The translations under genes and the position numbers were made by a program. A DNA stretch of 64,000 nucleotides, taken from contig OZ220734.1 of the NCBI GenBank assembly GCA_965116945.1, positions 158,980 through 222,979 on the forward strand, read 5' to 3'. Source of the DNA: Dehalococcoidia bacterium. GTDB lineage: Bacteria > Chloroflexota > Dehalococcoidia > Plut-88900. The notes beneath the pieces are model-generated. The model did not search any database. It was not told where the DNA came from and saw only the letters and a program-made list of their open reading frames with translations. Positions 1 to 64,000 of this stretch are shown here, one piece after another; positions within the stretch are counted from its first letter, which is position 1, and the number at the start of each line of letters is the position of its first letter.

Positions 1-973
1 GGCAATTCAACGCCTGACTTCGGATGTAGTCTCCGAAACGACCTCAGCGATTGTTCCGCTCCCGAGCGATGACATGAAGGGTAGGCTGATAGGGCGGGAG
101 GGGCGGAACATCCGGGCGCTGGAACGGGCCACGGGTGTGGACCTGATCATAGACGACACCCCGGAGGCCGTAACCCTTTCGACGTTCGACCCCGTTCGGC
201 GCGAGGTGGCGAAGGTCGCCGTGGCCAAACTGGTGAGCGACGGAAGGATACACCCGGCCCGAATAGAGGACATAGTGCAGAAGACGCAGGTGGAGGTGGA
301 GGAGGGGATGAAGACCTCCGGGCAGGAAGCGCTGTACGAACTCGGGATCACGGGCTTTCACCCGGACCTAGTAAAGCTGGTGGGACAGTTGAAGTTCCGA
401 TACAGCTATGGCCACAACATTCTTAAACATTCCGTAGAAGTTGCACACCTGGCCGGGATGATAGCCTCCGAAATCGGGGCTAACGTGGACATAGCCAAGA
501 AGGCAGGGCTTCTCCACGACATTGGCAAAGCTCTTACGCACGAGGTGCAGGGCGGCCATGCCGAGATCGGCGCAGACATTGCCCGGAAATACCACATCCG
601 AACAGAGGTAGTGAAGGCCGTAGAAGAGCACCACGAAGAAGACAGGGTGAACGTGGAAGCGTTCATAGTGGCTGCAGCGGATGCGATAAGCGGCGCGAGG
701 CCAGGAGCCCGTCGGGACAGCGTGGAAAACTACATCAAGCGTCTCCGTGCGCTGGAAGACGTGGCCAACAGCTTCGATGGGGTGCACAAGTCATTCGCCA
801 TACAGGCAGGGCGCGAGATCCGGATTATGGTCCAACCGGACAAGGTGGACGATATAGGGGCGTCCCGGCTGGCGCGAGAAGTGGTCAAGAAGATCGAAGA
901 TGAACTGGTCTACCCGGGCGAGATCAAAGTGACGGTCGTGCGGGAGACTCGGGCTCTGGGGACTGCACGCTGA
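1..973 (+). CDS. rny: Ribonuclease Y, C-terminal ~320 aa (5' end lies upstream of the window)
   Basis: The frame of ORF 74..973 stays open back to nt 2. KH-domain signature [29 protein letters not shown] is followed by an HD domain ([15 protein letters not shown] ... LLHDIGKA), which is the RNase Y architecture. Confidence 0.9.
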
Positions 974-1073
974 TCGTCTCGGCTGTATCCTAGTCCACCT
1001 CACACCGGATCTTGACCATGAGGATTTTAGCTACAGAGGAGTGCGCGAACACCTTCAGAAACAGGAGGATTCG

Positions 1074-1841
1074 ATGCGCGTCCTGATGATCGGAGACATA
1101 GTAGGGAAGCCGGGAAGGCGCGCTGTCAGCACTCTGTTGCCTTCTATCAAGAACGAGTACGGCGTCGACTTCGTTGTGGCGAATGGTGAAAACAGCGCCG
1201 GGGGCTTCGGGATCACGCCCCAGACCGCCGAACATCTGATGTCGGCTGGGGTGGATGTGATCACGACGGGGAACCACATCTGGGACCAACAAGAGATAGT
1301 TCCCTACCTTGACACGGATGCTCCGATTCTTCGACCACTGAACTTTCCGCCAGACTTGCCGGGCCGCGGGTGTGTGATAGTGCAGGACGTGCTGGTGGTC
1401 AACTTGATTGGACGGGTGTTCATGAAGGACTACGATTGCCCGTTCAGGGCAATGGATGGTCTGTTGAACGGGTCCCGGGAGCTGCCTAAGGTAACACTGG
1501 TGGACTTCCACGGAGAGGCGACGTCCGAGAAGGGGGCAATTGGCTGGTACCTGAACGGTCGGGTGAGCGCGGTGGTGGGCACGCATACGCACGTGGGAAC
1601 GGTTGATACGATGATCCTCCCAGAAGGTACGGCGTACGTAACGGACTTAGGGATGGTCGGGCCTTCGGAGTCGATAATTGGCGACGATCCACCGCCGATC
1701 ATCGAGCGGTTTCTTACGCAGATGAACCAGAGAATGAGCGTGGCCAAGGGCCCGGTGCGATTCAGTTCGGTGCTGATAGACATCGACGGGTCGACGGGGA
1801 AGGCAACTGCAATACAACGAATCGACAGATCGATAGACTGA
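1074..1841 (+). CDS. ymdB: YmdB-family metallophosphoesterase (2',3'-cyclic-nucleotide phosphodiesterase family)
   Basis: MRVLMIGDIVGKPGRRAV ... VVANGENSAGGFGIT ... TTGNHIWD ... GTHTHV motifs. ATG at 1074 is preceded by AGGAGG (1063-1068). It lies directly downstream of rny, as in Bacillus-type genomes. Confidence 0.85.
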   Translation: MRVLMIGDIVGKPGRRAVSTLLPSIKNEYGVDFVVANGENSAGGFGITPQTAEHLMSAGVDVITTGNHIWDQQEIVPYLDTDAPILRPLNFPPDLPGRGCVIVQDVLVVNLIGRVFMKDYDCPFRAMDGLLNGSRELPKVTLVDFHGEATSEKGAIGWYLNGRVSAVVGTHTHVGTVDTMILPEGTAYVTDLGMVGPSESIIGDDPPPIIERFLTQMNQRMSVAKGPVRFSSVLIDIDGSTGKATAIQRIDRSID

Positions 1842-1844
1842 ACA

Positions 1845-2666
1845 TTGCACGTAGACTTACATAGCCACACTACCGTTTCAGATGGGGTGCTCAGTCCGGA
1901 GGAGTTGGTCGACCACGCGGCCCACAAGGGGCTTCGTTTCCTGGCGATTACGGACCATGACGCCACGGACGGCCTGAAAAACGCCATTAAGCGGGCCAAA
2001 CGACATCCTTCGCTGAAACTGATTCCCGGAGTCGAGCTGAGCGCGGACGTGAAAGGGAGCGAGGTGCACATTCTCGGATACCTGGACAAGTATGAAGATG
2101 CGGAATTCCAAGAGGAGATGAGGAAGTTTAGAGACGGCCGAGTGGGTCGGGCAAAGAGGATGGTGGAAAAGCTAAATGGCCTGGGTTTGGAGGTGGGGTG
2201 GGAGAGGGTGAAGGAGATTGCGGGGGATGGGGCGGTGGGGAGACCGCACGTTGCGCAGGCGCTAGTCGAAAGAGGTCAAGTGGAGTCGGTGCAGGAGGCG
2301 TTTGACCTGTATTTGGGTAACAGAAGACCTGCGTACGTAAGTCGGGAGAAGCTGACTCCGGGCGATGCGATAGGGTTGATACAGTCAGTAGGGGGGAAGG
2401 CGGTGCTGGCGCACCCGAGCTTTACGCGGAATGTCGAGTCTTTGCTGCCTAAAATGAAGGCGGAAGGGCTTGCGGGCATGGAAGTGTACTACGCCAGATA
2501 CACTCCGGAGATGACTGCACGAATGAAGCGACTAGCGGACGAACACGAACTGATACCCTGCGGGGGTAGTGACTATCACGGCCCGGGGTTGGGGCCCGAT
2601 ATCGACCTGGGAGAAGTGGACGTGCCGGAGTCATCGGTGCGCAGGCTGCTGGGAGACGGGGGCTAG
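1845..2666 (+). CDS. PHP-domain phosphoesterase (TrpH/YciV-like)
   Basis: N-terminal HVDLHSHTTVSDG, ITDHD, and C-terminal GGSDYHG motifs typical of the PHP metal-dependent phosphoesterase fold. TTG start. Confidence 0.75.
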   Translation: MHVDLHSHTTVSDGVLSPEELVDHAAHKGLRFLAITDHDATDGLKNAIKRAKRHPSLKLIPGVELSADVKGSEVHILGYLDKYEDAEFQEEMRKFRDGRVGRAKRMVEKLNGLGLEVGWERVKEIAGDGAVGRPHVAQALVERGQVESVQEAFDLYLGNRRPAYVSREKLTPGDAIGLIQSVGGKAVLAHPSFTRNVESLLPKMKAEGLAGMEVYYARYTPEMTARMKRLADEHELIPCGGSDYHGPGLGPDIDLGEVDVPESSVRRLLGDGG

Positions 2667-2678
2667 AAGGGGGATAGG

Positions 2679-3122
2679 GTGACCGGGACGGAACTTTCGG
2701 CGCAGGAGATCCAGGAGCTATTGCCTCACAGGTGGCCATTTCTGATGGTAGACCGGATAGTGGAACTGAAGCCCGGGGCACGGGCGGTGGGGTTAAAGAA
2801 CGTGAGCATCAACGAGCCGTTCTTCCAAGGTCACTTCCCTGGTTACCCAATCATGCCGGGCGTCCTTATCGTGGAGGCATTGGCACAGGTGGGCTCGGTG
2901 GCGCTGTTGAGCCTTGAAGGGAATCGAGGGAAGGTGGGGTACTTTGCCGGGATAGATTCGTTCCGGTTCCGCAAGCCGGTGAGGCCGGGGGACGTGCTGG
3001 TGATGGATGTCTCCCTAGAGCGGATGAGGGGGGCGGTGGGGAAGGCTAAGGCGGAGGCCAAGGTAGAGGGAAAGACTGTGGCGTCGGGGGAGTTGACGTT
3101 CGCGCTGGGCGACCTGGCGTAG
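2679..3122 (+). CDS. fabZ: 3-hydroxyacyl-ACP dehydratase FabZ
   Basis: [16 protein letters not shown] ... [26 protein letters not shown] hot-dog fold signature with the catalytic His. 147 aa. Confidence 0.9.
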
Positions 3123-3155
3123 CTCAGACAACACCGGTTCGCAATACGTGACGCC

Positions 3156-3662
3156 ATGCAGTGCGCTACTCATCCGAACGTAGAGACGTACCTCAGTTGC
3201 AGCAAGTGCGATAAGGCTATTTGCCCAAAGTGCCTTGTGCACACGCCTGTCGGGGCGAGGTGCAAGAAGTGTGCGAACGTACGGCGATCACCCATCTATG
3301 ATGTAGGCAAGGTTTACTACCTGAAGGCTTCGGGCGCGGGGCTAGGGCTTGCACTAGCGGGAGGGGTAGTGTGGGCTCTGCTGCGTGGAATACCTTTTGC
3401 GTCCATAATCACGTCGATCATGGTGGGTGTGGCGATTGGGGAGGGGATATCGCGGGTGGCCAATCGGAAGAGGGGGGTTGGGCTGCAGGTGATTGCGGCG
3501 ATAAGTGTGATTGCGAGCGGTTTTTCGGGGAAGGCAATACAGGCGGCGTTCTTTTACGACCTGTCGGGGCAGGGGTTCAGGGCGTATGTGTTGTCGGTGG
3601 ATGTGTTCCTCCTGTTGTTCCTGGGTGTGGGGGTGTTCTATGCGGTGGGGAGGTTGAGGTAG
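3156..3662 (+). CDS. Membrane protein with N-terminal Cys-rich zinc-ribbon/B-box-like motif
   Basis: CATHP..CSKCDKAICPKCLVHTP..ARCKKC is followed by several hydrophobic helices. No function can be assigned. Confidence 0.5.
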   Translation: MQCATHPNVETYLSCSKCDKAICPKCLVHTPVGARCKKCANVRRSPIYDVGKVYYLKASGAGLGLALAGGVVWALLRGIPFASIITSIMVGVAIGEGISRVANRKRGVGLQVIAAISVIASGFSGKAIQAAFFYDLSGQGFRAYVLSVDVFLLLFLGVGVFYAVGRLR

Positions 3663-3874
3663 ACGAAGGCCCGACCACTCACCGTGACCCATAGGTAGCG
3701 AAAACTCCAAGCCGGACTCTTCGCGGGGTATATGAGTGTCATGGTCGCAGGGGTTGGTGGGGTTAATTGTAGAGACTCAGAGGCAGGGTTCACGGGCTCG
3801 GTTCTTAGACGAGTCGATGAGGGTCAAAAGAGATTTGACTGCCTCAGCAGGTCGGGCGTAAAGTAGCGGAAGGT

Positions 3875-3949
3875 GCGGGCGTAACTCAGCGGTAGAGTGT
3901 CTGCTTCCCAAGCAGGAGGTCGAGGGTTCGAATCCCTTCGCCCGCTCCA
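3875..3949 (+). tRNA. tRNA-Gly (anticodon CCC), CCA encoded
   Basis: A hand-folded 75-nt cloverleaf. Acceptor GCGGGCG/CGCCCGC, D stem ACTC/GAGT, anticodon stem TCTGC/GCAGG with loop TTCCCAA, T arm GAGGG-TTCGAAT-CCCTT, discriminator U, then CCA. Confidence 0.9.
3901..3949. repeat. attL core: 49-bp exact direct repeat, tRNA-Gly nt 28 to the 3' CCA
   Basis: ctgcttcccaagcaggaggtcgagggttcgaatcccttcgcccgctcca is identical base for base at 60611-60659. Confidence 0.85.
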
Positions 3950-3981
3950 AACGTGCCTTCTTCGTAGCTAAATCGCCGACG

Positions 3982-4010
3982 AGACCGTCAAAACGGACGG
4001 TCTTTTTTTC
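3982..4010 (+). terminator. Rho-independent terminator downstream of tRNA-Gly
   Basis: Stem AGACCGTC (3982-3989) pairs with GACGGTCT (3996-4003), followed by a run of T. Confidence 0.6.
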
Positions 4011-4070
4011 GGCCCGTTTGTTAATCCGACACCCTGCCTTTTTCAGGCTACGGATGCCATCCTTCAATGC

Positions 4071-5183
4071 TTGACTCGCAGACACTTCTCGTTGGGAGGA
4101 CAAGTAACTACCATGAACGGGCATCGATCCATACGTGCTGGCACAATGCAGAATTTCGATATTACGACGCTGATCAATCACTTCGAAGTGCACAACCGTA
4201 CCGAGGGGAAATCCCCCAGGACAGTTGGGTGGTACAACGAGGTCCTCGGGTTGTTCCTTGACTGGCTAACAAAGAACGGTCTATCGACGGGCCTTGACCA
4301 GATCGGGGAGCCCGAAGTGCGGAGCTTCGTGCTTCATCTTCAACAGACCCCCGGCCGAACCGGCAAGCCGCAATCATCGCACTCGATAAACAATCGTGTC
4401 AGGGCATTGCGAGCCTTCTTCGCCTGGATGGACAGGAAAGGGTTTACCGAGATAAATCGGCTGAAGGACATGCGGCCCCCGAAGACCGTGGAACGAGTGA
4501 TAGAGCCCCTCACGGAAGCCGAAATTAACGCCGTCCTAACCTCCATCAATGCCAGCACCGTTCTCGGATCCAGAAACTACGCTATTCTCTCCCTTATGCT
4601 AGACACCGGTCTACGTCTTTCGGAGACCGCAAACCTGATGACGGGCGATGTCCACCTGGAAGATCGCTACGTCAAGGTGCTGGGAAAGGGTTCGAAGGAG
4701 AGGTTTGTGGCTTTCGGAGCAGCATGTCAGAGATCACTCATCGATTACTCCATGCACTTCCGGGTTGAGCCAGCTCACGACCGCATAGTGGAGTATTTCC
4801 TTGGCATCGACGGATACCCGCTGAGCCCCGCCGGTGTAAAGTCGTTTATAACGAGAGTCGGCAGGTCCGCCGGGGTCCCCAGGCTACATCCCCACCTCCT
4901 GCGGCACACATATGCAACATCGTTCCTGATAAACGGTGGTGATGCGTTCCTGCTTAAGCAGAATCTCGGCCACAGCACCCTGTCAATGGTGGAGAACTAT
5001 CTGCACATCGCCAGCAGGCTCGCAGCGGTCAGGAGCCAGTCCTTTTCTCCCCTGGATCGATTGAACGTCCAGAGAGATAGACGCTTTAGACACGGTTTCA
5101 GGGGAGGCAAGGGCCGGAACGGGATGAATGGACGCATCTACCCCAACGCCGGGCGGGGGCGTTCGACATACGGCAGGTCATAG
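4071..5183 (+). CDS. Tyrosine site-specific integrase (XerC/D-phage integrase family)
   Basis: Catalytic R..HxxR..Y set visible: LDTGLRLSE, HPHLLRHTYATSF, LGHSTLSMVENYLH. N-terminal SAM-like core-binding region. Adjacent to tRNA/attL. The real start may be an internal Met at 4113 or 4146. Confidence 0.85.
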   Translation: MTRRHFSLGGQVTTMNGHRSIRAGTMQNFDITTLINHFEVHNRTEGKSPRTVGWYNEVLGLFLDWLTKNGLSTGLDQIGEPEVRSFVLHLQQTPGRTGKPQSSHSINNRVRALRAFFAWMDRKGFTEINRLKDMRPPKTVERVIEPLTEAEINAVLTSINASTVLGSRNYAILSLMLDTGLRLSETANLMTGDVHLEDRYVKVLGKGSKERFVAFGAACQRSLIDYSMHFRVEPAHDRIVEYFLGIDGYPLSPAGVKSFITRVGRSAGVPRLHPHLLRHTYATSFLINGGDAFLLKQNLGHSTLSMVENYLHIASRLAAVRSQSFSPLDRLNVQRDRRFRHGFRGGKGRNGMNGRIYPNAGRGRSTYGRS

Positions 5184-5472
5184 GAAGCTGCGTATTGAGC
5201 CTCCCCACTTCGGGCTAGTCGGCTGAAGGGTATTCGATCTTCCCAACACCGAGCGGGTATTCCACCATTTCGGTCAGATCGGCGACCTGCTCCATGCATT
5301 CGGCCTTCCTCGGATGTGCGGCGGTATCAACAGCCAATCCTTGAACCGTCAAACATTCGCTATCTTTCTACTGGATGAAGACGTAGCCGTATCCCATCCG
5401 ACAGTGTCGTTTCCTTAGCGATTCCGCGGCCTTCGTTCTGCGGTACCGTTGAACCACCAGGCGTTTCCAGGA

Positions 5473-5742
5473 TTAAGCGGGCCTACCCCGCCGTCTGAAA
5501 GGCGCGTACCCAGCAGACAACAGCAGCTCGTCCACATCGTCAATTTCCACGGCATCCGAGTTATGGGCGAGGGCGAACCCCAGCATCAGCACAACATCGC
5601 GGCTTGGGTTAGCTTTTTCGCCGGTCTCAAGCCTCAGGATGTAGGCCTGGTCTATTCCACTGTATTGGGCAACCCGGTACTTGGACTTCCGAGCCTTTTC
5701 TCGAAGCATCCTCAACTTCTCTGAAAATCTATTCATAGCCAC
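5473..5742 (-). CDS. XRE-family helix-turn-helix transcriptional regulator
   Basis: FSEKLRMLREKARKSKYRVAQYSGIDQAYILRLETGEKANPSRDVV is a classic HTH_3/Cro-CI pattern. 89 aa. Confidence 0.75.
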   Translation of the reverse strand: MAMNRFSEKLRMLREKARKSKYRVAQYSGIDQAYILRLETGEKANPSRDVVLMLGFALAHNSDAVEIDDVDELLLSAGYAPFRRRGRPA

Positions 5743-6958
5743 TCCATTTCGTATGTCATCCTCATGGGTGCCTGATTAGAATCTCGACTTCCATTTGAAG
5801 GAGGCGGTTACCCTCACTGTCTGTAACTAAAACCCTCTAGTTCGACCAAGTCCTTTCTGCCATAGGGACCTTTCTCCAAAAGAAAAAGCCGGTCACGGAC
5901 TGGCTGAATTATTTTCAGCCAAGGCCTAGCCGACTTGTCCAGAATCGCCTTCCCAAAAGGCGAACCGCGGCAGTCACATTGCCTGTGGTAGTGTGCTTGC
6001 CGACATTTAGGTGGCTAAGAAAGCGTACTCTGAAAAGCGTGACATGTCAATTAAGGAGCAAGACATAGAGTTATGAGCTCTGGTCTGGAAAGTGAGGCTT
6101 GCCCACGCCGCCTGTTTCAGCTAACTCTCTAATTCAACCAAATGCTTACTTTCAGAGAGACCCGATAAGGCAGACCGCCAGGCACGTGAGCGAGATGACA
6201 CCTGAGGAGGCGGAGAAGGCATCTTAGGGTGGCTACACGAGTCAGAGGCCGGTGTAAGGGACGCTTTGAAGGCAGTCTGGTCTGCATATTCCTGGTTGCT
6301 GAGTCAGGAGGCATGTCGAACATTGAGGGAGTCGCAGGAGGGCGATTGGATACCCGAACCCACACTAGGTTATCGAGCGGCCCCCTTTGCCGATGCGAGT
6401 GGGGAGCCGTCCAATGCCCGACCCCCTTGGTACCGGCCTAGTAATGCCTTCGGCAACTGCCCTTCGTTGTCACTGTCGGCCCCCGACCATCCGCTCGTTC
6501 CGTCTGCCTTTGCTTCGTTCCTTAGCTTCCGCCGCGAGAACGAGGCGAAAAGCCCGCTCATTTCATCCACCTAGCAACTACATCTATGGTCACACAAGTC
6601 ATAGGCAACTGCCCGTCAGCAGCGTATCGGTTCAAGTCTTCGAGAACTTCAGGCCGGACCGCAAGGTCCATGTGCTTCATCTCATCGGGGCTGAGGAATC
6701 CCAAAGCCTGAGCATAACCGCTTTGAACTCTCCCCCTTGCGAACCCCGGGCATACGTAGGGTTTACCCTACCCCCCTCCCCGTTTAAGAATGGGGGATAG
6801 CATCGCTGCCATTCCAATCTAGCTTTGTCGCAAGCCGTCACTTTCAAATGGACGCCCTTTGTTGTAAATGCTCGTTCATATATTTTCATAAACCCTACAG
6901 CCTTCCACCTAGCTTGTCCCAGAGGGAAGTGCAAAACTCCCTAATTGACCCAAACAGC

Positions 6959-6991
6959 AAGGCCCCCTGCCGACAGCGGCAAGGGGGCCTT
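6959..6991 (-). terminator. GC-rich hairpin just downstream of the 7014..7748 gene
   Basis: aaggccccctgcc-gaca-gcggcaagggggcctt forms a stem with one bulge. The U-tract on the minus strand is only weak. Confidence 0.4.
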
Positions 6992-7013
6992 CATTCGGCT
7001 TTCGTTGCCCTGT

Positions 7014-7748
7014 CTATGGGGTTGTCCCGCAGTTAGGACTCAATAGCTGATAGACAGCCAATAGTCGGGCATTCAACGCATCCTCTTTGGCAATCACGGA
7101 ATGGACATCTTCCCGTATGGCTATCCAGACGGCATCTGACAAGTCCTGTTCCCTTAACACCTCGATTATCTTGCCGTCCCGCCCTTCAGGGTCCGGAGGA
7201 ACCTCAAAGCCCTGACCTCTAAGGGATGCTGCCAGCCGCGTCATTGCAAGATTTTTGAGGCGAAGGGCATCATTTGCGTCATCGGTAGCGTCATATATCT
7301 CTCGGGCCTCGCTGGATGCGCCAGGAAGGATCACTAATTGCCGAGAATTAAGGCCGCTCCCAAGTTCAACTGTCATGTCGCCCGTAATGTCACCAGACAC
7401 CAACTCAAGGCCGTCAACAGCCGCTAGTTGACGGCTAATCCCCGGTGACCCTCCCATTTCTTCATAGCATCGGTCAATGGCAGTAAAGACTGGCGTCGGG
7501 CCGGTGGTCAGGTCCTCCCGCAAGTCTGACAATTCCTGTTGGGGCGGCATGGTAGGCGTGGGTATGGGGGTAGCGGTGGGTGTAGGTCTGGGGGTTGGAG
7601 TAGCGGTTGGCTGTGGAGTGGGGGTCGCGTTGGTGCAGGCCGTGATGATGACGATTATCCCCAATGACAAGATACTCCAAATGGCCTTTGCGCTAGTGCT
7701 CAAAATGGAACCCCCTTGTTGGCTGGTCGGGCTTGAGACACTTGCCAA
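7014..7748 (-). CDS. Putative lipoprotein/secreted protein with Pro-Thr-rich linker
   Basis: A hydrophobic N-terminal segment ends in IITAC (lipobox-like Cys), followed by TPTPQPTATPTPRPTPTATPIPTPT. No recognisable catalytic domain. Confidence 0.55.
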   Translation of the reverse strand: MASVSSPTSQQGGSILSTSAKAIWSILSLGIIVIITACTNATPTPQPTATPTPRPTPTATPIPTPTMPPQQELSDLREDLTTGPTPVFTAIDRCYEEMGGSPGISRQLAAVDGLELVSGDITGDMTVELGSGLNSRQLVILPGASSEAREIYDATDDANDALRLKNLAMTRLAASLRGQGFEVPPDPEGRDGKIIEVLREQDLSDAVWIAIREDVHSVIAKEDALNARLLAVYQLLSPNCGTTP

Positions 7749-7919
7749 AGCAATCCCAGTCGACGCGGGTCGCCATCAAGGGGGCGCGGGGTCTCGCTCC
7801 CGACACCAGCGAAACCGCGCGGGCCCCTGAGATTGCTTTGGCGGCGTGAGTCTACCACAGTTTTGTATATCGGAGAGCTATCCATTTGGAGCCGTGTTGT
7901 ACTCGTCCAGAAAGAAGGG

Positions 7920-8948
7920 TGACACCTAGAGTGATGTCATGATGAGGATAGTAGACGGAACAGTAAGCAGGGCAAAGGCATTAGGTAAGCAGAGGGATTT
8001 ATCCAGGGAGGGGAAACGGAGGTTGGCATGGTTTGACCATTACGAAGGGCACGGGCGGAATGCATCTCTAACGTGTCGTTACTTTGGGATAAGCCGGCAG
8101 ACCTTTTACAAGTGGAAGGGGAGGTACGATCGAAGGCGTCTGGAAAGCTTGGAAGGGAGGTCACCCCGGCCCCGGAGGGTGAGGCAGCCCACGTGGAGCA
8201 GGGAACTGGTGCGAGCTGTGCTGGAGATGAGGGAGGAAAGGCCCAGATTGGGTAAGGACAAGTTGGTAGTCCTGCTAAGGGAGAAGGGATGGGAAGTGTC
8301 CACGTCAATGGTGGGAAGGATACTGAAGGCGTTGAAGGATAGAGGAGTGTTGAGGGAGCCGCCGATCAACGGGGTATCGGCCCGCAAGAGGATGCGCCAA
8401 CGCCCCTATGCGGTGCGCAAGCCTAAAGGATATAGCGTGGCCGAGCCGGGGGACCTGGTAGAGGTGGTCACCCTGGACCTGAGGCCTCTGCCTGGGGTGA
8501 TACTGAAGCACTTTACCGCCAGGGACCTGAGCAGCCGCTGGGATGTGATAGGGGTGTACACCCGGGCCACCGCCGTAACGGCCACGTCCTTCCTGGGGCA
8601 GGTGAGGGAGAGGATGCCCTTCAAGGTCAGTGCCATACAGGTAGATGGAGGCAGCGAGTTCTATGCCCAATTCGAAGATACCTGCAAGGAGTTGGGCATA
8701 CGCCTCTTCGTACTTCCTCCCCGCTCTCCCAAGCTCAATGGTCATGTGGAAAGAGCCCAGCGTACCCACACGGAGGAGTTCTATGAGATCTACGACGGCG
8801 ATCTCGATATGGCCTCTCTCAACCATGCCCTTCGCAACGGGAGAAGGTCTACAATACCATCCGACCTCACCAGTCCCTCGGCTACCTCACCCCCCTTCAG
8901 TTCCTACGACAAAACTACACCCTAAAGAAGAACCTTGTGTGTCACTAA
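7920..8948 (+). mobile_element. IS481-family-like insertion sequence (about 1 kb)
   Basis: A single DDE/rve transposase gene. Short terminal inverted match TGACAC (7920-7925) / GTGTCA (8939-8944). Boundaries are approximate. Confidence 0.5.
7939..8948 (+). pseudogene. IS481-type DDE transposase, frameshifted near codon ~300
   Basis: N-terminal HTH, then the rve core (HFTARDLSSRWDVIG ... IQVDGGSEF ... PRSPKLNGHVERAQRT). The conserved C-terminus EKVYNTIRPHQSLGYLTPLQFL is read in a different frame from about 8838 (stop at 8946-8948), while the annotated frame runs on to 8925. Confidence 0.7.
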
Positions 8949-9108
8949 TCTGCTGGACTAGTACATCCACTTGTTGCCCCGTTGGGAACCACGTAGAATC
9001 CAACGGACTGCGAGAATTTACATACCCTAGGTGGATTGTTACAAGTAACACCCTACTTTGAGACAAAAACACTAAAGCCCTTGGCCAACCAATATAGCCT
9101 TCAGGCAA

Positions 9109-11403
9109 TTGAATGGCACAAGAGCATGGGCGAGGACAATCAACAGTCATAGGAGTGATTCAGTGGCGCGAGCGTTTGTCACATACTCACATAAGGATTC
9201 GGAATTCGTGGATCAGTTGGTAACCGACCTCGAGAGTTCGGCTCTGGCTTTGGTATTCGACAAACGGATATTGCACCCAGGAGATTCGCTGCTGACAATT
9301 TTTGAAGAGATCAGCACAGTTGATTTCTTGTTGGTGGTGCTGTCGCCACATTCAGTGGAGAGTAACTGGGTTCAGAAAGAACTCTCGACGGCAGTAGTTA
9401 GAGAAATCGAAGATTCGGGCTTCAAAATCGTCCCTATTGTCAAGGAACGCTGCGAGCTGCCTCAGGGTTTGAAGCAAGCATTGTTAGACAAATACCATGC
9501 CCGGTTTCATGATAGAGAGTATGAAGAGGTCGTGAAGGAGATTCTGCAAACTCTTTCTGCACCCAACGACGCAAGAGATTTGTATTCTGAGTTTCAAGGG
9601 GTGTCTAGTGACAACCCATTCCGACGTGTCAGAGCTGAGCATTTTGAGAATATCAGTACACTTGCTCGGTCTTATTCTGAACCTGAGGCTGCCCGATACG
9701 AGCGAATAGTCGAGACGAAGCCTGTCCTTCTAGAAGGCGGCAGAGGGTCTGGCAAGACGATGACCCTGAAATCGATGCTCCCCCAAGCTCTGATTTCACG
9801 CCACGGCCAAAGTAGGCTAGACGAGACGAATGTCACCTACCTTGGCGTCTACCTTCGTTTTGTTCCGGGGTCTTTTGCGACGCAGGAACAAACAATCGAA
9901 GAGATTGTTGGCAAGAACCGCTGCATCAAGTTGTTCTTGACAGAGACGATCCTCAAATTGACATACGCGTTAGTGGAAGAGCTCCAATCTTGTGCCCAGG
10001 CAGGTGTGGTCCAAGCAACAAGTGCGCAAGAACGCCAGTTCGTATCTGAAGTCGCATATATCATCAGGCCATCCACGCCCAACGAACCAAAGATGACAAC
10101 ACTCGCTGATCTAACAGGATCGTTGTCTCGTGAGATGCGGTTCATTGTCGACTACGTGAGCCGTCGGATCTTCGGAGAAGACCGAAAATACGAAGGAGTG
10201 TTCCTTGGTATCGAAGACTTGAAACGTATCTGTCGCGCTTCAGTAACTACCTACCTGGCAAAGCCTGGGACGACAGTCTATTTCCTGTTGGATGAATTTG
10301 AGAATCTTCTGGCTTTCCAGAAAGTGGTTACGAATAGCATTCTCAAGGCCAGCGAGGCCGGACACTATTCAGTAAAAATAGCTACAAAAAAAGCTGCTCT
10401 GACAACATCGGAGACTCTAGAGGGGCAGGAGATTGAAGAACCACATGACTATTCTTCGGTTGATGTTGACTATAACCTCTCTGATGATCAAGAGCGTCGC
10501 TACTACAAGCAGCTATTGACCACGATCTGTTCGCGTATCCTGTCTCATGAGAGATTCAGAGAAACAGACATCGACAAGATGCTAGAGCCTCCGCTTGAAT
10601 GGGATGGCTTGGAAAGAGAGGATCTTGATAAGGAGATGGCTTTGGTGTACGGGTGTCGCCAGTTGACAGATGAAGACCGCCACAGATTAGGACATGCTGC
10701 CGTCTATAGATTGCTTCACCAAGGCGGACGTAGAAGGAAACAATTCTCAGGTTTTGATGATCTGGCCACTCTTTCGTCCGGAATAATCAGACTCTTTCTA
10801 GAGCTGGCCGGCCTATCCTATCATTTTGCCGTGCAAGAAGGGATTGATGTGAGGAGAGGACAGCCTATCGGTCGTGGCAACCAAACCAACGCAGCATATG
10901 CCCTATCAGACTATTACCTGACGACTATCAGGAATAATGTGGCTACCGTTGGGCCTAAGATTCAACAGCTTGTGATTGACTTAGGCGACATCTTTCGGGC
11001 GAAACTGCTTAAGCATAACAGTGAGCCAGAAGGCGCTCGTTTGGCCATCCATGATCCACATCGGCTAGAAGAGCCAGCTTCTAGGGACGCCAGAGCAGTG
11101 TTGACTCAAGCTGTTATTCACTCAGTCTTTCAGAATCCCTCTCGTCGAGGTGGAATGCGGCCTAAACACGTTACCGACGTTCAGCCTCAGGAGTTTATCC
11201 TCAATCGAGTCTATAGTCCCAGCCTCGCGATTTCGCCGCGGTCTAGGTGGCGAACACGGATGAGCACAGATGACCTGCTTGGGCTCATGGATCCGCTCCT
11301 TCGACAGAGTACCAAGTCAAGATTGACACGACTTGCGAGTGGTTCGCCTACGGGTGGGTCTGATTCCCTGCAATCAGAATTCCCTCTGGAGGCTGAATCA
11401 TGA
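9109..11403 (+). CDS. TIR domain fused to a P-loop NTPase (ORC/AAA-like) with a large C-terminal region
   Basis: TIR: AFVTYSHKDSEFVDQLVTDLE ... ILHPGDSL ... LLVVLSPHSVESNWVQKEL (conserved Glu present). Walker A LEGGRGSGKTMTLKS. Walker B VYFLLDEFENL. The likely true start is GTG 9163, preceded by AGGAG (9151-9155). Confidence 0.75.
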   Translation: MNGTRAWARTINSHRSDSVARAFVTYSHKDSEFVDQLVTDLESSALALVFDKRILHPGDSLLTIFEEISTVDFLLVVLSPHSVESNWVQKELSTAVVREIEDSGFKIVPIVKERCELPQGLKQALLDKYHARFHDREYEEVVKEILQTLSAPNDARDLYSEFQGVSSDNPFRRVRAEHFENISTLARSYSEPEAARYERIVETKPVLLEGGRGSGKTMTLKSMLPQALISRHGQSRLDETNVTYLGVYLRFVPGSFATQEQTIEEIVGKNRCIKLFLTETILKLTYALVEELQSCAQAGVVQATSAQERQFVSEVAYIIRPSTPNEPKMTTLADLTGSLSREMRFIVDYVSRRIFGEDRKYEGVFLGIEDLKRICRASVTTYLAKPGTTVYFLLDEFENLLAFQKVVTNSILKASEAGHYSVKIATKKAALTTSETLEGQEIEEPHDYSSVDVDYNLSDDQERRYYKQLLTTICSRILSHERFRETDIDKMLEPPLEWDGLEREDLDKEMALVYGCRQLTDEDRHRLGHAAVYRLLHQGGRRRKQFSGFDDLATLSSGIIRLFLELAGLSYHFAVQEGIDVRRGQPIGRGNQTNAAYALSDYYLTTIRNNVATVGPKIQQLVIDLGDIFRAKLLKHNSEPEGARLAIHDPHRLEEPASRDARAVLTQAVIHSVFQNPSRRGGMRPKHVTDVQPQEFILNRVYSPSLAISPRSRWRTRMSTDDLLGLMDPLLRQSTKSRLTRLASGSPTGGSDSLQSEFPLEAES

Positions 11404-12359
11404 GGAGCGGGACGATTCGGCAATTGACATCACTGAAGCCCACAGTCGAGGGGCAAACAGAAGTCTTCATAGGGTGCGCTAGTTTTGAAGATCGATGTTT
11501 GGGCGTGCTCAGTTTGATGGCGCCAGATCATCGGTTTGACCATAGTTTTCTCTGTGTCTATGACGACTTCAGTGAAGCCAGGCGGACAAATGTCAAGACT
11601 ATGACAGAATCGCTCAAGGCACACGGTCCCTTGAGCGTACTCGACGCCTCGGAGGAGAATCCCTCGCGGTCAATTGCGGAGTTGCTGACACAAGTTCGCG
11701 CCATAGTGTCAAGATCGGGGGCTAGAGTCACTCTGGACATATCTACATTTACGAAACGGCACCTCTTGCTCTTGTTGCATGGTCTAGACGACGCAGGCAT
11801 ATGGGATTCACTTAGGATTCTCTACACCGAGCCTAAAGAGTACGTTGTTGACATGTACGTCCCCATGTCTATGGGAATCAAGGAGGTAGCACCTATCCCT
11901 ACTTTCACTAATCTAAGGCCTTCGGACAAGCCCGTCCTACTAGTGATCATGCTCGGGTATGAAGGTGATAGAGCGATGGCCTTATTCCAATCCATCGAAC
12001 CTAACGAAACGATGCTCTTAGTACCTAAGCCTGCGTATAGGCCCGAGTGGGAGGGGCGAACCGAGGAGCTCAACAACCAGCTAGTCACACTCTTAGGCGA
12101 AGATTCTATAGCCTATGCTGACTCTCGGGATCCTGTTCAGGTGAAGACTGCCTTAGGCAGCATTCTGGGCACTCGCTATCCGACAAAGGACTGGACTTGT
12201 TTGGTTTCGCCGTTAGGGACGAAACCTCAAACTGTAGGCCTCTATTGCTTTTGGCGGGAGAATCCTGACTCCTGCGCGGTTGTTTATGCGCAACCCCTAA
12301 AGCACAATGAAAGATATTACTCTATGGGCTCGGGCCCGACATGGGAGCTAGGAAATTGA
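11400..12359 (+). CDS. Hypothetical protein (319 aa), middle gene of the TIR-ATPase/methylase operon
   Basis: ATGA overlap with the upstream gene. Its stop overlaps the ATG of the methylase (TGATG). The internal pattern GCASFEDRCLGV / LGYEGDRAMAL suggests a duplicated alpha/beta fold. A possible hhhD...ExK element is VTLDIS ... ILYTEPK. Confidence 0.6.
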   Translation: MRSGTIRQLTSLKPTVEGQTEVFIGCASFEDRCLGVLSLMAPDHRFDHSFLCVYDDFSEARRTNVKTMTESLKAHGPLSVLDASEENPSRSIAELLTQVRAIVSRSGARVTLDISTFTKRHLLLLLHGLDDAGIWDSLRILYTEPKEYVVDMYVPMSMGIKEVAPIPTFTNLRPSDKPVLLVIMLGYEGDRAMALFQSIEPNETMLLVPKPAYRPEWEGRTEELNNQLVTLLGEDSIAYADSRDPVQVKTALGSILGTRYPTKDWTCLVSPLGTKPQTVGLYCFWRENPDSCAVVYAQPLKHNERYYSMGSGPTWELGN

Positions 12360-13618
12360 TGGGATGCTCCCAGACTATTGACCCGCAGCCGATAAATCTG
12401 AAGTATCGATCTGGTGTCATGCTTGATGGAGTGTCGAGGCGACTTCATCGGCTAGACAAATACCCCGCAAAAATGATCCCCCACATGGCGAGATTTCTGA
12501 TAGAAAGGGTATCCGAACCAGGGGATACCGTCTTGGACCCCTTTTGCGGCACGGGAACAGTAGTGCGTGAAGCGATCGCGCTCACTCGCAATGCCATAGG
12601 ACTTGATGCCAATCCGCTAGCCACACTCTTCACTCGAGCAAAGGTAGGGTGCTACTCTCGGGTTCTGTTGGAGCAACAATTGGCAGAGCTCTTGGAGTCA
12701 TTCAAAGCCGAAACGACCACTCACGTCCTGACGTTTCCAAACGCAGAATACTGGTTCACTCCAGCGACTCTACGAAAATTGGGAATCATTCGCTCAACTC
12801 TAGACTGCCTGTCCCAACAGCTACCAGGACCTTATCCTGACTTCTGGCGTGCCGTGCTAGCGTCTATTGTTCGTCAGTCAAGTAGAGCGGACACGCGAGG
12901 TCCCAAACCCTTCATCTCGAGACATGCTCGCGAGAGTCGAGTGGGAAAACATTTCGACCCATTCAAGTTGTTTGCCAGTGCTGCCGAGGCTCGGATAGAG
13001 TTGCTGACCGGAAAGGGCAGTAATTTAGGCTACTGCCACGCGGAAGTGATAGACGGTAATGCCAAGAAACTACCTATTAGCATGAGTTCAACTCGTGTCG
13101 ATGCGGTTGTGACATCTCCTCCGTACCTAAACGCCCAAGACTACTACAGATCCTGCAAGCTAGAACTGTGGATTGTTGGACTCCTTGGGCTGGATGCAAA
13201 CAAGAAGTGGGCACGGGATGATCTGATAGGAAGTGACAGAATTCCAATTGACCGACACTTGTTCGACCTTCCAATGCCTTCGCCTACGAGTCAAGCTGCG
13301 AGGGCGAGTCTAGTTTCGATTAATCCGAAGAGCGCGTGCGTTTTGACCAGATATACCTTGGATATGGCTACTGTCCTTTCTCAAATAAGACAAGTCCTGA
13401 AACCCGGGGGCCACTTTGCATTGGTCTCAGGAGACAACACTCTTTCCAGCATTCCGATTCTAACCCACGATATTATCACTGAACTCGCATTGAGTTTAGG
13501 CTTCCAGCTAAAACATCACTATGTAGACGCCATTCGGGATCGATGGGTACCTCCTTCCCGTAATGGCCACAACGGAATGATCCTTAATGATCACATACAA
13601 ATCTTCCAGACACCCTAG
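12341..13618 (+). CDS. SAM-dependent DNA methyltransferase (N6-adenine/N4-cytosine type)
   Basis: Motif I VLDPFCGTGTVVREA comes about 190 aa before motif IV VVTSPPYLNAQDY. YPAKMIPHM lies N-terminal. The ATG at 12359 overlaps the upstream stop and is the more likely start. Confidence 0.8.
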   Translation: MGARKLMGCSQTIDPQPINLKYRSGVMLDGVSRRLHRLDKYPAKMIPHMARFLIERVSEPGDTVLDPFCGTGTVVREAIALTRNAIGLDANPLATLFTRAKVGCYSRVLLEQQLAELLESFKAETTTHVLTFPNAEYWFTPATLRKLGIIRSTLDCLSQQLPGPYPDFWRAVLASIVRQSSRADTRGPKPFISRHARESRVGKHFDPFKLFASAAEARIELLTGKGSNLGYCHAEVIDGNAKKLPISMSSTRVDAVVTSPPYLNAQDYYRSCKLELWIVGLLGLDANKKWARDDLIGSDRIPIDRHLFDLPMPSPTSQAARASLVSINPKSACVLTRYTLDMATVLSQIRQVLKPGGHFALVSGDNTLSSIPILTHDIITELALSLGFQLKHHYVDAIRDRWVPPSRNGHNGMILNDHIQIFQTP

Positions 13619-13939
13619 TAGGTTTACGAAAAAGCCCAATCGCGGCAGATGCGATGTGGAGTACACCTGATAGACAACCGATAGCCGTTAAATATCAGGC
13701 TTAGTCAACCTAGTTCCTTTTGGGGAAGCTGCCAAACCACCGTTTATCGTCAGCGGAGTTTCCACGTATGGCATCCTGAGACGTTTGAACACCCAGTCAG
13801 CGCGCGTGACCGCTGCTAGCAGTCTTGACCTATAGACAGGTCAGCCGCAGGTAGGGTTTTGAAATTCTCATGGAGAGACTCAAAGTCGGATCAATGGTCT
13901 CCACGGACATGGAGTGCAATTAGCACCCTTGAGTTCCAA

Positions 13940-14092
13940 CTCCGGCCCCTAGCAACTCTAATCACAGGCGACGTTGCCCAACCATCGTTGATTGAGTACA
14001 TCCTGGCTGAAACCGCGAACTACGGTGCGGTGATCACCCGACGCATCTATGGTGACTGGACGACTCCATTGACGTCTGGATGGATGGTGTAA
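13940..14092 (+). pseudogene. Remnant of an NYN/LabA-like domain gene
   Basis: LATLITGDVAQPSLIEYILAETANYGAVITRRIYGDWTTPLTSGW resembles the N-terminal half of NYN/LabA proteins (the ..RxYGDW.. motif), but the frame stops directly afterwards. Confidence 0.35.
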
Positions 14093-14193
14093 ACCGAAGC
14101 CGTCGGCGAACTGACTCGGGCAACAGTCACCTATAGACTGGGGCTTGTGGTACGTTTTCATTCTATTTCTCGTTGACTAGATCGAATACCCCG

Positions 14194-16572
14194 TCACTCC
14201 GATCCTGCCATCTCGTATGCTAGGACACCGAACTCGTCGTATTCTTGTTCCTCGTAGTATTGACGCGGCTCCTTGCCTTCCACCGAGAGTTCTTGGAGTC
14301 GGTTATCAGATTGCATCCCGCCTGCTATGAGAGCATCTCTCAGGGCCTCGTCGGAGTCGCCGAGGTTTTTTCCCATCGCCCTGCCGACCATTTCGAGCAT
14401 TGCTTTGCCTCTACACATGAAAAATGTTGGGAAATCGTCTTCTTCCAGTATTCGCGTGTCAAGGAGGTGAGTGTATAGAATGTCTTCGAGGTTATTGGCT
14501 ACGCTTTGGGCTCTAAGCCTTGGGAGGTAGGAGGAGGGTGCATTGCCACCTATTATCCTGTTGGTAGAGGCGTCCACCAGCGTCCGATTAATGATGGAGT
14601 TGTATAGCCTGCTTGGAATGCGCGAGTCCTTACACCATGGTATGGGGAAAATGTGGTGGATGTCGATGTTCTTGTCCAAACAGTGGACGATGCCGAGCGG
14701 TGATCCGCTCATCCAGTCGGATGCGCCGTTTTTCATGAGGAGGGCATAGAGCCCCTTGTAGGCTGCGCTGCTCCTTGATCTCAGGTTGATAATCCGCTGC
14801 GGGGCGAAGGTTGCTTCCAAAACGGTGTTCGGTATGATGCCTTCCCGGACATACCTTGTGACTTCCTGCATGTCCTGTTCAGCCCGGGTTTCTGCATTGC
14901 TAGCGTATTGCTCTCCAAAAACACCACTCCAGTACCAGCGTTCTAGCCTACTCTTGGCGATTGCTGAGTTGAGCTCTTCCTCCAATTCTACGTGAAGTGC
15001 CGCTAGGGGGATTATCTGGGCTGTGTAGGGCACGTCTTTCTGCTTGAACACATACTGGGTTTGCAAGTATTCGGCTGCTCGAATAAATCCCTGTTCTGTT
15101 CTGTCCGACCAGTTTCGGTAATCGGCTACTGTCAGGTTCAGAACGTCTCTCCTCTTGCGGCTCACGCTAGGTGCTCGGATTTCCGGTATCCCCGCTGCTA
15201 TGGCCTGTTTGCGGTCTTCAAAGGACTTGAGCAGGCTTATAGTCTGCAGGAAGTGGTCTCCTTGAATACCCTGCAGAGTTCCGGCAAATGAGTACATTCT
15301 TTCCTTACGGTCTTCCCAGTCGTCTTTAAGAGAGAATGTCTCGGTATCGCAGGCAAAAGATGCAGCTTTGAGTTCGAAGACGTTAAGTGCGACACCGCTT
15401 GTGTTCATCTTTTCGAATACTGTGCATACTGCTTCCATGGATGTGTCTTGGTCCAGTGCGATCAACGGCAACTGATATTCGTTGAAGTTTCCAATTATCG
15501 ATTCTTCAAACCGCTTGAAACACCTGAACGGATTTCCGAATGGATGGGGTTCATTGGAGCGTTCCCAGTATTGGATGTACCCGGTGGCCCACTTCAATGG
15601 GTCCATTAGTGTCTCGGTCGGAATCAAGTGATTCTGGTACTCGAAGTGCGATGTGCATAGGTCTTGCACTTCCAGCTCGTGATCGGTAACGCTAGCGGCA
15701 AGGAGATTATCGGGCATTGACACCAACAGATCCCCACGGCCTATGTTAGGGTCGATTCCGGCCATTATGTTCATGTAATATCGGAGCTTTATCGGCTGGT
15801 TAAGGCTGTCACGAGTATTGACGGGTCCCGGGTGCCGAAGGGCCTGATAGAGGGACGTCAGCCTTTGCTGGCCGTCCAGTAGGAACATATCCGGCTTATC
15901 GTTTGACCTGATTTCCGCGCCTTCTATGGGACGCGTCTTGAAAGCGACGTTGCCTCCTGCAGTGAGGCCTAAGATGGCCCCGATGGGAAACATGTTGGAT
16001 ATGCTGACGAGCAGGTCTTTTATCCGTTCATCGTCCCATACCCAGCTTCGCTGGAAGTCGGGGAGTTGGATTTTGCCGTTGTCCATGTCGTCAAGCAAGT
16101 CTTTGAGTAAAACCGGGTTAGTCATGAACGTTGCTCTGCTTCGGCCGCCACTCCCTGCATCCATGATATTGATTTTGCTGTCTTGATTAGGCCGTTCGGT
16201 TGTTACCGGTCGACTGGAATGATCCTCTTTTTCGATATCGAACCGTAAGAGATAGTAGCCACTCTCTGGCATATCTTCGGTTATTACCAGGGGCGAAACC
16301 TGTTTCTCTAGTTCGATCGTTTCGGTTTCGACACCGATCCTTGTCTTGTACCACTCTCCGTTGGGTGCAGTCATCATCAGAGATCGCAGGTCTATGCGTC
16401 CCGCTTTGAACTCAATTAATGCCTCTTCCTCGACGGGAGCTATCTTGTATTCGGAACCTGTTTCGTATTCTCCGTCGTGTACGGCGATATATTTGCGTCC
16501 TTGACGGTCCTTTGCTGCAAAAAGAACATCGCAATCGTAAAACTGAAGCGTCTCTGTGTGAGTCACTATCAT
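14194..16572 (-). CDS. GmrSD-family type IV restriction-like enzyme (DUF262 + DUF1524) with a ~160-aa N-terminal extension
   Basis: DUF262: IQLPDFQRSWVWDDERIKDLLVSI and LLDGQQRLTSL. DUF1524 HNH-like: DIHHIFP ... NRTLVDASTNRIIGGNAPS. Confidence 0.85.
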   Translation of the reverse strand: MIVTHTETLQFYDCDVLFAAKDRQGRKYIAVHDGEYETGSEYKIAPVEEEALIEFKAGRIDLRSLMMTAPNGEWYKTRIGVETETIELEKQVSPLVITEDMPESGYYLLRFDIEKEDHSSRPVTTERPNQDSKINIMDAGSGGRSRATFMTNPVLLKDLLDDMDNGKIQLPDFQRSWVWDDERIKDLLVSISNMFPIGAILGLTAGGNVAFKTRPIEGAEIRSNDKPDMFLLDGQQRLTSLYQALRHPGPVNTRDSLNQPIKLRYYMNIMAGIDPNIGRGDLLVSMPDNLLAASVTDHELEVQDLCTSHFEYQNHLIPTETLMDPLKWATGYIQYWERSNEPHPFGNPFRCFKRFEESIIGNFNEYQLPLIALDQDTSMEAVCTVFEKMNTSGVALNVFELKAASFACDTETFSLKDDWEDRKERMYSFAGTLQGIQGDHFLQTISLLKSFEDRKQAIAAGIPEIRAPSVSRKRRDVLNLTVADYRNWSDRTEQGFIRAAEYLQTQYVFKQKDVPYTAQIIPLAALHVELEEELNSAIAKSRLERWYWSGVFGEQYASNAETRAEQDMQEVTRYVREGIIPNTVLEATFAPQRIINLRSRSSAAYKGLYALLMKNGASDWMSGSPLGIVHCLDKNIDIHHIFPIPWCKDSRIPSRLYNSIINRTLVDASTNRIIGGNAPSSYLPRLRAQSVANNLEDILYTHLLDTRILEEDDFPTFFMCRGKAMLEMVGRAMGKNLGDSDEALRDALIAGGMQSDNRLQELSVEGKEPRQYYEEQEYDEFGVLAYEMAGSE

Positions 16573-16955
16573 GGCACTATCCTACAGTTAGCGACCGGAT
16601 CGAAGTCTTTCATAGGCCACCATGTTTGGTGTCCGTCTTCTTCCTCTGGGTTGAGCTTCCCTGCCCCAGGGGTTAAGGTCAGTTCTCCGATGTTCTTCCA
16701 CCGACCATTTCGGTTCAATGGTCCCTCGAATAGTGTTTTGGCCGCATCAAGATTGGCAAAAAGGGACACCCCGTTCTGCTCGCATGGTGTCCTCTCTGAG
16801 TGGTCGTTAGGGCTTCCCTTCCTGTGGACATACGAATAAAAGTCTGATTCTTGAGCTTCGTCCCCTTCCACTAGCCTGTACTTTAGAGTCGGATTTTGAA
16901 TTTCCTGCGCGGTATCGGGTGGGCATCCCGCCGGAAGTGCCTCTCTAAATTCCAA
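16569..16955 (-). CDS. Small hypothetical protein (128 aa), translationally coupled to the GmrSD-like gene
   Basis: ATGA overlap at 16569-16572. TTG start with GGAG about 10 nt upstream and a stop codon immediately upstream in frame. No recognisable domain. Confidence 0.55.
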   Translation of the reverse strand: MEFREALPAGCPPDTAQEIQNPTLKYRLVEGDEAQESDFYSYVHRKGSPNDHSERTPCEQNGVSLFANLDAAKTLFEGPLNRNGRWKNIGELTLTPGAGKLNPEEEDGHQTWWPMKDFDPVANCRIVP

Positions 16956-18549
16956 TTATATCTCCAGCGATAATCCTCGGGGCCGAACGGCAGTCTCCGT
17001 CCACCTATTCCATAGCGCTTGGTAAGAAGGGATTTTTGCATCTATTGGCTCCCTGTGCGGGGAGAACTTGGGGCTTTTGCCTAACTCATTGTTGGTGGGA
17101 TTATTTCTGCAGGACTAGAGACCGTCAAATCCCTCGGCGAGTTGATAGCCCCGGTTACCTTTCCTTGTAGCAGTAGCGTCCCGGTCCTAGTGTATTACAG
17201 ACTAACATCCGCCGCTGATTCTTTGGCAGTCAGATATGAGTGTGCAGTGGTCATTGCGAGGCTACTCCATAGTGATGACGAAATTTACTGTATCAGGTGT
17301 TACCTACTTAAGGCAATGAAGTCTGAATGGCTTGGGTTAGTCTTCTCGAGAATTGCAGCGCTAAGGCAACCGGCCGATTATATCGTGGGAAGTCCTACAT
17401 TAGAAATCGACACCCCGACTTCTACACCCTCCATGCCAATCGCTATTGGAAGGTGAATCCAGGTCTCGGCGGGCTTTATGCGTTGAGGTCTAAAGCGATG
17501 CTCGCCCAGTTGAATACTTACAATCTAGCGACTTGCTTTTGGACTGCGGTGCAGGTCACCCTTCTGGTAGATAGGGCTTACCTCCTGCCATATTCTGTAA
17601 CGATTTGAGTTGGTTCTTGCGAGTCGTGGTTCTTCCTCAGCAAAACTGCCAGTTTGACTCAGCCTCCTATCGTTTGGTAGAGCATTCGATTCCACGACTC
17701 AGTGAACCTGCGAAGTGAGGTCAGACTGGAAGACAGCACTGGTCTACCTACAAGTCCGAACCTTCAGACCCGACTAGTATTCTCCTAAATTTCGATACGT
17801 CCGGTCACGTGGGCTTCTCCCTGCCAAGAGTCCACAATGCAATACGACACAGTTCCCCTAGTCTCATGCGAACCGGTCAGACTCCTTAGTTGATTGTGGT
17901 GGCGTTGCCTAGAGAGAAACCTCCCAACGAAAAGTTCGCAGTACAGTACGCGGTGGCCCGGTTGCTCGGACCAGATTGTGTACATTGCCTCCCAGATTAT
18001 GTTGCAATCCACTCTTCCGAATGTGGGTCATAGGCGTTGACCCATTTTGGCCGTAGATCAGGACGATCGGTTCCCCTATTTCGCACGGACTCCGATTTTC
18101 AGCGGGGCGCTGAAAGAAATTCCCCCTTTGCAACCCCATCAAGTAGAGAGGGGGGATGTCCCATCCCCCCTCTTCCCCTCCCCGTACATAAGATTTATAT
18201 AAAAGAATCAGGCCATTGTCATGCCCTCAGGGGATCGACTTGAGAGGTCTGCGAAATGGAGACGTGAAGTTTAGACGGGAGAAAGGCGGGAAGGAGAGAG
18301 ATATCGGAGGCAGCTGGAGTGGCCCGACAAGCAGAACGCGGCCTGAAGGGAGAGAGCGCCATTCCAGCGAAGTCTGTACGAAGGGAAATGCCAATGCCGT
18401 TGCAAAACCCTACTATGCAACAGAACCATTTTATCAAGTCTGGTGGGCCTATTTTGACGATAGACAGAACCGTCTTCGAGTTGTGGCTGGGCGGACTGTA
18501 GCCGCTATGCAGTCTACAGGGAAAGCGCGTTCTCCGTGTTCGGAGTCCC

Positions 18550-20994
18550 CTACGATTCCTCAGTTTCCACCGTCTCGCCCTTGGGCATCCGGTAGCCGAC
18601 GCCGCGCTCGGCGAATATGTAGGTGGGGGTTTCGGCGTCATCGCCCAGCTTCTGGCGCATGTGTTTCACGTGGGAGCGCAGCACCCGCATGTTCCCCGGC
18701 TTGCCCGGACTCCACGCCCTCCTCAGCAGCCGGTCGTGGGGCACCACCTGCCCGGCCTCCATGGAGAGCGCCGCCAGCAGGTCGAACTCGGTGGGCGTCA
18801 CCTGCACTGGTCGCCCCGATACCATCACCCTGCGTGCGCCGTAGTCGATGCGCAGATCGCCCAGCACGAAGGGCTCCTCCGGGGCCGGGAGGCCGGGTTC
18901 CCCGAACCGGCGCAGGGCCGCCCTCACCCTGGCCACCAGCTCCGTCGGCGAGAAGGGCTTGACGATGTAGTCCGTCGCCCCCTTCTCCAGCGCCCTGGCC
19001 ACCACCTCGTCCCTGCCCTGCACCGACAGGAAGATGACCGGGATGCGGGAGATGGCCAGGATGTCCCCCATCAGCTCCTCCCCGTCGCGCTCCGGCAGCA
19101 TCAGGTCCAGCAGCGCCAGGCGGGGGCTGTGCTCGCCCATCAGCGCCAGCGCCTCCTCCGGGTCCGCCGTCACCACCGAGCGGAAGCCCGCCGTCGAGAG
19201 GACGTCCCTCACGGAGCGGAGCACCTGCGGGTCGTCGTCCACCACCAGCACTGTTCCGGCGTGCTGCCCGCCGTCCTGGGAGCGGGCGCGGCCACGGGCC
19301 GGTTCGGGCTCCTGCACGGCCGGCAGGGTGAAGACGAACCGCGCCCCCAGACCAGGCCCGTCGCTCTCGGCGTGGATGCGGCCCCCGTGGGCCTCCACTA
19401 TCCCCTTGCAGATGGCGAGGCCCAGGCCGGTATCGCCCGCCTGCTCCTCGGACTGCACCCTGGAGAACTTGCGGAACAGCTGCGGCAGGTCGTCGGCGGG
19501 TATCCCCCGCCCCTCGTCGGCCACCGACACCTCGACGTGACCGCCCTCCTCCCGCACGGCGGCCACCCGGATGACGGACGACTCCGGGGAGTTCCTGGCC
19601 GCGTTGGACAGCAGGTTGCCGATGACCTGGGCGATGCGCCGCCGGTCGGCCATCACCAGGGGCAGGTCCTTCCCCACGTAGATCTCCAGGGTGTTCCTGC
19701 CCCCTGCGCTGGTGAAAGCGTTGCGGGCACGGTCCACCAGCACGGCCACCTCAGCCGGTTCCGGGTCCACCGGCAGCGCGCCCGTCTCGATGCGGGCCAC
19801 GTCCAGCAGATCGCCGATCTGGGTGCGCATGCTGCCCACCTGGTCGAGGATGATGCGCAGGAACTGGCGCATCTCGGGGTCGAGGTCCGGCGCCGACTCC
19901 ATCATCGCCATCACCGAGCCCCAGATGGAGGTCAGCGGCATCCGCAGCTCGTGGCTCACCATCCCCAGGAACTCCGCCCGCAGCCGCTCCTGCTCCTCCA
20001 CCGCCGTCATGTCCTGCATCGTGACCACCACCGACTCCACCTCCCCGTCATCCGAGCGGATGGGCGTGGCGTTGAGCAGCACGGTCACGCTCCGCCCGTC
20101 GGGGACGCCCATGACGATCTCCTCGGCCCGCACCGTCTTGGCATCGCCCAGGACACGGGCCAGGGGAAACTCCCGCAGCGAGACCTCGCTCCCGTCGGCG
20201 CGGCGCACGGTCAGCAGCCCCAGCAGGTCCTGCGGCGTCTGGCCGGAGTCCCGCAGCCCTTCGACGATCCTGCGGGCCTCCGGGTTGAAGGACGCCCCTG
20301 TCCCCGTCCTAATGTCGAAGACGACCACGCCCACCGGCGTGGTGTCGATGAGCGTTTGAAGGCCCGCCCTCGCCCGCTGCTCCTCCCGGTGCCGCCGGGC
20401 GTTGGCGATGACCAGCGCCGCCTGGGAGGCGAACATCACCAGCGTCTCCTCGTCCTCCCGCGTGAACTCCCGGCCCGGCTCGCCGTGCCCCACGTACAGG
20501 TGGCCGGCACGCAGGCCCTGGTGGAGCAGGGGCGCCGCCATGAACGCCGTGAGCTTCACCGGCGAGCGGAACTCCCCGAAGCCGATGGACGCGGTGAACT
20601 CCTCCAGGTGGCCTATTCTCAGCGGCCCCGGCACGGCGTTCAGGTACCCGAACAGCTTCTCCCCCTCGGGGGCCTGCCACAACCGCTCCACGTCGGCGGG
20701 GTCGAAGCCCAGCACCAGGTGGTCGTCCACCGCGCCCGAATCGTCCAGGGTGATGATGGCGGCGTAGGGCGCGTGCGTCAGGGAGCGGGCGGACTCCATC
20801 ACGGCCTGGAGCGCCGCGTCCACGTCCAGGCTCTCGTTGATGCGCAGGCTGGCCGCGCTCAGGAGTGAGAGGCGGCCCGACGAGGGCTCCGTACTCCGTG
20901 GTTGCCGGTCGGCGTTCTCCAACTTTCGCCTCCTTGAAGCGGGCCTGTTTGGGGCAATTCTAGCAAAATACCCCGAAATACACCATAAGTACAT
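18550..20994 (-). CDS. Hybrid sensor: GAF-PAS-histidine kinase-receiver-OmpR/PhoB winged-helix in one polypeptide
   Basis: H-box SHELRMPLTSI, N-box NLLSNAARNSP, G1 DEGRGIP, G2 GLGLAICKGIVEAHGG. REC VLVVDDDPQV ... LLDLMLPERDG. Trans_reg_C TPTEFDLL ... RGVGYRM. The N-terminal start is uncertain. Confidence 0.85.
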   Translation of the reverse strand: MYLWCISGYFARIAPNRPASRRRKLENADRQPRSTEPSSGRLSLLSAASLRINESLDVDAALQAVMESARSLTHAPYAAIITLDDSGAVDDHLVLGFDPADVERLWQAPEGEKLFGYLNAVPGPLRIGHLEEFTASIGFGEFRSPVKLTAFMAAPLLHQGLRAGHLYVGHGEPGREFTREDEETLVMFASQAALVIANARRHREEQRARAGLQTLIDTTPVGVVVFDIRTGTGASFNPEARRIVEGLRDSGQTPQDLLGLLTVRRADGSEVSLREFPLARVLGDAKTVRAEEIVMGVPDGRSVTVLLNATPIRSDDGEVESVVVTMQDMTAVEEQERLRAEFLGMVSHELRMPLTSIWGSVMAMMESAPDLDPEMRQFLRIILDQVGSMRTQIGDLLDVARIETGALPVDPEPAEVAVLVDRARNAFTSAGGRNTLEIYVGKDLPLVMADRRRIAQVIGNLLSNAARNSPESSVIRVAAVREEGGHVEVSVADEGRGIPADDLPQLFRKFSRVQSEEQAGDTGLGLAICKGIVEAHGGRIHAESDGPGLGARFVFTLPAVQEPEPARGRARSQDGGQHAGTVLVVDDDPQVLRSVRDVLSTAGFRSVVTADPEEALALMGEHSPRLALLDLMLPERDGEELMGDILAISRIPVIFLSVQGRDEVVARALEKGATDYIVKPFSPTELVARVRAALRRFGEPGLPAPEEPFVLGDLRIDYGARRVMVSGRPVQVTPTEFDLLAALSMEAGQVVPHDRLLRRAWSPGKPGNMRVLRSHVKHMRQKLGDDAETPTYIFAERGVGYRMPKGETVETEES

Positions 20995-21337
20995 CGAGAT
21001 TGGGCATCGAATACACCCCTAATACATGCACGAATCCCTACACTGGTTTGCTGGGTGTATGTGGAACTTTTCCGACCAGCCACCGCGCCCGCGGTCTCGA
21101 AGACTATTGAATGGGTTACCTATTGGGCAATGACCGATGGACGAATGGATGGAAGGTAGCCCGGCGGCCCTGCCGCAGCCATACCACGTGAACTGGGGGG
21201 ACTGATTACATGAGCCTTTCCGACGGCTTCTCCGCAACCCTGTCCGCGCCGCGCCGCCTGTTCAGGGCGGCCATGCCCGTTACCCCCCCCCGAACAGACG
21301 TGCTAGCCGTCTCCCCCACGCGGCGGGGAGGCCCGGC

Positions 21338-24300
21338 ATGAGGCTGCCCGCCCTCCCCCGACGCTTCCCCCTCCTCCTCCTGGCCGCCGCCCTGGCCCTG
21401 CTGCTGGCGCTGCCCGCCGTCCACGACGCGCCCACCGCCTCCGCCAGCCATACCGACACCGTCTGGTCCGCCACGCTGACCCTGCAGGACCTTTCTCAGG
21501 TCCCCTTGTCCGGACTCGGCTGCGCAACCGTGACTAGCGGCGCCGCCGCCTATGCCTGCTCGAACGAGAGCGTGCTCACGGACGATGACTTCACGTTCCT
21601 CGGAGAGGACTGGGTCTTCACTCAAATCGCATACCAGACAGATGCCGTGTTACTGGAGTTCACCGAGAATGCGACGGCTGACCTGGGTCGCCTGACCCTG
21701 CACGTCGGCAGCCAGCAGATTCCCCTTGCCGAGCACCTCATCCTGGGAACCTTCATCATCGATGGCACCTTCCCGGCCCTGAACGCGGGCGACACGCTGG
21801 ACCTCAAGCTGACCTTCGAGCCGGACCACGCCGGGGACCTGGACCCCGACTTCGGCATCGGCGGTAAGGTGACCACCGCCTTCGACACCGTGAAGGGCGA
21901 GATATTCGACGTGGCCGAGCAGTCCGACGGCAAGATCGTCGCCGTCGGATACGTGGACGACGAACTCAACACCTTGGTCGCGAACGACTTCGCCGTGGCC
22001 CGCTTCAACCCCGACGGCTCCCTGGACAACACCTTCGGCAACGGCGGCTGGGTGACCACCGACTTTCCCCATGGGGGCAGCAAAGCAAAGAACGAGGCCC
22101 GGGCGGTGGCGGTCCAGTCCGACGGCAAGATCGTCGTCGCCGGGTTCACCTCTGGAAGCGGCGGCAACCAGGACTTCGCCCTGGTCCGCTACACCAGCAC
22201 CGGCACCCTGGACGGCAACTTCGGCAGCTTCGGCAAGGTGACCACCTCCATCGGCAGCAGCCACGACGTCGCCACCGCGCTCGCCCTCCAGTCCGACGGC
22301 AAGATCGTCGCGGCCGGCTACGCGACCTGGGCCGACAGGAACTTCGCCGCCGTCCGCTACAACGCCGACGGCACGCTGGACACCACCTTCGACACCGATG
22401 GCAAGAAGTCCATAGACGTGGCGGGCGCGGGCCACGACGACGCGGCCAACGCCGTGGCCATAGACGGGTCCAACAGGATCGTCCTGGCCGGCTACGCCAA
22501 CAACGGGACCAACGACGACTTCGCCGTGCTGCGCCTCACCACCGCCGGGGCGGCGGACACCTCCTTCAGCAGCAACGGCCAGGAAATCACCCCCATCGGC
22601 AGCGCCAACGACCGCGCCAACGGGCTCGTCCTCCAGTCCGACGGCAAGATCGTCGTGGCCGGCTACAGTCTCGGAGCCACCCACGATGCGGTCGCCGTCG
22701 CCCGCTACACCACCGCCGGCTACCTGGACACCTCGTTCAGCACCGACGGCAAGGTGACCACCTCCATCGGTCCCGCCACCGACCGCGCCAACGCGGTCGC
22801 GCTGGACGGCGACGGCAAGATCGTCGTCGCGGGGTACAGCTTCTCCGGCGGCGAAGACTTCGCCGTCGCCCGCTACACCACCGCCGGAGCCCTGGACACC
22901 GCGTTCAGCTCCAACTCCAACGGCCACGTGACCACCGACTTCGTCAACGCCTCGGACGTGGCCCGCGCCGTGGCCGTGCTGAGCGACGGCACCATCCTCG
23001 CCGCCGGCTACGCCAACAACGGGTCGGTCAACGAGTTCGCCCTGGCCCGCTACACCAGCATCGGGATCCCGCACGACGACTTCGGCATCGGCGGCAAGGT
23101 CACCGCCAGCTTCGGCGGCAACGCCGACTGGGCCTACGCCGTGGCGGTGCAGTCCGACGGCAAGATCGTCGTCGCCGGCGAAGCCAGCAACATTGCCCAC
23201 CTGACTCGCTACAACCCCGACGGCTCCCTGGACGCCGGCTTCGGCACCGGCGGCCGGCAGAGTAGTGGCCTCTCCGGGAGCCACGCCCACGCGGTGGCGG
23301 TGCAGCCCGACGGCAAGATTCTCGTCGCCGGCTACGCCTTCGACGGCTTGTCCAGTTTCACCGACGACTTCCTCCTGGCGCGCTTCACCGCCGCCGGGGC
23401 GCTGGACACCACCTTCGGCACCGGCGGCAAGGTCCTCACCCACTTCGGCTCCGGCGACGACCGCGCCCATGCGATGGCGCTCCTGTCGGACGGGAAGATT
23501 CTCGTTGCCGGGTACGCCAGCAACGGCACGGACGATGACTTCGCCCTGGCCCGCTACACCAGCGCCGGGGCGCTGGACACCACCTTCGGCACCGGCGGCA
23601 AGAGGGTCACCGACTTCCACGGCAACGACGACCAAGCCCACGCCATGGCCGTCCAGTCCGACGGCAAGATCGTGCTGGCCGGGTACGCCAACAGCAGCAC
23701 GGGCGAGGAATTCGCCCTGGCCCGCTACACCGCCGCCGGCGACCTCGACACCGACTTCGGCGCCGCCGGCACGGTCACAAAGAGCTTCTCCGCACAGATA
23801 TATGATCGAGCCCAGGCGGTGGCGGTGGACGGCGACGGCCGCATCGTGGCCGCCGGAATTGTCGGCAATGATTCCAGCGGCCCGTTCCTCCTGGCGCGCT
23901 TCGGCAGCGACGGCGCCCCGGACGGCGACTTCGGCGCCGGCGGCCGGGTCACCACCGACTTCGGCGGCGCCACCCTCAACCGAGCGAGGTCGATGGCGCT
24001 GCTGGCCGACGGCAAGATCCTGGTGGCCGGGGAATCCGGCACCTCGTCCGTCGCCCGGTTCAGCCTGGCCCGCTACCGCGCCAACGGCACGCTGGACACG
24101 GGCTTCGGCGCCGCCGGCAACGGCAAGGTGACCACCCCCTTCGGCCCCCATTTCGACGCGGCCAGCGCCATGGCCCTCCAGACCGACGGCAAGATCGTGC
24201 TGGCCGGGCAGGCCAGGATCGGCGGAAGCCAGCCGAAGTTCCGGGACTTCGCCGTGGCCCGCTACCTGGGGCAGGGGACCTACTCCACCGACGCGACGCT

Positions 24301-27300
24301 GAGCGCGCTGGAGGTCACCCCCAGCACGGACGGCTCCGCCTTCAGCGGCGTCGCCGGGCTCACGCCCGCCTTCGACCCGGAGACCACGGCCTACGATGCC
24401 GCGCTGGCCGAGGGCGTCACCCACGTCAAGATCGTCCCCACCACCGCCCACACCGCCGCCACGGTGGAGGTCGTCGTGCCCAACGTGTCCACGGAGACCG
24501 TGGCCAGCGGCAGCGGCAGCGCCGCCATCGCGGTGGCCGGGGTGAGCGCCGTGGAGGTGCGCGTCACCGCCGAGGACGGCCGGACCACCATGACCTACAC
24601 CCTCACCTTCTCGGGGGACACGGCCGGCGGCCCCGGAGAAGGCCCCGGCGGCGAGGCCACGGCCCCCGTGCGGTTCGGCGACGCCTGGTGGTCCGCCACC
24701 CTCACCATCAGGGACCTTGTCGGTAACGGGAGGCTTATGGGTTGCAGCAATGTATCGAGAGTCGCCGCGGGCGACCGCTGCAACAGCCCCACCACCCTCA
24801 CCAGGAACTCCTTCATCCTCGGCGGCGTCACCCACACCGTCGATGGCCTGTTTGTCGATCTCGGCGGGGCGCAGCCCGCGCTGACTCTGGTCTTCGACGC
24901 GGAGACGGTCCCGGCGAACCTGCGTCACGGCGCGGTCCTGGTGTTCGGCGTCCATGCCTTCCGGCTTGCCGACGCCGACCTGAGCAGCGGGACTCTCAAA
25001 TGGAGCGACATCGGCATCAGCAGCGTCGAGTACGCCGACGACCTGGTCGTCGAGGTGAGCCTGCGCGCCGCCGAACCGGACGCCGCCAACTGGCGGCCAA
25101 CCCTCGACGTGCGCCAGCTGGAAAAGGGCGGCCAGAGCTGGGGCTGCCGCAACGGCGTCCCGGCCGGGGACGTCTACGGCGGGGAGTGCAGCGACCCCGC
25201 CATCCTGGGCGGGAACACCGTCTCCTACACCCGGATCATCAACGGCGAGGCGTGGACCGAAACGTACCAGGTGCATGAGCTCTACACCCGCCCCAGCGGC
25301 CACTACGGCGGGCGGACCGCGTACGAGATGGTGCTGACGATGGGGACGTATCCCACGCCGCCCAGCAGCTTCGTGCTCGTCGTCGACGGCCGGCGCTTCT
25401 GGCTGAAAACCGCCCAGCGCGAGAAGAACCCCGACGGAAGCGAGGGACTCACCTACCGCTGGCCCCTGGACCCGCGCGACACCGGCCTGAGCTACAAATC
25501 CGGCCCCACGCAGGTGCGGTTCGCCTACCCCAGGACCAGCCTGGACTCCATCCGCGTCCACTACGACGGCTCCTACGAAACAACCGGCGAGTTCTTGTCC
25601 GCCACGCTGACGGCGGCCAACCATGGGTTCGGCCAGGGTCTTGGCGGTTGCAGCAACTCTATAGCTAGCGCTGCGTGTAGTTCAACGAGTGTGCTCACGG
25701 ATGACGAATTTACGTACCAAGATGTGGACTACGCGATCACATCCTTGGACGTAAACAGCGGTATCTTGACGATCGTACTCAACAAGGCGATCCCGGCGGC
25801 CCTCAAGTCGGCCCTGACGCTGCACGTCGGCAGCCGAGAATTCCCTCTTGCAGACGCCACTCTTGGCTCTAACGACACCACGCTCTCCTGGTCCAACACA
25901 GGGCTGAGTCAGTGGGCCGTCGGCGACACGGTGCAGCTGAGATTGACGGGGACGGAGCGGGTGCTGGGGGCGGACGACTTCAGAAGCTGGGCGAAACCCG
26001 GCGTATCGGCCGTCTACCATCCCGCCCTCATCGCCGTCGTCCCCGGGCACTTCCCCAGCCGGGACCCGGCCAAGGGCATCGTGACCACCACCCACGTCAA
26101 GTTCCGCGCCTGGGCGGCCAGCCCCGGCAGCACCATGGAGATCGGCAAGGGGACCCACGACACGGGCCCCGCCACGTACACCGCGCTGGCCGACGGCGAG
26201 CTCAGCGAAGCCATCGAGCTCGACACCGCCACCAGCTACACCCACATCTACATCCGCGTCACCAACGGCGACCAGGTCGCCGTCCATCACGTGATCGTCG
26301 ACCCGCCGCCCCGCACCTACAAGCTGGCGCCGGAGGTCCGGGTCGCGGAGGGCGATGACGCCGCAATCACCCTGACCCTGGGCAGCGCCGCCCCCGCCCC
26401 GGGCGTCACCTTCGACGTGACCGTCGACTACGTCGACGGCGGCGCGACGCCCGAGGACGTGGGGGCCGTCCCCACCACGGTGACCGTGCCCGGGGGCGAG
26501 ACGAGCGTGCAGATCGTCATCCCCACCGTGGACGACGACGAGGTGGAGGACCTGCTGGAGCACGAGGAGCGCTTCACGGTGAGCGTGTCCCACTCCGGCT
26601 ACCCCTCCTGGGCGGAGGACCCCAACGCCACGGCCACCGCCGTGGTGACCATCGTGGACAACGACGAGCCGCCGGACGGGCCGGAGCCGTGGAACATCAA
26701 GGTCGTGCCGGGAGACGGCACGCTGACGGTGACATGGCGCGTCGGCAACCGCCCCGGCGTCGACGACGACGACATCCGCCACGCCCTGCGCTGGAGCCAG
26801 CAGTCCGGCGTTTGGAACAACCCGCGCGACCCCAGGGGCATTGGCCCCAACGACGGCGTCGCCGCGCCGGTCGGCGCCACCAGCTACGTCATCACGGACC
26901 TCGAGAACGGCGTGCCCACCGGCGTGTTCGTCCGCTCCTTCAGGGGGCATCCCACCAACCCCGACGCCTACAACATCAGCGAAGGGGACCGCACCTCCAG
27001 CGAGTGGGTGCGCACCAAGGGCGAGCACACCACGCCGCGGGCCCCGGAGCGGCCGACGGGGCCGGTCCCTCCCACCGTTTCCGCCCCCATCGCCGACGCC
27101 GCCATCGTCAACGAGAGCGGGACGCACACGGTGCCCCTCTCCGGCGTGTTCGACGACGCCAACGGCGACGCCCTGACCCTGACCGCCGCATCCTCCGACA
27201 CGGCGACGGCAACGGCCTCCGTGTCGGCCGACCAGTCCACGCTGACGGTCACGGCGAAGGCCCGCGGCACGGCGACCGTCACGGTCACCGCCGACGACGG

Positions 27301-29134
27301 CAACGGCGGCACGGTCTCGGATGAGTTCACGGTGACGGTGAAGGCCGCGCCGGTGGTGGCCGCGGCCCTCCCCGACCTGACCTCCACCAGGGTCGAGTCG
27401 CTCCAGGTATTCCTCTCCGGCGTCTTCAGCGACGCCGACAACGACGCCCTGACCATCACGGTGAGTTCGTCGGACACCGCGGTTGTCTACGCCGACGTGT
27501 GGCAGCCCGACCAGTCCGGCCTGACCCTGGGCGCAAGGGCCAGGGGAACGGCCACCATCACCGTCACCGCGCGGGACGCCGACGGCAACGCGGTCAGCGA
27601 CGACTTCACGGTGAAGTTGAAGGCCGCGCCGGTGGTGGCCTCGGCCATCGCCAACGTGAGCGGTCTGGACCCCGGGGCGACGCAGGACGTGTCCCTGTCC
27701 GGCGTATTCACCGACGCCGACGGCGACGCCATGACCATCACGGCCCGGTCCTCCGACACGGCCAGGGCCACGGTGACCGTCGCCTCCGACGGGTCCAAGC
27801 TGACCCTCACCGGCGTGGCCGCGGGTTCGTCGACCATCACCGTCACGGCGGAGGACGCCGACGGCAACACGGTCAGCGACGACTTCACGGTGACGGTCGG
27901 CAATGCCGACCCGCCGGAGCAGAACGACTACGCCGACCTCATCGCCAGGATGTACGAGTGGCGCAACGACCCGCAGTGGTCGAGCAACAAAGATCACACC
28001 GACCGCTGGGACCGGGCGCTGCTGGCCTTCGGCGAGACCGTCGCAGATGCCTCGCTGACGCCCATGACGGCGGCCGAGGCCCAGGGCTACGCCGACCGCG
28101 GCTGGCAGCGCTGGGTGGAGGTGGCCGAGGCGCTGAAGCAGATCGAGCAGGCGCAGGGGCAACAGCAGCAGCCGGCCAACAACGCTCCCACGGTGGCCGC
28201 CCCCATCGCCAACGCCACCATCGTCAACGCGAGCGGCACGAAGCAGGTCTCCCTGTCCGGCGTGTTCAGCGACGCCGACGGCGACAGCCTGACCATCACC
28301 GCCCGGTCCTCCGACACCGCCACGGCCACGGCCTCCGTGTCGGCCGACCAGTCCACGCTGACGGTGACCGCGAAGGCCCGTGGGACCGCCACCGTCACGG
28401 TGACGGCCAACGACGGCAACGGCGGCACCGTCGAGGATGAGTTCACGGTCACGGTGAAGGCCGCGCCGGTGGTGGCCTCGGCCATCGCCGACGTGACCGG
28501 CCTGGAGGCCGGGTCAACGCGGGACGTGTCCCTGTCCAGCGTCTTCAGCGACGCCGACGGCGACGCCCTGACCATCACGGCCCGGTCCTCCGACACGGCC
28601 AAGGCCACGGTGACCGTCGCCTCCGACGGGTCGAAGCTGACCCTCACCGGAGTGGCCGCGGGTTCGTCGACCGTCACGGTCACGGCCCGGGACGCCGACG
28701 GCAACACGGTCAGCGACGCCTTCGAGGTTGCGGTCGCCGCGGCCCAGCAGCAACAACAGCAGACGCCGCCGCCCGGCCAGGGACCGGAGCCGTGGGGCAT
28801 CACGATCGTGCCCGGCGACGGCACGCTGACCGTGACGTGGAACGTCTCTTCCCGCGATGGGTTCGATGACAGCGAGATACGCCACGCCCTGCGCTGGAGC
28901 CAGGAACCCGGGGTGTGGGCCAACCCGCGCTGCACTATCGGATTCGGCCCCAACGACGGTTTGTGCGTGGACGGCGGTGTGTACAGCTACACCATCACCG
29001 GCCTCAAGAACGGGGTGGCCACGGGTGTGTTCATCCGTTCCTTCACCGGCGACAGCTACTCGGAGCGCAGCCCGCACTCCAGCGAGTGGGTGCGGATCAA
29101 GGGCGACAACACCACGCCCAGGGCCCCGCAGTAG
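21338..29134 (+). CDS. Giant secreted repeat protein (2598 aa). It carries a signal peptide and ~14 propeller-type repeats, plus cadherin-like, Calx-beta-like, FN3 and Ig-like domains.
   Basis: Signal peptide MRLPALPRRFPLLLLAAALALLLALPAVHDAPTASA. Repeated DG(S/T)LDT.FG.GGKVTT.F....D.A.A.A.QSDGKIV.AGY units (delta-60-like). TDATLSALEV...TAYDAAL. EGDD...TV..GETS..I.I..VDDDEVE. Two FN3-like PEPW..K/TIVPGDGTLTVTW units. Five Ig-like units ending in TVTV. Confidence 0.85.
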   Translation: MRLPALPRRFPLLLLAAALALLLALPAVHDAPTASASHTDTVWSATLTLQDLSQVPLSGLGCATVTSGAAAYACSNESVLTDDDFTFLGEDWVFTQIAYQTDAVLLEFTENATADLGRLTLHVGSQQIPLAEHLILGTFIIDGTFPALNAGDTLDLKLTFEPDHAGDLDPDFGIGGKVTTAFDTVKGEIFDVAEQSDGKIVAVGYVDDELNTLVANDFAVARFNPDGSLDNTFGNGGWVTTDFPHGGSKAKNEARAVAVQSDGKIVVAGFTSGSGGNQDFALVRYTSTGTLDGNFGSFGKVTTSIGSSHDVATALALQSDGKIVAAGYATWADRNFAAVRYNADGTLDTTFDTDGKKSIDVAGAGHDDAANAVAIDGSNRIVLAGYANNGTNDDFAVLRLTTAGAADTSFSSNGQEITPIGSANDRANGLVLQSDGKIVVAGYSLGATHDAVAVARYTTAGYLDTSFSTDGKVTTSIGPATDRANAVALDGDGKIVVAGYSFSGGEDFAVARYTTAGALDTAFSSNSNGHVTTDFVNASDVARAVAVLSDGTILAAGYANNGSVNEFALARYTSIGIPHDDFGIGGKVTASFGGNADWAYAVAVQSDGKIVVAGEASNIAHLTRYNPDGSLDAGFGTGGRQSSGLSGSHAHAVAVQPDGKILVAGYAFDGLSSFTDDFLLARFTAAGALDTTFGTGGKVLTHFGSGDDRAHAMALLSDGKILVAGYASNGTDDDFALARYTSAGALDTTFGTGGKRVTDFHGNDDQAHAMAVQSDGKIVLAGYANSSTGEEFALARYTAAGDLDTDFGAAGTVTKSFSAQIYDRAQAVAVDGDGRIVAAGIVGNDSSGPFLLARFGSDGAPDGDFGAGGRVTTDFGGATLNRARSMALLADGKILVAGESGTSSVARFSLARYRANGTLDTGFGAAGNGKVTTPFGPHFDAASAMALQTDGKIVLAGQARIGGSQPKFRDFAVARYLGQGTYSTDATLSALEVTPSTDGSAFSGVAGLTPAFDPETTAYDAALAEGVTHVKIVPTTAHTAATVEVVVPNVSTETVASGSGSAAIAVAGVSAVEVRVTAEDGRTTMTYTLTFSGDTAGGPGEGPGGEATAPVRFGDAWWSATLTIRDLVGNGRLMGCSNVSRVAAGDRCNSPTTLTRNSFILGGVTHTVDGLFVDLGGAQPALTLVFDAETVPANLRHGAVLVFGVHAFRLADADLSSGTLKWSDIGISSVEYADDLVVEVSLRAAEPDAANWRPTLDVRQLEKGGQSWGCRNGVPAGDVYGGECSDPAILGGNTVSYTRIINGEAWTETYQVHELYTRPSGHYGGRTAYEMVLTMGTYPTPPSSFVLVVDGRRFWLKTAQREKNPDGSEGLTYRWPLDPRDTGLSYKSGPTQVRFAYPRTSLDSIRVHYDGSYETTGEFLSATLTAANHGFGQGLGGCSNSIASAACSSTSVLTDDEFTYQDVDYAITSLDVNSGILTIVLNKAIPAALKSALTLHVGSREFPLADATLGSNDTTLSWSNTGLSQWAVGDTVQLRLTGTERVLGADDFRSWAKPGVSAVYHPALIAVVPGHFPSRDPAKGIVTTTHVKFRAWAASPGSTMEIGKGTHDTGPATYTALADGELSEAIELDTATSYTHIYIRVTNGDQVAVHHVIVDPPPRTYKLAPEVRVAEGDDAAITLTLGSAAPAPGVTFDVTVDYVDGGATPEDVGAVPTTVTVPGGETSVQIVIPTVDDDEVEDLLEHEERFTVSVSHSGYPSWAEDPNATATAVVTIVDNDEPPDGPEPWNIKVVPGDGTLTVTWRVGNRPGVDDDDIRHALRWSQQSGVWNNPRDPRGIGPNDGVAAPVGATSYVITDLENGVPTGVFVRSFRGHPTNPDAYNISEGDRTSSEWVRTKGEHTTPRAPERPTGPVPPTVSAPIADAAIVNESGTHTVPLSGVFDDANGDALTLTAASSDTATATASVSADQSTLTVTAKARGTATVTVTADDGNGGTVSDEFTVTVKAAPVVAAALPDLTSTRVESLQVFLSGVFSDADNDALTITVSSSDTAVVYADVWQPDQSGLTLGARARGTATITVTARDADGNAVSDDFTVKLKAAPVVASAIANVSGLDPGATQDVSLSGVFTDADGDAMTITARSSDTARATVTVASDGSKLTLTGVAAGSSTITVTAEDADGNTVSDDFTVTVGNADPPEQNDYADLIARMYEWRNDPQWSSNKDHTDRWDRALLAFGETVADASLTPMTAAEAQGYADRGWQRWVEVAEALKQIEQAQGQQQQPANNAPTVAAPIANATIVNASGTKQVSLSGVFSDADGDSLTITARSSDTATATASVSADQSTLTVTAKARGTATVTVTANDGNGGTVEDEFTVTVKAAPVVASAIADVTGLEAGSTRDVSLSSVFSDADGDALTITARSSDTAKATVTVASDGSKLTLTGVAAGSSTVTVTARDADGNTVSDAFEVAVAAAQQQQQQTPPPGQGPEPWGITIVPGDGTLTVTWNVSSRDGFDDSEIRHALRWSQEPGVWANPRCTIGFGPNDGLCVDGGVYSYTITGLKNGVATGVFIRSFTGDSYSERSPHSSEWVRIKGDNTTPRAPQ

Positions 29135-29261
29135 CCCCGGGGAACAATCCCTGGCTCGCGAGGCACGGAGCAAGCGGGCGTCCGGCTGCGGTTGGGCGCC
29201 CGCATCGGCGGGAATTGCGCCCCGGCGCCGAGCGGCCCGAAACGCAAAAGAGGACGCGCAC

Positions 29262-29549
29262 ATGGCCGCCCAGGGAAGGCCATCCACTGGAAAGAAAGGA
29301 ATAACGCACCTGCTTCTGCTCGGCTTCGTACTTCACCCGGCGGCCTGCGGCCGCGAAGCGAATCCGCTGGCCGATACGGAGTGGCGGCTAACCGCGCTGG
29401 GCAATGCCGACGTTCACCCCGAAATGGTGGGGGACCAAGTAGCCACCGAGTTCTCCTCCATGGACATCAGGGGGAACGGGCCACAATTCTTACGAAGCGA
29501 GGTACCGCGTATGAAGGTCGGACCTGCGCCTGCCCTTTGCAGATCTTGA
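29262..29549 (+). CDS. Possible truncated META/HslJ-like lipoprotein fragment
   Basis: LLLLGFVLHPAACG lipobox-like, then NPLADTEWRLTALGNADV ... ATEFSS..DIRGNG resembles the start of a META domain but ends prematurely. It sits at the right edge of the high-GC block. Confidence 0.3.
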   Translation: MAAQGRPSTGKKGITHLLLLGFVLHPAACGREANPLADTEWRLTALGNADVHPEMVGDQVATEFSSMDIRGNGPQFLRSEVPRMKVGPAPALCRS

Positions 29550-29607
29550 TATCCATGTCTGTACACGTAAGCAAGCATGACTTTAGGAGCGCGACAGGAG
29601 GGCCTAC

Positions 29608-29949
29608 ATGGGCAATATCGAGACCATTAGATATCAAGGCACGGCGATTACTGTACAGTTGTGCGATGCCAACCCGGACGTATTCCGTTACAAGTTAGGT
29701 CGCAACGAGGACATGGACAATGCCGATGCGGTGCTGACTTTCGACCACAGTGCCGGAGCGGGCAATCGATGGATAGCTGTAGTGGGCGATCGCAACAAAG
29801 CGTTTCCGGGTTTGTTTGAAGCGGACGAGTATATCCTCAAATACCTCGTGACATTGATGGCACAACGCGCTGCAAAGGAGCAGCGCATCAAGGACATTTT
29901 GGATGAGGCTACGGATTACCTGGCTCGACGTGCTCGGATAAGGCCCTAA
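29608..29949 (+). CDS. Hypothetical protein (113 aa)
   Basis: An ORF with normal-looking composition. No recognisable motif. Confidence 0.4.
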   Translation: MGNIETIRYQGTAITVQLCDANPDVFRYKLGRNEDMDNADAVLTFDHSAGAGNRWIAVVGDRNKAFPGLFEADEYILKYLVTLMAQRAAKEQRIKDILDEATDYLARRARIRP

Positions 29950-30161
29950 CACGGAATGGGCGGCACAGGTCTTTAACTGGTGAAAGGAGTTGTGCCTTAG
30001 TGTCGAGTAAGACTGTACGAATGAGTAGTGTCGCACGAGCCTCAAGAAAGGGGCCCAAGCTCATGAGCAACAAGGCTCAGTTTCTATTGCTTGCGCTTCT
30101 ATTCATGAAGATGGCCGTCATCGTCGCCTCGGTCATCGTACTGTTCTTCTAGGAGGACCAC

Positions 30162-30466
30162 ATGCTCGAATGGTGGGGAGAACCCCGACGCCGCATAAAG
30201 ATCCCGAAGGAGTTCAAGCAAGATCTCTATGAGCAGCAAAAGGGCTGCTGCATGTATTGCGGCATCAAGCTGGGAATCGCTTATTTGAGGCCGACCATAA
30301 GACCCCATTCTCACGCGGTGGCCGCAATACCCGCGGTAATTTCCAGCTACTTTGCGGGCCCTGCAACAAGTCCAAGTCCAATCTGACCACCGCCGAGTTA
30401 AGGAATTTGTACGACTTAACAGGCCAAAGGGCCTCCGACTTGCGTCATGCCACGCAAGCACTTTGA
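30162..30466 (+). pseudogene. HNH endonuclease split by a frameshift
   Basis: ORF 30162..30386 gives QQKGCCMYCGIKL. ORF 30257..30466, in another frame, gives FEADHKTPFSRGGRNTRGNFQLLCGPCNKSKSN. Together they form one canonical CxxC...H..N...CxxC HNH motif, broken near 30285. Confidence 0.65.
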
Positions 30467-30630
30467 CCGGATAACGAAAGAGCTCAGGAGGGAAGCGGCA
30501 AGAGAACGACGAGCAATGAGGAGAGAAGAAGAGGAAGCCTTCTTCGATCTTTGGGTGTTGTGGTGAAAGGACGAGCCGAGAGGCTTACTCCCCAGGCGAA
30601 AGAACCGCAGTCCCTTGGTTTGCCAACGAC

Positions 30631-30804
30631 ATGGATCTTAAAGAACGGCTTGAACACGAACTGGATTTCACCAAGAGGAAGATGCATCCATGCAGGGTGA
30701 TTTTCACGGCATTGGGAACTATGGCCCTGGTGCTTTGTGCCATAGCAGGCATCGGCTGGGTCCTGGCCCAGTTGGTCAATGCTCTGGGGCTGAGAGGCTT
30801 CTGA
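30631..30804 (+). CDS. Possible small membrane protein (57 aa)
   Basis: Translated by hand: MDLKERLEHELDFTKRKMHPCRVIFTALGTMALVLCAIAGIGWVLAQLVNALGLRGF, with one clear TM helix. It falls below the ORF-track length cutoff. Confidence 0.3.
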   Translation: MDLKERLEHELDFTKRKMHPCRVIFTALGTMALVLCAIAGIGWVLAQLVNALGLRGF

Positions 30805-31078
30805 AGCTTTCCAAGTCACAATGTTGAGTGAAGGGAGAATTCACAAAGTATGGCCTTGTACTCGGTAAACGCAGATGTCCCCACCAGCCAAGTCATCCTG
30901 CACAGGTCGTATTGCCCTCACGGTAGTCCGGAAGACAAGATGGAACGAGACGGAGGCTGGCGGGAATTTCAGAGCAGGAGTGCGGCCCTCAACTGGATGA
31001 ACTCATGGCACACCACTAGCCGGCTGAACATCCACTTTTGTCACTATTGCACGCCTTTGGATTGACCCGGGAGGACTC

Positions 31079-31477
31079 GTGATCTCCAAACAGCAAATGG
31101 ACATGTCGCAGGGGATCGGCTTCATCAAGCGCATGCTCCCGACGAAGTTGCGAGGTTGGTGTAACGAGCCCGGCCTCTACGTGCAACTGAACGACTTTAG
31201 CGGTGGCACCCAGATGAAAGCGGGCGGCAAGTTTATCGCCAAGGTGCATCTGTGCTTGGAGTTCAATAGCCCCTCGTATCTAAATTGGGAATTGAAGAAA
31301 TACAAGCAAGGTGACTGGGAGGCTCTGATAGAGCCGACCTATCAGCTTACATGCTGGATTCATGATCGATATGAGAAGGGCCACATGGAGCTTCCGGAAG
31401 CGGGCCATAAACTACGTTGGGCTATTGTGGAGTTTCGGAGGACGGGCAACCTGGAACTTCCGGATTACCCGTGCTGA
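31079..31477 (+). CDS. Hypothetical protein (132 aa)
   Basis: ORF only. No motif recognised. Confidence 0.4.
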   Translation: MISKQQMDMSQGIGFIKRMLPTKLRGWCNEPGLYVQLNDFSGGTQMKAGGKFIAKVHLCLEFNSPSYLNWELKKYKQGDWEALIEPTYQLTCWIHDRYEKGHMELPEAGHKLRWAIVEFRRTGNLELPDYPC

Positions 31478-31512
31478 AATACTTGTTTTTGCGTCTGTAA
31501 TATCGAACGTTA

Positions 31513-31833
31513 TTGGGAGGGCAAGGCACCATGAACCACGTCAACACTTGGCTGCTGGGAATAATCCTGGTCTTGACTGCCGTTACCGCGGCTCTAGTTG
31601 TGGCACTGTTGACCATCGTCGTGTTCGGTGTGTGGGGACCCGGTGACACTAAGGTCTACTACTATGAGCAAGAACCCCCAGGCTACTACGATTATGCGCC
31701 GCTAGATGAGGATGGGTGGTCGCCATACTTCCATGACAACGACGCATCCCATCCCGCCTCACCCATGCCCTCGTCGGCAACAAACGAGGGGGGTTCGACA
31801 AGTTCGGAAGCCTCCAATCCGGGATCTCCGTAG
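31513..31833 (+). CDS. Hypothetical single-pass membrane protein
   Basis: TM segment WLLGIILVLTAVTAALVVALLTIVVFGVW, followed by an acidic/Tyr-rich tail. Confidence 0.4.
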   Translation: MGGQGTMNHVNTWLLGIILVLTAVTAALVVALLTIVVFGVWGPGDTKVYYYEQEPPGYYDYAPLDEDGWSPYFHDNDASHPASPMPSSATNEGGSTSSEASNPGSP

Positions 31834-32322
31834 CTATGGGACCACAACGCAAACGCTTCCTGGTGCAGGTCATCCGAGTTTCTGTGATGGTTGCGGTAGT
31901 TGTAGGAGTGCTGCTGTTTCTCTGGTTCAGCGAGGGCAGTTGCCACCACAGGTGAGGACGGAGGGTATTGGTTCAATAGTTCACTAAGAACGTGGGGGAT
32001 TTGGCCCCCCCGGGGACTACTAAGCCGACGGCCGCGGTCACCGATGCGTAACCGCAACAACTGTCGACGTTGGAGAAAAAGATGAATGGCGTATCGTTGT
32101 TGCCCCATTGCTACCTTGACAGTGCAGGGAGGGATAGGTGTGAAAAGGATGACAAGGTTGCACACGCGACCTCTGAAGCAGCAGAGGCGGCGTTGCTACA
32201 AAGGAGAGCCCACACAAGACAGCGCCTGAGGACCTACCAAGGCGATTGTGGTTACTGGCACATAACATCCAATGTATCGGAGTGAATCAACCAGACCCAG
32301 ACCCCACGCTCAGGGAGATTTC

Positions 32323-32745
32323 ATGGACGGCTTAAACCTCAAACGCATCGAATATCGGGAGCTGAACGGCAGGCAGAAGGAAACTTACAACTTCCAGAAA
32401 GTCGCGGCCATACTCGCTGACTACGGCTACAACTGCATAAAGCTGAACGACGACTGGATGGGCGCCGATTTCCTGGCATACCACAAGGACGGAGACAAAA
32501 CGCTCCGTGTCCAGCTCAAGAGTCGTCTGGTGATAAGCAAGAAATATCTAAGCAGAGACCTGTACATTTGCTTTCCAGGTGGAAACGACTGGTATCTAGT
32601 CCCTCACGACCGCTTGGTCGACATCGCCGGAGAGACGACCAGCTGGCTCAACTCACTTTCTTGGACCAAAGGGGAATACTCCAGTGCTAGGCCGTCACAG
32701 CGGATGTTGGAGGCCCTCAAGCGCTATAGAGTGTCCCAGGTCTAG
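32323..32745 (+). CDS. Hypothetical protein, possible PD-(D/E)xK nuclease fold
   Basis: WMGADFLAYH ... TLRVQLKSR fits a D...(E/Q)xK arrangement. ATG 32323 is preceded by GGGAG. Confidence 0.45.
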   Translation: MDGLNLKRIEYRELNGRQKETYNFQKVAAILADYGYNCIKLNDDWMGADFLAYHKDGDKTLRVQLKSRLVISKKYLSRDLYICFPGGNDWYLVPHDRLVDIAGETTSWLNSLSWTKGEYSSARPSQRMLEALKRYRVSQV

Positions 32746-32875
32746 GTACACAACGGGATTCTTTGACATTGGTGTTCGTTCGGCCTGTTCGCAGGGGCAC
32801 AGCGTATTGGGCCCGCGGCTTCAACAATTCCTTTCTAAGAATGCAGTCGAATATCCCCAGGAGGAAGCTAAGCAT

Positions 32876-34561
32876 ATGGCAACTAAATTGGGCCAGACCG
32901 AATCCAACCAGCAAATCTTCGACTCCTTCATTCGGTCCGTGCTTGACGACTGCGGAGTCCGCCGACTAGACCTGCCTACGGAAGACCTGCTCGACTCCAT
33001 CGAGAAAGACCAGGCGTCCATCGACGCCGTCCTTAACCTTATTGTGGTTGCCCATGCAATCTACTTGTTCAGCACAATCAGTACTCCAATCGACGACCCT
33101 ACCTGGACCAATGACCTGCACATGCAGCGCTCGAGGGTTGCCCGGGCCCTCGGCAAATGTCGTGAAATCTTAGGAAAGAGTCGAGTCAACTCCGAAAGGC
33201 GTAAGGACGATCCTGCATCCACGCGGAGTCACTGGTGGCATATCGTAGTCCCTATCGAGTACAAATTGCCGCCATGGGAGGAATTCAAGGATTCTGGGTT
33301 ATTAACTTCACCCAAAGTGGCTGAATGTCCTTTCTTGCGAGACCTCAGGCTGATGACACCCTGGCCGCCTGATTACCCCAGGTCCCTCGCGTTTGAACGT
33401 GATCTGGTCCAGTACGGCGAGTCCACTCCCCTGACATCATGGCACTACTTTGCCATAAATGACCGCATTAACGGCCTCGCAGATAGGATCGAACTTATCG
33501 AGTTTGATGAATGGATGACGGCGGTGGACGTTTGCTCGCAGCTGATTTGCCGCACTGAGCCGCTAAAAGCGGAATTTCGCGAAGCAATGCTTGAGCAATC
33601 GTGGTCCTATAGGTCCTCCGCAATCAGGGCAACTCCGACGTCCGCAGAGCATTGGTCCTGGCAATTCGGCAGGATTGCAGCGCTAGGTCTGATTCGAGAA
33701 AACACAGTAGGCATTACGCCTACTGAATATTTTGATTGGCATTGGCCGAATGGGCTGAAGGCTCTTTCCCTGATCTGCACTGCGCAGCAACCCTATGATG
33801 CCTTGGTTGAATCCTGCTGGCATGGCGTGCTTTTCTCCGAATCGAGTAGTAGTGCAGAGATGCACCTGGAGGGAGCTGCTCAAATTCCCTCCAGTCACCT
33901 TTATTGGTTGATGCGCCTTGGGTTCCTGGACGGAGTGAAGAGGATCGAAGGGCACAAAGTTGATGGCCCCGCACATTCTATGGAGCCGAGCCAGATGTCC
34001 ACTCTGCTGATCGGCAGCCCCCAAGAACTGGCCAGGGAACTCGTCGCAGCAGAGGAAGCCGCCAGGAAAGAGCGGGTGGCCCAAATCGAGAGCACATTGG
34101 CCGGCCATCTTGGTAAAGTGTGGGAACTCCTACCTGCCGATTCTCAACAGCAACTCAGTGAAGGCGAACTTAGGCGGCAGTGGCATAACGGAAAGGAGGC
34201 GAGTCTGTGTTACGCCAATGCCGTGGAGACCGCCCTCAGGGAGTGGCTGTCGAATCCGGAAGGTCGCCGAGACTGGCCTCGGGGCATTGGTGAATGGATG
34301 GATTGTATACGGAGGATGACTCTCCCGCGAGACAAGCGGCACAAGCTAGATCATGTTCTCAGGAGACGCTTTAATGCCGATTATGCAAAGGAACTGGCAA
34401 ATGCCCTGGACGTCTTTCAAAGAAGTCGCCTGCCTGGGGCCCACGGCCTGCCTCTTCCACCATTTACCGTGAAAGCCAGAGAAACGGCGCTTGGCAACGA
34501 ACAACGTTCCAGTGTCTTCGATCTGCTCCTAAGGTTTGCTAAACGTGTTCCCTCGCCATAG
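32876..34561 (+). CDS. Hypothetical Trp-rich protein (561 aa)
   Basis: A long ORF. ATG 32876 is preceded by AGGAGGAAG. No recognisable domain. Confidence 0.55.
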   Translation: MATKLGQTESNQQIFDSFIRSVLDDCGVRRLDLPTEDLLDSIEKDQASIDAVLNLIVVAHAIYLFSTISTPIDDPTWTNDLHMQRSRVARALGKCREILGKSRVNSERRKDDPASTRSHWWHIVVPIEYKLPPWEEFKDSGLLTSPKVAECPFLRDLRLMTPWPPDYPRSLAFERDLVQYGESTPLTSWHYFAINDRINGLADRIELIEFDEWMTAVDVCSQLICRTEPLKAEFREAMLEQSWSYRSSAIRATPTSAEHWSWQFGRIAALGLIRENTVGITPTEYFDWHWPNGLKALSLICTAQQPYDALVESCWHGVLFSESSSSAEMHLEGAAQIPSSHLYWLMRLGFLDGVKRIEGHKVDGPAHSMEPSQMSTLLIGSPQELARELVAAEEAARKERVAQIESTLAGHLGKVWELLPADSQQQLSEGELRRQWHNGKEASLCYANAVETALREWLSNPEGRRDWPRGIGEWMDCIRRMTLPRDKRHKLDHVLRRRFNADYAKELANALDVFQRSRLPGAHGLPLPPFTVKARETALGNEQRSSVFDLLLRFAKRVPSP

Positions 34562-34731
34562 TAAGCACCGTCTCCGAAAAACGTCAGGAAGGCAATCCTG
34601 AATCGTCCCGGGGGAAAGATGGGACCCACCGGGGAATTCCTGATCTTTGTGACGAGGGCGATTGTCAGTTCCGGTCCCATTCTCAAACACTTTGCACAGC
34701 TAAGTTCCAAAGGCACAGCGGGAGACTCACC

Positions 34732-35052
34732 ATGTCCAGCAAGCCAACCGACGGGGAGAATGAGACCGGGGAGGAACACGTGGAAAGCGGTCCAACCTGC
34801 ACCTGTGGGATCGCAATTCACTGCGCCCAAGTGATGTGTGTCGAGCGTGACTGCCCGTTCAAGTGTGGAGGGCAAACCATGAGGTACATCTATCGAGTTT
34901 TGAGGATTCCGAGTAATGTCACCGGCCTTGTGACAGATCAGGAGATAGAGAAGCAGTTGAACATTGCAGGAGAGGAAGGGTGGCGGCTTGTCGATAGCCG
35001 GAAAGCCCCCGGCGAGTATTCGGCCATCTTGGAGAAAGTCGAGCACGACTAA
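34732..35052 (+). CDS. Small protein with DUF4177-like C-terminus
   Basis: MRYIYRVLRIP...EIEKQLNIAGEEGWRLVDSRKAPGEYSAILEKV resembles the DUF4177 pattern. The N-terminus is Cys-rich. Confidence 0.4.
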   Translation: MSSKPTDGENETGEEHVESGPTCTCGIAIHCAQVMCVERDCPFKCGGQTMRYIYRVLRIPSNVTGLVTDQEIEKQLNIAGEEGWRLVDSRKAPGEYSAILEKVEHD

Positions 35053-35154
35053 GGGGTGGGCCGGTGCGACCGGATTGGGCCGATGCTGGATGATCTGACA
35101 CGACCCGACTCGCTAGATGGCTAGGTCTGATCAAACTTTGTGCCTCGATGATAG

Positions 35155-35298
35155 CCTTGATGTCTGGCGGACAAGCAGGCATCACAGGAGGCTGCAATAC
35201 GGCACCCTGCCCAGGACTATATCGGATGTGGTTTCGGCGGTGATTCATAGCTGAGAGACCGGCACCAGCGGCAAAAATGACTTGACTGCTTCCCAAGC
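35155..35298. repeat. Internal decayed att copy (P-arm-like sequence plus the first 13 nt of the tRNA-derived core)
   Basis: Aligns by eye with 60462-60628 apart from an 18-nt indel. Identity ends after ctgcttcccaagc (35286-35298). Confidence 0.7.
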
Positions 35299-35673
35299 TG
35301 GTCTGGAAGGCGCATGGCCCTGGTGCGTCCGACTGTGCCCTACCTGTAGCCCCGGGGGTCGTTTCGGATGCGTCCGCCCGGGTGCCAGCTGAGTGGCGGC
35401 GTTTGCGCTCTATCTAGTCTTGACCCTTACGTTCGCTCTACTGGCAGGTTACTCGCTAACTAGCGGCCTTCAGACTCTTCGGGAACTGGACCGCCCGAGT
35501 CCTGATCTAGAGAAGGTCGTGTGGGTCCTGGTGTGGGGAGTCTTCCCAGTAGTGTTCATATTTTTAATTCTTGAAACACTACGGCGACTATTAACATCCC
35601 CATGAAGGGCATATCAAAAGCAATACGAAAAGAGCTTCTCGCGGGATGTCCATAAGGGGATTCTATAGAGCCA

Positions 35674-36033
35674 ATGAAGCTAAAGAAAAATAGCAGACGG
35701 CTGATCCAGCAGGCCAAAGAACACCTAGCCAAAGGCGAAAGGCGACAGGCGGTTGAAACGGCATGGTGCGCAGTAGACCATTGGGTGCGGGAGATCGCAC
35801 GGAAGAACGGCTGGCAATACGAAACCTGTGTCGACTTTCACCTGCTGACACCGCTCATAGCCCAGCTGATGCCTGACCCCCGACTCACCCGCCTGCTTCT
35901 CACCCTAGCGGTCTACCTCATTACCGACTACCACCCGAAAGCGAGGACGCTAGAGGGGCTTCGGCATTCCCTTGATGATGTCAAGATACTGCTGGACATA
36001 CTGGACGGGCCTCAATTCAGGGAGTTGGCGTAA
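35674..36033 (+). CDS. Hypothetical helical protein (119 aa)
   Basis: ORF only. AKEHLAKGERRQAVETAWCAVDHWVREIARKNGW is reminiscent of PaREP1/HEPN-like helical bundles, but no catalytic motif is seen. Confidence 0.35.
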   Translation: MKLKKNSRRLIQQAKEHLAKGERRQAVETAWCAVDHWVREIARKNGWQYETCVDFHLLTPLIAQLMPDPRLTRLLLTLAVYLITDYHPKARTLEGLRHSLDDVKILLDILDGPQFRELA

Positions 36034-36070
36034 TCATTATTATGTACGCCCCTCAAGTGCTCTTCGGCAC

Positions 36071-36100
36071 TTGACAAGTGTATATACGTTCTATTAGAAT
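36071..36100 (+). promoter_or_regulatory. Sigma70-like promoter of the imuB-dnaE2 cassette with an inverted repeat over the -10
   Basis: TTGACA (36071-36076), an 18-nt spacer, then TAGAAT (36095-36100). Inverted repeat GTTCTA-t-TAGAAt at 36088-36100. Confidence 0.4.
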
Positions 36101-36123
36101 ATTTGTACTATCGCCTGCCTTCT

Positions 36124-37587
36124 ATGCACTCCACAACCCCCACGAAGATTGCCTGTCTACTCATCACCCACTTCCGGGCCAAGGTCGAGATGCGACACCA
36201 CCCCGACCTCAAAAACAACCCCGCGCTTATCATCGAGCGATCTGGCGGAAGGTCTAGGGTGGCGGACTTCACACCCTCCACCCCCGGCGTATCTCCCAAC
36301 ATGACCGTGGAGCAGGCCCTATCCATACACCCCAACGCTGATGTTCTTGAAGCCGACGAGTCCCATTACAACAAGTTGTTCTCCCAAATCCTCACTTCCC
36401 TGCAGGGGATCAGTGATAGGGCGGAAGGATCCGAACTTGGAACGATCTACGTCAGGCTGGACGGCCTCGAGCACCTCTACGGCGGCGAAGCCCGGCTGGT
36501 AAGCGCTCTCCTCAATGCCGTGCCACAGGATTTGGCCCCGAAGGTCGGTGTGGCCGAAGCCAAGTTCCCCGCCTTCGTCGCTGCCGCTGTGAGCGAGCCG
36601 TCGAGGGCCACCCGCGTTCCTACCGATGTAGCCTCGTTCCTGGCCCCCCATTCCAACAACCTGCTTCCCGTATCCGCCGACCTGAAAGTCGCCCTCCGAA
36701 GGTTCGGCCTGCACACCCTTGGAGACGTCGCCTCCATGACCGAGGCGAATCTCACGGACCGCTTCGGACACGAGGGCCGAAGAGTGTGGCATCTTTCCCA
36801 GGGGATCGACGATAGCCCCCTCGTGCCTATTTCCCAAGCCGAGGCTGTAGTTGAGCACACCTCTTTGCCCTACTCGTCTGCGTCCCTAGACCTGCTGCTC
36901 ACCATCGTGGACACCCTTCTCGCAAGAGCCTTTAACCAACCCACAATACAGGGTCGATACGCCAGCAAAGCAGTCCTTGAGTGTACCTTGGAGGGCGGCC
37001 CTACCTGGTCCCGGGAGTTCTCTTTCAAAGGAGGGGTAGGGAATAGGGAGCGCGCCTTTTCGGTTATTAGGGCCAGGATGGAAGACGACCACCCCCAGGG
37101 TGTGGTTGAGGACGTAACCCTGATCCTGGACAACCTTACCGGTGAGTCCGGCGTGCAGATGGGCCTGCTCCCCGATGTCAGGGAGTCGGGCAGGCTGCAA
37201 CTGGTTGAGGTGGAGAGAGACCTGCGGGCACGCAACGGGGGGAGGCCCGCCCTATACCGTGTTATCGAGGCGGCACCCCGGCACCCTGCTCCCGAAATGC
37301 GGACTCTACTCGCCCCCATCGGCTCTTCGGAATCAGGTGAATTAAAGCCGGTGTCGGGGCCGGTGGCTGTTGTCGTGGAGGAGGGCCAAGGGCGAAAGCC
37401 CGTGTCGGTGCAGATCGGAAACAGATGGCGACGGGTGGGATGCATAGACGATGAGTGGGGCTTCGACCTGTGGTGGATGTCCCGACCCATGACCCGCTCC
37501 TACTACCGGGTCAGGTGTAAGGATGGCGTGGAACACACCCTCTTCCGGGACGAGCGGGCTGACTGCTGGTATAAGCAGGGTTCCTAG
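36124..37587 (+). CDS. imuB: ImuB-like Y-family polymerase homologue (probably catalytically inactive)
   Basis: IACLLITHFRAKVE ... GVSPNMTVEQALSIHP ... IYVRLDGLEHLYGGE pattern. The N-terminal motif lacks the catalytic Asp pair of active Y-family polymerases. It lies immediately upstream of dnaE2. Confidence 0.8.
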   Translation: MHSTTPTKIACLLITHFRAKVEMRHHPDLKNNPALIIERSGGRSRVADFTPSTPGVSPNMTVEQALSIHPNADVLEADESHYNKLFSQILTSLQGISDRAEGSELGTIYVRLDGLEHLYGGEARLVSALLNAVPQDLAPKVGVAEAKFPAFVAAAVSEPSRATRVPTDVASFLAPHSNNLLPVSADLKVALRRFGLHTLGDVASMTEANLTDRFGHEGRRVWHLSQGIDDSPLVPISQAEAVVEHTSLPYSSASLDLLLTIVDTLLARAFNQPTIQGRYASKAVLECTLEGGPTWSREFSFKGGVGNRERAFSVIRARMEDDHPQGVVEDVTLILDNLTGESGVQMGLLPDVRESGRLQLVEVERDLRARNGGRPALYRVIEAAPRHPAPEMRTLLAPIGSSESGELKPVSGPVAVVVEEGQGRKPVSVQIGNRWRRVGCIDDEWGFDLWWMSRPMTRSYYRVRCKDGVEHTLFRDERADCWYKQGS

Positions 37588-37603
37588 CTTCCAACGTGTC
37601 GCC

Positions 37604-40600
37604 ATGACCGCTTCCTACACTGAGCTTCACCTGAAGAGTTTCTATTCCTTCGGGATGGGGGCCTCTCATACCCACGAGATGCTGGCCCAGGCCAGGGAGC
37701 ATGGCTATGGCACGCTAGCCCTTACCGACACCAACCTCTGCGGCGCATTGGAATTCGCCCGGCTGGCGGGCAGCTTGGATATCCGGCCCATAACCGGTGG
37801 AGAGCTGACGCTCACCGACGGTACACGGCTTGTGCTCCTGGCCAGGACCCGTCGGGGCTACGCCAACCTGTCCCGGCTGTTCACCCTGGCCAACGCCGTG
37901 GACAGAAGGGAGCCGCGACTTGACCCCGTGCATCTGGCCCATCATTCAGAGGGGCTGGTGCTGCTCACGGGAGGTCGAGAGGGGCCTGTATCCAGGCTTC
38001 TACTGGACGGTCGCCGGGGAGAGGCGGGGGCATTGCTGAAAGAGTACATGGAGTGGCATGGCCCCGACTCGGTATACGTTGAGCTCCAGCGCAACTTCCT
38101 GGAAGGAGACAACGACCTTGTCCGTGACTCGGTCTCACTGGCACGGGAAATGGGAGTTCCGCTGGTCGCATCCAACGACGTTCACTACCACGACCCCAAG
38201 CGCTATCGCCTTCAGCACTCCCTGGTAGCCGCCCGGCTCAATACCACCATGGAACAGGCCCTCTCCCACATCAGACCCAACCATCACCTACACCTTAAGT
38301 CGCCATCCCAAATGACCGAGCTGTTCAGTGATTTTCCGGAGGGTCTATCCAACAGCCTGAGGATCGCCGAGAAGTGCGAGTTCAACCTGGCCTCGGACCT
38401 GGGCTACACACTCCCGGAGCCTGCGGTGCCCTCGGGGTACACCGCCGACAGCTACCTCAAGCGCCTCTGTTCAGAGGCCGCGCAGCGTCGGTATGGGGCC
38501 GTGACCCCAGAGGTCGAGGCCCGGTTGGAGGAGGAGTTCCTTCTTATAGGCAGGCATAAACTGGCTGGGTTCCTGCTCCTCTACAGGGAGATCGTGCTCC
38601 TGGCCCAGAAGATCATGGAAGAGAAGGGCCTCGCCCACCCCGAGATGCCACTGGAGGAGAGGCCGCCGGGTCGGGGGCGGGGATCTTCCGTGGCGTTGCT
38701 GGTGGGATACCTCATCGGCATCAGCCACGTCGACCCCCTCCGCTGGGGCCTCACCCTTGAGCGCTTCATACCCGAAGATATGACCACCCTCCCCGATATA
38801 GACCTGGACTTCCCCCGAGCCTTAAGAGACGAGTTGATCGAATGCGTGCACCGGCACTTCGGCCCCGAGTTCGCCGTCCTGGCCGGTGCAGTGTCCACCT
38901 ACTCGGTCAAGGGCATCATCCAGGACCTGGGAAAGGCTCTGGGCCTCCCTAAAGAAGATTTGAGGATGCTCTCAAAGCAGCTCCATTCCCACGACGCCCG
39001 CGACCTCAAAGGTGAAATGCTGGAACTTCCCGCCTTCCGTGAAAAGGTCGATGCTCCCGGCTGGCGAGACCTTCTACAGCTTGCACCCCAGCTGATGAAC
39101 GCCCCTCGCAGCCTGGGTCAGCACGTGGGCGGCATGATCCTCAGCGACTCCCCCCTGCCAGAGATGGTGCCCATACGGGAGAGCGCCATCCAGGGCCGCT
39201 ACATCATGGACTGGAACAAGGACAGCACCGCCGATGCCGGGTTCGCCAAGATCGATCTCCTCTCCCTGCCTGTTCTGGACCAGATCGAAGAGGCTCTGGA
39301 CCTGGTGGAACAGAGGGAGGGGAGTCGACCCGACATCTCAGCCATAGACCCGGAAGACAACGGTGTCTATGAGATGCTAAGCGAGGGAAGGTCCAAGGGT
39401 GTCTTCCTGCTCCAGTCTCCGGCACAGTTGAAGATGGGGCAGAGACTTAGGCCCCGCAACCTTCTGGACCTGGCTTACCAAGTGGCCCTCATCAGGCCCG
39501 GCGTCGGGGTGCAGGGGAGCGCCGTGTCTAAGTTCGTGGACAGGTACCGGCACGGTGTGGAGTGGGACTACGACCACCCGCTGGAGCGTCGGGCCCTGGA
39601 GCGGGGCTACGGCATCATCGTATGGCAGGAGCAGGTGGTGCAGCTGATATCCGACGTGGCGGGCATGAAAACCTCGGAGGCCGACGAGATACGCCGCGCC
39701 TTCGCCCGACCCAACAGTGCCCACTTGATAGCCATGCACCGGCGTAGGTTCCTGGAGGGAGCCCTCGCCAACGGCGTGCCCCGGGACATCGCCGAGAGGA
39801 TATTCGAAAAGATCAACGGCCATTACATGTTCCCCGAGTCCCATTCCCACGCCTTCGCCGTCACCGCCTACCAGGCGGCCTGGCTCAAGAGCCATCATCC
39901 GTTGGAGTTCTTCGTTGCCCTGATGAACAGCCAGCCCATGGGGTTCTACCCGATGGAGACCGTCAAGGAGGACGCCCGACGCTTCGGGGTGCCATTCCTC
40001 AATCCTTGCATGAACCGTAGTGGAGTCAATTGCATCCCCGAAAAAGACTCGGTGCTTCTGGGGTTAGGTAAAGTGAGAGACGTGGGCGAGGAGTCGGCCA
40101 AGCTGATTGTGCAGGAAAGGGAGCGGCATGGCCCTTACTCGGGGGCTGGGGACCTGGTGAGGAGGACGGGACTAAAAACCCAGACTGTCCACTCCCTCGT
40201 AATGGCCGGGGCCTTCGATGGGGTGACACCCAACCGCAGAGAGGCTCTATGGGATGCGGGCCTGCCCGTCCGCCCGCCGAGAAACGGCCAGAGAGCAATG
40301 CCAGTATCAGCGGCGGCCAGCATTCCCGAGCTTCCCGACTTCACCGACAAAGAAAAGATGGCGGGCGAGTACACCGTCATGGGCATCTACCCAAGGGGCC
40401 ACGTCATGGAGTTCGTAAGGCCCACCCTCCCTTCCAATGTCTTCTGTGCCGCCGACATCGACAGCCTCCCCGAGGGCGAAAGGGTGCTCGTAGCCGGCTG
40501 GCCCGTGGCCCGGCAGCACCCCAGGGGAATGGAAGGAACGGTATTCGTCACCATCGAGGACGAGACCGGGGACGTGCAGCTCATCGTCTGGCCCCGGGTA

Positions 40601-40750
40601 TTCGCCCGGTACAAGAGGGAGCTTGGTAACCACGTACTCTTGGCTAGGGGAGTCGTCTCCCGACATGACGGCACCACCAATGTTACCCTGTCCAGCGTGA
40701 AGACGTTGGACGTCGGGACCCGAATGCCTGCCGCCCACGACTGGCATTGA
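37604..40750 (+). CDS. dnaE2: Error-prone DNA polymerase III alpha-type subunit DnaE2
   Basis: N-terminal PHP YTELHLKSFYSFGMGASH. Pol III alpha core motifs (DIDLDF, IRPGV, HAFAVTAY). C-terminal OB fold. About 1050 aa, without the beta/tau-binding tail length of DnaE1. ATG 37604 follows the imuB stop (37585-37587). Confidence 0.9.
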   Translation: MTASYTELHLKSFYSFGMGASHTHEMLAQAREHGYGTLALTDTNLCGALEFARLAGSLDIRPITGGELTLTDGTRLVLLARTRRGYANLSRLFTLANAVDRREPRLDPVHLAHHSEGLVLLTGGREGPVSRLLLDGRRGEAGALLKEYMEWHGPDSVYVELQRNFLEGDNDLVRDSVSLAREMGVPLVASNDVHYHDPKRYRLQHSLVAARLNTTMEQALSHIRPNHHLHLKSPSQMTELFSDFPEGLSNSLRIAEKCEFNLASDLGYTLPEPAVPSGYTADSYLKRLCSEAAQRRYGAVTPEVEARLEEEFLLIGRHKLAGFLLLYREIVLLAQKIMEEKGLAHPEMPLEERPPGRGRGSSVALLVGYLIGISHVDPLRWGLTLERFIPEDMTTLPDIDLDFPRALRDELIECVHRHFGPEFAVLAGAVSTYSVKGIIQDLGKALGLPKEDLRMLSKQLHSHDARDLKGEMLELPAFREKVDAPGWRDLLQLAPQLMNAPRSLGQHVGGMILSDSPLPEMVPIRESAIQGRYIMDWNKDSTADAGFAKIDLLSLPVLDQIEEALDLVEQREGSRPDISAIDPEDNGVYEMLSEGRSKGVFLLQSPAQLKMGQRLRPRNLLDLAYQVALIRPGVGVQGSAVSKFVDRYRHGVEWDYDHPLERRALERGYGIIVWQEQVVQLISDVAGMKTSEADEIRRAFARPNSAHLIAMHRRRFLEGALANGVPRDIAERIFEKINGHYMFPESHSHAFAVTAYQAAWLKSHHPLEFFVALMNSQPMGFYPMETVKEDARRFGVPFLNPCMNRSGVNCIPEKDSVLLGLGKVRDVGEESAKLIVQERERHGPYSGAGDLVRRTGLKTQTVHSLVMAGAFDGVTPNRREALWDAGLPVRPPRNGQRAMPVSAAASIPELPDFTDKEKMAGEYTVMGIYPRGHVMEFVRPTLPSNVFCAADIDSLPEGERVLVAGWPVARQHPRGMEGTVFVTIEDETGDVQLIVWPRVFARYKRELGNHVLLARGVVSRHDGTTNVTLSSVKTLDVGTRMPAAHDWH

Positions 40751-40796
40751 GGGGACTGCCCCACTGGTGGGATAATCGTGTGGGAGGGCAAAAGAC

Positions 40797-41462
40797 GTGT
40801 GCGGAAGATACACCCTGATAGCCGACATCGGAGACCTGGCCCAGCGCTTCGAGTTCGACGGCTCAGACTTCAGCTATGATTCTGGCTACAACATTGCACC
40901 CACCGACAGCGTGCTCACGGTGAGAAATGTCGAGGGCCGGGAGGCGGCTTTCATGCGCTGGGGCCTGATACCCTTCTGGGCCAAGGACCCGAAGATCGGC
41001 GCCCGGATGATCAACGCTCGTGCCGAGACCGTCGCCGAGAAACCCGCCTTCCGAAACGCACTAAAGAAACGCCGCTGCCTGGTCCTCGCTAACGGCTACT
41101 ACGAGTGGCAGAGGACGCCGACCGGCAAGAGACCCTTCCGCATAATCCTGAAGTCCGGGGAGCCGTTTGCCATGGCTGGGCTATGGGAGACCTGGAAAGA
41201 CCCCCAGGGCAACGTCGTCCCTTCCTGCACCATCATCACCACCTCCGCCAACGACTATCTTGCCCCCATCCACAACCGGATGCCCGTTATTTTGCCCAGG
41301 GACTCGGAGGAGTTGTGGCTCGATTCGAGAATCGACAATCCGGCTTCGCTAACCTACATGTTCGCCCCAAGTCCCGACGATGCGCTGGACGCCTACCAGG
41401 TCTCCACGATGGTGAACTATGCGCGCAACAACGGACATGAACTCCTAGCTCGATTAAGATAA
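40797..41462 (+). CDS. yedK: SOS response-associated peptidase (SRAP/YedK family) abasic-site processing protein
   Basis: Begins MCGRY (catalytic Cys2), then WGLIPFWAKD ... NARAETV ... RRCLV ... GYYEW ... HNRMPVIL, which are SRAP signatures. Confidence 0.85.
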   Translation: MCGRYTLIADIGDLAQRFEFDGSDFSYDSGYNIAPTDSVLTVRNVEGREAAFMRWGLIPFWAKDPKIGARMINARAETVAEKPAFRNALKKRRCLVLANGYYEWQRTPTGKRPFRIILKSGEPFAMAGLWETWKDPQGNVVPSCTIITTSANDYLAPIHNRMPVILPRDSEELWLDSRIDNPASLTYMFAPSPDDALDAYQVSTMVNYARNNGHELLARLR

Positions 41463-41681
41463 GATTCAGTGGTGATGCAAGTGCCATAGCAGGAATTACT
41501 AATACGGCATTTTCGATGCACCAGCAGCAGTTGCTCTTTCCCTGGAGGACGGTCATGCCCGCAGAGCTGATGAAGCCAAGAGTTCACACGCGCCAGCATC
41601 AGTCGGCAACCAGATCTCAATACAGCTGGGTAATAACCCTTGAGAAAGAATGAGTCCAAAACATACAATTGCAGAAGAGAG

Positions 41682-43625
41682 ATGAATGAGAATGGTCAAA
41701 CAGAGAACGCAATGACCAGCAGTAACCATAGTAATCCTATGTGGAGATTTCCTGCGCGAAACGGTGGTATTGACTTCGTTGCGGATCCTTCCAGCGCCCA
41801 TTTCAGTGATGCACCGATTACCAAGCTAGTACGTGAGCTCATTCAGAATTCCCTGGATGCCAAGGACCCTGGATTTAGGACACCCGTAACGGTTGAATTC
41901 ACTGAAACGAACATTGACCGAGACGAAATCGGCGGCGAAGAGCTCCAGCAGCATCTGGCAGCTTGCTTCGACCGCTCCGCCAGAGAAGGCAGAGCGAGAG
42001 CCATGGCTACTTACAAGGGGGCCTTGGACATTTGTCGCCAGAAATCAATTCGTTGCCTGAAAGCCCAGGATTTCGGCACTGTGGGACTGGATGACACCCG
42101 TTGGCATGCGCTGGTGGTCCAGGAGGGTGCAGTCAGCAAAACGGGTCCTGCCCCGAGCGGGTCCTTTGGAATCGGCAAGAACGCGGCCCTTAACGTCTCA
42201 GATTTGCAAACCGTGTTTTATTCGACAAGGTACGTATCGGGGCGTTGGGGAAGAGTGGAGAAGATGCAGGGGAAGGCTACCCTCATGGGGCACGACGCCC
42301 CCGGCGACGGGGAGGAGCAGCTTCAACATATCGGGTTCTATTCTGAATCAAACGGCTACCCGATCATGGGCAGGGCCATCGCACCGTCATTCAGGCTTGG
42401 GGAAACAGGGACTGGCGTCTTTATCCTGGGCTTCAACCCCCGCTCCTCCAATTGGGTTGAGGAAATGACCAAGGCGGTAATAGATAATTTCTTTCATGCA
42501 GTGTCTGGTGGAAAGTTGGTAGTTAAGGTCAAGGCTTACAAGGGGAAGAGCCCCGTACTCATCGACCATGAGACCATCGACTCCTTGTTTCAGGCAGAGT
42601 CTGTGGAGGGAAGCAACACCGCGCACTATTACAGGGCGATCAGGGACGTAGAATTCCAATCGACGCCGCGCTTGGCTCCTTTAGGTTCGCTCATGGTTCA
42701 TGTCGTATTTGGGGAAGGCGCACCCCGGCGTACCGCCCTGGTCAACCGCAATGGCATGATGATTTCCGACAGCAAGGACCTTCGCATAAATCCCCTGTCC
42801 CCAAGGGGCAGGGGAGTATGGCCGGATTTTGCCGCCGTAGTAATGCCAGGAAGTGATCGAGGAGATCTATGGCTTAGGTCCCTAGAGAATCCCAGCCATG
42901 ATTCACTGTCCACCGAGCAGCTGCCCACGGAGGCGGAACGCGGGGATGCCAACAAGCTGTTCAAGAGGATCCGGTCTGAAATTGCGGATATCATCGAGGG
43001 CCTGGCTGGTATTGGGGAATACGTCAATGAGTCAAACATTGACGAGCTCAACGGCGTCCTGCCTGATTTGGGTCAGGGAGCTGACCGCGCGCTTCTGTCG
43101 ACGGAATTGGCGCCTCCGGCAGCCGGGGGGTCCGGAGAGTGGTTCGAAGTCGACGTGACTGGAGAAGGAATCCAAGAGGACATTAGGGGTTGGGACTCGG
43201 AGGAGTTGGAAGACCAGGGCAATGAGTCGCAGTCTGAAGAAAATGACGGCGCCGAGGAAGCAAGCACTACCAACGTTGGACCATACAAGAGCGGTGGCGG
43301 CGAAGGCCAACATTCGGCCAAACGCCGGAGGCTGATGAACATGCGCGTTATCCCAATTTCCACTACCGAGGCCGTATTGGCGTTCGACTCCCCGGAGGAA
43401 GCGAGTGATGAGTTAAGCATCTCCCTTGTTCCCGTGGGAGTAGACAGGGACGCGCGTCTCAGCGACAGGCTAACGGTTCTTGAAGCACGAGCTCTACAGG
43501 GCATAGAAGCTCCAATAGGCATCGAAGATGGACAGATTACCTTCACTCCCGCCCTCAATGGCCGCGTGAGCATAAGGGTCGTAGTGGATGGAAACATCCA
43601 GCAAACGGCCCTTAGGGTGAGCTAA
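41682..43625 (+). CDS. GHKL (Bergerat-fold) ATPase-like protein, module A
   Basis: N-box ELIQNSLDA, G1-like QDFGTVGL, G2 GSFGIGKN. Acidic low-complexity region, then a C-terminal beta-rich domain. The ORF is open from 41640 (TTG), and ATG 41682 is the preferred start. Confidence 0.7.
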   Translation: MNENGQTENAMTSSNHSNPMWRFPARNGGIDFVADPSSAHFSDAPITKLVRELIQNSLDAKDPGFRTPVTVEFTETNIDRDEIGGEELQQHLAACFDRSAREGRARAMATYKGALDICRQKSIRCLKAQDFGTVGLDDTRWHALVVQEGAVSKTGPAPSGSFGIGKNAALNVSDLQTVFYSTRYVSGRWGRVEKMQGKATLMGHDAPGDGEEQLQHIGFYSESNGYPIMGRAIAPSFRLGETGTGVFILGFNPRSSNWVEEMTKAVIDNFFHAVSGGKLVVKVKAYKGKSPVLIDHETIDSLFQAESVEGSNTAHYYRAIRDVEFQSTPRLAPLGSLMVHVVFGEGAPRRTALVNRNGMMISDSKDLRINPLSPRGRGVWPDFAAVVMPGSDRGDLWLRSLENPSHDSLSTEQLPTEAERGDANKLFKRIRSEIADIIEGLAGIGEYVNESNIDELNGVLPDLGQGADRALLSTELAPPAAGGSGEWFEVDVTGEGIQEDIRGWDSEELEDQGNESQSEENDGAEEASTTNVGPYKSGGGEGQHSAKRRRLMNMRVIPISTTEAVLAFDSPEEASDELSISLVPVGVDRDARLSDRLTVLEARALQGIEAPIGIEDGQITFTPALNGRVSIRVVVDGNIQQTALRVS

Positions 43626-43626
43626 T

Positions 43627-44484
43627 ATGCCGACCTTATGGCATCAACGCGCGCTCCCCTACCCACTCTTGGCCGGGTGGACCGGGGATTATCGGGACTG
43701 CGCATTCGGATTCTCTGAGACCAAAGCCACCCTTCGCAACGGCTCATCTATCGAGATTAAGCTTAAACTGCAGTTGAGCTCAGCATACCTGCAAGGTCTC
43801 GTGGAAAGTGGTGATGCCCAATTTGTTGTCGATGTGTCGTGTCCAAAGACGTTTCTGAAACAAACCCAACCCGTCAGCACCCTGGACAGCGTGAATCTAA
43901 ACGCTGCCGACTGTGCCGAGGAGATCTTTCTCACGCCCCAAATTGTGGCATCGGCCCCTCTCAACGACTTCATTTCGAGTGAACACGCTCCGGAGTGGTG
44001 CGAGCACAGACCAGATGGGTTCAGCATTCCGGAAGCCAGTCTCCTAGCGGTGGGAAACGTCGTCCGGATCGCCATAGAGGAAACGGGCATCAATTCCGTC
44101 ATAGACTTAGTCGCCAATTCTCATGTGGACGACGGCATATTCCAGGTGGAACTGGAGGGGGAGCGAATTAAGATTCACGTTTCTCCGAGCGACAAGGAGC
44201 GCATCGAATCCCTCAGGCAGCGTAGAGGTAGCGACAACGCCGGGTTCGCCGGACTGTATCCGTCCTTGTACTTGTCGGCAGTTTCGGAGGCATTGAGGCA
44301 ACTGCAGCACCATGAGAATTCCAGGTGGGCGTTCGCCATAAGACTAGCGCTTGAGAAATGCGGATTCGGAAATGTACCTGCGGACTCAATCGCCGAAAAT
44401 TCCTTGTTTTATGCACAGCACATCCTGGAGCAACCAATTAGTGGATTCCTGGACGCTGCAACGACCCGTGAAGAAGCGGAATGA
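43627..44484 (+). CDS. Module A partner 1 (285 aa), paralogue of 51022..51831
   Basis: Starts 1 nt after the upstream stop. Shares LQGLVESGDAQFVVDVSCPKTFL with LQSLVDQDKARWALELRCPTTLL of the module B protein. Confidence 0.6.
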   Translation: MPTLWHQRALPYPLLAGWTGDYRDCAFGFSETKATLRNGSSIEIKLKLQLSSAYLQGLVESGDAQFVVDVSCPKTFLKQTQPVSTLDSVNLNAADCAEEIFLTPQIVASAPLNDFISSEHAPEWCEHRPDGFSIPEASLLAVGNVVRIAIEETGINSVIDLVANSHVDDGIFQVELEGERIKIHVSPSDKERIESLRQRRGSDNAGFAGLYPSLYLSAVSEALRQLQHHENSRWAFAIRLALEKCGFGNVPADSIAENSLFYAQHILEQPISGFLDAATTREEAE

Positions 44485-46112
44485 AAGATAAGCATCCAGT
44501 CTATAGGTTGACGCAGGAGGCGTACGACCAATTGTGGCTTGCGGCTTCGGAATGCCCGGAAGCCTATCTCGATCCTAGAAGGGACTTCGAGGAAGTGCTC
44601 AGAGGTCGCGGAGTGACAGACTACCTTGAGGAAACTAGCCTCTTCTCTAAGGGTCCCATTGAACTAGAACCCGTGGAATCCGGACCCTCAAACAGGGCGG
44701 ACGTGCAGTCGTTGCGATTCCATCGCTCCCTTGAGGGAATGACGCCCCGCCTGGCATTGGACGAGCGCCTTTGGACGTGGATGACCCACTTCCCCTTGCA
44801 TGCCTACAGCATCAAACGATGGTCTAGATCGAAGAACACCAACTTAGTCAATTACGTCAGGGCTCACTGGTTTCACAATGGCTCGGGGGACGCCCTTTGG
44901 CGTCACAATACGGCGTCTCGCACTTGGTGGCTAGGGCACATAGCGACAAAGGCCGCAGAAGGTTCGGCTGGAGCCTTCAAGGCGGGGGACGCCATCAAGG
45001 CTTTTTCCGATACCGCGGTCTTCTATCATCTGCCCATGTATTACAACTTCACCAGAGAGCCCATGGTATTGGGAGAAGTTGTACGGGCCCTACTCAACGA
45101 GGCCGAAGGCATCAAGGCAGAAGAGGGATTGTACGCTCTGCTCAAGGTACTCAACCTCGCAGGTGGGATACAGGTCCTGTCCATGTTGCCGCGCCTAACC
45201 CTTCGAGAGCGCATAGTTGACGAGGTTGAGCGGATCATGTCGAACCCGGACCTAGTCAGAGACCGCACGAAAATTCGCAACAGGAAGGTCTTCAGATCGC
45301 TCAGCTTGGGAGCAGGGGTTCAATCCACGGTTTTGGCCCTCATGGCCGAACGGGGCGAACACGGGCTTCAGAAGCCGGACGTGGCAATATTCGCGGACAC
45401 CGGCTGGGAGCCACCTTCCGTCTACGAGCATCTGGAATGGTTAAAGCAGCAAGTATCCTTCGAGATCGTCACGGTCGGATCGGGAGACATCAAAGATAAC
45501 ATCCTGGCCGGCACCAGCCCGGACGGTAACAACTACCTGGGTATCCCAGCATGGCTTGTCAACCCTGACGGAAGTCCGGCTGTAGCAGCCCGGCAATGCA
45601 CCACGAAGTACAAGATAAAGCCCATCAATCAGTACTTGCGCCACCGTCTCGGATTTACTCCGGGACGCCGTGCTCCGAAGGATGTCGAAGTCGAAATATG
45701 GATGGGAATAAGCGTTGACGAAATCTTTCGAATGAAGGACAGCCGGGAGGAGTGGGCGCGAAACCGCTACCCGCTAATCGAGCTGGGTTTGAGCCGTGCC
45801 CAACTCCAGGATTGGTTTGAGGAAAACTATCCCGGCCGCTACCTGCCAAGGAGCGCATGCATCGGTTGTCCCTACAAAAGCGACGGTGAATGGAAGTGGT
45901 TGAAGAGTAACGATCCCAAGGCATTCGAAGAGGCCATATTCGTTGACAAGGCGCTGCGCGACATACCCGTCGTTCGTAACGCTATTACAAGGAACGGAGC
46001 AACTGCCTATCTGCACAGTTCTCGAAGACCTTTGGGCGAAGTAGACCTAGAGAGCGCAAGGGACTACGACCAAGTCATGGCCGACGAATGCGATGGAGTT
46101 TGCAGGGTTTAA
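44481..46112 (+). CDS. Module A partner 2 fused to a PAPS-reductase-family (PP-loop ATP pyrophosphatase) domain
   Basis: ATGA overlap with the upstream gene. The N-terminal ~260 aa resembles 51828..52832. The C-terminal part carries LSLGAGVQSTVLAL (variant PP-loop), RQCTTKYKIKPI, MGISVDEIFRMKDS and SACIGCPY, as in DndC/phage-type PAPS reductase-like proteins. Confidence 0.7.
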   Translation: MKDKHPVYRLTQEAYDQLWLAASECPEAYLDPRRDFEEVLRGRGVTDYLEETSLFSKGPIELEPVESGPSNRADVQSLRFHRSLEGMTPRLALDERLWTWMTHFPLHAYSIKRWSRSKNTNLVNYVRAHWFHNGSGDALWRHNTASRTWWLGHIATKAAEGSAGAFKAGDAIKAFSDTAVFYHLPMYYNFTREPMVLGEVVRALLNEAEGIKAEEGLYALLKVLNLAGGIQVLSMLPRLTLRERIVDEVERIMSNPDLVRDRTKIRNRKVFRSLSLGAGVQSTVLALMAERGEHGLQKPDVAIFADTGWEPPSVYEHLEWLKQQVSFEIVTVGSGDIKDNILAGTSPDGNNYLGIPAWLVNPDGSPAVAARQCTTKYKIKPINQYLRHRLGFTPGRRAPKDVEVEIWMGISVDEIFRMKDSREEWARNRYPLIELGLSRAQLQDWFEENYPGRYLPRSACIGCPYKSDGEWKWLKSNDPKAFEEAIFVDKALRDIPVVRNAITRNGATAYLHSSRRPLGEVDLESARDYDQVMADECDGVCRV

Positions 46113-46262
46113 GACTATCCGCTATTCCTCCTGGTTGCCACCTCTCCCTGTGACGGACCGAACTGCATTATAGAAGGTTGCAGTACATCAACGGAGCCAT
46201 TTTCATCGAGCTGCAAGCAGATGTGCTATGTATTGGGACCGAATGACTTATGGAGAAACCGA

Positions 46263-48578
46263 ATGGTGAATCAAGTTAGGGATCTGTTCGAAGCGGAGGC
46301 GGGTAGCTTTGGGGACACGATGATGGCTCATAACGGGGTTGTTGGCTACAAAATCCCTGAGTATCAGCGGCAATACAATTGGAAACGGGAACACCTAAGG
46401 AGATTGATTGTTGATTGCCTGAATGGCTTTTATAGGCTATCCACATCGTCTGATCCAGAATACGCTTTTCTAGGTAGCATAATTTTGGCGAAAGAAAGTC
46501 AAAGCGAACCAACATTCGATGGCTCTTCATTGATTGTCGTAGATGGTCAGCAACGACTCACTTCCCTCATTCTTATGGCATGTGCTCTATTTCAGCGAAT
46601 AAGGAAGCATAGGGCCGACATTGTGAAGCTGACTTTAGATACTCAGCATTGGCTGAACGCGGAGATCGACACACAGCTGAGCCAGCTTCATCGATGTGCA
46701 ATTGGCCAGTTGGTGCGACTTGGAAGCACGTATCCATATCCACGTTTAATTCGCTTCAAGGATCATCGAGGTGATTCCGCGGGACAATCGGAGTACCGGT
46801 CCCCCATTGGCCGATTCTTGAGGCAATTTGCGGATCATGCCATCAAACCAAATCCGACGTTTCAACCGAAGTTGGTTGATGAGGACGCGCCAGGTAGCCA
46901 TGTCGTGTCGAGCTTTGAGTACATCTGCAAGGCATTGGACAGATACCTCTATAGCCCCTGTTCACATTCTCCAGATGCTGACCCTGAAGAAGATGTCAAT
47001 GTTGTAGACAGAACTGAGTTTCAGAAGGCAAGCTATCTAAAGCTCTTCCGCCGTCGGGATTATCATCCAAAGCCATCAACAAGAGACCGCTGCGCTTCGG
47101 AACTTGCAAAATCGTCCGAAGCAGCGGGACTCGCACGCTTAGTCCTTTTTTCTTCTTATGTGACTCAGCGGGTAGTGCTGACTCGCGTTGAAGCCCAGAA
47201 TGAAACAGACGCATTTGACATCTTTGACGCTCTAAACACTACCGGTGAACCGCTCACTGCCCTAGAGACATGCAAGCCGCTAGTAATACAGTTCGAGAAC
47301 AAACATGACGGCTATTTGAGGTCTCAATTGCAGGAAGATTGGGAATCAATGGAGTCCAAGCTTGCCGAAACTTACAGGGAGCCTGGTAATCAGCAAATCG
47401 AGACAAAACAAATGCTTACGTCATTTGCCCTATATTTTGATGGACATAAGCTGCCGTTGGATCTCACTAATCAGCGCCGCTATCTACGGGACCGCTTCAG
47501 CAAGGCGCAGGCACAGAGTGCGGAAATAGCGCGAGGGTTTGTGGGTGCTCTGAGGGATTTGGTCGAGTTCCGAATACAATACTGGGACAAAACGGCGATC
47601 GATGGTCTGGGTGTGGGTGCGGTGGGGGCTAAAGAGGCCGATTTATTGAAACTTTGCCTCAGATTTATCGCAGACATGAACACTAGCCTTGCGATTCCAA
47701 TATTGGCGCGGTACTGGTCCGAATATGGTGAAGGGCATTCATTCCTTGCAGCGACGAAAGCCGTAACCGCGTTTCTAGCACTTCGAAGATCCGTCACGGG
47801 AGGCACGGCGAGAATCGACTCCGATTTCCGTCGATTGATGAGTAACCCAACAACCCTTGGCGGCGATCCTCTTTGCTTAGGTTCCAGCTTATCCCACCTG
47901 CCAATGTCGATCGAGATCCTCAGAGGGGAATTGAGAGAGTTTCTAAACGAACCAAGAATAGGTGTGCAAGACAAGGCGACATGGATTGCCAAGGCTAGGG
48001 AGGTAGAGTTCGGCGTACAAGCACCTAGGCCACTGTGCCGTTTTCTATTAATGGCCGCCAATCATAATGCGCGACCAGATGAGTCCCATCCTGGCCTTCT
48101 TACTGACAGTGATGTAATAGAAGGAGACGATCTTGACTTTTTGAATCACCGAAATTGGGTGGGCCCAAAGTACGCAACAGTCGAGCATATTGCCCCGGAC
48201 TCGGATCCAGGCCATGGATGGGAACGCAATATCTACGCGCGGACAGCAACTCGGCAACGGCTTGGCAACTTGCTTTTGTTGCCAGAGAAAGAGAATCAGA
48301 GCATTGGCAACTCGAAATGGCACCGAAAGAAGAAGTTCTATGCCGCGCTGGCAGCCAAGTCGAAGTCAGAGCGCGACGCTCTCATTGGAGACGCTAAGAG
48401 CCAAGGCTATAGATTCGGCAAAAAGACAGAGACTTTGCTTCTCAGTCAGGAACGCTTAGGTATGTTAGATCACCTGGTCGAAGTGAATAACTGGACTGCA
48501 AAACTAATTGAGCTGCGAACCGAGAGCCTCTTAGATCTAGCGTGGGATGAAATATCTCCCTGGCTGTTCGATGACTAG
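46263..48578 (+). CDS. DUF262 (DGQQR, ParB-like) + DUF1524 (HNH-like) protein, GmrSD/SspE-like
   Basis: YKIPEYQRQYNWKREHLRRLI, VVDGQQRLTSL. C-terminal VEHIAPDSD ... GNLLLLPEKENQSIGNSKW. ATG 46263 is preceded by GGAGA. Confidence 0.85.
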   Translation: MVNQVRDLFEAEAGSFGDTMMAHNGVVGYKIPEYQRQYNWKREHLRRLIVDCLNGFYRLSTSSDPEYAFLGSIILAKESQSEPTFDGSSLIVVDGQQRLTSLILMACALFQRIRKHRADIVKLTLDTQHWLNAEIDTQLSQLHRCAIGQLVRLGSTYPYPRLIRFKDHRGDSAGQSEYRSPIGRFLRQFADHAIKPNPTFQPKLVDEDAPGSHVVSSFEYICKALDRYLYSPCSHSPDADPEEDVNVVDRTEFQKASYLKLFRRRDYHPKPSTRDRCASELAKSSEAAGLARLVLFSSYVTQRVVLTRVEAQNETDAFDIFDALNTTGEPLTALETCKPLVIQFENKHDGYLRSQLQEDWESMESKLAETYREPGNQQIETKQMLTSFALYFDGHKLPLDLTNQRRYLRDRFSKAQAQSAEIARGFVGALRDLVEFRIQYWDKTAIDGLGVGAVGAKEADLLKLCLRFIADMNTSLAIPILARYWSEYGEGHSFLAATKAVTAFLALRRSVTGGTARIDSDFRRLMSNPTTLGGDPLCLGSSLSHLPMSIEILRGELREFLNEPRIGVQDKATWIAKAREVEFGVQAPRPLCRFLLMAANHNARPDESHPGLLTDSDVIEGDDLDFLNHRNWVGPKYATVEHIAPDSDPGHGWERNIYARTATRQRLGNLLLLPEKENQSIGNSKWHRKKKFYAALAAKSKSERDALIGDAKSQGYRFGKKTETLLLSQERLGMLDHLVEVNNWTAKLIELRTESLLDLAWDEISPWLFDD

Positions 48579-49107
48579 TTTAACTCTTCGGTTCATCTGC
48601 ATTACTCACCATGATCCCACGTGTGCAGCGTTTGACAGTTCTCATTACCAGCACACCAACAAGGTCACTAGCCTCCTGTCTTCTAGGCAAGTATTGGAAC
48701 CCTGTTGGCCGACAAGAATGTCTGGGCATACGGGTTACTTTAAACCTAAAATAATGGCTGGCCTTCGCACGCATAATTCCGCGCATACCATTAAGATTGC
48801 GGACCTAATCCGCCGATCGATAAGAGTCACATCCCGAATCGATTTAGGAGGTGGATCTCCACAAGTTCTCCAGAGCCCCATTTAGTCAATCTACGTAAGT
48901 CGGTAGACAAACGCATGAGTTCAATGGACAGATTCACCCTCACCCAGTCTTCCATTTATTCCAAGTCATTAACCATGCGTGCGTTCTTTTTCACTATAAC
49001 CCCGGATTGAGCCAATCTTGGATTCATGGAGCGGGAGAACTGCTTACGACTTCCAACTCTCATTTCGGTCATAAAGCCTGATAATTATTTGCGATTGAAT
49101 CATCACT

Positions 49108-51018
49108 GTGCAATCATTGACGACCGTGAGCGCAGAATTAGTATTTCCCGAGTCTTGGCAACTGGATGGGTTCACCACCAACGTCACTAGTCGCCAGGCT
49201 GGCGAGCCTGATCCAGTCGTACGCGAGCTGCTCCAGAATTGTCTTGATGCCGCGGTACGTGAAGCAGATCGGGAATATGCAGAAATCCACTTTACAATTG
49301 CCAGGCGCTCCCTAGAAACGCTACCAGGTCGCGCAGCGTATGTTGAAGCCTTTCAATCAGCGAAGGCAGAGGTGAAATCTCTTCCAACCTACGACGTGAG
49401 GTCAGCTATTCGGCGAATCGAGCAAGTGCTCAAAGGGCAGGAAATGAGCGTTCTCTTCTGCAGAGATAACGGCGTAGGATTGAACCCCACTCGAATGAGT
49501 GCACTGCTGTCCGAGGGCCAAAGTGATAAAGCAAGGCAGGGTGCCGGTTCCTTCGGCTTAGGACACCTCACTGCATACGCTGCATCGGATCTGCGTTATG
49601 TCCTTTATTCCGGAAAGCGAGGGCTAGAAGAAATCGCTAGCGGGCATACGATCTTAGCCTCTCACAAACGAGGGCAAACTCGGTATTCCGCACACGGCTT
49701 TTGGCGTACTCCTACCGACATTTTTAGCCTGGAAGATGGCAACTTCCCCGATATTGTTCCAGGATTAATGCGGGATCAGATTGATCGAATCGACACGTCC
49801 GGTACGGTAGTTGCGATTGCCGGTTTCAACTTTTTCCACGAAGACACTCCCAGTGAGGCCTTGCAAGCAATCTGCCGGGTTGCTGCACTGAACTTCCTGG
49901 GCGCTATCTGGGAAGGGAAAATGAAGGTTCATGTCCACGACGAAGATTCGGGCCGCACTGCAACGGTCGACAAAGGTGCACTCCAAGCACTTCTCTCCTC
50001 TGTCCAGAATCAACAGAGAGCTTCCCATGCAGGGTGGCTTGCCGGGGAGCAAGGCTACCGAGCCTTGCAAACTCTCAACAACGGATATGTCCTTGAGGCA
50101 GAAATCGATCGGTCAATAAAGGTCTACTTTCGTAGCCTTAGTGCTAAACCAAATGAAAGATGCAGAGTTCAGGTGTTCCGAGATGGAATGTGGATTACCA
50201 ATAGAGCTCCGGAGCTGGGCCCAGGAGCCTTTACAGGAGTCCAACCATTCGATGCGGTTGTCCTTCTCAATGATGCTGACCCTGAGGACCACACAGAGTT
50301 TTATGATCTGGTACGAAATTCCGAAGGTCCTGAACACCGAGATCTTACGAAACTGCGGGAGCTTCCTAAAGAGAATCGTATGGAGCTCCGTAATATGTTT
50401 AGGAAGCTTGCCGAGCGCCTACGGGTGGAGGCCGGAGACCTTGACGTCGATGCAGGATTCACGCCTCCGGGCTTCGCCTTGTTTGGCGGTGACATGGAGC
50501 GGGTAGCGGAGCGTGTACGTCGTCCGATACGCCAACCAGACGACGGAAGTCAGGAGAGTGGTAAGCCAGGAGGAGCGGATGTGGAGAAGGGCCCAAGGCC
50601 TGAGCAACCGGGGACGAGATCTCCTCACGAGACCCCGCGGCGTGGCCCATCTAGAGGCCAGGCTCTGAGGGCACGCGCCTCACTTGTTCCCCAAAGTGGT
50701 CCTGACAATCTAGTCCGGCATCTCTCTGCTCAACTTCAAGTCAGAGAGGACCTTGGACCCAATGATCAACTCGTCTTGAGGGTTAGAATTCAGTCCGGAT
50801 CAGATGCTACCTGTGATCAGCCGTTGCCTGATACGTGGTTGGGGTTGTCCCATGTTAAGGTAGGCGACAAATCAATCGAAGCTGATGGGGCGTCGGAAGT
50901 CTATATTCCAAGCGATTGTAGGAGAATGACGATTAGTCTCCAAGAGCCTCTAAAGGACGCGGTTGGTGTTGCCCTAGATGTGATTAGGCGTAGAGCCAAG
51001 CAAACCACAGGGACATAG
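49108..51018 (+). CDS. GHKL (Bergerat-fold) ATPase-like protein, module B
   Basis: N-box ELLQNCLDA, G1 RDNGVGL, G2 GSFGLGH. Same overall layout as 41682..43625. GTG start. Confidence 0.7.
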   Translation: MQSLTTVSAELVFPESWQLDGFTTNVTSRQAGEPDPVVRELLQNCLDAAVREADREYAEIHFTIARRSLETLPGRAAYVEAFQSAKAEVKSLPTYDVRSAIRRIEQVLKGQEMSVLFCRDNGVGLNPTRMSALLSEGQSDKARQGAGSFGLGHLTAYAASDLRYVLYSGKRGLEEIASGHTILASHKRGQTRYSAHGFWRTPTDIFSLEDGNFPDIVPGLMRDQIDRIDTSGTVVAIAGFNFFHEDTPSEALQAICRVAALNFLGAIWEGKMKVHVHDEDSGRTATVDKGALQALLSSVQNQQRASHAGWLAGEQGYRALQTLNNGYVLEAEIDRSIKVYFRSLSAKPNERCRVQVFRDGMWITNRAPELGPGAFTGVQPFDAVVLLNDADPEDHTEFYDLVRNSEGPEHRDLTKLRELPKENRMELRNMFRKLAERLRVEAGDLDVDAGFTPPGFALFGGDMERVAERVRRPIRQPDDGSQESGKPGGADVEKGPRPEQPGTRSPHETPRRGPSRGQALRARASLVPQSGPDNLVRHLSAQLQVREDLGPNDQLVLRVRIQSGSDATCDQPLPDTWLGLSHVKVGDKSIEADGASEVYIPSDCRRMTISLQEPLKDAVGVALDVIRRRAKQTTGT

Positions 51019-51021
51019 AAG

Positions 51022-51831
51022 TTGCCCGAACTTTATCCAATGCTACTTGAAGACAGCTCATCGCTCGATTGGGAGGCGGCTTCATACTCAACAGAGTTGA
51101 TCGTTGGAGACGGTTACGCAACTGTCACGCACATGCTGAAAGATGCACCGCAACTCCAGTCACTTGTTGACCAGGACAAGGCGAGATGGGCGCTTGAATT
51201 GCGCTGTCCGACTACATTGCTGTCACGTTGGGAACTTAGTGAGACCACCGAATGCATGGCGAAGTGGGATCAGACGGAAGTCCAGGGTGAACTCTACTTT
51301 ACGCCGGGCATGATAACAATCAACCCAATTAGCCTAACTAGCGAAGGATTGAGCGATCTATGGACTTTTCCGATTAAGATCCCACGTGGTTGTTGGCTGG
51401 TCCGCGGAGACGTAACCCGCGCCAAGTCATTGGCTGCATCACTCTTGACGTTCCACTCCACATCGCGTCTCAGTGAGGGCGAAATGGAAGTGAGGCCCGA
51501 TATCAGTAGTGGAGACCTACACTTCAAGGTGTATGTGTCGGAGAAACTGTTTCCCCATTGCCCGATTCGGCGCGATCTGCAGATAGCGGCCCTAGTCGCT
51601 GCGTTTGGAAGGATTCCGCATCTGGACAACGAAGGTGACTCGGATGGAGATGACGAAGCTTCCGAATATCGCATCCTGAGCAGTATCAAGGAACGCCTGC
51701 GGGAGTTAAACGTACCAGTTTGGGGAGAAGGGCAGGATGAAAATTTCGATCCCGCACGCGCAGCGACAGCCATTGAACAGTTCTCTATAGATCAGTTGTC
51801 GACAGAACCAGGGGGCGACGACCCAGCATGA
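51022..51831 (+). CDS. Module B partner 1 (269 aa)
   Basis: Starts 3 nt after the upstream stop. Paralogue of 43627..44484. Confidence 0.6.
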   Translation: MPELYPMLLEDSSSLDWEAASYSTELIVGDGYATVTHMLKDAPQLQSLVDQDKARWALELRCPTTLLSRWELSETTECMAKWDQTEVQGELYFTPGMITINPISLTSEGLSDLWTFPIKIPRGCWLVRGDVTRAKSLAASLLTFHSTSRLSEGEMEVRPDISSGDLHFKVYVSEKLFPHCPIRRDLQIAALVAAFGRIPHLDNEGDSDGDDEASEYRILSSIKERLRELNVPVWGEGQDENFDPARAATAIEQFSIDQLSTEPGGDDPA

Positions 51832-52832
51832 ATCAGCTGAAGCCGGAAATCGAACAGAACTTCAGCGATTGGCAACGCAGTCTGGCAACTAGGGGCAGGG
51901 CAATGCCAGATTCTGTCGCCGAATGTCAGAAGAAACTACACAGTGTAGTTTCGGAGGGTCCGCTTAGGTTGGCTGCTTATTTGCGTGTCCAGTTAGGAAT
52001 TGACACCAAAGCATCCATTGAGGCTCCTTCTTTACCGTTACCCATAGGCGCGACTGAATATCGTGACCCTTCGTTCAGATTGGAGAGGACCTTGACCGAC
52101 TTTTGGGACGGCTTGATATGTCGCCGGGAGGCCTCGCGTCCTGTCTATTGGACCCTTGCACATATTCGCTGGCTCGAAGAAGGCCTGCTGGGAGACCAGT
52201 TAGAGGAAACCCTACTACGCGGCGGGGGGCGTGATTCTACGGATGATCAGCGTTCACGTAACCTGTTGAGAAGAATTGGAGGTTTGCCTCACGTGCGTGG
52301 CAAAGTCTCCGTATTGAGCGACTCTCCAATCTCTCGAGCATGGTGGCGGGGAACCGTAGCATCAGAAGTCGCAGAGGCGGCGGGAGATGACCTTGCTCTT
52401 AGTACTGCTGAGATCCATCGGGTACTCCATTCTCACAACGACGCCTGGGCTAGGCTGGTAGGTGACTCTGTCCATCGCATTACAGTGATGAATCAACCCC
52501 GCCTCCGCGCCGCCCTCATCAAACTCTATGAAGGTGCTTCGCGTGAGGGAAAGCCAATGCAACCCTCGGAAATGCAGAGCGTGGCCCGCCTCTTATCTCG
52601 ACACGGCGCCGCGCTTGCACTAAACCATATCGATTGGAATGCGCTTATCGAAATTGCTGGAGAGGCCTTAGAACGCGCCCGGGCGGAGGCAACGCCAGAA
52701 GCACAAAGCAAGGCTGCAGTCCGTGGAGAGAATTTACGCGCTGCTAGCCAAGAGGCTACAACCACGCAACCAAATGGGGCAGAAAGGCGCAAGTCGCGAT
52801 GGGCCTCCCTTTTGCCTTTCTCTAGAAACTAA
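51828..52832 (+). CDS. Module B partner 2 (334 aa), without a PP-loop fusion
   Basis: ATGA overlap. RPVYWTLAH and SRAWWRGTVASEVAE match ERLWTWMTH and SRTWWLGHIATKAAE of 44481..46112. Confidence 0.6.
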   Translation: MNQLKPEIEQNFSDWQRSLATRGRAMPDSVAECQKKLHSVVSEGPLRLAAYLRVQLGIDTKASIEAPSLPLPIGATEYRDPSFRLERTLTDFWDGLICRREASRPVYWTLAHIRWLEEGLLGDQLEETLLRGGGRDSTDDQRSRNLLRRIGGLPHVRGKVSVLSDSPISRAWWRGTVASEVAEAAGDDLALSTAEIHRVLHSHNDAWARLVGDSVHRITVMNQPRLRAALIKLYEGASREGKPMQPSEMQSVARLLSRHGAALALNHIDWNALIEIAGEALERARAEATPEAQSKAAVRGENLRAASQEATTTQPNGAERRKSRWASLLPFSRN

Positions 52833-52856
52833 GCTCTACATTCGCATACAACTGAG

Positions 52857-53762
52857 ATGGCGAAAAGTCTGACTGATACTCTGCTAAAGAGGGTCAAATC
52901 AATTCGCGTTGCTTCGAGGCACGGGCGACGGTCTCCTCACAAGCCACTATTATTGTTATTGTCACTTGGGCGCTATCTAAATGGGGATGAGAGACTTCAG
53001 ACTTATGGCGACATTGAGGGAGTCCTAAACGGGCTGATCCGGCGATTTGGTTTACCCAATAGCAAAGAGAATCCCCAGTATCCGTTTTGGCATCTGCGTA
53101 ACGACGGGCTGTGGGAAATTGACAGACCCGCACTAGTGAGGACAACAACGTCAGGAGATGCTTATGTATCTGACCTGAGAGAACACGGCATTCGCGGCGG
53201 ACTAGCTCATAATGTACTGCGCGTCCTGGAGACTAATCCAATGCTTGCCTGGAATATGGTTCACTTACTCCTTAACGACTTCTTTCCACCGTCGTTACAT
53301 GAGGATGTGCTGATGGATACGGGCTTGGTCGGCAAAATAGGCCTAGGTGATTCGAATGGCAAAACAAAGACAGGCGGGGGACGGGATCGGGGGTTTCGAA
53401 AAATGGTGCTCCAAGCCTATCGGAATAGATGCGCTCTCTGCGGGTTAGATATACGAGTGTACGATCGCCCGATTGGGATTGAGGCTGCCCACATCAAGTG
53501 GCACACTGCGGGAGGACCGGCTGAAGTCGCGAATGGTATGTCTTTGTGCGTTCTGCATCATAAGTTCTTCGATGCGGGATTGTTCACTGTTACCTCCGCC
53601 CTCACCGTGCTAGTCGCAGGATTAGCTGAGGGGGACAGTGTTGTGGAATCGCTAAACAAGTACGACAGGGTAGTTCTTCCGATATACCCAAGACTCCTTG
53701 CCCAGCGACCAGCATCAGAGTATTTGGATTGGCATGCAAGGGCGGTGTTCCAGTCTACATAG
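52857..53762 (+). CDS. SBD-like N-terminal domain + HNH nuclease (ScoMcrA/SprMcrA-type putative phosphorothioate-DNA-dependent endonuclease)
   Basis: SPHKPLLLLLSLG and NPQYPFWHLRNDGLWEI match, as far as I recall it, the sulfur-binding-domain pattern. HNH: RCALCGL ... EAAHIKWH ... NGMSLCVLHHKFFD. Confidence 0.65.
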   Translation: MAKSLTDTLLKRVKSIRVASRHGRRSPHKPLLLLLSLGRYLNGDERLQTYGDIEGVLNGLIRRFGLPNSKENPQYPFWHLRNDGLWEIDRPALVRTTTSGDAYVSDLREHGIRGGLAHNVLRVLETNPMLAWNMVHLLLNDFFPPSLHEDVLMDTGLVGKIGLGDSNGKTKTGGGRDRGFRKMVLQAYRNRCALCGLDIRVYDRPIGIEAAHIKWHTAGGPAEVANGMSLCVLHHKFFDAGLFTVTSALTVLVAGLAEGDSVVESLNKYDRVVLPIYPRLLAQRPASEYLDWHARAVFQST

Positions 53763-54350
53763 CGGACTGAGCGACTACACTGCCTGATAAGGTGTTGCTA
53801 CGCGAACGATCGGCGCAAAGACCATAAGAGCCCAACGCCGGACCAACTCTATGGCATCAAAAAACGCCAAAGGCTGCTTGGCCGGCAATAAAACACTATT
53901 GTATCTTCAGGACCCAGTAAGACTGCCGTCGTTTGACCTTCAGTGACGTTCTGGCGCTATCCCAAGTCATCACGGGTTCCGCCTCCCTACGCATTCAGCG
54001 ACGAGTGTATAGGGCTCGGTATAACGGCTCCATCGTAGTCTTGCCCTACTAGACTAGAAGGGCTCAGATTTGCGAATTCTAAATAATATGCGCGTTGCTT
54101 CGGAAGTCCCGATCATCCGCCCAAAAAAGCCCCTCCAAAGTCCATCAGAGCTCCCTTGAAGATGCCGAACGCCCGAAGGCTGTTTCCGTTCGTAGAATCT
54201 TTCTCGGCTGGCGGGGGTCCAAGGCGATTGCCCCACCAAAGTCCTCAGAAGACCACCCGAGGTACAGGAGCTCTAAATAGGTCCTCCTTTGACGTTGAGG
54301 TATTCGATGTACTTGAGGCCATACGGTGCGGCTAAGAACTTATGCGGGGC

Positions 54351-55871
54351 TCAGGAACCAAAAAGTGAGGCTGCATTTTCCTTCCATAGGGCGACGTCAC
54401 CAGGTCTCTCGGAATAGGTACTCGTTTCCCTTCGGTATCCTGAATCGCGCTGTCCCCGATAAGACAGCCAGTTAAAGCTTCCCGATGCACAAAACAGGTC
54501 ATCACAGATGATGAACTTTTCGTGAGTTTCCGTAAGTTTTACTATCAATCTATGCCGCTGGGACTTAGGAATGAGTTTCCTCAATTCTCCCAGTGCTTTT
54601 TCTCCCTTTGCCTTGTTGCGGAATCCATCGGGGCCTCGTCTTCTATTGACACCGAATCCCCAGGCAATCCTCACAGTCACGTCCCTCCCTATAGCCGCCG
54701 CTAATAGTCTGCAGATCTCGTCGTCGAATGCGTAAGGATCAATCCAAGCAGACACCAAGGTAAGCTCAGAGGATGCGCTGTTTATGGCTCGAAGCAGTAA
54801 GTGTCTATGTTCTTCGGTCTTGATGAGGCGAGTTTCGCCTCTGGTCATTTTCATTAATTTGTCTTCACGCTCAGCCAGCTTATTCTCCAGCATTAACCTT
54901 GCGGCTTCCAACTCATCAATTTTCCTAGCAAGATCGGCGCGCTCCTCCTCACTTTGGGTAATTCCCTGGGTTGCTTTGGCCTCCGCAACAGCCAGGTCCT
55001 TGTCTACGACATCGCTGTGAATCTCGTCTATATCGGTAATGAGAGAATTTTCTTCCCATGATGCGGATACCGAACTGACTCGATGCAATGACGAGCCAGC
55101 GTTCTTGAGTTCTTCTGGTACAAGATCGGCTCCGCTTTCTGCGAGTCTCTGTATTGCGGAGGACTCTTCCTGGAGATATTGATGAGCACGAAAAGCAGCA
55201 AACGTAGACTGACTGGACCCGGGTACCGACAGTTTGACAACTACAACATCGTCGCGGTACTTGAGCCACATATCCTTTATGTCGGCTAATTCCAAGATTT
55301 CTGCCGGCTCGCGCCGGTGCAAATGGACGTTATCGTAGTCTCTAACCTCGTCGAGTTTGAGATTGCTCAGTCTGGGTCTGCGCGGCTTGGCGGGAACAAC
55401 AAAGAGGCCTTCCCTTCGAGCAATGTTCCCGTCCAACAGCCGGTTAGTATCTATGTCTATGATCCTCTTGGTTAGATAGTCGTATGGAACTCTCGGGTGT
55501 CGATTCCTCGGGCGCAGGGACCTCCCTCCCGCTCTCAAGACCTCCCGACCTTTATCAGTGATTTCGATGCCGAGATCAAATCGCTGAGCCACCAACCCGT
55601 CATTAAGAAGCTCAGCAGCCGCCTCGGCCACGTATCGATCCGACAAGCCCAACAACCTGCCGAGTTCGGCAGGTTGGGCAACACCAAGGTACGACAGTTG
55701 CAGGATGAATCGGGCAGGGGTGGAAAGTTCATGCTCGGCCATCTCCACTACCCTAAGACGAATATCATAGACTGGAAGGCATACCTGAAATGCAACGTCT
55801 ACGTTGTGGTCTGGGAACCTGCGATGAGCACGTGCAGCTACGGCAGCGTACTCCTTATCTGACGTGGTCAT
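54351..55871 (-). CDS. mkoB: wHTH + phospholipase-D-family nuclease (Mokosh MkoB-like)
   Basis: HKD motif HEKFIICDDLFCASGSFNWLS. The ATG at 55871 forms an ATGA overlap with the stop of the upstream helicase gene. Confidence 0.75.
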   Translation of the reverse strand: MTTSDKEYAAVAARAHRRFPDHNVDVAFQVCLPVYDIRLRVVEMAEHELSTPARFILQLSYLGVAQPAELGRLLGLSDRYVAEAAAELLNDGLVAQRFDLGIEITDKGREVLRAGGRSLRPRNRHPRVPYDYLTKRIIDIDTNRLLDGNIARREGLFVVPAKPRRPRLSNLKLDEVRDYDNVHLHRREPAEILELADIKDMWLKYRDDVVVVKLSVPGSSQSTFAAFRAHQYLQEESSAIQRLAESGADLVPEELKNAGSSLHRVSSVSASWEENSLITDIDEIHSDVVDKDLAVAEAKATQGITQSEEERADLARKIDELEAARLMLENKLAEREDKLMKMTRGETRLIKTEEHRHLLLRAINSASSELTLVSAWIDPYAFDDEICRLLAAAIGRDVTVRIAWGFGVNRRRGPDGFRNKAKGEKALGELRKLIPKSQRHRLIVKLTETHEKFIICDDLFCASGSFNWLSYRGQRDSGYRRETSTYSERPGDVALWKENAASLFGS

Positions 55872-58800
55872 AGAAGATTCACTAGATTGGACGGGACTAT
55901 CTTGCACTCATCTGGGTGCGAGCGTATGTGATTGAGAACTCCTGCAAATGGATTCACCTCCGGTCCCATTGTGGCATTCTCCATCATGAAGTCGTCTCCC
56001 ACGATGACGAGCAAATCGCGAGCTCGAGACAAAGCTACGTTTATGCGGCGATAGTCCTTCAGGAACCCGATAATGCTGTTCCGGTTAGAGCGCACAGTAG
56101 AATAGACTACGACATCGCATTCGCGGCCCTGGAACGAATCGACCGTAGCAATCTCGATCTCCAGATTTCGCCACCTACTACGATCCACAGGATCAATCTG
56201 GGTGGTGAGACGTTCAACCTGGGCCGAATAGCCGGTGATTACCCCCACGGTTGGTCTTCGTCGACGCTCCCTGCACCTAGATTCCATCTTGTGGAGTAAC
56301 TTGAGAACCGTATCTGCCTCGGCTAGGTTGGCGAAGGACTCTCCCGAACGGCTCTCTGCCTTGTTCGGCAGGGACGAGGTAGATATCCAGGTTACAGGAG
56401 CAGGCATCCAGTCGAAGGTTCGCCCACGTGAGCGTGGAAGCTCTCCATTCTCCAGTTTGCCTTCATAGAACACCGCACTCACGAGACTCCCTATAGCTGG
56501 CTGCATACGGTACTGGGTTCGGAGACTCGCAATGTGCTCTTGAGTCGATCCCTCCGCTTGTTCGATCAAGCTTTGAAAGAGACTGGTATCTAGATTGTAG
56601 TCATCGGATGAACTACCGGAGTCTTGCATGACCAACGCATCTACCATCGGTGGCAGCTGGTGCTGGTCTCCGACCAGAATCGTTCGCTCTGATCTAACTA
56701 TAGGGACGAGAATCTCTGGGACCGTGGCACGGCCTGCCTCGTCGACTATTGCCCAATCGAAGCTGGTTTCTGGTGCTGATGTTCCTTTGTTCCGATCACC
56801 CTTAAACAGATTGGCGCTGAACAGGCAGGTCGCTGCTACGACACGTGCCGACCTGCCTATGAGGTGCTGAAAATCAGAAGTGAGGCCAACCACTCCTGTC
56901 CATTGCGAAAGCGTCTTTCGCAGTTCCTGTATCCTGCGAAGCTCCTGCTGCGCTGGGTCATCCTCTTGAGACTGAGGTAGATCAGGGGTCGCAGCGGCTT
57001 CTATGATCTTGGCAAGAGCGACAGACTCATCCTTCACGTCGTCCATATCGATGGGATTGGGAAGTAACTCATTCAGGGCATCAATCTGTTCCCGCAACTG
57101 GGTCCGGGCCTGCTCTACTGCGTCTGCTGCTTCGGACTTGTTGGCATCAGGAGTATCGGAACCAAGAGATACATACTCTAGTTCGTAGTCTCGTAGCTGC
57201 GCTACCATGTCCTTAGCTTCTGCGATCCACTCCTCTAACATCCCTACATTTGCGGTTTCAGAGTCAGACGGTTCGCTACTTGCCTTAACTGCCGCTCTTG
57301 CTTCACGTTCAGATTGGCGCAATTCCTCGATCACCGGCTGGCACTTGTCCAGTACCTCCCGGCGCCAGGAGAGTGCTCGTTCTTCCAATGTCCAGGCCTC
57401 CCCACCAGAGCTAATCCTCTCCGCACGACCGATGCGCACCATCTCTGGGGCAGGGTCATCTGAGGCTTTGGCTATCTGAGTCAAGGCATGATCGACCGCA
57501 ACGTTTGATTGGGAACTTAGCAAGATTCTAGCCTCCGGGTGTCGGTGCAATATCTGAAGGACGATCTCGGCGATCACGGAGGTCTTGCCTGTGCCAGGCG
57601 GACCTTGAATGAGGAACAGCTCATTGCTTGACACGGCTTTTCTGACTACCGCCTTCGCATCGTCGGACAAGTGGTCTTGGAAGAAATAGACATTTGTTTC
57701 CGGGCTGCGAGTCGTGCCCGACGGATCAATGATTACATTTGCCAGGTTGGGATTAGCCATCTGCTCATATAGGAACGCATTCACCGCGAACTGCTGACGC
57801 GTGTTAGCAGACCTAGCTTCCATCATGTTGACAGTTAGAAATCCCGTTCTTGGAATGGGTGCCTCATCCCATACCGGTCGGCGAGTCTGTCTGGCCACTT
57901 CGACAGTGCGCCCACGTATCGCGACAAGGTTGCCAACTGGCTGCGGTCGTGCCTGTACAGATTCCCTTATGGCTAGGGGCGTATCATCCTCCCAATTCAA
58001 GCCGTCTGGTGGGAGTTTCGTCAGCGTGAACCGCAAGTAGTCTGGTTCTTCGACTACTGCCGAATACGCCAATACCGATGACTCATTCTCGATGCGCCTA
58101 AGTTCGTTGCTTAGGGCGGACCTCCACCGTTCTATGAACTCGCGTCGCGAACTTCTTTGTTCATGCTTCACTGCTCCCACAGTTTCGTAGGAGTGCAATT
58201 TCGATAGAAGATCAGTTAGATCACCGGCGGCTGCTCTCAAAGAGGGGCCATCTTCTTCCGATCGAAACCATCCTTGTACTGGCGACCACATTGCCCTGTA
58301 AGACATTGACCGCCCGCGCTCTGCTTCGAGATTTGCAATGTAGGGGATATGAACGGCTTTCACGATAAGTGAGTCGCCGTTTTCATTAGGAGTGCAGACT
58401 AGACGCAGAGAAGATCCTAGGATAACGAGATCATTCTCATTTCGATTATCTGAATGAATATCGACTTCATCAAGTTCCATTCCACCTAGATCATCTAGTA
58501 AGACTTCAGCGACTTCTTGGAAATCCTCCCTCAAAGTGTAACCAGCAGAGACGATGTCCCGGATCGCACTATTGGTTAGTATTAGAAAGTGGCTAGGCAG
58601 CTTCTCCACTCTTCTGGTGATGTCAAGTGCTGACAATAGCTCGCTTCCGCTGGTAGGACGGTCCTCGGGTTTGGCTTCCAGCATCCTCTTCAGGATGTTT
58701 CTAAGCAAAGGAGGGCCGCTCACAAACTGGTCCACCATTGAAGGCGTTGGCCCTTCATGGGGCGGTTCTTGATTGGACAACAGGTGGAAAAAGGTAGCCC

Positions 58801-59422
58801 CAAGCGAATAGATGTCTGAACTCGTTGAAGCAGGCTCGGCCGACCTCTGCTCAGGAGATGCGTATCCGCCACTCCAGTATCCTGCGAGCGTCTCGCCGAC
58901 CGTCAGCTGAGTAAGCAATTTGCTAATACCAAAGTCTGTGAGCATCGGGCGCCCGCTCGGGTCGAATAGTATGTTGGACGGTTTAATGTCGCGATGGACT
59001 ACATTTTCCGAGTGGGCGTGGACCAGTGCCTCGGCAAGCTCTCGAATGACCCGGTAAGGTTCAATGTTCCCATACTGCATGCGCTGCTTGCCGGCTAGGT
59101 ATTTATCCAGCGAATAGGGAAGGTAGTCAAAAACCAGAAAGAAGGCTTGTTCCGTGTCAGACCACGCGCTATGCCTGAGCGCAACAATGTTTGGGTGTCG
59201 GAGCCGCTTAAGGGCACCAGTCTCGCGCTTGAACAGCTCATGTTTGATTTCGTCACCGTGCGAAGTATCCAGAATCTTGACGGCAACCTCTACCTCGCCA
59301 GAGGCGTTGTCTTGAGCACGATAAACGGAGCTCATCTTGCCAGCTCCGATCTGTTCCCGAAGAACAAATCGCCCCTCTAGCACATCACCTCGTCTACTAG
59401 ATCCGAAGTCAGCCATGTTCAT
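55868..59422 (-). CDS. mkoA: Ser/Thr protein kinase fused to an SF1 (Upf1/COG1112-like) helicase (Mokosh MkoA-like)
   Basis: Kinase: GAGKMSSVY, VAVKIL, HRDIKPSNILF, DFGISK. Helicase: LIQGPPGTGKTS, IVDEAGRA, VDSFQGRECDVVVYS, INVALSRAR. Confidence 0.8.
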   Translation of the reverse strand: MNMADFGSSRRGDVLEGRFVLREQIGAGKMSSVYRAQDNASGEVEVAVKILDTSHGDEIKHELFKRETGALKRLRHPNIVALRHSAWSDTEQAFFLVFDYLPYSLDKYLAGKQRMQYGNIEPYRVIRELAEALVHAHSENVVHRDIKPSNILFDPSGRPMLTDFGISKLLTQLTVGETLAGYWSGGYASPEQRSAEPASTSSDIYSLGATFFHLLSNQEPPHEGPTPSMVDQFVSGPPLLRNILKRMLEAKPEDRPTSGSELLSALDITRRVEKLPSHFLILTNSAIRDIVSAGYTLREDFQEVAEVLLDDLGGMELDEVDIHSDNRNENDLVILGSSLRLVCTPNENGDSLIVKAVHIPYIANLEAERGRSMSYRAMWSPVQGWFRSEEDGPSLRAAAGDLTDLLSKLHSYETVGAVKHEQRSSRREFIERWRSALSNELRRIENESSVLAYSAVVEEPDYLRFTLTKLPPDGLNWEDDTPLAIRESVQARPQPVGNLVAIRGRTVEVARQTRRPVWDEAPIPRTGFLTVNMMEARSANTRQQFAVNAFLYEQMANPNLANVIIDPSGTTRSPETNVYFFQDHLSDDAKAVVRKAVSSNELFLIQGPPGTGKTSVIAEIVLQILHRHPEARILLSSQSNVAVDHALTQIAKASDDPAPEMVRIGRAERISSGGEAWTLEERALSWRREVLDKCQPVIEELRQSEREARAAVKASSEPSDSETANVGMLEEWIAEAKDMVAQLRDYELEYVSLGSDTPDANKSEAADAVEQARTQLREQIDALNELLPNPIDMDDVKDESVALAKIIEAAATPDLPQSQEDDPAQQELRRIQELRKTLSQWTGVVGLTSDFQHLIGRSARVVAATCLFSANLFKGDRNKGTSAPETSFDWAIVDEAGRATVPEILVPIVRSERTILVGDQHQLPPMVDALVMQDSGSSSDDYNLDTSLFQSLIEQAEGSTQEHIASLRTQYRMQPAIGSLVSAVFYEGKLENGELPRSRGRTFDWMPAPVTWISTSSLPNKAESRSGESFANLAEADTVLKLLHKMESRCRERRRRPTVGVITGYSAQVERLTTQIDPVDRSRWRNLEIEIATVDSFQGRECDVVVYSTVRSNRNSIIGFLKDYRRINVALSRARDLLVIVGDDFMMENATMGPEVNPFAGVLNHIRSHPDECKIVPSNLVNLL

Positions 59423-60461
59423 TCGGTCAGGCTAATCCTTAACAGAGAAACGAAATCAGACTAGCACGGGTCTCGTCTCTAAATTGCAACAAGGACCGGA
59501 TTCCCTCAATTGATCGCGAATTGGCACTGATGCTGATTCTCCACTGTTGTCCTTTAGTGCACGTTCTGTAGTGTGTGAGCCATTATTATAATATTGAATC
59601 AAAATCCCACCATCAAACCTATTTGATGGCGGCAACCGGAGTATACGGCCGAGAGTTGGTAAGAGGGGACATCCACCAGTATAAGCTGTGACAACTACCA
59701 CCGATGTCTCCCGACTCTAGTATGTATAACTTAAGCAAGACTTCCCATCCAAGCCTTCTAAAATCGATCTCCCACGATTCGCTTGGCCGGACACGAACAC
59801 ACGGTGGCTTAGAGGGGTATTAGGATTCTTGAACTGATTTTGGGCCTCCCACCGAAGAGTTCCCAGAGCAGCCTTGTCACAGCCCACCTCTCAACCCAAT
59901 CCTTAATGGGATTTAACTTCGTTCTGCGGCCAACCTCAGCAATGTCGGCTCACCAAGAGGGACTTGAACTCACCTGCAGCAAATAGGCATTTGCCACTAA
60001 ATTGCAAGGGTGAACTTCGAAGAAAAGGTTCTGTCTTTTGTACGGTCGTGGTCGCCATACAGGATTCGAACCTTCCGGGACGCAATCTACCAACACCAAA
60101 GGTGTAAATTCGAACCGTCCATTCAAAGTTCTGTACATAGCTAGAGCAGGTGCTCTCGGAGGTACTCCAATGAAATACAATAGGAGGTGTCAATGCCGAC
60201 CAAAGCCCCTGGTTTTGTGATGCCGAATCCTATTACCAAACACACCCCAAAACGATGTGGTAAGGGATGTGGGAATCTAACCATCAGAGACCCTAAATCA
60301 GTCACAATTCGTAATCCCACCCTCGGATTCAAACTCCCACTTTGGGGATTCTCCTGCTACGCATTAAAGAGTGCCTACGGATTGGGTGAACCTTGGGCAA
60401 CTTGTAGTGGGCCAAGCCAGCGAGAAGCTCCTCCTGAACAATACTGCAATCCGGATATTAA

Positions 60462-60610
60462 CCTTGATGTCTGACAGACAAGCAGGTAAAGTTGGACAAG
60501 CAAGCATCACAGGAGGCTGTAATCCGACACCCTGCCTAGGACAAAGTTGGGACCGGCCTCGTCGGTGATTCGTAGCTGAGAGACCGGCAGCAGCGGCAGA
60601 AATGACTTGA
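60462..60610. repeat. attR-proximal arm sequence (element side), homologous to 35155-35285
   Basis: Alignment by eye. It contains TAATCCGACACCCTGCCT (60520-60537), which recurs at 4022-4039 on the attL side. Confidence 0.7.
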
Positions 60611-60659
60611 CTGCTTCCCAAGCAGGAGGTCGAGGGTTCGAATCCCTTCGCCCGCTCCA
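60611..60659. repeat. attR core: 49-bp exact copy of the tRNA-Gly 3' part
   Basis: Identical to 3901-3949. There is no matching 5' acceptor strand upstream, so it is not a second tRNA gene. Confidence 0.85.
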
Positions 60660-60670
60660 CACCCAACCCG

Positions 60671-61453
60671 ATGTTCATACTCTCAGACGCTGACCTTAAA
60701 TTCATCGTCGAGACCCTGACGCCGGATACCCGCGACCATATCAGAGTCGCTCAAGCGGTCCGGGACAAGCCGGAGATCCTGGATGCAATGATCGGGGATT
60801 CCCTTCTTGTGTACAGGGTGATGAATGACGAGGAGGTGGTGGTGCACATCTCGCCGCGTCTGTTATTCACGATTTTGCTGAGACAGACGCGCCGGGACCT
60901 GGACAACCAGCCATATATCAACGAGATCGGGGAGCGAGGGGAGGTGATCCCGGTGTTCGAGTCGTCTCGTGTGGCGGACTTGCTGGATGAGGAGCCGCCT
61001 CGAGAATATCTGGCGGATATGATGTCGTCGTTTTCCAAGACATACTCCACGGTAATGTACTCGCTGGAGAGGGGTCGGTTGAGGAAGAGGCGGTTCAGCA
61101 GCATGGACATGGACGACATGATCTATGCAGCCCGTCATGCAGACCCGGAGGAAAGACCCAACTATTATCGCCGGGTGGCGGACATTGCATTGTTCATGAC
61201 GGGTGTTTTTCCTTACCAAGCCATACGCAGTCCCAGGCGGAGAAGATTTGCGCACCGGCGGACGATGGCAGACTACGAACGGGAGGGCAGTGCGTTTTAC
61301 GGGATGGCGGCGAGGGAGTTGGATGTACCGGAGCTTGGGGATGTGATGACGACGCTGTCGGAGAACTTCACGTTAGCGCGTCGGGCGTTGAACCATTTGA
61401 GTGAGAGGTATATCCGGGCGCGGAGTTCCAGGCTGTTCGGGATGGAGGAATAG
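60671..61453 (+). CDS. Hypothetical protein (260 aa)
   Basis: An ORF with composition like the left-flank core genes. No motif recognised. Confidence 0.5.
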   Translation: MFILSDADLKFIVETLTPDTRDHIRVAQAVRDKPEILDAMIGDSLLVYRVMNDEEVVVHISPRLLFTILLRQTRRDLDNQPYINEIGERGEVIPVFESSRVADLLDEEPPREYLADMMSSFSKTYSTVMYSLERGRLRKRRFSSMDMDDMIYAARHADPEERPNYYRRVADIALFMTGVFPYQAIRSPRRRRFAHRRTMADYEREGSAFYGMAARELDVPELGDVMTTLSENFTLARRALNHLSERYIRARSSRLFGMEE

Positions 61454-61725
61454 GGGGAGTAATACCCGCTCCACGACGTGTTCCTGTCAGGATATTCCCG
61501 CTTAACCGCCGACCGCTCTTTCCGTATCGCCCACGTCAATCGATCACTCCCCCCGCTCATACTTCGAGTGCCTCAGCACGAGCGGCCCGTCCACCCCACC
61601 ACGAGACAATGTTCAAGGGTGGGATGGAAAGGGAGAGACGGGGAAATGCCCAAATGCAATGTTTATTCAGCCAGGATCGCTGGAGATTTCTCGCGGGGCA
61701 TCGGAATGACAGGAGGAAAGGGGGG

Positions 61726-62640
61726 TTAGGGGACGATCAGCGGGTTGGCTTCGGTGAGGACGTGAGTCTCGGCGGTGAGGGCTTCGCGGAGTAGGCGAGG
61801 GAGGAGGAATAGGCCCTTGTGGGTATTGCCGTCGTAGGCACGGCAGGGCTTGGTGAGGCGAGTTGCAAGGGCAGAATTGACGTCGGCCTCGGAAAGATTG
61901 GTCGGGTCCAGGGTCTGGCTGGCAGTCGCGAAACCCCAATCGCCTCCGAAGCTGGGGACAACTATGTGGTAGGGGAGAACCTTGTTGAAGACCTGAGAAA
62001 GAGTGTAGGTGATGGCAGTGAAGGCTTCGGAGCGAAGGTAGTCTGCGGACTCGGCCTGGAGGGCCATTATGCCACCGGGATTGAGACGGTCACGCACGAC
62101 ACCGAAGAAGCCCTCCGTGAATAGGAGGGCGGAAGGGTTGCCTTCCACGGGGTCGGAGAGGTCTATGAAAATAACGTCAAAGGACGAGTCGGTATTTTCG
62201 AGGTAGTCGGCGGCGTCCATGTGGAGAAGGGTGGTGCGGGGGTCATCAAAGGCGCCTGCGTGCCAGGCAGGAAGGTGTCGGCGTGAGGCTTCGACTACCT
62301 CTTGATCGATATCAACCATGACTGCCTTTTCAACGCTCTGGTGGGTGAGGACGTCCCTGAGGGTCGCTCCTTCGCCGCCACCGGCTATGAAGACGCTCCG
62401 GGGCTTGGGATGGGTGATCATGGCGGGGTGGACGAGAATCTCGTGGTAGATGAACTCGTCGGTTTCCGAGGACTGAGTCTTGCCATCGAGAACGAGTGTG
62501 CGGCCGAAGGGGAGGGTGTCGACTATCTTGATGGACTGGAAGGGACTCTGACCGGAGTAGACTACACCGGAGATCCTGGCTTCCTGGTAAAGGTCATCAG
62601 CAATCGACTCGCGGAGCCAGGTGCTGGGGTCCCGGGTCAT
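61726..62640 (-). CDS. speE: Spermidine synthase (polyamine aminopropyltransferase)
   Basis: QSIKIVDT..FGRTLVLDG, VFIAGGGEGATLRDVL, VMVDIDQEVV, FDVIFIDLSDP are canonical SpeE motifs. Confidence 0.9.
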   Translation of the reverse strand: MTRDPSTWLRESIADDLYQEARISGVVYSGQSPFQSIKIVDTLPFGRTLVLDGKTQSSETDEFIYHEILVHPAMITHPKPRSVFIAGGGEGATLRDVLTHQSVEKAVMVDIDQEVVEASRRHLPAWHAGAFDDPRTTLLHMDAADYLENTDSSFDVIFIDLSDPVEGNPSALLFTEGFFGVVRDRLNPGGIMALQAESADYLRSEAFTAITYTLSQVFNKVLPYHIVVPSFGGDWGFATASQTLDPTNLSEADVNSALATRLTKPCRAYDGNTHKGLFLLPRLLREALTAETHVLTEANPLIVP

Positions 62641-62671
62641 GGCTTGATGCTTCCGACTCGAATACTGCGGG

Positions 62672-63046
62672 CTAGGAGCCGACAGAGACCGGGCTAGGGG
62701 TGAGGATTCCCCGATTAACGACCATAAGGGAGGGATCCTTGCAGTCGAAGCGCTCTATGAGGAGTTCGGCGATGCGATTAGGGTCGAAGGTCTGGCTGCA
62801 GGTGAATACGTCGACGGCTGCATAGGCGTGTTCGGGCCAAGTGTGGATACAGATATGGGACTCGGAGATGGGTACCACGCCAGTCACGCCCTGGGGGTCA
62901 AATTTGTGGAAGGACTCACCGAGGACTCGGGCGCCCATGTGCTCGGCGGCGGACAGAATCGCTTCTCTGACAAAGTGCAGATCGTCCAGCAGGACGCTGT
63001 CACAGTTCTTCAGTTCCAGCAGTAAGTGGTTTCCCAGGACATTCAA
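62672..63046 (-). CDS. speH: S-adenosylmethionine decarboxylase proenzyme (small bacterial/archaeal type)
   Basis: GVVPISESHICIHTWPEHAYAAVDVFTC contains the ES cleavage site and the HTWPE motif. Directly upstream of speE. Confidence 0.85.
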   Translation of the reverse strand: MNVLGNHLLLELKNCDSVLLDDLHFVREAILSAAEHMGARVLGESFHKFDPQGVTGVVPISESHICIHTWPEHAYAAVDVFTCSQTFDPNRIAELLIERFDCKDPSLMVVNRGILTPSPVSVGS

Positions 63047-63089
63047 TCACCCGCCCCCCGTTGTGGATTTGCGTAAGCGTAGAGGACGC

Positions 63090-63118
63090 ATTATATAAAT
63101 CACGGCGTAGGCTGGCAA
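63090..63118 (-). promoter_or_regulatory. Sigma70-like promoter of speH-speE
   Basis: On the minus strand: TTGCCA (63118-63113), a 17-nt spacer, then TATAAT (63095-63090), about 45 nt upstream of the speH ATG. Confidence 0.45.
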
Positions 63119-64000
63119 CTGTGCGTGCCTGCTGGGGAACCTGGGGACACACCGGACTGCTATTCAGTTGTGGGGTCTGGGTTTGGTTTTGTCTTTTGGG
63201 TTTTGGGTCGGCGATGGAAGACACCCTTTTGCCCTCGAACTGGCTTGCACTCTTCATTACGGGTGTTCCGGCTGTTGGGGGACCTTTTAACCAGACCCCG
63301 CCTGAGAGGGAGGGACTTGCAGCCGGCCGTGCCTTTTTTGCGCTCGATTGTATTCACGGACCGTTCCGGGTCAGGACGTCCGCCAGAGGCTCCTCTTTAG
63401 GGTTGTATGCCTCAATGGGCACTACGGGGCCAGGGATCCAGCAGTGGCCCCACAGCCTTTCTATATGTGTCTTAGTTTGCCGGAGCACTAAGGAGCGAAG
63501 TCTCCGGCGCCCCCCGCACACAGTGCGCACTTTAGCAAGAGCAGACGTATTGGAGGTGGTCCTCCGTTTGGGGGCCGAGGGTCTGCTGCGTACCTCCTAA
63601 GTAGTCACCCCCGCTGCTAAACTCCGTTGAGGGGAGAGGGGTGGGAGTAGAAAGCCAGGGCGTCTATCCATCGCCTGGGGGACAGGGAAGGAACACGGGA
63701 CCCGGTGGGATGAGGAGATGGCGCTGTTTGCTTGTGCCGCAACCTGCCCGCCTCGCAAGGGAGGGGAGAGGTATTGGGATGGGCTAGGGCGTTGAGTCCT
63801 CGGATGGGTATCGGGGCTTCCCTGGGTTTTTGGTTCCTCCTTGAAATAGTTAGGGTGATGTTCGAACGGTGTGGAGAATAGCACAGTTGTTCAGGTAGGG
63901 TCAAGGGGCAAATGTCCCACTTTTGGGGGGAGGCATACGCGACGGATTGGCCGGCGTGGACCTCCCCCCACTCGACCCTTCGACGGTGCTCAGGGTGAGC

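Follow-up and report, generated by a model that had tools for sequence, protein, structure and literature searches.

Three translationally coupled genes in the window (the whole 64-kb stretch of DNA analyzed here) encode what is very probably an anti-virus defense system. The first protein (P1) combines a TIR domain with an ORC/Cdc6-like AAA+ ATPase, the second (P2) is a tandem CARF-like protein and the third (P3) is a DNA methyltransferase. We tentatively interpret the cassette, at somewhat less than even chances, as an unnamed, horizontally mobile, three-component abortive-infection system that is linked to DNA methylation. The order ATPase-P2-methylase is found again in about 60 non-redundant bacterial and archaeal loci, which argues that the arrangement is not due to chance. 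Across these genomes the ATPase and P2 form an invariant core, and the effector is exchangeable.

A coupled three-gene cassette on a low-GC island

The three genes are intact and lie on the plus strand at 9163-13618 (Table 1); the operon contains no genes beyond them, and no promoter or terminator signals above chance were found. The chained stop and start codons described in the first-pass annotation are both present, as ATGA at 11400-11403 (with the P2 ATG at 11400) and TGATG at 12357-12361, and so are the four motifs that it had named, WVQKEL, GGRGSGKT, FLLDEFE and SPPY. Its start for P1, on the other hand, had to be moved. A P1 open reading frame spans 9109-11403 (+), with the TGA stop at 11401-11403, and translation almost certainly starts at the GTG at 9163 rather than at the TTG at 9109, because the database gene call for an identical protein is 746 residues long, homologs start at the position equivalent to 9163 and AGGAG is found 7 nt upstream of this GTG. 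The P2 ATG is preceded by GGAGG, also at 7 nt. An alternative in-frame ATG for P3 exists at 12341; the one at 12359 is favored because AGGA lies 5 nt upstream of it.

Table 1. Coordinates of the cassette, its domains and neighboring features in the window.
Feature	Position	Strand	Remarks
tRNA-Gly(CCC)	3875-3949	+	probable island boundary
Tyrosine integrase	4071-5183	+	Phage_integrase 2.3e-28; probable island boundary
IS-type transposase (HTH + rve)	7939-8925	+	ends ~240 bp upstream of P1
P1 (TIR + ORC/Cdc6-like AAA+ ATPase + C-terminal domain)	9163-11403	+	746 aa
TIR domain of P1	9163-9582	+	putative NADase effector; catalytic-type Glu in WVQKEL
AAA+ P-loop module of P1	9610-10602	+	Walker A GGRGSGKT, Walker B LLDEFE
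C-terminal domain of P1	10603-11400	+	~265 aa, mostly helical
P2 (stand-alone tandem double-CARF-like, CARF6 family)	11400-12359	+	319 aa
P3 (SAM-dependent DNA methyltransferase)	12359-13618	+	419 aa; 425 aa if start 12341
GmrSD_N/DUF262-type protein, N-terminal DUF6575	14194-16572	-	GmrSD_N 1.5e-28; PADLOC PDC-M55C 5.5e-27

The cassette is part of a low-GC island: GC content drops from about 0.59 to values of 0.48-0.55 over the stretch from approximately 3.5 to 18.2 kb and then rises to 0.70. The GmrSD-like neighbor is transcribed toward the cassette, resembles a type IV restriction enzyme and is probably independent of the cassette. In other genomes the cassette is found next to type I R-M, BrxL, ABC-3C, zeta toxin and DarTG-like genes, next to integrases and on plasmids. 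Genes for ThyA, ThyX, dUTPase, dCMP deaminase and NT5C are recurrent direct neighbors, some of them operonic, and in two loci (L004 and L008) the cassette together with thyA adjoins the remnant of another thyA.

Such surroundings invite the reading, in our estimate a very unlikely one, that the cassette is an addiction or stabilization module of mobile elements, in which loss of the methylase unleashes TIR toxicity as in an epigenetic toxin-antitoxin pair, with no primary antiviral role. R-M systems are known for this behavior, and the plasmids, the integrase-bearing islands and the thyA arrangement of L004 and L008 fit it; however, most loci are chromosomal and have no recognizable mobility genes within 8 kb, and the mechanism is common to our preferred explanation and compatible with defense.

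A TIR domain joined to an ORC/Cdc6-like ATPase

The initial description of P1 as a TIR protein with a P-loop ATPase and of P3 as an SPPY methylase was borne out by Pfam matches and motifs. In P1, Pfam detects TIR_2 (1.2e-16) and the ORC-CDC6-like family PF24389 (1.7e-70; residues 169-493), the latter with 238.8 bits against a gathering cutoff of 27; it finds neither NACHT nor NB-ARC, PF24389 being matched instead. Among PADLOC models, the one for TIR-NLR covers the TIR only (residues 21-112, E 0.002), ThsB models match the TIR weakly (6.5e-5) and those for BREX and Ssp give no match to P1.

The AlphaFold model of P1 (pLDDT 85) has the plant TIR-NLR RPP1 as its top Foldseek match, followed by ORC/Cdc6 proteins and by TIR domains that are known NADases. 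Similarity to ORC1, ORC4 and Cdc6 reaches Foldseek probabilities of 0.93-0.99, and the P-loop module also resembles NtrC and RdrA; by sequence, the similarity of the ATPase module to PDB entries stays at the level of the P-loop. The TIR domain has TM scores of 0.6-0.8 to the TIR domains of AbTir, SARM1 and MyD88 and matches PdTIR, TcpB, AbTIR and Cat1 by sequence. Its glutamate (E73 in the 746-residue numbering) is kept in at least 90% of 53 homologs, and in the same set Walker A (G192-K198) and Walker B (D377/E378) vary little or not at all. The C-terminal domain, with invariant SEPEA and ISPRxRWR motifs, is present in every ATPase of the family according to a custom HMM ("CTD"); no PDB entry matched its profile at E<=10. 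The domain may serve to bind a partner or DNA. In bacteria and plants, TIR domains require oligomerization for NAD+ hydrolysis, and P1, judging from its model and from the conserved TIR glutamate and Walker motifs, looks like an effector-NTPase switch.

A tandem CARF-like protein

P2 had been described at first as an unknown 319-residue protein. It can be assigned to a catalogued CARF family, with a predicted tandem-CARF fold: eleven PADLOC-DB models labeled "CARF6--CARF_CARF_CARF" match it (the best at 6.4e-33, over residues 16-311), and the AlphaFold model (pLDDT 91.9) shows two Rossmann-like halves in one chain. Foldseek aligns about 135-150 residues of the model with the CARF domains of Csm6, Cam1, Csa3 and Card1 at probability 1.0, with modest E-values (2.5e-4 to 1e-3), and with the two-CARF protein Can1 at a TMq of 0.53. 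Pfam gives no match to the P2 of the window and a faint match to PF23400 (CARF_Card1) only in some homologs. On the strength of the predicted fold and the curated profile, we regard P2 as a member of the CARF superfamily. No resemblance in sequence was detected between the two halves (hhalign probability 2%).

Invariant residues cluster in the loops that follow beta1 and beta4 of each half. In the first half these are E30/R32/G35 and D113/K119/H121, after strands 21-27 and 109-113; in the second they are G186-E188/R191 and K275/Q277/G280, after strands 179-184 and 266-271. As a CARF-like protein P2 is a candidate ligand sensor at the center of the system, and since the invariant polar residues lie in the canonical CARF ligand loops, they point to a small-molecule ligand beyond the role of an adaptor, the other putative function of P2. 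No gene for a cyclic-oligonucleotide synthase (Cas10, mCpol, CD-NTase) turned up in loci L001-L005 as annotated with Pfam, or among the 25 Pfam families most often seen in 128 ORFs that flank the cassette in about 50 loci.

The methylase and conservation of the cassette

P3 matches Pfam N6_N4_Mtase (4.4e-18) and, over its full length, PADLOC MTase_II (2.6e-36); all its PADLOC matches are to methylases, the weak ones being mad2 (5e-12, motif-I region) and mad8 (1.1e-3). Motif I reads DPFCGTGT, and motif IV (TSPPY) is preceded by an insert of about 190 residues. SPPY, present in 61 of 61 methylases of the P3 family, is typical of m4C rather than m6A methyltransferases, which suggests that the mark set by P3 is m4C. 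By sequence, the closest solved structure is a DNA cytosine-N4 methyltransferase, the similarity being confined to the motif-I region. For a specificity determinant, the region from motif I to motif IV shows an unusual degree of conservation, an observation that counts against our preferred explanation.

The cassette is spread over more than 15 (some 20) bacterial phyla and at least five archaeal lineages, and its flanking genes are unrelated from locus to locus. P1 and P2 share the 4-nt stop/start overlap in 24 of 62 loci, P2 and P3 overlap by 1 or 4 nt in 27 of 44, and the divergences of P1, P2 and P3 are correlated (Spearman 0.56-0.68, p<=2e-5). The first-pass annotation had considered that the methylase might be an orphan adjacent by chance or that the TIR-ATPase might act alone. 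The recurrence in about 60 loci, the overlaps and the correlated divergence show instead that the genes are co-conserved and co-evolving, and the TIR-ATPase was always accompanied by P2 in the loci examined. Its remark that the combination is not a named system also holds: PADLOC v2, NCBIfam and RefSeq annotation have no system-level name for it, and the relatives are all "hypothetical". The parts are catalogued; experimental work on any member of the cassette was not found in the literature.

The methylase was not found in 7 of about 65 loci (L013, L014, L045, L057, L067, L068 and L081), and three of the four such loci in the TIR clade have a decayed TIR or a split ATPase. ATPase and P2 are the only universal pair, which together with the methylase-less loci would suit a ligand cue independent of the methyl mark: P2 would sense a modified nucleotide made by the phage or a host cyclic oligonucleotide made elsewhere, and the methylase, travelling along with the pair, would do something separate, such as protecting the mobile element. 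According to its abstract, Nicastro et al. 2023 reportedly found that some systems with -CE effectors sense modified nucleotides of phages, which is in keeping with this idea. We nevertheless hold it to be unlikely, as most loci couple translation of the methylase to that of P2 and at least two recruitments have brought non-homologous methylases into the slot. These methylases are NPPF-type enzymes unrelated to P3 (L069, L075 and Moraxella osloensis pNP7-2), and one database protein (P0281) is a fusion of P2 with a methylase; both the displacement and the fusion argue that the methylase link is functional.

An exchangeable effector slot

In about 45 loci the effector slot is filled by an N-terminal TIR. 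It is occupied by an uncharacterized helical head, the first helix of which is hydrophobic, in four loci (L050, L051, L053 and L062), by two C-terminal TIR-like/NDT-like domains in three (L061, L063 and L065) and by a separate PRTase-CE gene (PF24390, 1e-61) in L067-L078, L080 and L081. The -CE effector nomenclature reportedly comes from Nicastro et al. 2023. The 64-kb window has no PRTase-CE homolog, and the fused TIR takes that place. The full-length PF24389 model fits the relatives that use PRTase-CE, so the TIR is a swappable effector, and a slot that varies beside a constant ATPase and P2 is what one expects of effectors rather than of signal generators.

The same pattern weighs against a highly improbable Thoeris-like arrangement, in which the P1 TIR (or PRTase-CE) would make a nucleotide messenger after the ATPase has sensed infection and P2 would be the CARF receptor that passes the signal on. 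TIR domains do produce cADPR-type signals in Thoeris, CARF domains are messenger receptors, the P1 TIR has its weak resemblance to ThsB, and no other messenger synthase was seen in L001-L005 or in the 25 most frequent families of the flanking ORFs. Yet P2 stays constant when the TIR slot is taken by unrelated modules, including the non-enzymatic-looking helical head; P2 itself has no effector domain, no conserved downstream effector gene follows and the methylase is left unexplained.

Proposed mechanism

In our preferred explanation, P3 would methylate the host's own DNA, SPPY suggesting m4C as the mark. P1 would be an NLR-like switch whose AAA+ module and C-terminal domain keep it monomeric or inactive without infection, and P2, supplied stoichiometrically by the coupled operon, would gate the passage of the infection cue to P1. 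Unmethylated DNA and a nucleotide ligand are candidate triggers. We prefer the former: incoming DNA without the mark might be read by a P3-P2-P1 complex, comparable to the use of the Mod subunit in type III R-M or of PglX in BREX. The cue would cause ATP-dependent oligomerization of P1, which would bring the TIR domains together for NAD+ hydrolysis, and the cell would arrest or die before the virus cycle ends. Such a chain would link epigenetic self-marking to abortive infection, as was proposed at the outset. The loci without a methylase count against it, because unmethylated self DNA as the trigger would be lethal there, and so do the invariant polar residues in the ligand loops of P2, for which the role of an adaptor does not account; DNA binding by P1, a putative property, and the lack of promoter or terminator signals above chance are further weak points.

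In a rival reading the methylase would write the precursor of a danger signal rather than a protective mark. Breakdown of chromosomes by the phage would free methylated deoxynucleotides, for example N4-methyl-dCMP, which would bind in the P2 pocket and activate P1 and its TIR. This methylome-derived alarm, unlikely as we rate it, gives every part a role, the CARF ligand pocket included, is compatible with methylase-less loci and swaps of methylase family, and suits the conserved methylase insert, which would reflect a fixed chemistry; the recurrent deoxypyrimidine-nucleotide genes listed above are in line with it as well. The precedent is a single one, PUA-Cal-HAD, which responds to m6-dAMP set free when Dam-methylated DNA is degraded (preprint 10.64898/2026.01.15.699771), and its sensor has another fold (PUA). 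Known CARF ligands, moreover, are cyclic oligoadenylates and not mononucleotides, P2 would need to co-vary with m4C-type and m6A-type methylases, and nucleotide binding by P2 is putative. A fuller circuit of writing and reading the alarm is still more doubtful: the methylase would put a rare methyl mark into host DNA, the tandem CARF would sense the freed nucleotide that bears the methylase mark, the ORC-like ATPase would assemble the TIR NADase, and the ThyA/ThyX, dUTPase, dCMP-deaminase and NT5C neighbors would clear background signal. If true, a CARF protein would sense a non-cyclic, methylome-derived nucleotide without any cyclase.

Comparison with known systems

TIR-NLR and other STAND proteins (Avs, bNACHT) share with P1 the layout of effector, NTPase switch and C-terminal module, and RPP1 is its top structural match. 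The NTPase of P1, in contrast, is ORC/Cdc6-like AAA+ (PF24389) rather than NACHT or NB-ARC, a 265-residue non-repeat module stands in place of a repeat sensor, and P2 and the methylase are obligate partners. Membership in this group was ruled out on the first two grounds.

BrxC and SspC are ORC/Cdc6-clade ATPases of modification-dependent defense, and BREX and Ssp resemble the cassette in pairing such an ATPase with a DNA-modifying enzyme and in having no classical restriction nuclease (PMC12839542, PMC10853773). Unlike them, the cassette lacks PglZ, BrxA/B/L and the Dnd/Ssp sulfur-transfer genes and adds TIR and CARF. BREX, MADS and classical R-M were ruled out since their other core genes (PglZ, BrxA/B/L; mad1-8; a restriction nuclease) are not in the operon.

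Thoeris is centered on NAD+, as the cassette would be, and its ThsB is related to the cassette TIR through weak matches. In the cassette, however, TIR and ATPase form one protein, a CARF-like protein takes the place of SLOG, a methylase is present and ThsA (SIR2, Macro or TM with SLOG) is missing. With the ThsB match weak (6.5e-5) and no ThsA-like gene in the cassette or its conserved neighborhood, membership in Thoeris was ruled out. PUA-Cal-HAD is hypothetically similar in that its sensor has a nucleotide pocket, its effector degrades nucleotides or NAD and it depends on DNA methylation; its sensor fold and effectors differ, and it uses the host Dam, whereas the cassette brings its own methylase.

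Cat1 and TIR-SAVED (CARF- or SAVED-gated) of type III CRISPR and CBASS combine such a sensor with a TIR NADase driven by assembly, as is predicted for the cassette, and the P1 TIR matches that of Cat1 by sequence and fold. In the cassette, by contrast, the sensor is a protein distinct from the one that carries the TIR, an AAA+ ATPase stands between the two, a DNA methylase is in the operon, and Cas10, CD-NTase or another cyclase was not found nearby in L001-L005 or among the 25 commonest families of the flanking ORFs.

The closest known relatives are the PRTase-CE/PF24389/CARF6 cassettes (PF24390 with PF24389), themselves only predicted. They differ in gene order (methylase-PRTase-ATPase-P2, as against ATPase-P2-methylase in the window) and in having a separate PRTase-CE gene where the window has a TIR fused to the N-terminus of the ATPase. 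The ATPase family is shared, the PF24389 match being 1.7e-70 in the window and, over the full length, 8e-125 in L070, and so is the P2 family, for which CARF6 models reach 9e-96 in L070. The SPPY methylase family is often shared as well, and the ATPase is coupled to P2 in both kinds of cassette.

Conservation and gene structure of the cassette

The three genes form a genuine module of 4.5 kb, intact in the window and widely conserved, and encode a TIR/ATPase protein (P1), a 319-residue protein (P2) and an SPPY-type DNA methyltransferase (P3). In a sequence check, the three ORFs and both stop/start overlaps proved to lie exactly where the first-pass annotation had placed them. The TGA stop of P1 (11401-11403) and the ATG of P2 (11400) overlap as ATGA, and the TGA stop of P2 (12357-12359) and the ATG of P3 (12359) overlap as TGATG. 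The start codon of P1 is most likely GTG 9163 and not the previously proposed TTG 9109: in the database, exactly this protein is called with a length of 746 residues, its homologues begin at the equivalent position, and AGGAG is found 7 nt upstream. The start codons of P2 and P3 are preceded by GGAGG and AGGA, respectively. All three ORFs are full length in comparison with their homologues, and a promoter and terminator scan gave no signal above chance.

In Methanoregula, Methanomassiliicoccales and Pyrinomonadaceae, the genes for three distant homologues of P2 (43-49% identity) are each flanked by a TIR/PF24389 gene on one side and an N6_N4_Mtase gene on the other. Scanning one genome per species yielded 73 loci, on which we ran our own HMMs for the TIR, ATPase and C-terminal domains, P2 and the methylase. 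In this census the ATPase-P2-methylase order recurs throughout Chloroflexota and Acidobacteriota and is also seen in Verrucomicrobiota, Planctomycetota, Nitrospirota, Nitrospinota, Latescibacterota, Hydrogenedentota, Spirochaetota, Bacteroidota, Pseudomonadota, Myxococcota, Actinomycetota, Armatimonadota, Binatia and Clostridia. Its archaeal carriers are Methanoregula, Methanomassiliicoccales, Bathyarchaeia, Thermococci and Nitrososphaeria; a range that covers both archaea and bacteria gives the cassette a bearing on the deep evolutionary history of TIR/NLR-type immunity. The closest relatives (80% and 71% identity) come from Dehalococcoidia/Chloroflexota.

The ATPase and P2 genes overlap by 4 nt in 24 of 62 non-redundant loci, and the P2 and methylase genes by 1 or 4 nt in 27 of 44. 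Percent identity to the window proteins is correlated among the three (Spearman 0.56-0.68), and the genes flanking the cassette vary between loci. The cassette moves and evolves as one unit; the census rules out the concern, raised in the first-pass annotation, that an orphan methylase lies there by chance. Two apparent fusions were set aside. An 858-residue "P2 fusion" (L042) is an artefact of two IS copies inserted among the cassette genes, and this cassette is probably inactivated. A 1241-residue ATPase-P2 ORF (L023) is probably a read-through of a damaged locus.

Coordinates of features in the window and in homologous loci (L numbers)
Feature	Locus	Position	Strand	Remarks
Low-GC stretch (0.48-0.55)	window	~3500-18200		starts at tRNA-Gly(CCC) and tyrosine integrase; left flank ~0.59
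Short overlapping ORFs	window	5200-7000	both	only ORFs in ~1.8 kb separating the integrase from the next plausible gene; no Rfam match
GmrSD_N (DUF262) protein with N-terminal DUF6575, 792 aa	window	14194-16572	-	convergent with cassette; type IV restriction-like
128-aa ORF	window	16569-16955		no family match; just upstream of the GmrSD_N protein
Hybrid histidine kinase/response regulator	window	18550-20994		GC jumps to ~0.70; abrupt end of low-GC stretch
2598-aa ORF	window	21338-29134
Y-family polymerase and Pol III alpha genes	window	36103-40750
Ssp-type phosphorothioate cluster	window	41640-48578
PDC-M33A protein	window	41640-43625
SspD-like/PDC-M33C protein	window	44481-46112
SspE	window	46221-48578		6e-229
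Thymidylate-synthesis neighbor	L005/L015	5180-5797
Thymidylate-synthesis neighbor	L063	10194-10823
Thymidylate-synthesis neighbor	L070	8541-9554
Thymidylate-synthesis neighbor	L077	8678-9911
Thymidylate-synthesis neighbor	L004/L010	10253-11047
Thymidylate-synthesis neighbor	L008	6574-7368
Thymidylate-synthesis neighbor	L024	10191-10985
Thymidylate-synthesis neighbor	L051	4494-5411
Thymidylate-synthesis neighbor	L072	6316-6777
Thymidylate-synthesis neighbor	L080	2147-2812
thyA remnant	L004	3558-3953
thyA remnant	L008	1281-1742
IS copy (481-aa transposase)	L042	6285-7730		between ATPase and P2
IS copy (same IS)	L042	8886-10331		between P2 and methylase
NPPF-type (gamma-class, N6A-like) methylase, PRTase-CE variant	L080 (pNP7-2)	2147-7670		operon, including dUTPase
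NPPF-type (gamma-class, N6A-like) methylase, PRTase-CE variant	L069	4396-5706
NPPF-type (gamma-class, N6A-like) methylase, PRTase-CE variant	L075	6063-8861
C5-cytosine methylase and neighbors	L057	9216-12490		after the cassette

A switch with an exchangeable effector

In P1 an effector and an ORC/Cdc6-type AAA+ switch are fused, an architecture always accompanied by the tandem-CARF protein P2 and almost always by a DNA methylase. P1 matches the Pfam models TIR_2 (1.2e-16) and PF24389, "ORC-CDC6-like" (1.7e-70). In Foldseek searches its AlphaFold model (pLDDT 85) resembles the plant TIR-NLR RPP1 and many TIR domains, including those of the NADases AbTir, SARM1, SPARTA and Cat1, as well as yeast ORC, archaeal Cdc6/Orc1, NtrC-type AAA+ proteins and RdrA. 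Of 53 homologues, at least 90% retain the TIR Glu, and Walker A and Walker B do not vary. The C-terminal domain (last ~265 residues) is conserved and mostly helical, with invariant SEPEA and ISPRxRWR motifs; sequence and profile searches of the PDB detected no relative of this domain and returned only P-loop matches for the ATPase module.

The ATPase and P2 form the constant pair among the loci, and the effector varies. An N-terminal TIR domain is present in about 45 loci. Four others (L050, L051, L053 and L062) carry an unrelated helical head of 210-250 residues that starts with a hydrophobic helix and has no family match. In L061, L063 and L065 the ATPase is N-terminal and is followed by ~330 additional residues with two TIR-like/nucleoside-deoxyribosyltransferase-like repeats (weak CAP12-PCTIR_TIR matches, 0.005-0.04). 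In the last variant, seen in L067-L078 and on Moraxella osloensis and Burkholderia gladioli plasmids, a separate PRTase-CE gene precedes that of a plain ATPase; PF24390 (PRTase-CE) was matched at ~1e-61 in L070 and L078, and the remaining genes were assigned via homology to L070. Since the full-length PF24389 model fits the ATPase of this PRTase clade (8e-125), the consecutive Pfam families PF24389 and PF24390 probably derive from it. PRTase-CE effectors are reportedly treated by Nicastro et al. in 2023. Because the effector is swapped among loci, we give less weight to the TIR domain as a signal generator; Thoeris-like TIR signaling, further weakened by the lack of a downstream effector, is very unlikely.

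A CARF-like protein without a cyclase

P2 has no match in Pfam and matches over its full length eleven PADLOC-DB models named "CARF6--CARF_CARF_CARF" (best 6.4e-33), a label that we take to originate from the CARF census of Makarova et al. 2020. Its AlphaFold model (pLDDT 91.9) consists of two Rossmann-like halves and resembles the CARF domains of Csm6, Cam1, Csa3 and Card1 (Foldseek probability 1.0) and Can1, which has two CARFs on one chain (TMq 0.53). In this model the family's invariant residues map to the loops that follow beta1 and beta4 in each half, the ligand-binding positions of CARF domains. Sequence similarity between the two halves was not detectable with hhalign, and sequence and profile searches of the PDB gave no match.

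A word-indexed search identified 398 P2 homologues, and an exhaustive search of cluster representatives from a 1.8-billion-protein library identified 201 clusters at E<=1e-30, 1478 at 1e-10 and 2969 at 1e-3. Nearly all homologues are stand-alone proteins of 310-345 residues. CARF domains are known for recognizing the cyclic oligoadenylates that type III CRISPR systems produce. No cyclase partner of the stand-alone P2 family was found in the Pfam-annotated loci L001-L005 or among the 25 commonest Pfam families of 128 flanking ORFs; its constant partner is the ORC-like ATPase, usually together with a DNA methylase. That P2 responds to a ligand unrelated to the methyl mark is, in our estimate, improbable. 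Once identified, the ligand would carry CARF signaling beyond CRISPR.

The methylase slot

P3 is a SAM-dependent DNA methyltransferase (PF01555, 4.4e-18; PADLOC MTase_II, 2.6e-36, full length), in which motif I is followed by a ~190-residue insert and then TSPPY. SPPY, invariant in all 61 collected family members, is typical of N4-cytosine methyltransferases and suggests that P3 may write m4C. In L069, L075 and the Moraxella osloensis plasmid pNP7-2, the slot is instead taken by unrelated enzymes of the NPPF type. The operon on pNP7-2 runs dUTPase, PRTase-CE-like, ATPase, P2-like and methylase; PfkB kinase and QueC genes are found a few kb downstream, past an IS3 transposase. One 643-residue protein from the representative library (P0281) joins the C-terminal part of P2 to an N6_N4 methylase, and might be a true fusion or the product of a frameshift error.

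No methylase was found in seven loci (L013, L014, L045, L057, L067, L068 and L081). Of the four such loci in the TIR clade, three (L014, L045 and L057) show either a split ATPase or a TIR match that is weak or missing. In L057 (Nitrosopumilus), which lacks the SPPY methylase, the cassette is followed by genes for a 521-residue protein, a C5-cytosine methyltransferase and a Vsr-like endonuclease, probably a separate R-M system. The cassette might also act purely as an addiction module, a reading to which we give very little credence.

Genomic setting and thymidylate-synthesis neighbors

The window is a compositional mosaic, and the setting of the cassette (GC 50% vs 57% for the window) is a mobile island within a defense-rich region. 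The cassette falls inside the low-GC stretch, with an IS transposase immediately 5' of it and the GmrSD_N protein gene downstream. The Rfam scan of the window found tRNA only; the stretch of short ORFs that follows the integrase could be island sequence that is non-coding or has decayed. Outside the low-GC stretch, a gene for an ImuB-like Y-family polymerase (IMS domain) followed by one for a DnaE2-type Pol III alpha subunit looks like an error-prone "mutasome" cassette. The 2598-residue ORF lies in a region of 70% GC, is overlapped by antisense ORFs of 1324 and 826 residues and has no PADLOC match.

Genes for thymidylate synthesis (ThyX or the non-homologous ThyA, and dUTPase) directly adjoin the cassette in at least ten loci, L005 additionally having dCMP deaminase and NT5C; the window contains none. 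Several are on the same strand, at -11 to +15 nt from a cassette gene, and Thymidylat_synt is the commonest single Pfam family among 128 flanking ORFs. These neighbors could be functional accessories or reflect a cargo or integration effect. In L004 and L008, the side of the cassette opposite the full-length thyA carries a diverged relic of a second thyA, corresponding to its 3' third; here the cassette and its thyA may together have displaced part of the resident gene.

Proposed mechanism

Methylase-linked systems tell self from non-self, and BREX and Ssp among them use ORC/Cdc6-clade ATPases (PMC12839542, PMC10853773). Because of this strong precedent, the swapping of effectors and the non-orthologous displacement of the methylase, we tentatively favor a missing mark as the trigger of TIR-driven abortive infection. 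P3 would put a mark on self DNA, and an assembly of P3, P2 and P1 would detect its absence on incoming DNA. ATP-dependent oligomerization would then bring the TIR domains of P1 side by side, and their hydrolysis of NAD+ would abort the infection.

This does not explain why P2 retains a predicted CARF-type ligand site or how methylase-less loci survive. Both would be accounted for, and the nucleotide-metabolism neighbors possibly so, if P2 instead sensed methylated deoxynucleotides freed from degraded host DNA, an alarm modeled on the m6-dAMP-triggered PUA-Cal-HAD system (preprint 10.64898/2026.01.15.699771); we consider it rather unlikely. The cassette could reveal a coupling of an epigenetic mark to an NAD+-depleting suicide effector, a third outcome of methylation-based immunity that is neither restriction nor BREX-type exclusion. 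Its small size makes direct testing feasible.

Relation to known systems

The cassette is very probably an uncharacterized defense system. It lacks the ThsA of Thoeris, the NACHT or NB-ARC domain and repeats of STAND TIR-NLRs, the other core genes of BREX, MADS and R-M systems, and the cyclase expected of a CRISPR or CBASS accessory; membership of MADS or Hma is rejected, since similarity to them is confined to generic methylase and P-loop features. Models for P2 exist in PADLOC v2 and a fitting system definition does not, NCBIfam has no name for the cassette proteins, and every relative inspected in RefSeq is annotated as hypothetical. In the literature we found no description of the TIR-ATPase/CARF6/methylase triad and no experimental study, and an earlier computational description is possible. 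A cyclase-less CARF protein together with an ORC-like switch, a TIR domain and a methylase is an unusual combination. Its closest relatives are the PRTase-CE/ORC-CDC6-like/CARF6 cassettes, of which the window cassette is the TIR-fused variant.

Follow-up and report, generated by a model that had tools for sequence, protein, structure and literature searches.

Two co-oriented gene strings, A and B, in a 64,000-nt window (the whole stretch of DNA analyzed) of contig OZ220734.1 from a Dehalococcoidia bacterium are best explained, at a probability of about 0.55, as an immune island of restriction-modification type that is based on phosphorothioate (PT) modification of DNA and built on a core new to PT. 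Each string runs from a GHKL ATPase through a partner of about 280 residues (P2) to a DUF6339 protein; the SspD-like enzyme and SspE in string A, together with the PT-binding HNH nuclease in string B, give the region the look of an undescribed architecture of PT immunity. In the literature searched, no link between GHKL ATPases and phosphorothioation was found, nor any description of a GHKL core that writes PT or of such a pair of modules.

All eight open reading frames lie on the forward strand, and a public gene call made independently for this contig recovers them all. A preliminary description had already read them as two such strings, and this layout is borne out: every motif that it quoted was recovered from the translations, the spacing is as it had claimed (a 1-nt gap between A1 and A2, a 3-nt gap between B1 and B2, and an ATGA overlap between the second and third gene of each string), and the flanks are those it had named, ImuB-like, DnaE2-like and SRAP genes upstream and the Mokosh genes MkoA and MkoB downstream. 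It was also right about the ends of the strings: in module A, a PAPS-reductase/PP-loop domain fused to A3 and followed by a DUF262-DUF1524 enzyme, which corresponds to SspE; in module B, an SBD-HNH nuclease.

The first gene of string A, A1, spans 41640-43625 as the longest open reading frame, from a TTG start at 41640; its homologues favor a start at M25, which gives 41712-43625 and about 637 residues. Its paralogue B1 (49108-51018, 636 residues) belongs to a B-type clade, with the second triads of three related loci (L001, L004 and L020) as its nearest relatives. A1 matches the PADLOC model PDC-M33A at 3e-75 and B1 at 1.6e-25; A1 has no Pfam match and no sequence relative in the PDB, and B1 reaches a sacsin-type ATP-binding domain of NCBIfam at 1.9e-5, under the cut-off. 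The Bergerat-fold residues (E66, N70 and D73; D144..G149; G174xxG177xG179) are 100% conserved across 76 family members, and R413, E416 and H420 of A1 are invariant in the 76 relatives as well; with its catalytic residues invariant, the A1 family is probably competent as an ATPase, which counts for the PT reading. The second genes, A2 (43627-44484, 285 residues) and B2 (51022-51831, 269 residues; started at 51040 by the public gene call), belong to the P2 family of 2322 50%-identity clusters and match PDC-M33B at 3e-25 and 0.0076, respectively. The AF2 model of A2 (pLDDT 81.8) combines a β-sandwich N-terminal part with a helical C-terminal part; it contains no recognizable catalytic fold, its Foldseek matches being limited to weak FnIII/Ig-like ones.

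The third gene, A3 (44481-46112), encodes two domains. The N-terminal one (44481-45275) is a DUF6339 domain (Pfam PF19866, 3.9e-25; PADLOC PDC-M33C, 5e-23), all-α in an AF2 model with pLDDT >90; the family-wide motifs are, in A3 numbering, W98..H103, R113-W114 and S-R147-x-W149-W150. The PDB matches that Foldseek returns for the whole of A3 are all PP-loop enzymes (CysH, TtuA, LarE and GMP synthetase ATP-PPase folds, with modest scores), so that none accounts for this domain. The C-terminal domain (45288-46112) is, by PADLOC and Foldseek, an SspD-like PAPS reductase or PP-loop ATP pyrophosphatase and thus a putative PT writer: its sole match in the defence library is SspD (9.4e-15), and its SLGAGVQS loop is accompanied by Cys373, Cys460-x-x-Cys463 and Cys537/541, conserved in the family alignment in a pattern that stand-alone versions of the domain share. 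B3 (51828-52832, 334 residues) is a divergent, stand-alone DUF6339-like protein without an enzyme domain.

Judged by their sequences, strings A and B are distant paralogues. A1 and B1 are 27% identical over 436 residues (BLASTP, E 3e-14); A2 and B2 align pairwise at E 5e-6, and their families align profile to profile with 96% probability (hhalign, E 2.3e-9, 223 columns), in support of the homology proposed for the partners. The homology proposed for the third proteins stands as well, but is the weakest of the three: the A3 N-terminal domain and B3 reach E 0.012 pairwise and align weakly in hhalign, and B3 stays below the cut-off for Pfam DUF6339 (E 0.0067); the two nevertheless have the W..H and SRxWW motifs in common (SRAWW in B3), and a B3-type profile run against 6452 ORFs matches DUF6339 proteins only, all of them in third position.

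The two nucleases are both assigned by homology to PT-recognizing families. A4 (46221-48578 as the longest open reading frame; 46263-48578, 771 residues, in the public gene call) is a full-length SspE, of the PT-sensing NTPase-nickase family: it matches PADLOC SspE over its full length (6.3e-229), has both Pfam parts, GmrSD_N (DUF262) and GmrSD_C (DUF1524), and aligns through residues 20-782 with the SspE structures 6JIV and 7DRS (2.8e-89). B4 (52857-53762) is assigned to the ScoMcrA/SprMcrA type of PT-binding SBD-HNH endonucleases: it matches NCBIfam NF045808, 'phosphorothioated DNA-binding restriction endonuclease', at 1.7e-76 (score 257 for a cut-off of 180), carries the precomputed annotation PF26340 (DNA-SBD_ScoMcrA), matches Pfam HNH_2 in its HNH part (4e-9), and aligns with the sulfur-binding domain of SprMcrA (7CCJ, 1.2e-10), including the Y-P motif of the sulfur cavity.

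Related loci, 85 in all, keep the triad together. In a set of 80, picked by similarity to A1 and counted without regard to phylogenetic relatedness, the GHKL ATPase is present in 80/80, the partner in 76/80 and DUF6339 in 75/80, with the order GHKL-P2-DUF6339 retained in about 75/80. The triad is thus co-conserved in other genomes and linked to varied enzymes, and the earlier view of two paralogous three-gene cores within a defence island is supported; of the exchangeable ends proposed for them, the variety of enzymes is confirmed, but what is swapped is mainly the modifier, a C5 cytosine methyltransferase or a PAPS reductase, and not just nucleases. The methyltransferase accompanies the triad at 34 loci, immediately upstream in most of these, and the PAPS reductase at 46, either fused to DUF6339 or encoded by a gene of its own, upstream or downstream. 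PT-specific partners (DndB, SspE/DndI-like, GmrSD_N, SBD-HNH, PbeA/PbeC) occur at 34 of the 46 PAPS-reductase loci, often as the very next gene after the PAPS-reductase domain and in the same orientation, and at 5 of the 34 methyltransferase loci; Vsr is found at 13/34 methyltransferase loci versus 0/46 PAPS-reductase loci. The triad is coupled to a DNA modifier, and the accessory nucleases follow the kind of modification. Natural fusions of P2 to GHKL (P0414) and to DUF6339 (P0338), and of DUF6339 to the PAPS reductase, argue for one physical complex. L001, L004 and L020 likewise pair a writer triad with a B-type triad that lacks a writer; in L004, an Mrr-type modification-dependent nuclease follows the B-type triad. 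Lactococcus plasmids carry bare triads among defence genes, and in Ligilactobacillus the triad sits inside a type I R-M locus, which indicates that it can stand without a dedicated writer and counts against the PT reading.

As part of the PT reading, and with the same confidence as the whole, we infer that module A represents a novel kind of PT writer. A1, A2 (as a β-sandwich/helical adaptor) and A3 would form one complex; on the model of MutL, MORC and GyrB, A1 would dimerize in an ATP-driven manner, clamp DNA and scan it, and so target the tethered PAPS-reductase domain, which would adenylate the backbone phosphate and then swap oxygen for sulfur as a PP-loop sulfurtransferase of Fe-S type and SspD/DndC class. 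No cysteine desulfurase, SspB, SspC, DndD or DndE was found in the module or in 20 other ORFs scanned in the window, nor do homologues of these adjoin the related loci, which speaks against this reading; since no desulfurase is encoded nearby, a housekeeping one would supply the sulfur. A4 would sense PT on host DNA and nick invader DNA, both of which have been demonstrated experimentally for SspE elsewhere. The writer-less triad of module B may deliver or gate B4, either as a second restriction arm from which the mark of module A spares self DNA, in the logic of DndFGH and DndI, or as a type IV arm, driven by ATP, that attacks DNA bearing PT in a foreign sequence context. A B4 that simply cut PT-DNA would be paradoxical beside a PT writer, which counts against the PT reading. 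Several restriction partners can share one PT writer, as DndFGH and DndI do (PMC11662687).

A possible but rather doubtful alternative is that the triad is itself the restriction effector, attacking, silencing or blocking the replication of unmodified DNA in an ATP-dependent manner, with the modifier, be it the adjacent C5 methyltransferase or the PAPS reductase fused to DUF6339, as a lone self-protecting writer, as TdpC is in the Tdp system. On this view, module A would amount to a full R-M unit to which SspE adds a further arm, and module B would be a second restriction complex that relies on the mark of A. It would explain why complete type II-like C5 methyltransferases, which at such size normally require no scanning partner, lie directly ahead of the triad at most of the 34 loci that have one, with no other recurrent nuclease there, why module B lacks a writer entirely, and why bare triads occur on plasmids amid defence genes; PADLOC, too, counts the triad among its defence candidates, as one embedded in known systems. 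TdpC, a PAPS-reductase-type protein described by An et al. in 2025 (cited in PMC12914056), reportedly writes PT without partner ATPases, and the lower conservation of A1 (42-75% identity) and A2 (37-74%) than of A3 (57-87%) across the same genomes would suit arms-race or specificity components. However, searches of Pfam, Foldseek and the PDB reveal no nuclease or effector fold in any triad protein, the PT-dependent nuclease or DndB directly downstream at most PAPS-reductase loci is what a writer module would show and a complete R-M pair would not, and a writer covalently fused to a subunit that destroys unmodified DNA would be unusual, although type IIG and type I enzymes set a precedent for a writer fused within a DNA-destroying complex.

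It is improbable that the PAPS-reductase domain makes another modification, or acts in RNA or tRNA thiolation or on a small molecule, amid PT-type neighbors that are there by coincidence. Its PP-loop is degenerate, its Foldseek matches are generic and include tRNA thiolases, and at E 0.01 it matches neither Pfam PAPS_reduct nor any NCBIfam family, the DndC-type models included; yet SspD is the only defence-library protein it resembles, its cysteine pattern fits Fe-S PP-loop sulfurtransferases, and PT-specific partners, sulfur-binding-domain nucleases among them, are enriched at the PAPS-reductase and not the methyltransferase version of the locus, frequently as the next gene in the same orientation. 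Least probable is a primarily non-immune role in epigenetics or DNA repair, MutL/MORC-like and tied to the upstream ImuB-DnaE2-SRAP mutasome: MutL is a GHKL ATPase, Vsr is a repair nuclease, and L001, the closest relative, shares the mutasome adjacency, but this is confined to that locus and the window, the recurrent neighbors elsewhere being R-M, PT-restriction, Abi and Mokosh genes, and neither a PADLOC MutL/Mza match nor a significant PDB match to MutL was obtained.

Among known systems, the triad corresponds to the PADLOC candidate PDC-M33 (Payne et al. 2024, preprint), a predicted 'guilt-by-embedding' three-gene phage defence candidate without an assigned function, whose name is absent from the literature searched. 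A1, A2 and the A3 N-terminus match M33A, M33B and M33C in identical order, B1 matches too and B2 does so weakly; the assertion that the triad fits no named system does not hold, and complete novelty, which the preliminary description had itself made dependent on such a mapping, is weakened. The window's proteins are, however, divergent members (3e-75 for A1, where a methyltransferase-linked member reaches 1e-134), and the PDC-M33 models include neither the PAPS-reductase fusion nor the PT partners nor the tandem writer/writer-less arrangement. The likeness to SBD-HNH type IV endonucleases of the ScoMcrA/SprMcrA kind lies in the sulfur-binding domain, Y-P cavity motif and HNH of B4, which differs in lacking the SRA domain of ScoMcrA; its gene, too, is set apart as the last of an operon-like string that a GHKL triad opens, with a presumed PT writer as neighbor. 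MutL/MORC-type GHKL proteins of R-M contexts (Mza) share the Bergerat motifs and the association with methyltransferases and defence islands; their partners differ, and A1 and B1 match neither PADLOC MzaB nor Pfam HATPase_c or HATPase_c_3.

In BREX type 4 (BrxP/BrxC/PglZ/BrxL), a PAPS reductase, BrxP, takes the place of the PglX methylase of sister systems and forms a fusion with the SspB-like DUF4007, a partner domain that is not catalytic (PMC12914056, PMC12839542); the window has another class of ATPase and lacks BrxC, PglZ and BrxL. DndD/DndE cores recruit DndC or else cytosine methylases (PMC10853773), much as the triad does, and this pairing of an ATPase core with either modifier is the 'scanning core' of Rakesh, Aravind and Krishnan (2024). 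DndB, PbeA/C and DUF262-HNH partners adjoin the related loci, and paralogous ATPases in the writer and restriction halves recall DndD and PbeC; the core is, however, a GHKL and not an ABC/SMC-like ATPase, DndE is missing, and NCBIfam does not identify the PAPS-reductase domain as DndC. The preliminary description had set Ssp aside, but the accessory parts are those of Ssp and PT systems. SspABCD-SspE combines single-strand PT modification with a PT-sensing nickase, and the window has a full-length SspE, an SspD-like domain as presumed writer, and the same logic of ATPase, DNA-handling partner and PAPS reductase; here, though, SspA, SspB (DUF4007) and SspC (DUF6079/Cdc6-Orc AAA+) are replaced by a GHKL ATPase, a β-sandwich/helical protein and DUF6339, the last fused to the PAPS reductase. 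If module A is a writer, the triad would thus fill the role of SspB and SspC in Ssp, of DndD and DndE in Dnd, and of BrxC in BREX type 4.

The eight forward-strand open reading frames of the preliminary description are all present in the window at the positions it gave, with the motifs it quoted and the tight junctions between them, namely gaps of 1 and 3 nt and two ATGA overlaps. They form two strings: module A, with a GHKL ATPase (A1), a partner of about 280 residues (A2, of the family here called P2), a protein joining DUF6339 to a PAPS-reductase domain (A3) and SspE (A4); and module B, with a second GHKL ATPase (B1), a P2 paralogue (B2), a DUF6339-like protein (B3) and an SBD-HNH nuclease (B4). 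The same genes appear in the public gene call of this contig (ENA ERZ25072196, locus L086), except that A4 and B2 begin slightly later there. Homologues of A1 begin at its Met25, so that its start is likely at 41712. A promoter and terminator scan gave counts no higher than in shuffled sequences; its one useful item is a promoter-like site (10/12) at 41640-41669, which agrees with this start. A 112-aa ORF between the modules (48547-48885) has no family match, is absent from the public annotation, and is considered spurious.

The claimed paralogy of the two strings is accepted. It is clear for A1 and B1 (27% identity over 436 residues, E = 3e-14) and for A2 and B2 (E = 5e-6 pairwise; profile-profile probability 96%, E = 2e-9, 223 columns), and weakest for the N-terminus of A3 and B3 (E = 0.012 pairwise; hhalign probability 2.8% with shallow alignments). 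Homology of this last pair is accepted because B3 matches Pfam DUF6339 sub-threshold (0.0067); because a profile of six B3-type proteins, run against 6452 ORFs, matches DUF6339 proteins that stand third in a triad and nothing else; because B3 contains the W..H and S-R-x-W-W motifs found throughout the DUF6339 family; and because of synteny. The B copies form a clade of their own, about as distant from A as from the methyltransferase-linked relatives described below.

By their motifs, A1 and B1 are predicted GHKL (Bergerat-fold) ATPases: both contain the N-box (ExxxNxxD), G1 (DxGxG) and G2 (GxxGxG) motifs, and E66, N70, D73, D144, G149, G174, G177 and G179 of A1 are 100% conserved in 76 sequences. 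Also invariant in these 76 relatives, and unexplained, is the motif R413...E416-x-P-x-H420. Neither protein matches a Pfam HATPase family or, in a PDB sequence search, any solved structure; the sole NCBIfam match of GHKL type is a sub-threshold one between B1 and sacsin/HSP90. Membership of the MutL/Mza or MORC families, with which A1 and B1 have the superfamily in common by motifs, is rejected, since PADLOC gives no Mza match, Pfam no HATPase match and the PDB search no significant match to MutL.

The AlphaFold model of A2 (pLDDT 81.8) is a β-sandwich followed by helices, for which Foldseek returns weak FnIII/Ig-like matches only, with no convincing PDB neighbour and no recognised nuclease fold; the P2 family comprises 2322 clusters at 50% identity in a library of 1.84 billion proteins. 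In the model of A3 (pLDDT 87.8), the N-terminal domain is all-helical and the C-terminal domain is a PP-loop ATP-pyrophosphatase, which dominates the fold matches of the whole model over the DUF6339 part; a PDB sequence search with DUF6339 finds no relative. An HEPN RNase in DUF6339 was considered on account of R147-x5-H153 in A3, but is rejected, H153 being unconserved in the family and replaced by Thr in B3.

Among the module proteins, Pfam identifies only DUF6339 (A3), GmrSD_N/C (A4) and HNH_2 (B4). The described fusion of a PAPS-reductase/PP-loop domain to the third protein of module A is upheld by PADLOC, which matches A3 residues 274-490 to SspD (9.4e-15), and by the predicted fold, which resembles CysH, APS reductase, TtuA, LarE and GMP synthetase (AF2/Foldseek); in module A, this SspD-like domain exists solely fused to DUF6339. 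Its CysH-like loop SLGAGVQS, Cys373, Cys460-x-x-Cys463 and Cys537/541 are conserved, and the pattern of loop and cysteines is retained in stand-alone versions of the domain. The DUF262-DUF1524 enzyme that closes module A proves to be SspE: A4 matches the PADLOC profile over positions 1-765 of 766 (6.3e-229), the crystallised protein (PDB 6JIV/7DRS) over residues 20-782 (2.8e-89), and Pfam GmrSD_N and GmrSD_C. B4, already described as an SBD-like HNH nuclease, is predicted from its sequence to be an SBD-HNH endonuclease of the ScoMcrA/SprMcrA type: its score for NCBIfam NF045808 ("phosphorothioated DNA-binding restriction endonuclease") is 257, where the cut-off is 180, and it contains the sulfur-binding domain PF26340 in precomputed annotation, aligns with the SprMcrA SBD 7CCJ (1.2e-10; 'pqYPfwhl' in the query, 'pdYPvlal' in the target), and matches Pfam HNH_2 at residues 192-245 (4.2e-9). 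The alignment of its N-terminal domain with the SBDs of SprMcrA and ScoMcrA includes the Tyr-Pro pair of the hydrophobic sulfur cavity (PMC6224610).

When one genome per species was scanned, 284 relatives were confirmed, of which the best 80 were analysed with 10-kb flanks; these loci are biased towards A1 relatives and are phylogenetically related. They derive mostly from MAGs (Dehalococcoidia, Caldilineaceae, Nitrosopumilaceae/Cenarchaeum, Poriferihabitaceae and others) and from a few cultured bacteria (Massilia, Oceanobacillus, Marinilactibacillus). The proposed triad of GHKL ATPase, P2 and DUF6339 is co-conserved among these best 80 of 284, iterative searches finding its members in 80/80, 76/80 and 75/80 loci, respectively, in constant order. 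It occurs in three versions. In the first, found in about 40 of the 80 loci, DUF6339 is fused to the PAPS reductase; the closest relative, L001, has a second triad and the same upstream genes as the window. In the second, a complete C5 cytosine methyltransferase lies directly 5' of the GHKL gene in most of the 34 methyltransferase loci, one of which also has an NgoFVII-type endonuclease; Massilia L057 and Oceanobacillus L080 are examples of this version. In L065 (7421-9483), the triad directly follows a C5 methyltransferase and an NgoFVII-type endonuclease that is complete, and is thus added to a type II R-M pair that was complete without it. The third, the writer-less B-type triad, is found in the genome set only beside a triad of the first version (the window, L001, L004, L020), and in L004 is followed by an Mrr-type nuclease; the sample is small, with these four and five loci from a metagenome scan. 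In the more distant B-like triads of the metagenomes, a PAPS reductase whose loop is the canonical SGGxxS is encoded by a gene of its own, just 5' of the triad. With the patterns used, no relative was found in 2.9 million viral contigs.

Nucleases and other accessory genes track the type of modifier. PT (DNA phosphorothioate) partners, counted as DndB, SspE/DndI-like DUF262-DUF1524 proteins, GmrSD_N proteins, SBD-HNH nucleases, PbeA-like PLD-helicases (a class that may include generic helicases) and PbeC/DndD-like ATPases, occur in 34 of 46 PAPS-reductase loci, as against 5 of 34 C5-methyltransferase loci (Fisher p ~1e-7, relatedness ignored); Vsr occurs in none of the 46 and in 13 of the 34. 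In many loci, the gene that comes next, in the same orientation, encodes DndB or an SspE-type protein. It is chiefly the contrast between the two groups of loci that points to PT as the product of the PAPS-reductase version and to m5C as that of the methyltransferase version. The conserved core with exchangeable ends of the preliminary description was right in spirit, the exchange concerning the modifier first. Further, fusions of the GHKL protein with its partner (P0414, 749 aa) and of the partner with DUF6339 (P0338, 536 aa) occur in a large protein library, so that, with DUF6339-PAPS reductase, three types of fusion link all four components pairwise, a classical sign that they are physically associated.

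The model that we favour as best supported, with a probability of roughly 0.55, has the triad of module A as the core of a PT writer. The GHKL ATPase and its two partners would replace the SspC and SspB, DndD and DndE, or BrxC of known writers, and A4 would act as the PT-sensing nickase of the module, a role established for SspE elsewhere (PMC9646914, PMC11662687). Module B, writer-less and with a PT-binding HNH nuclease at its end, would most simply be a second arm, dependent on ATP, by which the PT state is read: PT may restrain it, providing self-protection as in DndFGH and DndI, or may trigger it, as in type IV restriction, against foreign PT contexts; the Mrr partner in L004 leans towards modification-dependent reading. 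In the main rival model, the triad could itself be the restriction half, with the modifier working alone. This would suit the C5 methyltransferases, which are complete, the bare triads that exist, and A1 and A2, which are less conserved than A3; we regard it as less likely, since the triad contains no recognisable effector fold and dedicated PT nucleases adjoin most writer-type loci. Non-PT chemistry by the PAPS-reductase domain, or a non-immune role of the modules, is given little weight.

On a bolder reading, the triad could be a third independent ATP-driven DNA-scanning engine, after DndD/DndE and SspB/SspC/BrxC, and a plug-in chassis for a C5 methylase, a PT synthase or, in the writer-less paralogues, a modification-reading nuclease (SBD-HNH, Mrr); this we propose tentatively. 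If it is so, both halves lie in the window, PT being written by a new class of writer and read by a restriction machine that is likewise new and depends on ATP, and unrecognised PT epigenomes are implied in sponge-associated Chloroflexota and Nitrosopumilaceae, in which the system is common. The known PT writer architectures are Dnd, Ssp, BREX type 4 and Tdp; a GHKL-based writer, if real, would stand beside them and would take PT epigenetics into lineages missed by dnd/ssp surveys (Dehalococcoidia, Caldilineaceae, Nitrosopumilaceae and other sponge or marine MAG lineages). One core wired to either a cytosine methylase or a PT synthase would be a natural experiment on what the core contributes (targeting, processivity or restriction), a question common to DndDE, SspBC and BrxC, and the tandem of a writer and a writer-less paralogue with a sulfur-binding nuclease offers a handle on how SBD-HNH enzymes coexist with a PT writer.

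Several related loci contain additional genes. Directly 3' of the PAPS-reductase triads of L009, L017, L021 and L022 (~14.2-18.3 kb) recurs a three-gene set that may be another PT-linked restriction module. It encodes a protein of ~415 aa without annotation, an HATPase_c_3 protein of ~625-680 aa that is MzaB-like, and a PLD nuclease of ~280 aa; a double-HATPase protein of ~800 aa follows the set in L021, and its counterparts of 819 aa (L009) and 834 aa (L022) are located further downstream. In L006, L012, L013, L014 and L033 (~14.4-15.0 kb), a conserved ORF of ~169 aa without family match lies between the PAPS-reductase fusion and DndB. Large proteins (826-1039 aa) in L002 (14207-21213), L003 (8252-10738) and L073 (4854-7973) match only a sigma-70 region-4-like domain, recalling the sigma70-like AbiRi of lactococcal AbiR; the L002 protein, which precedes PbeA-like and PbeC-like genes, also has a weak MzaA match.

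The window contains further defence genes. Convergent with module B, on the reverse strand (54351-59422), PADLOC finds a Mokosh type I pair: MkoA, a Ser/Thr-kinase and SF1-helicase fusion (1184 aa, 1.4e-216), and MkoB, a PLD-nuclease protein (518 aa, 1.3e-46). A second defence cluster, of lower GC (~50%), occupies 9109-16572. A 764-aa TIR-domain protein, a CARF-like protein of 319 aa and a 425-aa type II DNA methyltransferase are encoded there, with a DUF262/GmrSD-like protein (792 aa, PDC-M55C/HEC-05-like) on the opposite strand. The segment 18000-30000 is high in GC (66-71%, against 50-60% elsewhere) and holds a giant ORF (21338-29134, 2598 aa) as well as antisense ORFs that are very long. 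Immediately 5' of module A (36103-41462) are genes for a Y-family polymerase (ImuB-like), a Pol III alpha (DnaE2-like) and a SRAP protein (YedK-like), whose order is kept upstream of the triad in L001 (75% identity) and in no other locus.

The preliminary observation is thus confirmed and its interpretation upheld in part: the triad, for which it had no match among named systems, is matched, and so are SspE, the SspD-like domain and the SBD-HNH nuclease. The triad belongs to PADLOC PDC-M33, the code name of a predicted candidate system: module A matches M33A, M33B and M33C consecutively on one strand (3.2e-75, 3.1e-25, 5.3e-23), and module B matches partially (M33A 1.6e-25, M33B 0.0076, no M33C match). 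The triad also occurs on conjugative or mobilisable plasmids of Lactobacillales, where RefSeq labels its proteins hypothetical or DUF6339: bare and adjoining AbiGI/GII and an AlwI-family endonuclease in Lactococcus lactis pS127 (L087), and between HsdS/HsdM and a large methyltransferase with a DEAD-box helicase in Ligilactobacillus salivarius pMP1046A (L088). Such embedding agrees with the "guilt by embedding" route by which PADLOC arrived at PDC-M33. Neither PDC-M33 nor DUF6339 is mentioned in the literature searched, and PDC-M33 is not among the PDCs assayed in PMC12881386; this uncharacterised candidate now gains a concrete working hypothesis.

With SspABCD-SspE, module A has SspE and the SspD-like domain in common. 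Membership fails on SspB, SspC and SspA: SspB (DUF4007) and SspC (DUF6079 AAA+) have no PADLOC match in the eight module proteins and 10 other window ORFs, nor do the two domains occur by Pfam in the module proteins and 10 flanking ORFs, and no SspA-type cysteine desulfurase (aminotransferase class V) is found in the modules or scanned flanking ORFs. None occurs among 69 downstream neighbours of related loci either; a desulfurase could be supplied in trans. The trait of SspABCD is PT modification of host DNA at CpsCA. Dnd and BREX type 4 membership fails on their defining ATPases: no module protein has a PADLOC or NCBIfam match (E ≤ 0.01) to DndC, the DndD ABC ATPase or DndE, DndB and PbeC/DndD-like genes being found in related loci only, and BrxC, PglZ and BrxL have no PADLOC match in the module proteins and scanned neighbours. 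Lactococcal AbiR, which consists of sigma70-like AbiRi, ParB-like AbiRii and endonuclease-SNF2 AbiRiii (PMC13064643), is rejected as well, its three genes, which need a C5 methylase, being unlike GHKL, β-sandwich and DUF6339 in domain content. Recent PT surveys name the dnd, ssp, brx and tdp families only, and the literature searched contains no link between GHKL ATPases and phosphorothioation. A close published parallel to the triad loci is the exchange of methylase and PAPS reductase in two known systems: DndD-DndE cores accompany either DndC or cytosine methylases (PMC10853773), and BREX type 4 has, in place of the methylase, a PAPS reductase joined to an SspB-like domain (PMC12914056, PMC12839542). 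By class, the system would be a PT-based, R-M-like defence, and as such not categorically new.

What the first reader, a model, noticed from the sequence alone, without database searches (positions are those of the whole stretch)
44481..48578. PP-loop (PAPS-reductase-like) domain next to a DGQQR/DUF262-DUF1524 protein: a DndC/DndB- or SspD/SspE-like pairing without the rest of a phosphorothioation pathway
The C-terminal half of 44481..46112 has the variant PP-loop LSLGAGVQST, plus RQCTTKYK, MGISVDE..R and CIGCPY. These are typical of the PAPS-reductase family, which includes DndC, SspD, BrxP and IbrA. The next gene is a DUF262 (ParB-like DGQQR) plus DUF1524 protein, the domain pair found in SspE and GmrSD. 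The DUF262 half is of the same kind as the DGQHR protein DndB. No cysteine desulfurase, DndD/E or SspB/C homologue is visible anywhere in the window. The chemistry could therefore be a different nucleic-acid modification, with the GHKL triad replacing the usual accessory proteins.
Basis: partly seen in the sequence, partly recalled or inferred. Interest (0 to 1): 0.75.

Follow-up and report, generated by a model that had tools for sequence, protein, structure and literature searches.

The report
Likely new DNA sulfur-marking defence module
A defence-island operon joins an unannotated relative of the DNA-phosphorothioation enzyme SspD, fused to a conserved three-gene ATPase unit, to the phosphorothioate-sensing nuclease SspE; it is probably an undescribed way of writing that DNA mark.

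Summary
Residues 263-543 of the 543-aa protein (44481-46112) form a PAPS-reductase-fold domain. By profile comparison its closest known relative is SspD (98.5% probability), not CysH (21.5%) or DndC (14.6%). The next gene is a full-length SspE. The domain belongs to a large, unnamed clade that I call PAPS-X, with at least 1084 clusters at 50% identity. In PAPS-X the PP-loop SGGxDS is replaced by G-[A/G]-G-x-Q-S, while the SspD cysteine pattern is kept. In all 44 loci that carry the fusion it is the third gene of a conserved triad: a GHKL ATPase, a beta-sandwich protein and DUF6339 (PADLOC candidate PDC-M33). No SspA, SspB, SspC, DndC or cysteine desulfurase lies within 10 kb in any of 81 loci. 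The partners downstream vary, and the same kinds accompany canonical SspBCD: SspE, helicase plus GHKL, and PbeA/PbeC. Other partners are SBD-HNH, DndB-like and other DUF262 proteins. SspE proteins 73-77% identical to this one sit beside either this unit or canonical SspABC, so the unit appears to fill the writer slot. My best reading, at about 0.55, is a GHKL-driven, SspD-like phosphorothioate writer read by SspE. The chemistry is untested, and the variant loop leaves room for a different mark.

The parts
41640..43625 (+). M33A, the GHKL (Bergerat-fold, Hsp90/sacsin-like) ATPase and first gene of module A
   Evidence: PADLOC PDC-M33A, E 3e-75. The motifs ExxQNxxD (E66-D73), DxxxxG (D144-G149) and GSxGxG (G174-G179) are conserved in 41 homologues. 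It lies directly upstream of M33B in all 44 fusion loci.
43627..44484 (+). M33B, a 285-aa subunit without a recognisable catalytic fold
   Evidence: PADLOC PDC-M33B, E 3e-25. The AF2 model (pLDDT 84.6) shows a beta-sandwich plus a C-terminal helical bundle. Foldseek finds only FnIII/Ig-like matches at E >= 2e-3. Its end overlaps the start of the next gene by 4 nt.
44481..45266 (+). N-terminal DUF6339 (M33C) domain of the 543-aa fusion protein
   Evidence: Pfam DUF6339, E 4e-25, and PADLOC PDC-M33C, E 5e-23. It is all-helical in the model. No relation to SspB or to any PDB sequence was detected.
45267..46112 (+). C-terminal SspD-like PAPS-reductase-fold domain (PAPS-X)
   Evidence: PADLOC SspD, E 9e-15. 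hhalign against a genuine SspD gives 98.5%, against CysH 21.5% and against DndC 14.6%. Foldseek confirms the PP-loop/PAPS-reductase fold.
45300..45329 (+). Variant PP-loop LSLGAGVQST, where SspD has SGGRDS
   Evidence: Invariant in 72 homologues. The pattern G-[A/G/V]-G-x-Q-S holds in the scanned family sequences that include the loop (the others are fragments or N-terminally cut), and none has Asp at that position. It aligns with SGGRDS of SspD and with SFGIQA of CysH.
45591..45875 (+). Conserved cysteines C373 (RQCT) and C460/C463 (CIGCPY), candidate Fe-S ligands
   Evidence: They align with RWCT and SGCTFC of SspD and are invariant. The Fe-S role is inferred from DndC and from TtuA-type enzymes.
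46086..46103 (+). C-terminal cysteine pair ECDGVC on a low-confidence, probably flexible tail
   Evidence: A Cys pair lies in the last 10 residues of 205 of 226 family sequences, and SspD ends in CxxC. pLDDT is below 50 for residues 537-543.
46221..48578 (+). SspE, the phosphorothioate-sensing DUF262 NTPase plus DUF1524 nicking nuclease
   Evidence: PADLOC SspE, E 6e-229, end to end. Matches PDB 6jiv/7drs SspE at 304 bits over the full length, with the DGQQR and EHIAP regions conserved. It starts 108 nt after the fusion gene and no + strand terminator was found between them.
49108..51018 (+). Second GHKL ATPase (module B M33A)
   Evidence: PADLOC PDC-M33A, E 2e-25, and a sacsin-like ATP-binding domain. 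The same position after SspE is conserved in L002, L097 and L101.
51022..51831 (+). Module B M33B
   Evidence: Weak PDC-M33B hit, E 0.008. Conserved with its neighbours in L002, L004, L014 and L087-L094.
51828..52832 (+). Module B M33C, a DUF6339-like protein without a PAPS-X domain
   Evidence: Weak DUF6339 hit, E 0.007. It aligns with the fusion's N-domain and shares the invariant residues D74, R113, W114 and W150.
52857..53762 (+). SBD-HNH, a phosphorothioated-DNA-binding restriction endonuclease
   Evidence: NCBIfam NF045808, 257 bits against a cut-off of 180. Matches the sulfur-binding domains of 7ccj/5zmo. It occupies the same position in L101.

Best explanation
Module A (41640-46112) is a DNA-modification writer of the phosphorothioation type, and SspE (46221-48578) is its modification-sensing effector. 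The catalytic part is an SspD-like sulfurtransferase domain (PAPS-X). I infer that it holds a [4Fe-4S] cluster on C373/C460/C463 and receives sulfur on its flexible C-terminal cysteine pair from a housekeeping cysteine desulfurase. In place of SspB (nickase and DNA binding) and SspC (AAA+ ATPase), the domain is fused to DUF6339 and works with the GHKL ATPase M33A and the adaptor M33B. These would supply ATP-driven DNA engagement and target choice. SspE binds the marked host DNA, which activates its NTPase and its nicking of invading DNA, as shown for canonical Ssp systems. The second triad, which lacks PAPS-X, plus the SBD-HNH nuclease probably form a further reader or effector arm of the same array. 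Shown here: the homology, the gene order, the conservation and the exchange of partners. Inferred: the chemistry, the sulfur route, the roles of the triad subunits and the functional coupling to SspE.
For: (1) The closest known relative of the domain is SspD. hhalign gives 98.5%, E 3.7e-15, PADLOC SspD gives 9e-15 and tblastn gives 27-29% identity. The two share DTGxExPxVY, RxCT, SxCxxC and a C-terminal Cys pair.
(2) The triad order M33A-M33B-fusion is conserved in 44 of 44 loci.
(3) None of 81 loci has SspA/B/C, DndC or a cysteine desulfurase within 10 kb. The positive controls worked.
(4) The writer slot appears to have been replaced. SspE proteins 76-77% identical to the window's lie directly after the fusion in L097 and L101, as do those of L002 (after one intervening reverse-strand ORF) and L004. 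A 73%-identical SspE (L102) and 53-60%-identical ones (L098, L099, L105) lie beside canonical SspABC(D).
(5) Other partner modules are also shared with canonical Ssp. A helicase plus HATPase_c_3 GHKL pair accompanies PAPS-X in 27 loci and canonical SspABCD-SspE in L098. PbeA/PbeC accompany the fusion in 5 loci and SspCD in L100.
(6) SBD-HNH lies next to the unit in 4 fusion loci, including the window, and in L101. A validated BREX type 4 phosphorothioate cluster likewise contains an mcrA homologue (PMC12914056).
(7) SspE is inactive without phosphorothioate (PMC8092258), yet it is intact and conserved here.
(8) There are precedents for reduced writers. BrxP is an SspD-SspB fusion that needs only BrxC and SufS, and TdpC works alone (PMC12914056).
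Against: The PP-loop is not canonical: GAGVQS replaces SGGxDS, with Gln at the Asp position as in CysH. ATP pyrophosphatase chemistry is therefore not assured. No P-loop NTPase or nickase is present, although published work treats an NTPase as required. No sulfur donor gene is linked in any locus. SspE adjacency occurs in one lineage only (3 of the 44 census loci). SspE also has a lower GC3 (0.50) than module A (0.61-0.66), so it arrived separately. Two loci (L012, L016) carry the triad with no defence partner. The association counts come from related metagenome-assembled genomes (MAGs) and have no background rate. I could not search the rest of this genome for a canonical sspBCD.
Confidence: 0.55

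Rival explanations
1. The architecture is the same but the chemistry differs. PAPS-X writes a DNA mark other than phosphorothioate, for example a stable adenylated or otherwise sulfur-derived backbone or base adduct. The adjacent DUF262-family proteins, including this SspE, have adapted to read that mark.
For: The family-wide change of the PP-loop Asp to Gln, with Ser/Gly changed to Gly/Ala, is invariant and resembles the loop of the non-ATP-hydrolysing CysH. Partners include many non-SspE DUF262 proteins of unknown specificity: HEC-05-like in 7 loci and GmrSD-like in 5-6. No cysteine desulfurase is linked in 81 loci.
Against: SspE proteins 73-77% identical to each other pair with either canonical SspABC or this unit, which argues that the ligand is the same. 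The SBD-HNH partner is sulfur-specific. The SspD cysteine pattern is retained.
Confidence: 0.2
2. The genes are independent neighbours in a defence island. The M33 triad is a self-contained defence system in which PAPS-X acts as a sensor or effector against invading nucleic acid or nucleotides. SspE depends on a phosphorothioate writer elsewhere in the genome, or is an orphan.
For: PADLOC defines PDC-M33 as a three-gene candidate whose usual C component lacks the PAPS domain, and triads without PAPS exist. The downstream cassette differs even between 87%-identical relatives (L001 versus L002). The GC3 of SspE differs from that of module A. SspE also occurs with no writer within 7 kb (L106). 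The window is a dense defence island.
Against: The whole array of A triad, SspE and B triad (with SBD-HNH in L101) is conserved in L097 and L101 at 76% SspE identity. Twenty-five of 44 fusion loci have a DUF262/DndB-superfamily gene, nearly always directly downstream on the same strand. The triad itself has no recognisable nuclease or toxin domain. Stand-alone PAPS-X genes head their own cassettes with nuclease, helicase or DndB-like partners, as a modification gene would.
Confidence: 0.17
3. PAPS-X is an anti-defence or mimicry factor. It marks or masks DNA of a mobile element to escape phosphorothioate-dependent restriction, as proposed for phage PAPS reductases.
For: Stand-alone PAPS-X genes with the same motifs lie on 241 plasmids, beside ArdC-like and ParB genes of conjugative plasmids in the three examined. 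A paper reports that a phage PAPS reductase aids evasion of Dnd (PMC13551039).
Against: In the window the domain is fused into a chromosomal triad and followed by defence nucleases. The array is stably inherited among Dehalococcoidia MAGs. In any case, this reading still implies that PAPS-X writes a phosphorothioate-like mark.
Confidence: 0.05
4. The domain is an assimilatory PAPS/APS reductase (CysH) that happens to lie in a defence island.
For: The loop carries the G-[V/I]-Q of CysH, and the C-terminal EC-G recalls ECGLH. The best Foldseek target-normalised TM-scores (TMt), 0.50-0.54, are to CysH and APS reductase.
Against: hhalign against E. coli CysH gives only 21.5% over 67 N-terminal columns, against 98.5% for SspD. 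NCBIfam PAPS reductase gives E 0.16 for the window protein. The domain is fused to DUF6339, there are no cysI/J/D/N neighbours, and the context is always defence or a plasmid.
Confidence: 0.01

Closest known systems
SspABCD-SspE (single-strand phosphorothioation and sensing system)
   Same: The effector is an SspE homologue. The writer domain is homologous to SspD, shares its Cys pattern and sits directly upstream of sspE on the same strand, as in canonical loci (L099).
   Different: There is no SspA, SspB (DUF4007) or SspC. The PP-loop is GAGVQS instead of SGGRDS. The domain is fused to DUF6339 and accompanied by a GHKL ATPase and a beta-sandwich protein.
BREX type 4 (BrxP/BrxC) phosphorothioation
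   Same: An SspD-like domain is fused to a non-catalytic partner domain and works with one ATPase and a housekeeping desulfurase. An McrA-like SBD-HNH gene lies in the cluster (PMC12914056).
   Different: The fusion partner is DUF6339, not DUF4007. The ATPase is a GHKL, not the SspC-like BrxC. There is no BrxZ or BrxL. PADLOC BrxP models did not hit at the E <= 0.01 limit.
TdpABC (TdpC single-enzyme phosphorothioation via an adenylated intermediate)
   Same: It is a compact writer without the DndD/E or SspB/C accessory set. Stand-alone PAPS-X genes on plasmids suggest similar self-sufficiency.
   Different: No sequence or structure comparison with TdpC was possible here. Nothing named Tdp appeared in the PDB searches. 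The partner genes differ.
DndB/DndC and IbrB/IbrA pairs (ParB-superfamily protein plus PAPS-reductase-like enzyme)
   Same: There is a recurrent pairing of PAPS-X with DndB-like proteins (10 fusion and 11 stand-alone loci) or with other DUF262/ParB-superfamily proteins.
   Different: hhalign against DndC gives only 14.6%. No DndD gene accompanies PAPS-X apart from the DndD-like PbeC, and DndE was not probed. IbrA was not tested directly.
PADLOC candidate system PDC-M33
   Same: Both triads in the window match the PDC-M33 A, B and C models in order.
   Different: The PADLOC C models (247-346 positions) lack the PAPS domain. No publication mentions PDC-M33 or DUF6339. The link to phosphorothioate genes is not recorded there.
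MORC/MutL-type GHKL plus SF2 helicase restriction modules
   Same: A helicase, an HATPase_c_3 GHKL and a PLD-like gene follow PAPS-X in 27 loci, occupying the place of a methyltransferase-linked restriction module.
   Different: This module is absent from the window, where SspE stands in its place. M33A is a different GHKL type (sacsin/Hsp90-like).

Membership tests
Ssp system (SspABCD-SspE) | SspE: DUF262 (DGQQR) NTPase plus DUF1524 nuclease | tested here: met
   PADLOC SspE, 760 bits, end to end. PDB 6jiv, 304 bits, full length.
Ssp system (SspABCD-SspE) | SspD: PAPS-reductase-like ATP pyrophosphatase with an SGGxDS PP-loop | tested here: inconclusive
   Homologous to SspD (hhalign 98.5%), but the loop is GAGVQS and identity is only 27-29%.
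Ssp system (SspABCD-SspE) | SspB (DUF4007 nickase) and SspC (large ATPase) adjacent | tested here: not met
   tblastn found no hit in the window or in 80 loci. The probes work on L098, L099 and L105. hhalign of DUF6339 against SspB found nothing.
Ssp system (SspABCD-SspE) | Cysteine desulfurase SspA or IscS | tested here: not met
   None in the window or the loci. A housekeeping enzyme can substitute in known systems (PMC12914056), so this is not decisive. The rest of the genome was not searchable.
PP-loop ATP pyrophosphatase superfamily | Rossmann-like fold with strand, P-loop and helix | tested here: met
   AF2 model with pLDDT 90.6. Foldseek hits GMP synthetase, LarE, TtuA, CysH and APS reductase.
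PP-loop ATP pyrophosphatase superfamily | SGGxDS signature | tested here: not met
   G-[A/G]-G-x-Q-S is the pattern in the family sequences that include the loop.
Pfam PAPS_reduct (PF01507) | Score above the gathering threshold | tested here: not met
   17.8 bits against 22.5 for the window protein. All 40 relatives hit at E <= 1, with the best at 2.4e-5.
DndC | Match to a DndC profile and a DndD/E context | tested here: not met
   No NCBIfam DndC hit at E <= 10. hhalign gives 14.6%. No DndD lies beside it apart from PbeC-like genes. DndE was not probed.
Assimilatory CysH | Full-length similarity, ECGLH tail and cys operon context | tested here: not met
   hhalign 21.5% over 67 columns. The tail is ECxGxC. 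The context is defence.
PDC-M33 (PADLOC candidate) | Three co-oriented genes that match the M33A, M33B and M33C models | tested here: met
   E 3e-75, 3e-25 and 5e-23 for module A. Module B gives 2e-25 and 0.008, with DUF6339 at 0.007.
GHKL ATPases | Bergerat motifs I-III | tested here: met
   E66/N70/D73, D144/G149 and G174-G179 are at least 90% conserved in 41 proteins. The NCBIfam sacsin-like domain matches module B.
PT-dependent SBD-HNH endonucleases (ScoMcrA-like) | Sulfur-binding domain plus HNH | tested here: met
   NF045808, 257 bits against a cut-off of 180. HNH_2 is present. SBD structures 7ccj and 5zmo match.
Any phosphorothioation writer | Phosphorothioate dinucleotides in DNA that depend on the genes | not testable with these tools
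   This needs LC-MS/MS, iodine cleavage or PT-seq.

The most novel reading that the evidence does not exclude
PAPS-X is not a phosphorothioate writer. With its invariant CysH-like Gln loop and conserved cysteines, this large unannotated enzyme family installs a chemically new DNA mark. A GHKL ATPase machine delivers it, and SspE-like, DndB-like and other DUF262 nucleases read it. Conjugative plasmids use the same enzyme as a fast self-marking, anti-restriction tool.
Probability: 0.18. Interest if true: 0.9.

Novelty: new variant of a known kind. Interest (0 to 1): 0.72.

Why it matters
By the 2026 account in PMC12914056, four phosphorothioate-writing systems are known: Dnd, Ssp, Tdp and BREX type 4. 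If this one is confirmed it would be a fifth. It would use a GHKL ATPase and two unknown proteins in place of a P-loop NTPase and a nickase.

It would also give a function to three sets of proteins: Pfam DUF6339, the PADLOC candidate PDC-M33, and more than 1000 clusters of "hypothetical" SspD-like proteins. These include proteins on 241 plasmids in the collection searched, 115 of them Agrobacterium plasmids.

The interchange of writers in front of nearly identical SspE proteins offers a natural experiment on how phosphorothioate readers and writers are matched. The variant loop offers a test of which PP-loop residues DNA sulfur insertion really needs.

Tried and rejected
- CysH identity is rejected (hhalign 21.5%, N-terminal region only). 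DndC identity is rejected (14.6%; no NCBIfam DndC hit).
- SspFGH as the identity of the triad is rejected. There were no PADLOC SspF/G/H hits, and the paper describes Walker A and FtsK-like proteins, not GHKL.
- DUF6339 as a divergent SspB/DUF4007: hhalign probability 0.2%. DUF6339 against PDB sequences found nothing.
- The M33B structure gave only a generic beta-sandwich plus helices and no functional lead.
- A sequence search of PDB with the PAPS-X profile found nothing significant.
- Foldseek could not discriminate between PP-loop subfamilies. The best E was 8e-4 and target-normalised TM-scores were at most 0.54 against PDB and 0.60 against viral models.
- The promoter and terminator scan of 41.3-54.4 kb gave no more sites than shuffled sequence and no + strand terminator, so operon boundaries remain open.
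- Literature searches for DUF6339, for PDC-M33, and for phosphorothioate plus PAPS reductase plus GHKL returned no papers. The Aravind-group reappraisal of Dnd does not mention GHKL or DUF6339.
- Cluster look-ups gave no source names beyond "hypothetical protein".
- I could not inspect model coordinates to test whether the cysteines cluster.


Full report
**Anatomy**

Nine co-oriented genes lie between 41640 and 53762.
- Module A has three genes. M33A (41640-43625, 661 aa) is a GHKL ATPase matching PADLOC PDC-M33A at E 3e-75. M33B (43627-44484, 285 aa) matches PDC-M33B at 3e-25. The third gene (44481-46112, 543 aa) overlaps M33B by 4 nt.
- The N-terminal half of that 543-aa protein is Pfam DUF6339 (4e-25), which corresponds to PDC-M33C. 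Its C-terminal half matches only the PADLOC SspD model (9e-15).
- After a 108-nt gap comes a 785-aa protein. It matches the PADLOC SspE model end to end (E 6e-229) and solved SspE structures over its full length (6jiv/7drs, 304 bits).
- A second triad without the PAPS-like domain follows (49108-52832). After it comes a 301-aa SBD-HNH endonuclease, NCBIfam "phosphorothioated DNA-binding restriction endonuclease", at 257 bits against a cut-off of 180. Its N-terminal part matches the sulfur-binding domains of 7ccj and 5zmo.
- The surroundings are a defence island. It holds a TIR plus ORC/CDC6-like protein, a CARF-like protein, a methyltransferase, a GmrSD-like protein, Mokosh-like genes and an integrase.

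**Check of the observation**

The motifs are invariant or nearly so in 72 homologues of 57-87% identity. They persist in stand-alone relatives at 45-49% identity.

The AF2 model of the whole protein is confident (pLDDT 90.6, pTM 0.77). It places the loop between strand 269-276 and helix 280-291. The last seven residues, which carry the Cys pair, are disordered. Foldseek returns only PP-loop/PAPS-reductase-fold proteins from PDB and phage PAPS reductases from BFVD.

Pfam PAPS_reduct is hit by all 40 family members tested, but mostly below the gathering score. NCBIfam gives nothing significant. This explains why sources call these proteins "DUF6339 family protein" or "hypothetical protein".

**Which PAPS-reductase-like enzyme is it?**

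I took a genuine SspD from a canonical sspA-B-C-D/sspE locus on a Sphingomonas plasmid, E. coli CysH and an annotated DndC. A 40-sequence profile of the domain aligned as follows:

| Compared with | hhalign probability | E-value | Aligned columns |
|---|---|---|---|
| SspD | 98.5% | 3.7e-15 | 193 |
| CysH | 21.5% | 1e-3 | 67 |
| DndC | 14.6% | 1.8e-3 | 124 |

Features shared with SspD are DTGxExPxVY, RxCT, SxCxxC followed by EW...P..F.EAV, and a C-terminal cysteine pair.

The clear difference is the PP-loop. Five canonical SspDs have SGG[RK]DS. The sequences of this clade that include the loop have G-[A/G/V]-G-x-Q-S, and none has Asp at that position. The Gln aligns with the Gln of the CysH loop SFGIQA.

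The loop is nevertheless atypical for an ATP pyrophosphatase.

I call the clade PAPS-X. It has 1084 representative clusters at E <= 1e-30, most of them stand-alone proteins of 260-300 aa.

**Context of the fusion**

A scan of one genome per species returned 43 fusion loci and 37 stand-alone PAPS-X loci. They come from MAGs of Dehalococcoidia, Caldilineaceae, Acidimicrobiia, Arenicellales and the archaeal Nitrosopumilaceae/Cenarchaeum.
- In every fusion locus the order M33A-M33B-fusion is kept and tightly packed.
- tblastn with IscS, SspA, SspB, SspC and DndC found nothing in the window or in any of the 80 loci. The same probes gave E values of 1e-60 to 1e-176 in canonical loci.
- What follows the fusion varies:

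| Downstream partner | Fusion loci (of 44, window included) |
|---|---|
| SspE | 3 |
| GmrSD-like DUF262 | 5-6 |
| HEC-05-like DUF262 | 7 |
| DndB-like | 10 |
| SBD-HNH | 4 |
| PbeA plus PbeC | 5 |
| SF2 helicase plus HATPase_c_3 GHKL plus PLD-like protein | 5-6 |
| Second triad without PAPS-X | 4 |
| Housekeeping genes only | 2 |

- Twenty-five of the 44 loci have a DUF262/DndB-superfamily gene, nearly always immediately downstream on the same strand.
- Stand-alone PAPS-X genes head helicase-GHKL-PLD cassettes in 22 of 37 loci. In 11 of 37 they head cassettes of a small GIY-YIG-like protein plus a DndB-like protein.
- Triads without PAPS from metagenomes also neighbour PbeA/PbeC (L088) or SBD-HNH plus an HEC-05-like protein (L089).

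**The most informative test**

I searched for relatives of the window's SspE and read their neighbourhoods.
- SspE proteins of 76-77% identity in L097 and L101 sit in the same array as in the window: A triad with PAPS-X, SspE, B triad, and in L101 also SBD-HNH.
- L107 (76%) has the fusion plus helicase-GHKL-PLD 6.6 kb away.
- L102 (73%) lies beside SspA, SspB and SspC, which are fragmented.
- L098, L099 and L105 (53-60%) lie beside intact canonical SspABCD.
- L100 (48%) lies beside SspCD plus PbeA/PbeC.
- L098 also carries a helicase and a GHKL that are 41% and 34% identical to the PAPS-X-linked pair.

Closely related SspE proteins, and the same accessory effector modules, therefore pair either with canonical SspBCD or with PAPS-X units. 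Published work shows that SspE is inactive without phosphorothioate in host DNA (PMC8092258). The simplest reading is that the PAPS-X unit fills the writer slot.

**Mechanism proposed (inferred)**

M33A has intact Bergerat motifs in 41 homologues. It would supply ATP-dependent DNA engagement, which is the role SspC, DndD and BrxC play elsewhere. M33B is a beta-sandwich plus helical bundle with no catalytic fold, and I take it to be an adaptor. DUF6339 tethers the SspD-like domain.

The three cysteines C373, C460 and C463 resemble the three-Cys [4Fe-4S] sites of TtuA/NcsA-type thiolases and of DndC (established knowledge; not tested here). The flexible C-terminal Cys pair could accept a persulfide from IscS or SufS, much as SspD binds SspA (PMC7188994).

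There are precedents for reduced writers. BrxP is an SspD-SspB fusion that needs only BrxC and SufS. TdpC acts alone through an adenylated DNA intermediate. An mcrA-type gene lies inside a validated BREX type 4 cluster (PMC12914056).

**Caveats**
- The variant loop may mean different chemistry.
- No linked sulfur donor, P-loop NTPase or nickase exists.
- SspE adjacency is confined to one lineage. SspE, module B and SBD-HNH have GC3 of about 0.50, against 0.61-0.66 for module A, so the cassettes have separate histories.
- The counts come from related MAGs, with no background rate.
- The rest of this genome could not be searched.
- Stand-alone PAPS-X genes with the same motifs are carried on 241 plasmids. 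In the three conjugative plasmids I examined they lie beside ArdC-like and ParB genes. That fits a self-sufficient marking enzyme, but it also allows an anti-defence role (PMC13551039).

**Verdict**

This is an SspD-like enzyme of an unannotated clade, built into the PDC-M33 GHKL triad and followed by a true SspE, with no other Ssp or Dnd biosynthetic gene nearby. It is most likely a new variant of phosphorothioate-type modification and sensing defence (confidence about 0.55). A chemically different mark (about 0.2) and mere neighbourhood (about 0.17) are the main rivals.

Noticed in passing
window 18000-30000: This segment has 66-71% GC, against 50-58% in the rest of the window. It holds a hybrid GAF-PAS histidine kinase/response regulator (18550-20994, minus strand) and a 2598-aa protein with DUF5122 beta-propeller, Big_2 and cadherin-like repeats (21338-29134, plus strand).
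   Followed up: partly
window 9109-13618: Three co-oriented genes overlap one another: a TIR plus ORC/CDC6-like protein (764 aa), a CARF-like protein (319 aa, PADLOC CARF6 6e-33) and a type II DNA methyltransferase (425 aa). They may form a separate defence system.
   Followed up: partly
window 14194-16572 (minus strand): A 792-aa protein combines DUF6575 with a GmrSD_N (DUF262) domain and resembles PDC-M55C and HEC-05. It is a second DUF262 protein in the window, unlinked to module A.
   Followed up: no
window 36103-41462: By my reading of the translations, these are an imuB-like Y-family polymerase, a dnaE2-like error-prone polymerase and an SOS-response-associated peptidase; no family search was run on them. 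They lie directly upstream of module A and have much higher GC3 (0.72-0.77) than the defence genes.
   Followed up: no
window 54351-59422 (minus strand): A Mokosh-like pair: a PLD-domain protein matching MkoB (1e-46) and a 1184-aa Ser/Thr kinase fused to an SF1 (AAA_11/AAA_12) helicase.
   Followed up: no
plasmid loci L081, L082, L083 (for example NC_008386.1 74755-75591): Stand-alone PAPS-X homologues (about 43% identity, with the same GAGVQS, RRQCT, SACIGCPY and ECEGxCG motifs) occur on 241 plasmids, 115 of them Agrobacterium. They are annotated as hypothetical. In the three conjugative plasmids examined they lie just after ArdC-like (DUF1738/zincin) genes and near large ParB genes.
   Followed up: partly
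L098 1542-5017; L001 11604-15525; 22 stand-alone loci: A module of SF2 helicase (about 415-540 aa), HATPase_c_3 GHKL (about 620 aa) and, beside PAPS-X, a PLD-like protein of about 285 aa accompanies PAPS-X. The helicase-GHKL pair also lies beside a canonical SspABCD-SspE locus. It may be an undescribed restriction module that depends on phosphorothioate.
   Followed up: partly
L003 11502-18933; L104 1-5293; L108 9584-16318; L100 12086-17081: A recurrent five-gene module lies next to fusion loci, SspE and canonical SspCD. It comprises an ~800-aa protein with a Sigma70_r4-like HTH, PbeA-like helicase, a ~72-aa protein, PbeC/DndD-like ATPase and a ~143-aa protein (DNA_S_mod_dnd_assoc_4).
   Followed up: partly
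L053 9384-9776 (minus strand): A fragment 53% identical to the C-terminal half of genuine SspD abuts a stand-alone PAPS-X gene. This is the only place where the two clades were seen together.
   Followed up: no
loci L018, L019, L021, L026, L028, L040: The full M33A-M33B-fusion triad occurs in archaeal Nitrosopumilaceae/Cenarchaeum MAGs at 45-49% identity to the bacterial proteins. This indicates transfer between domains of life.
   Followed up: no
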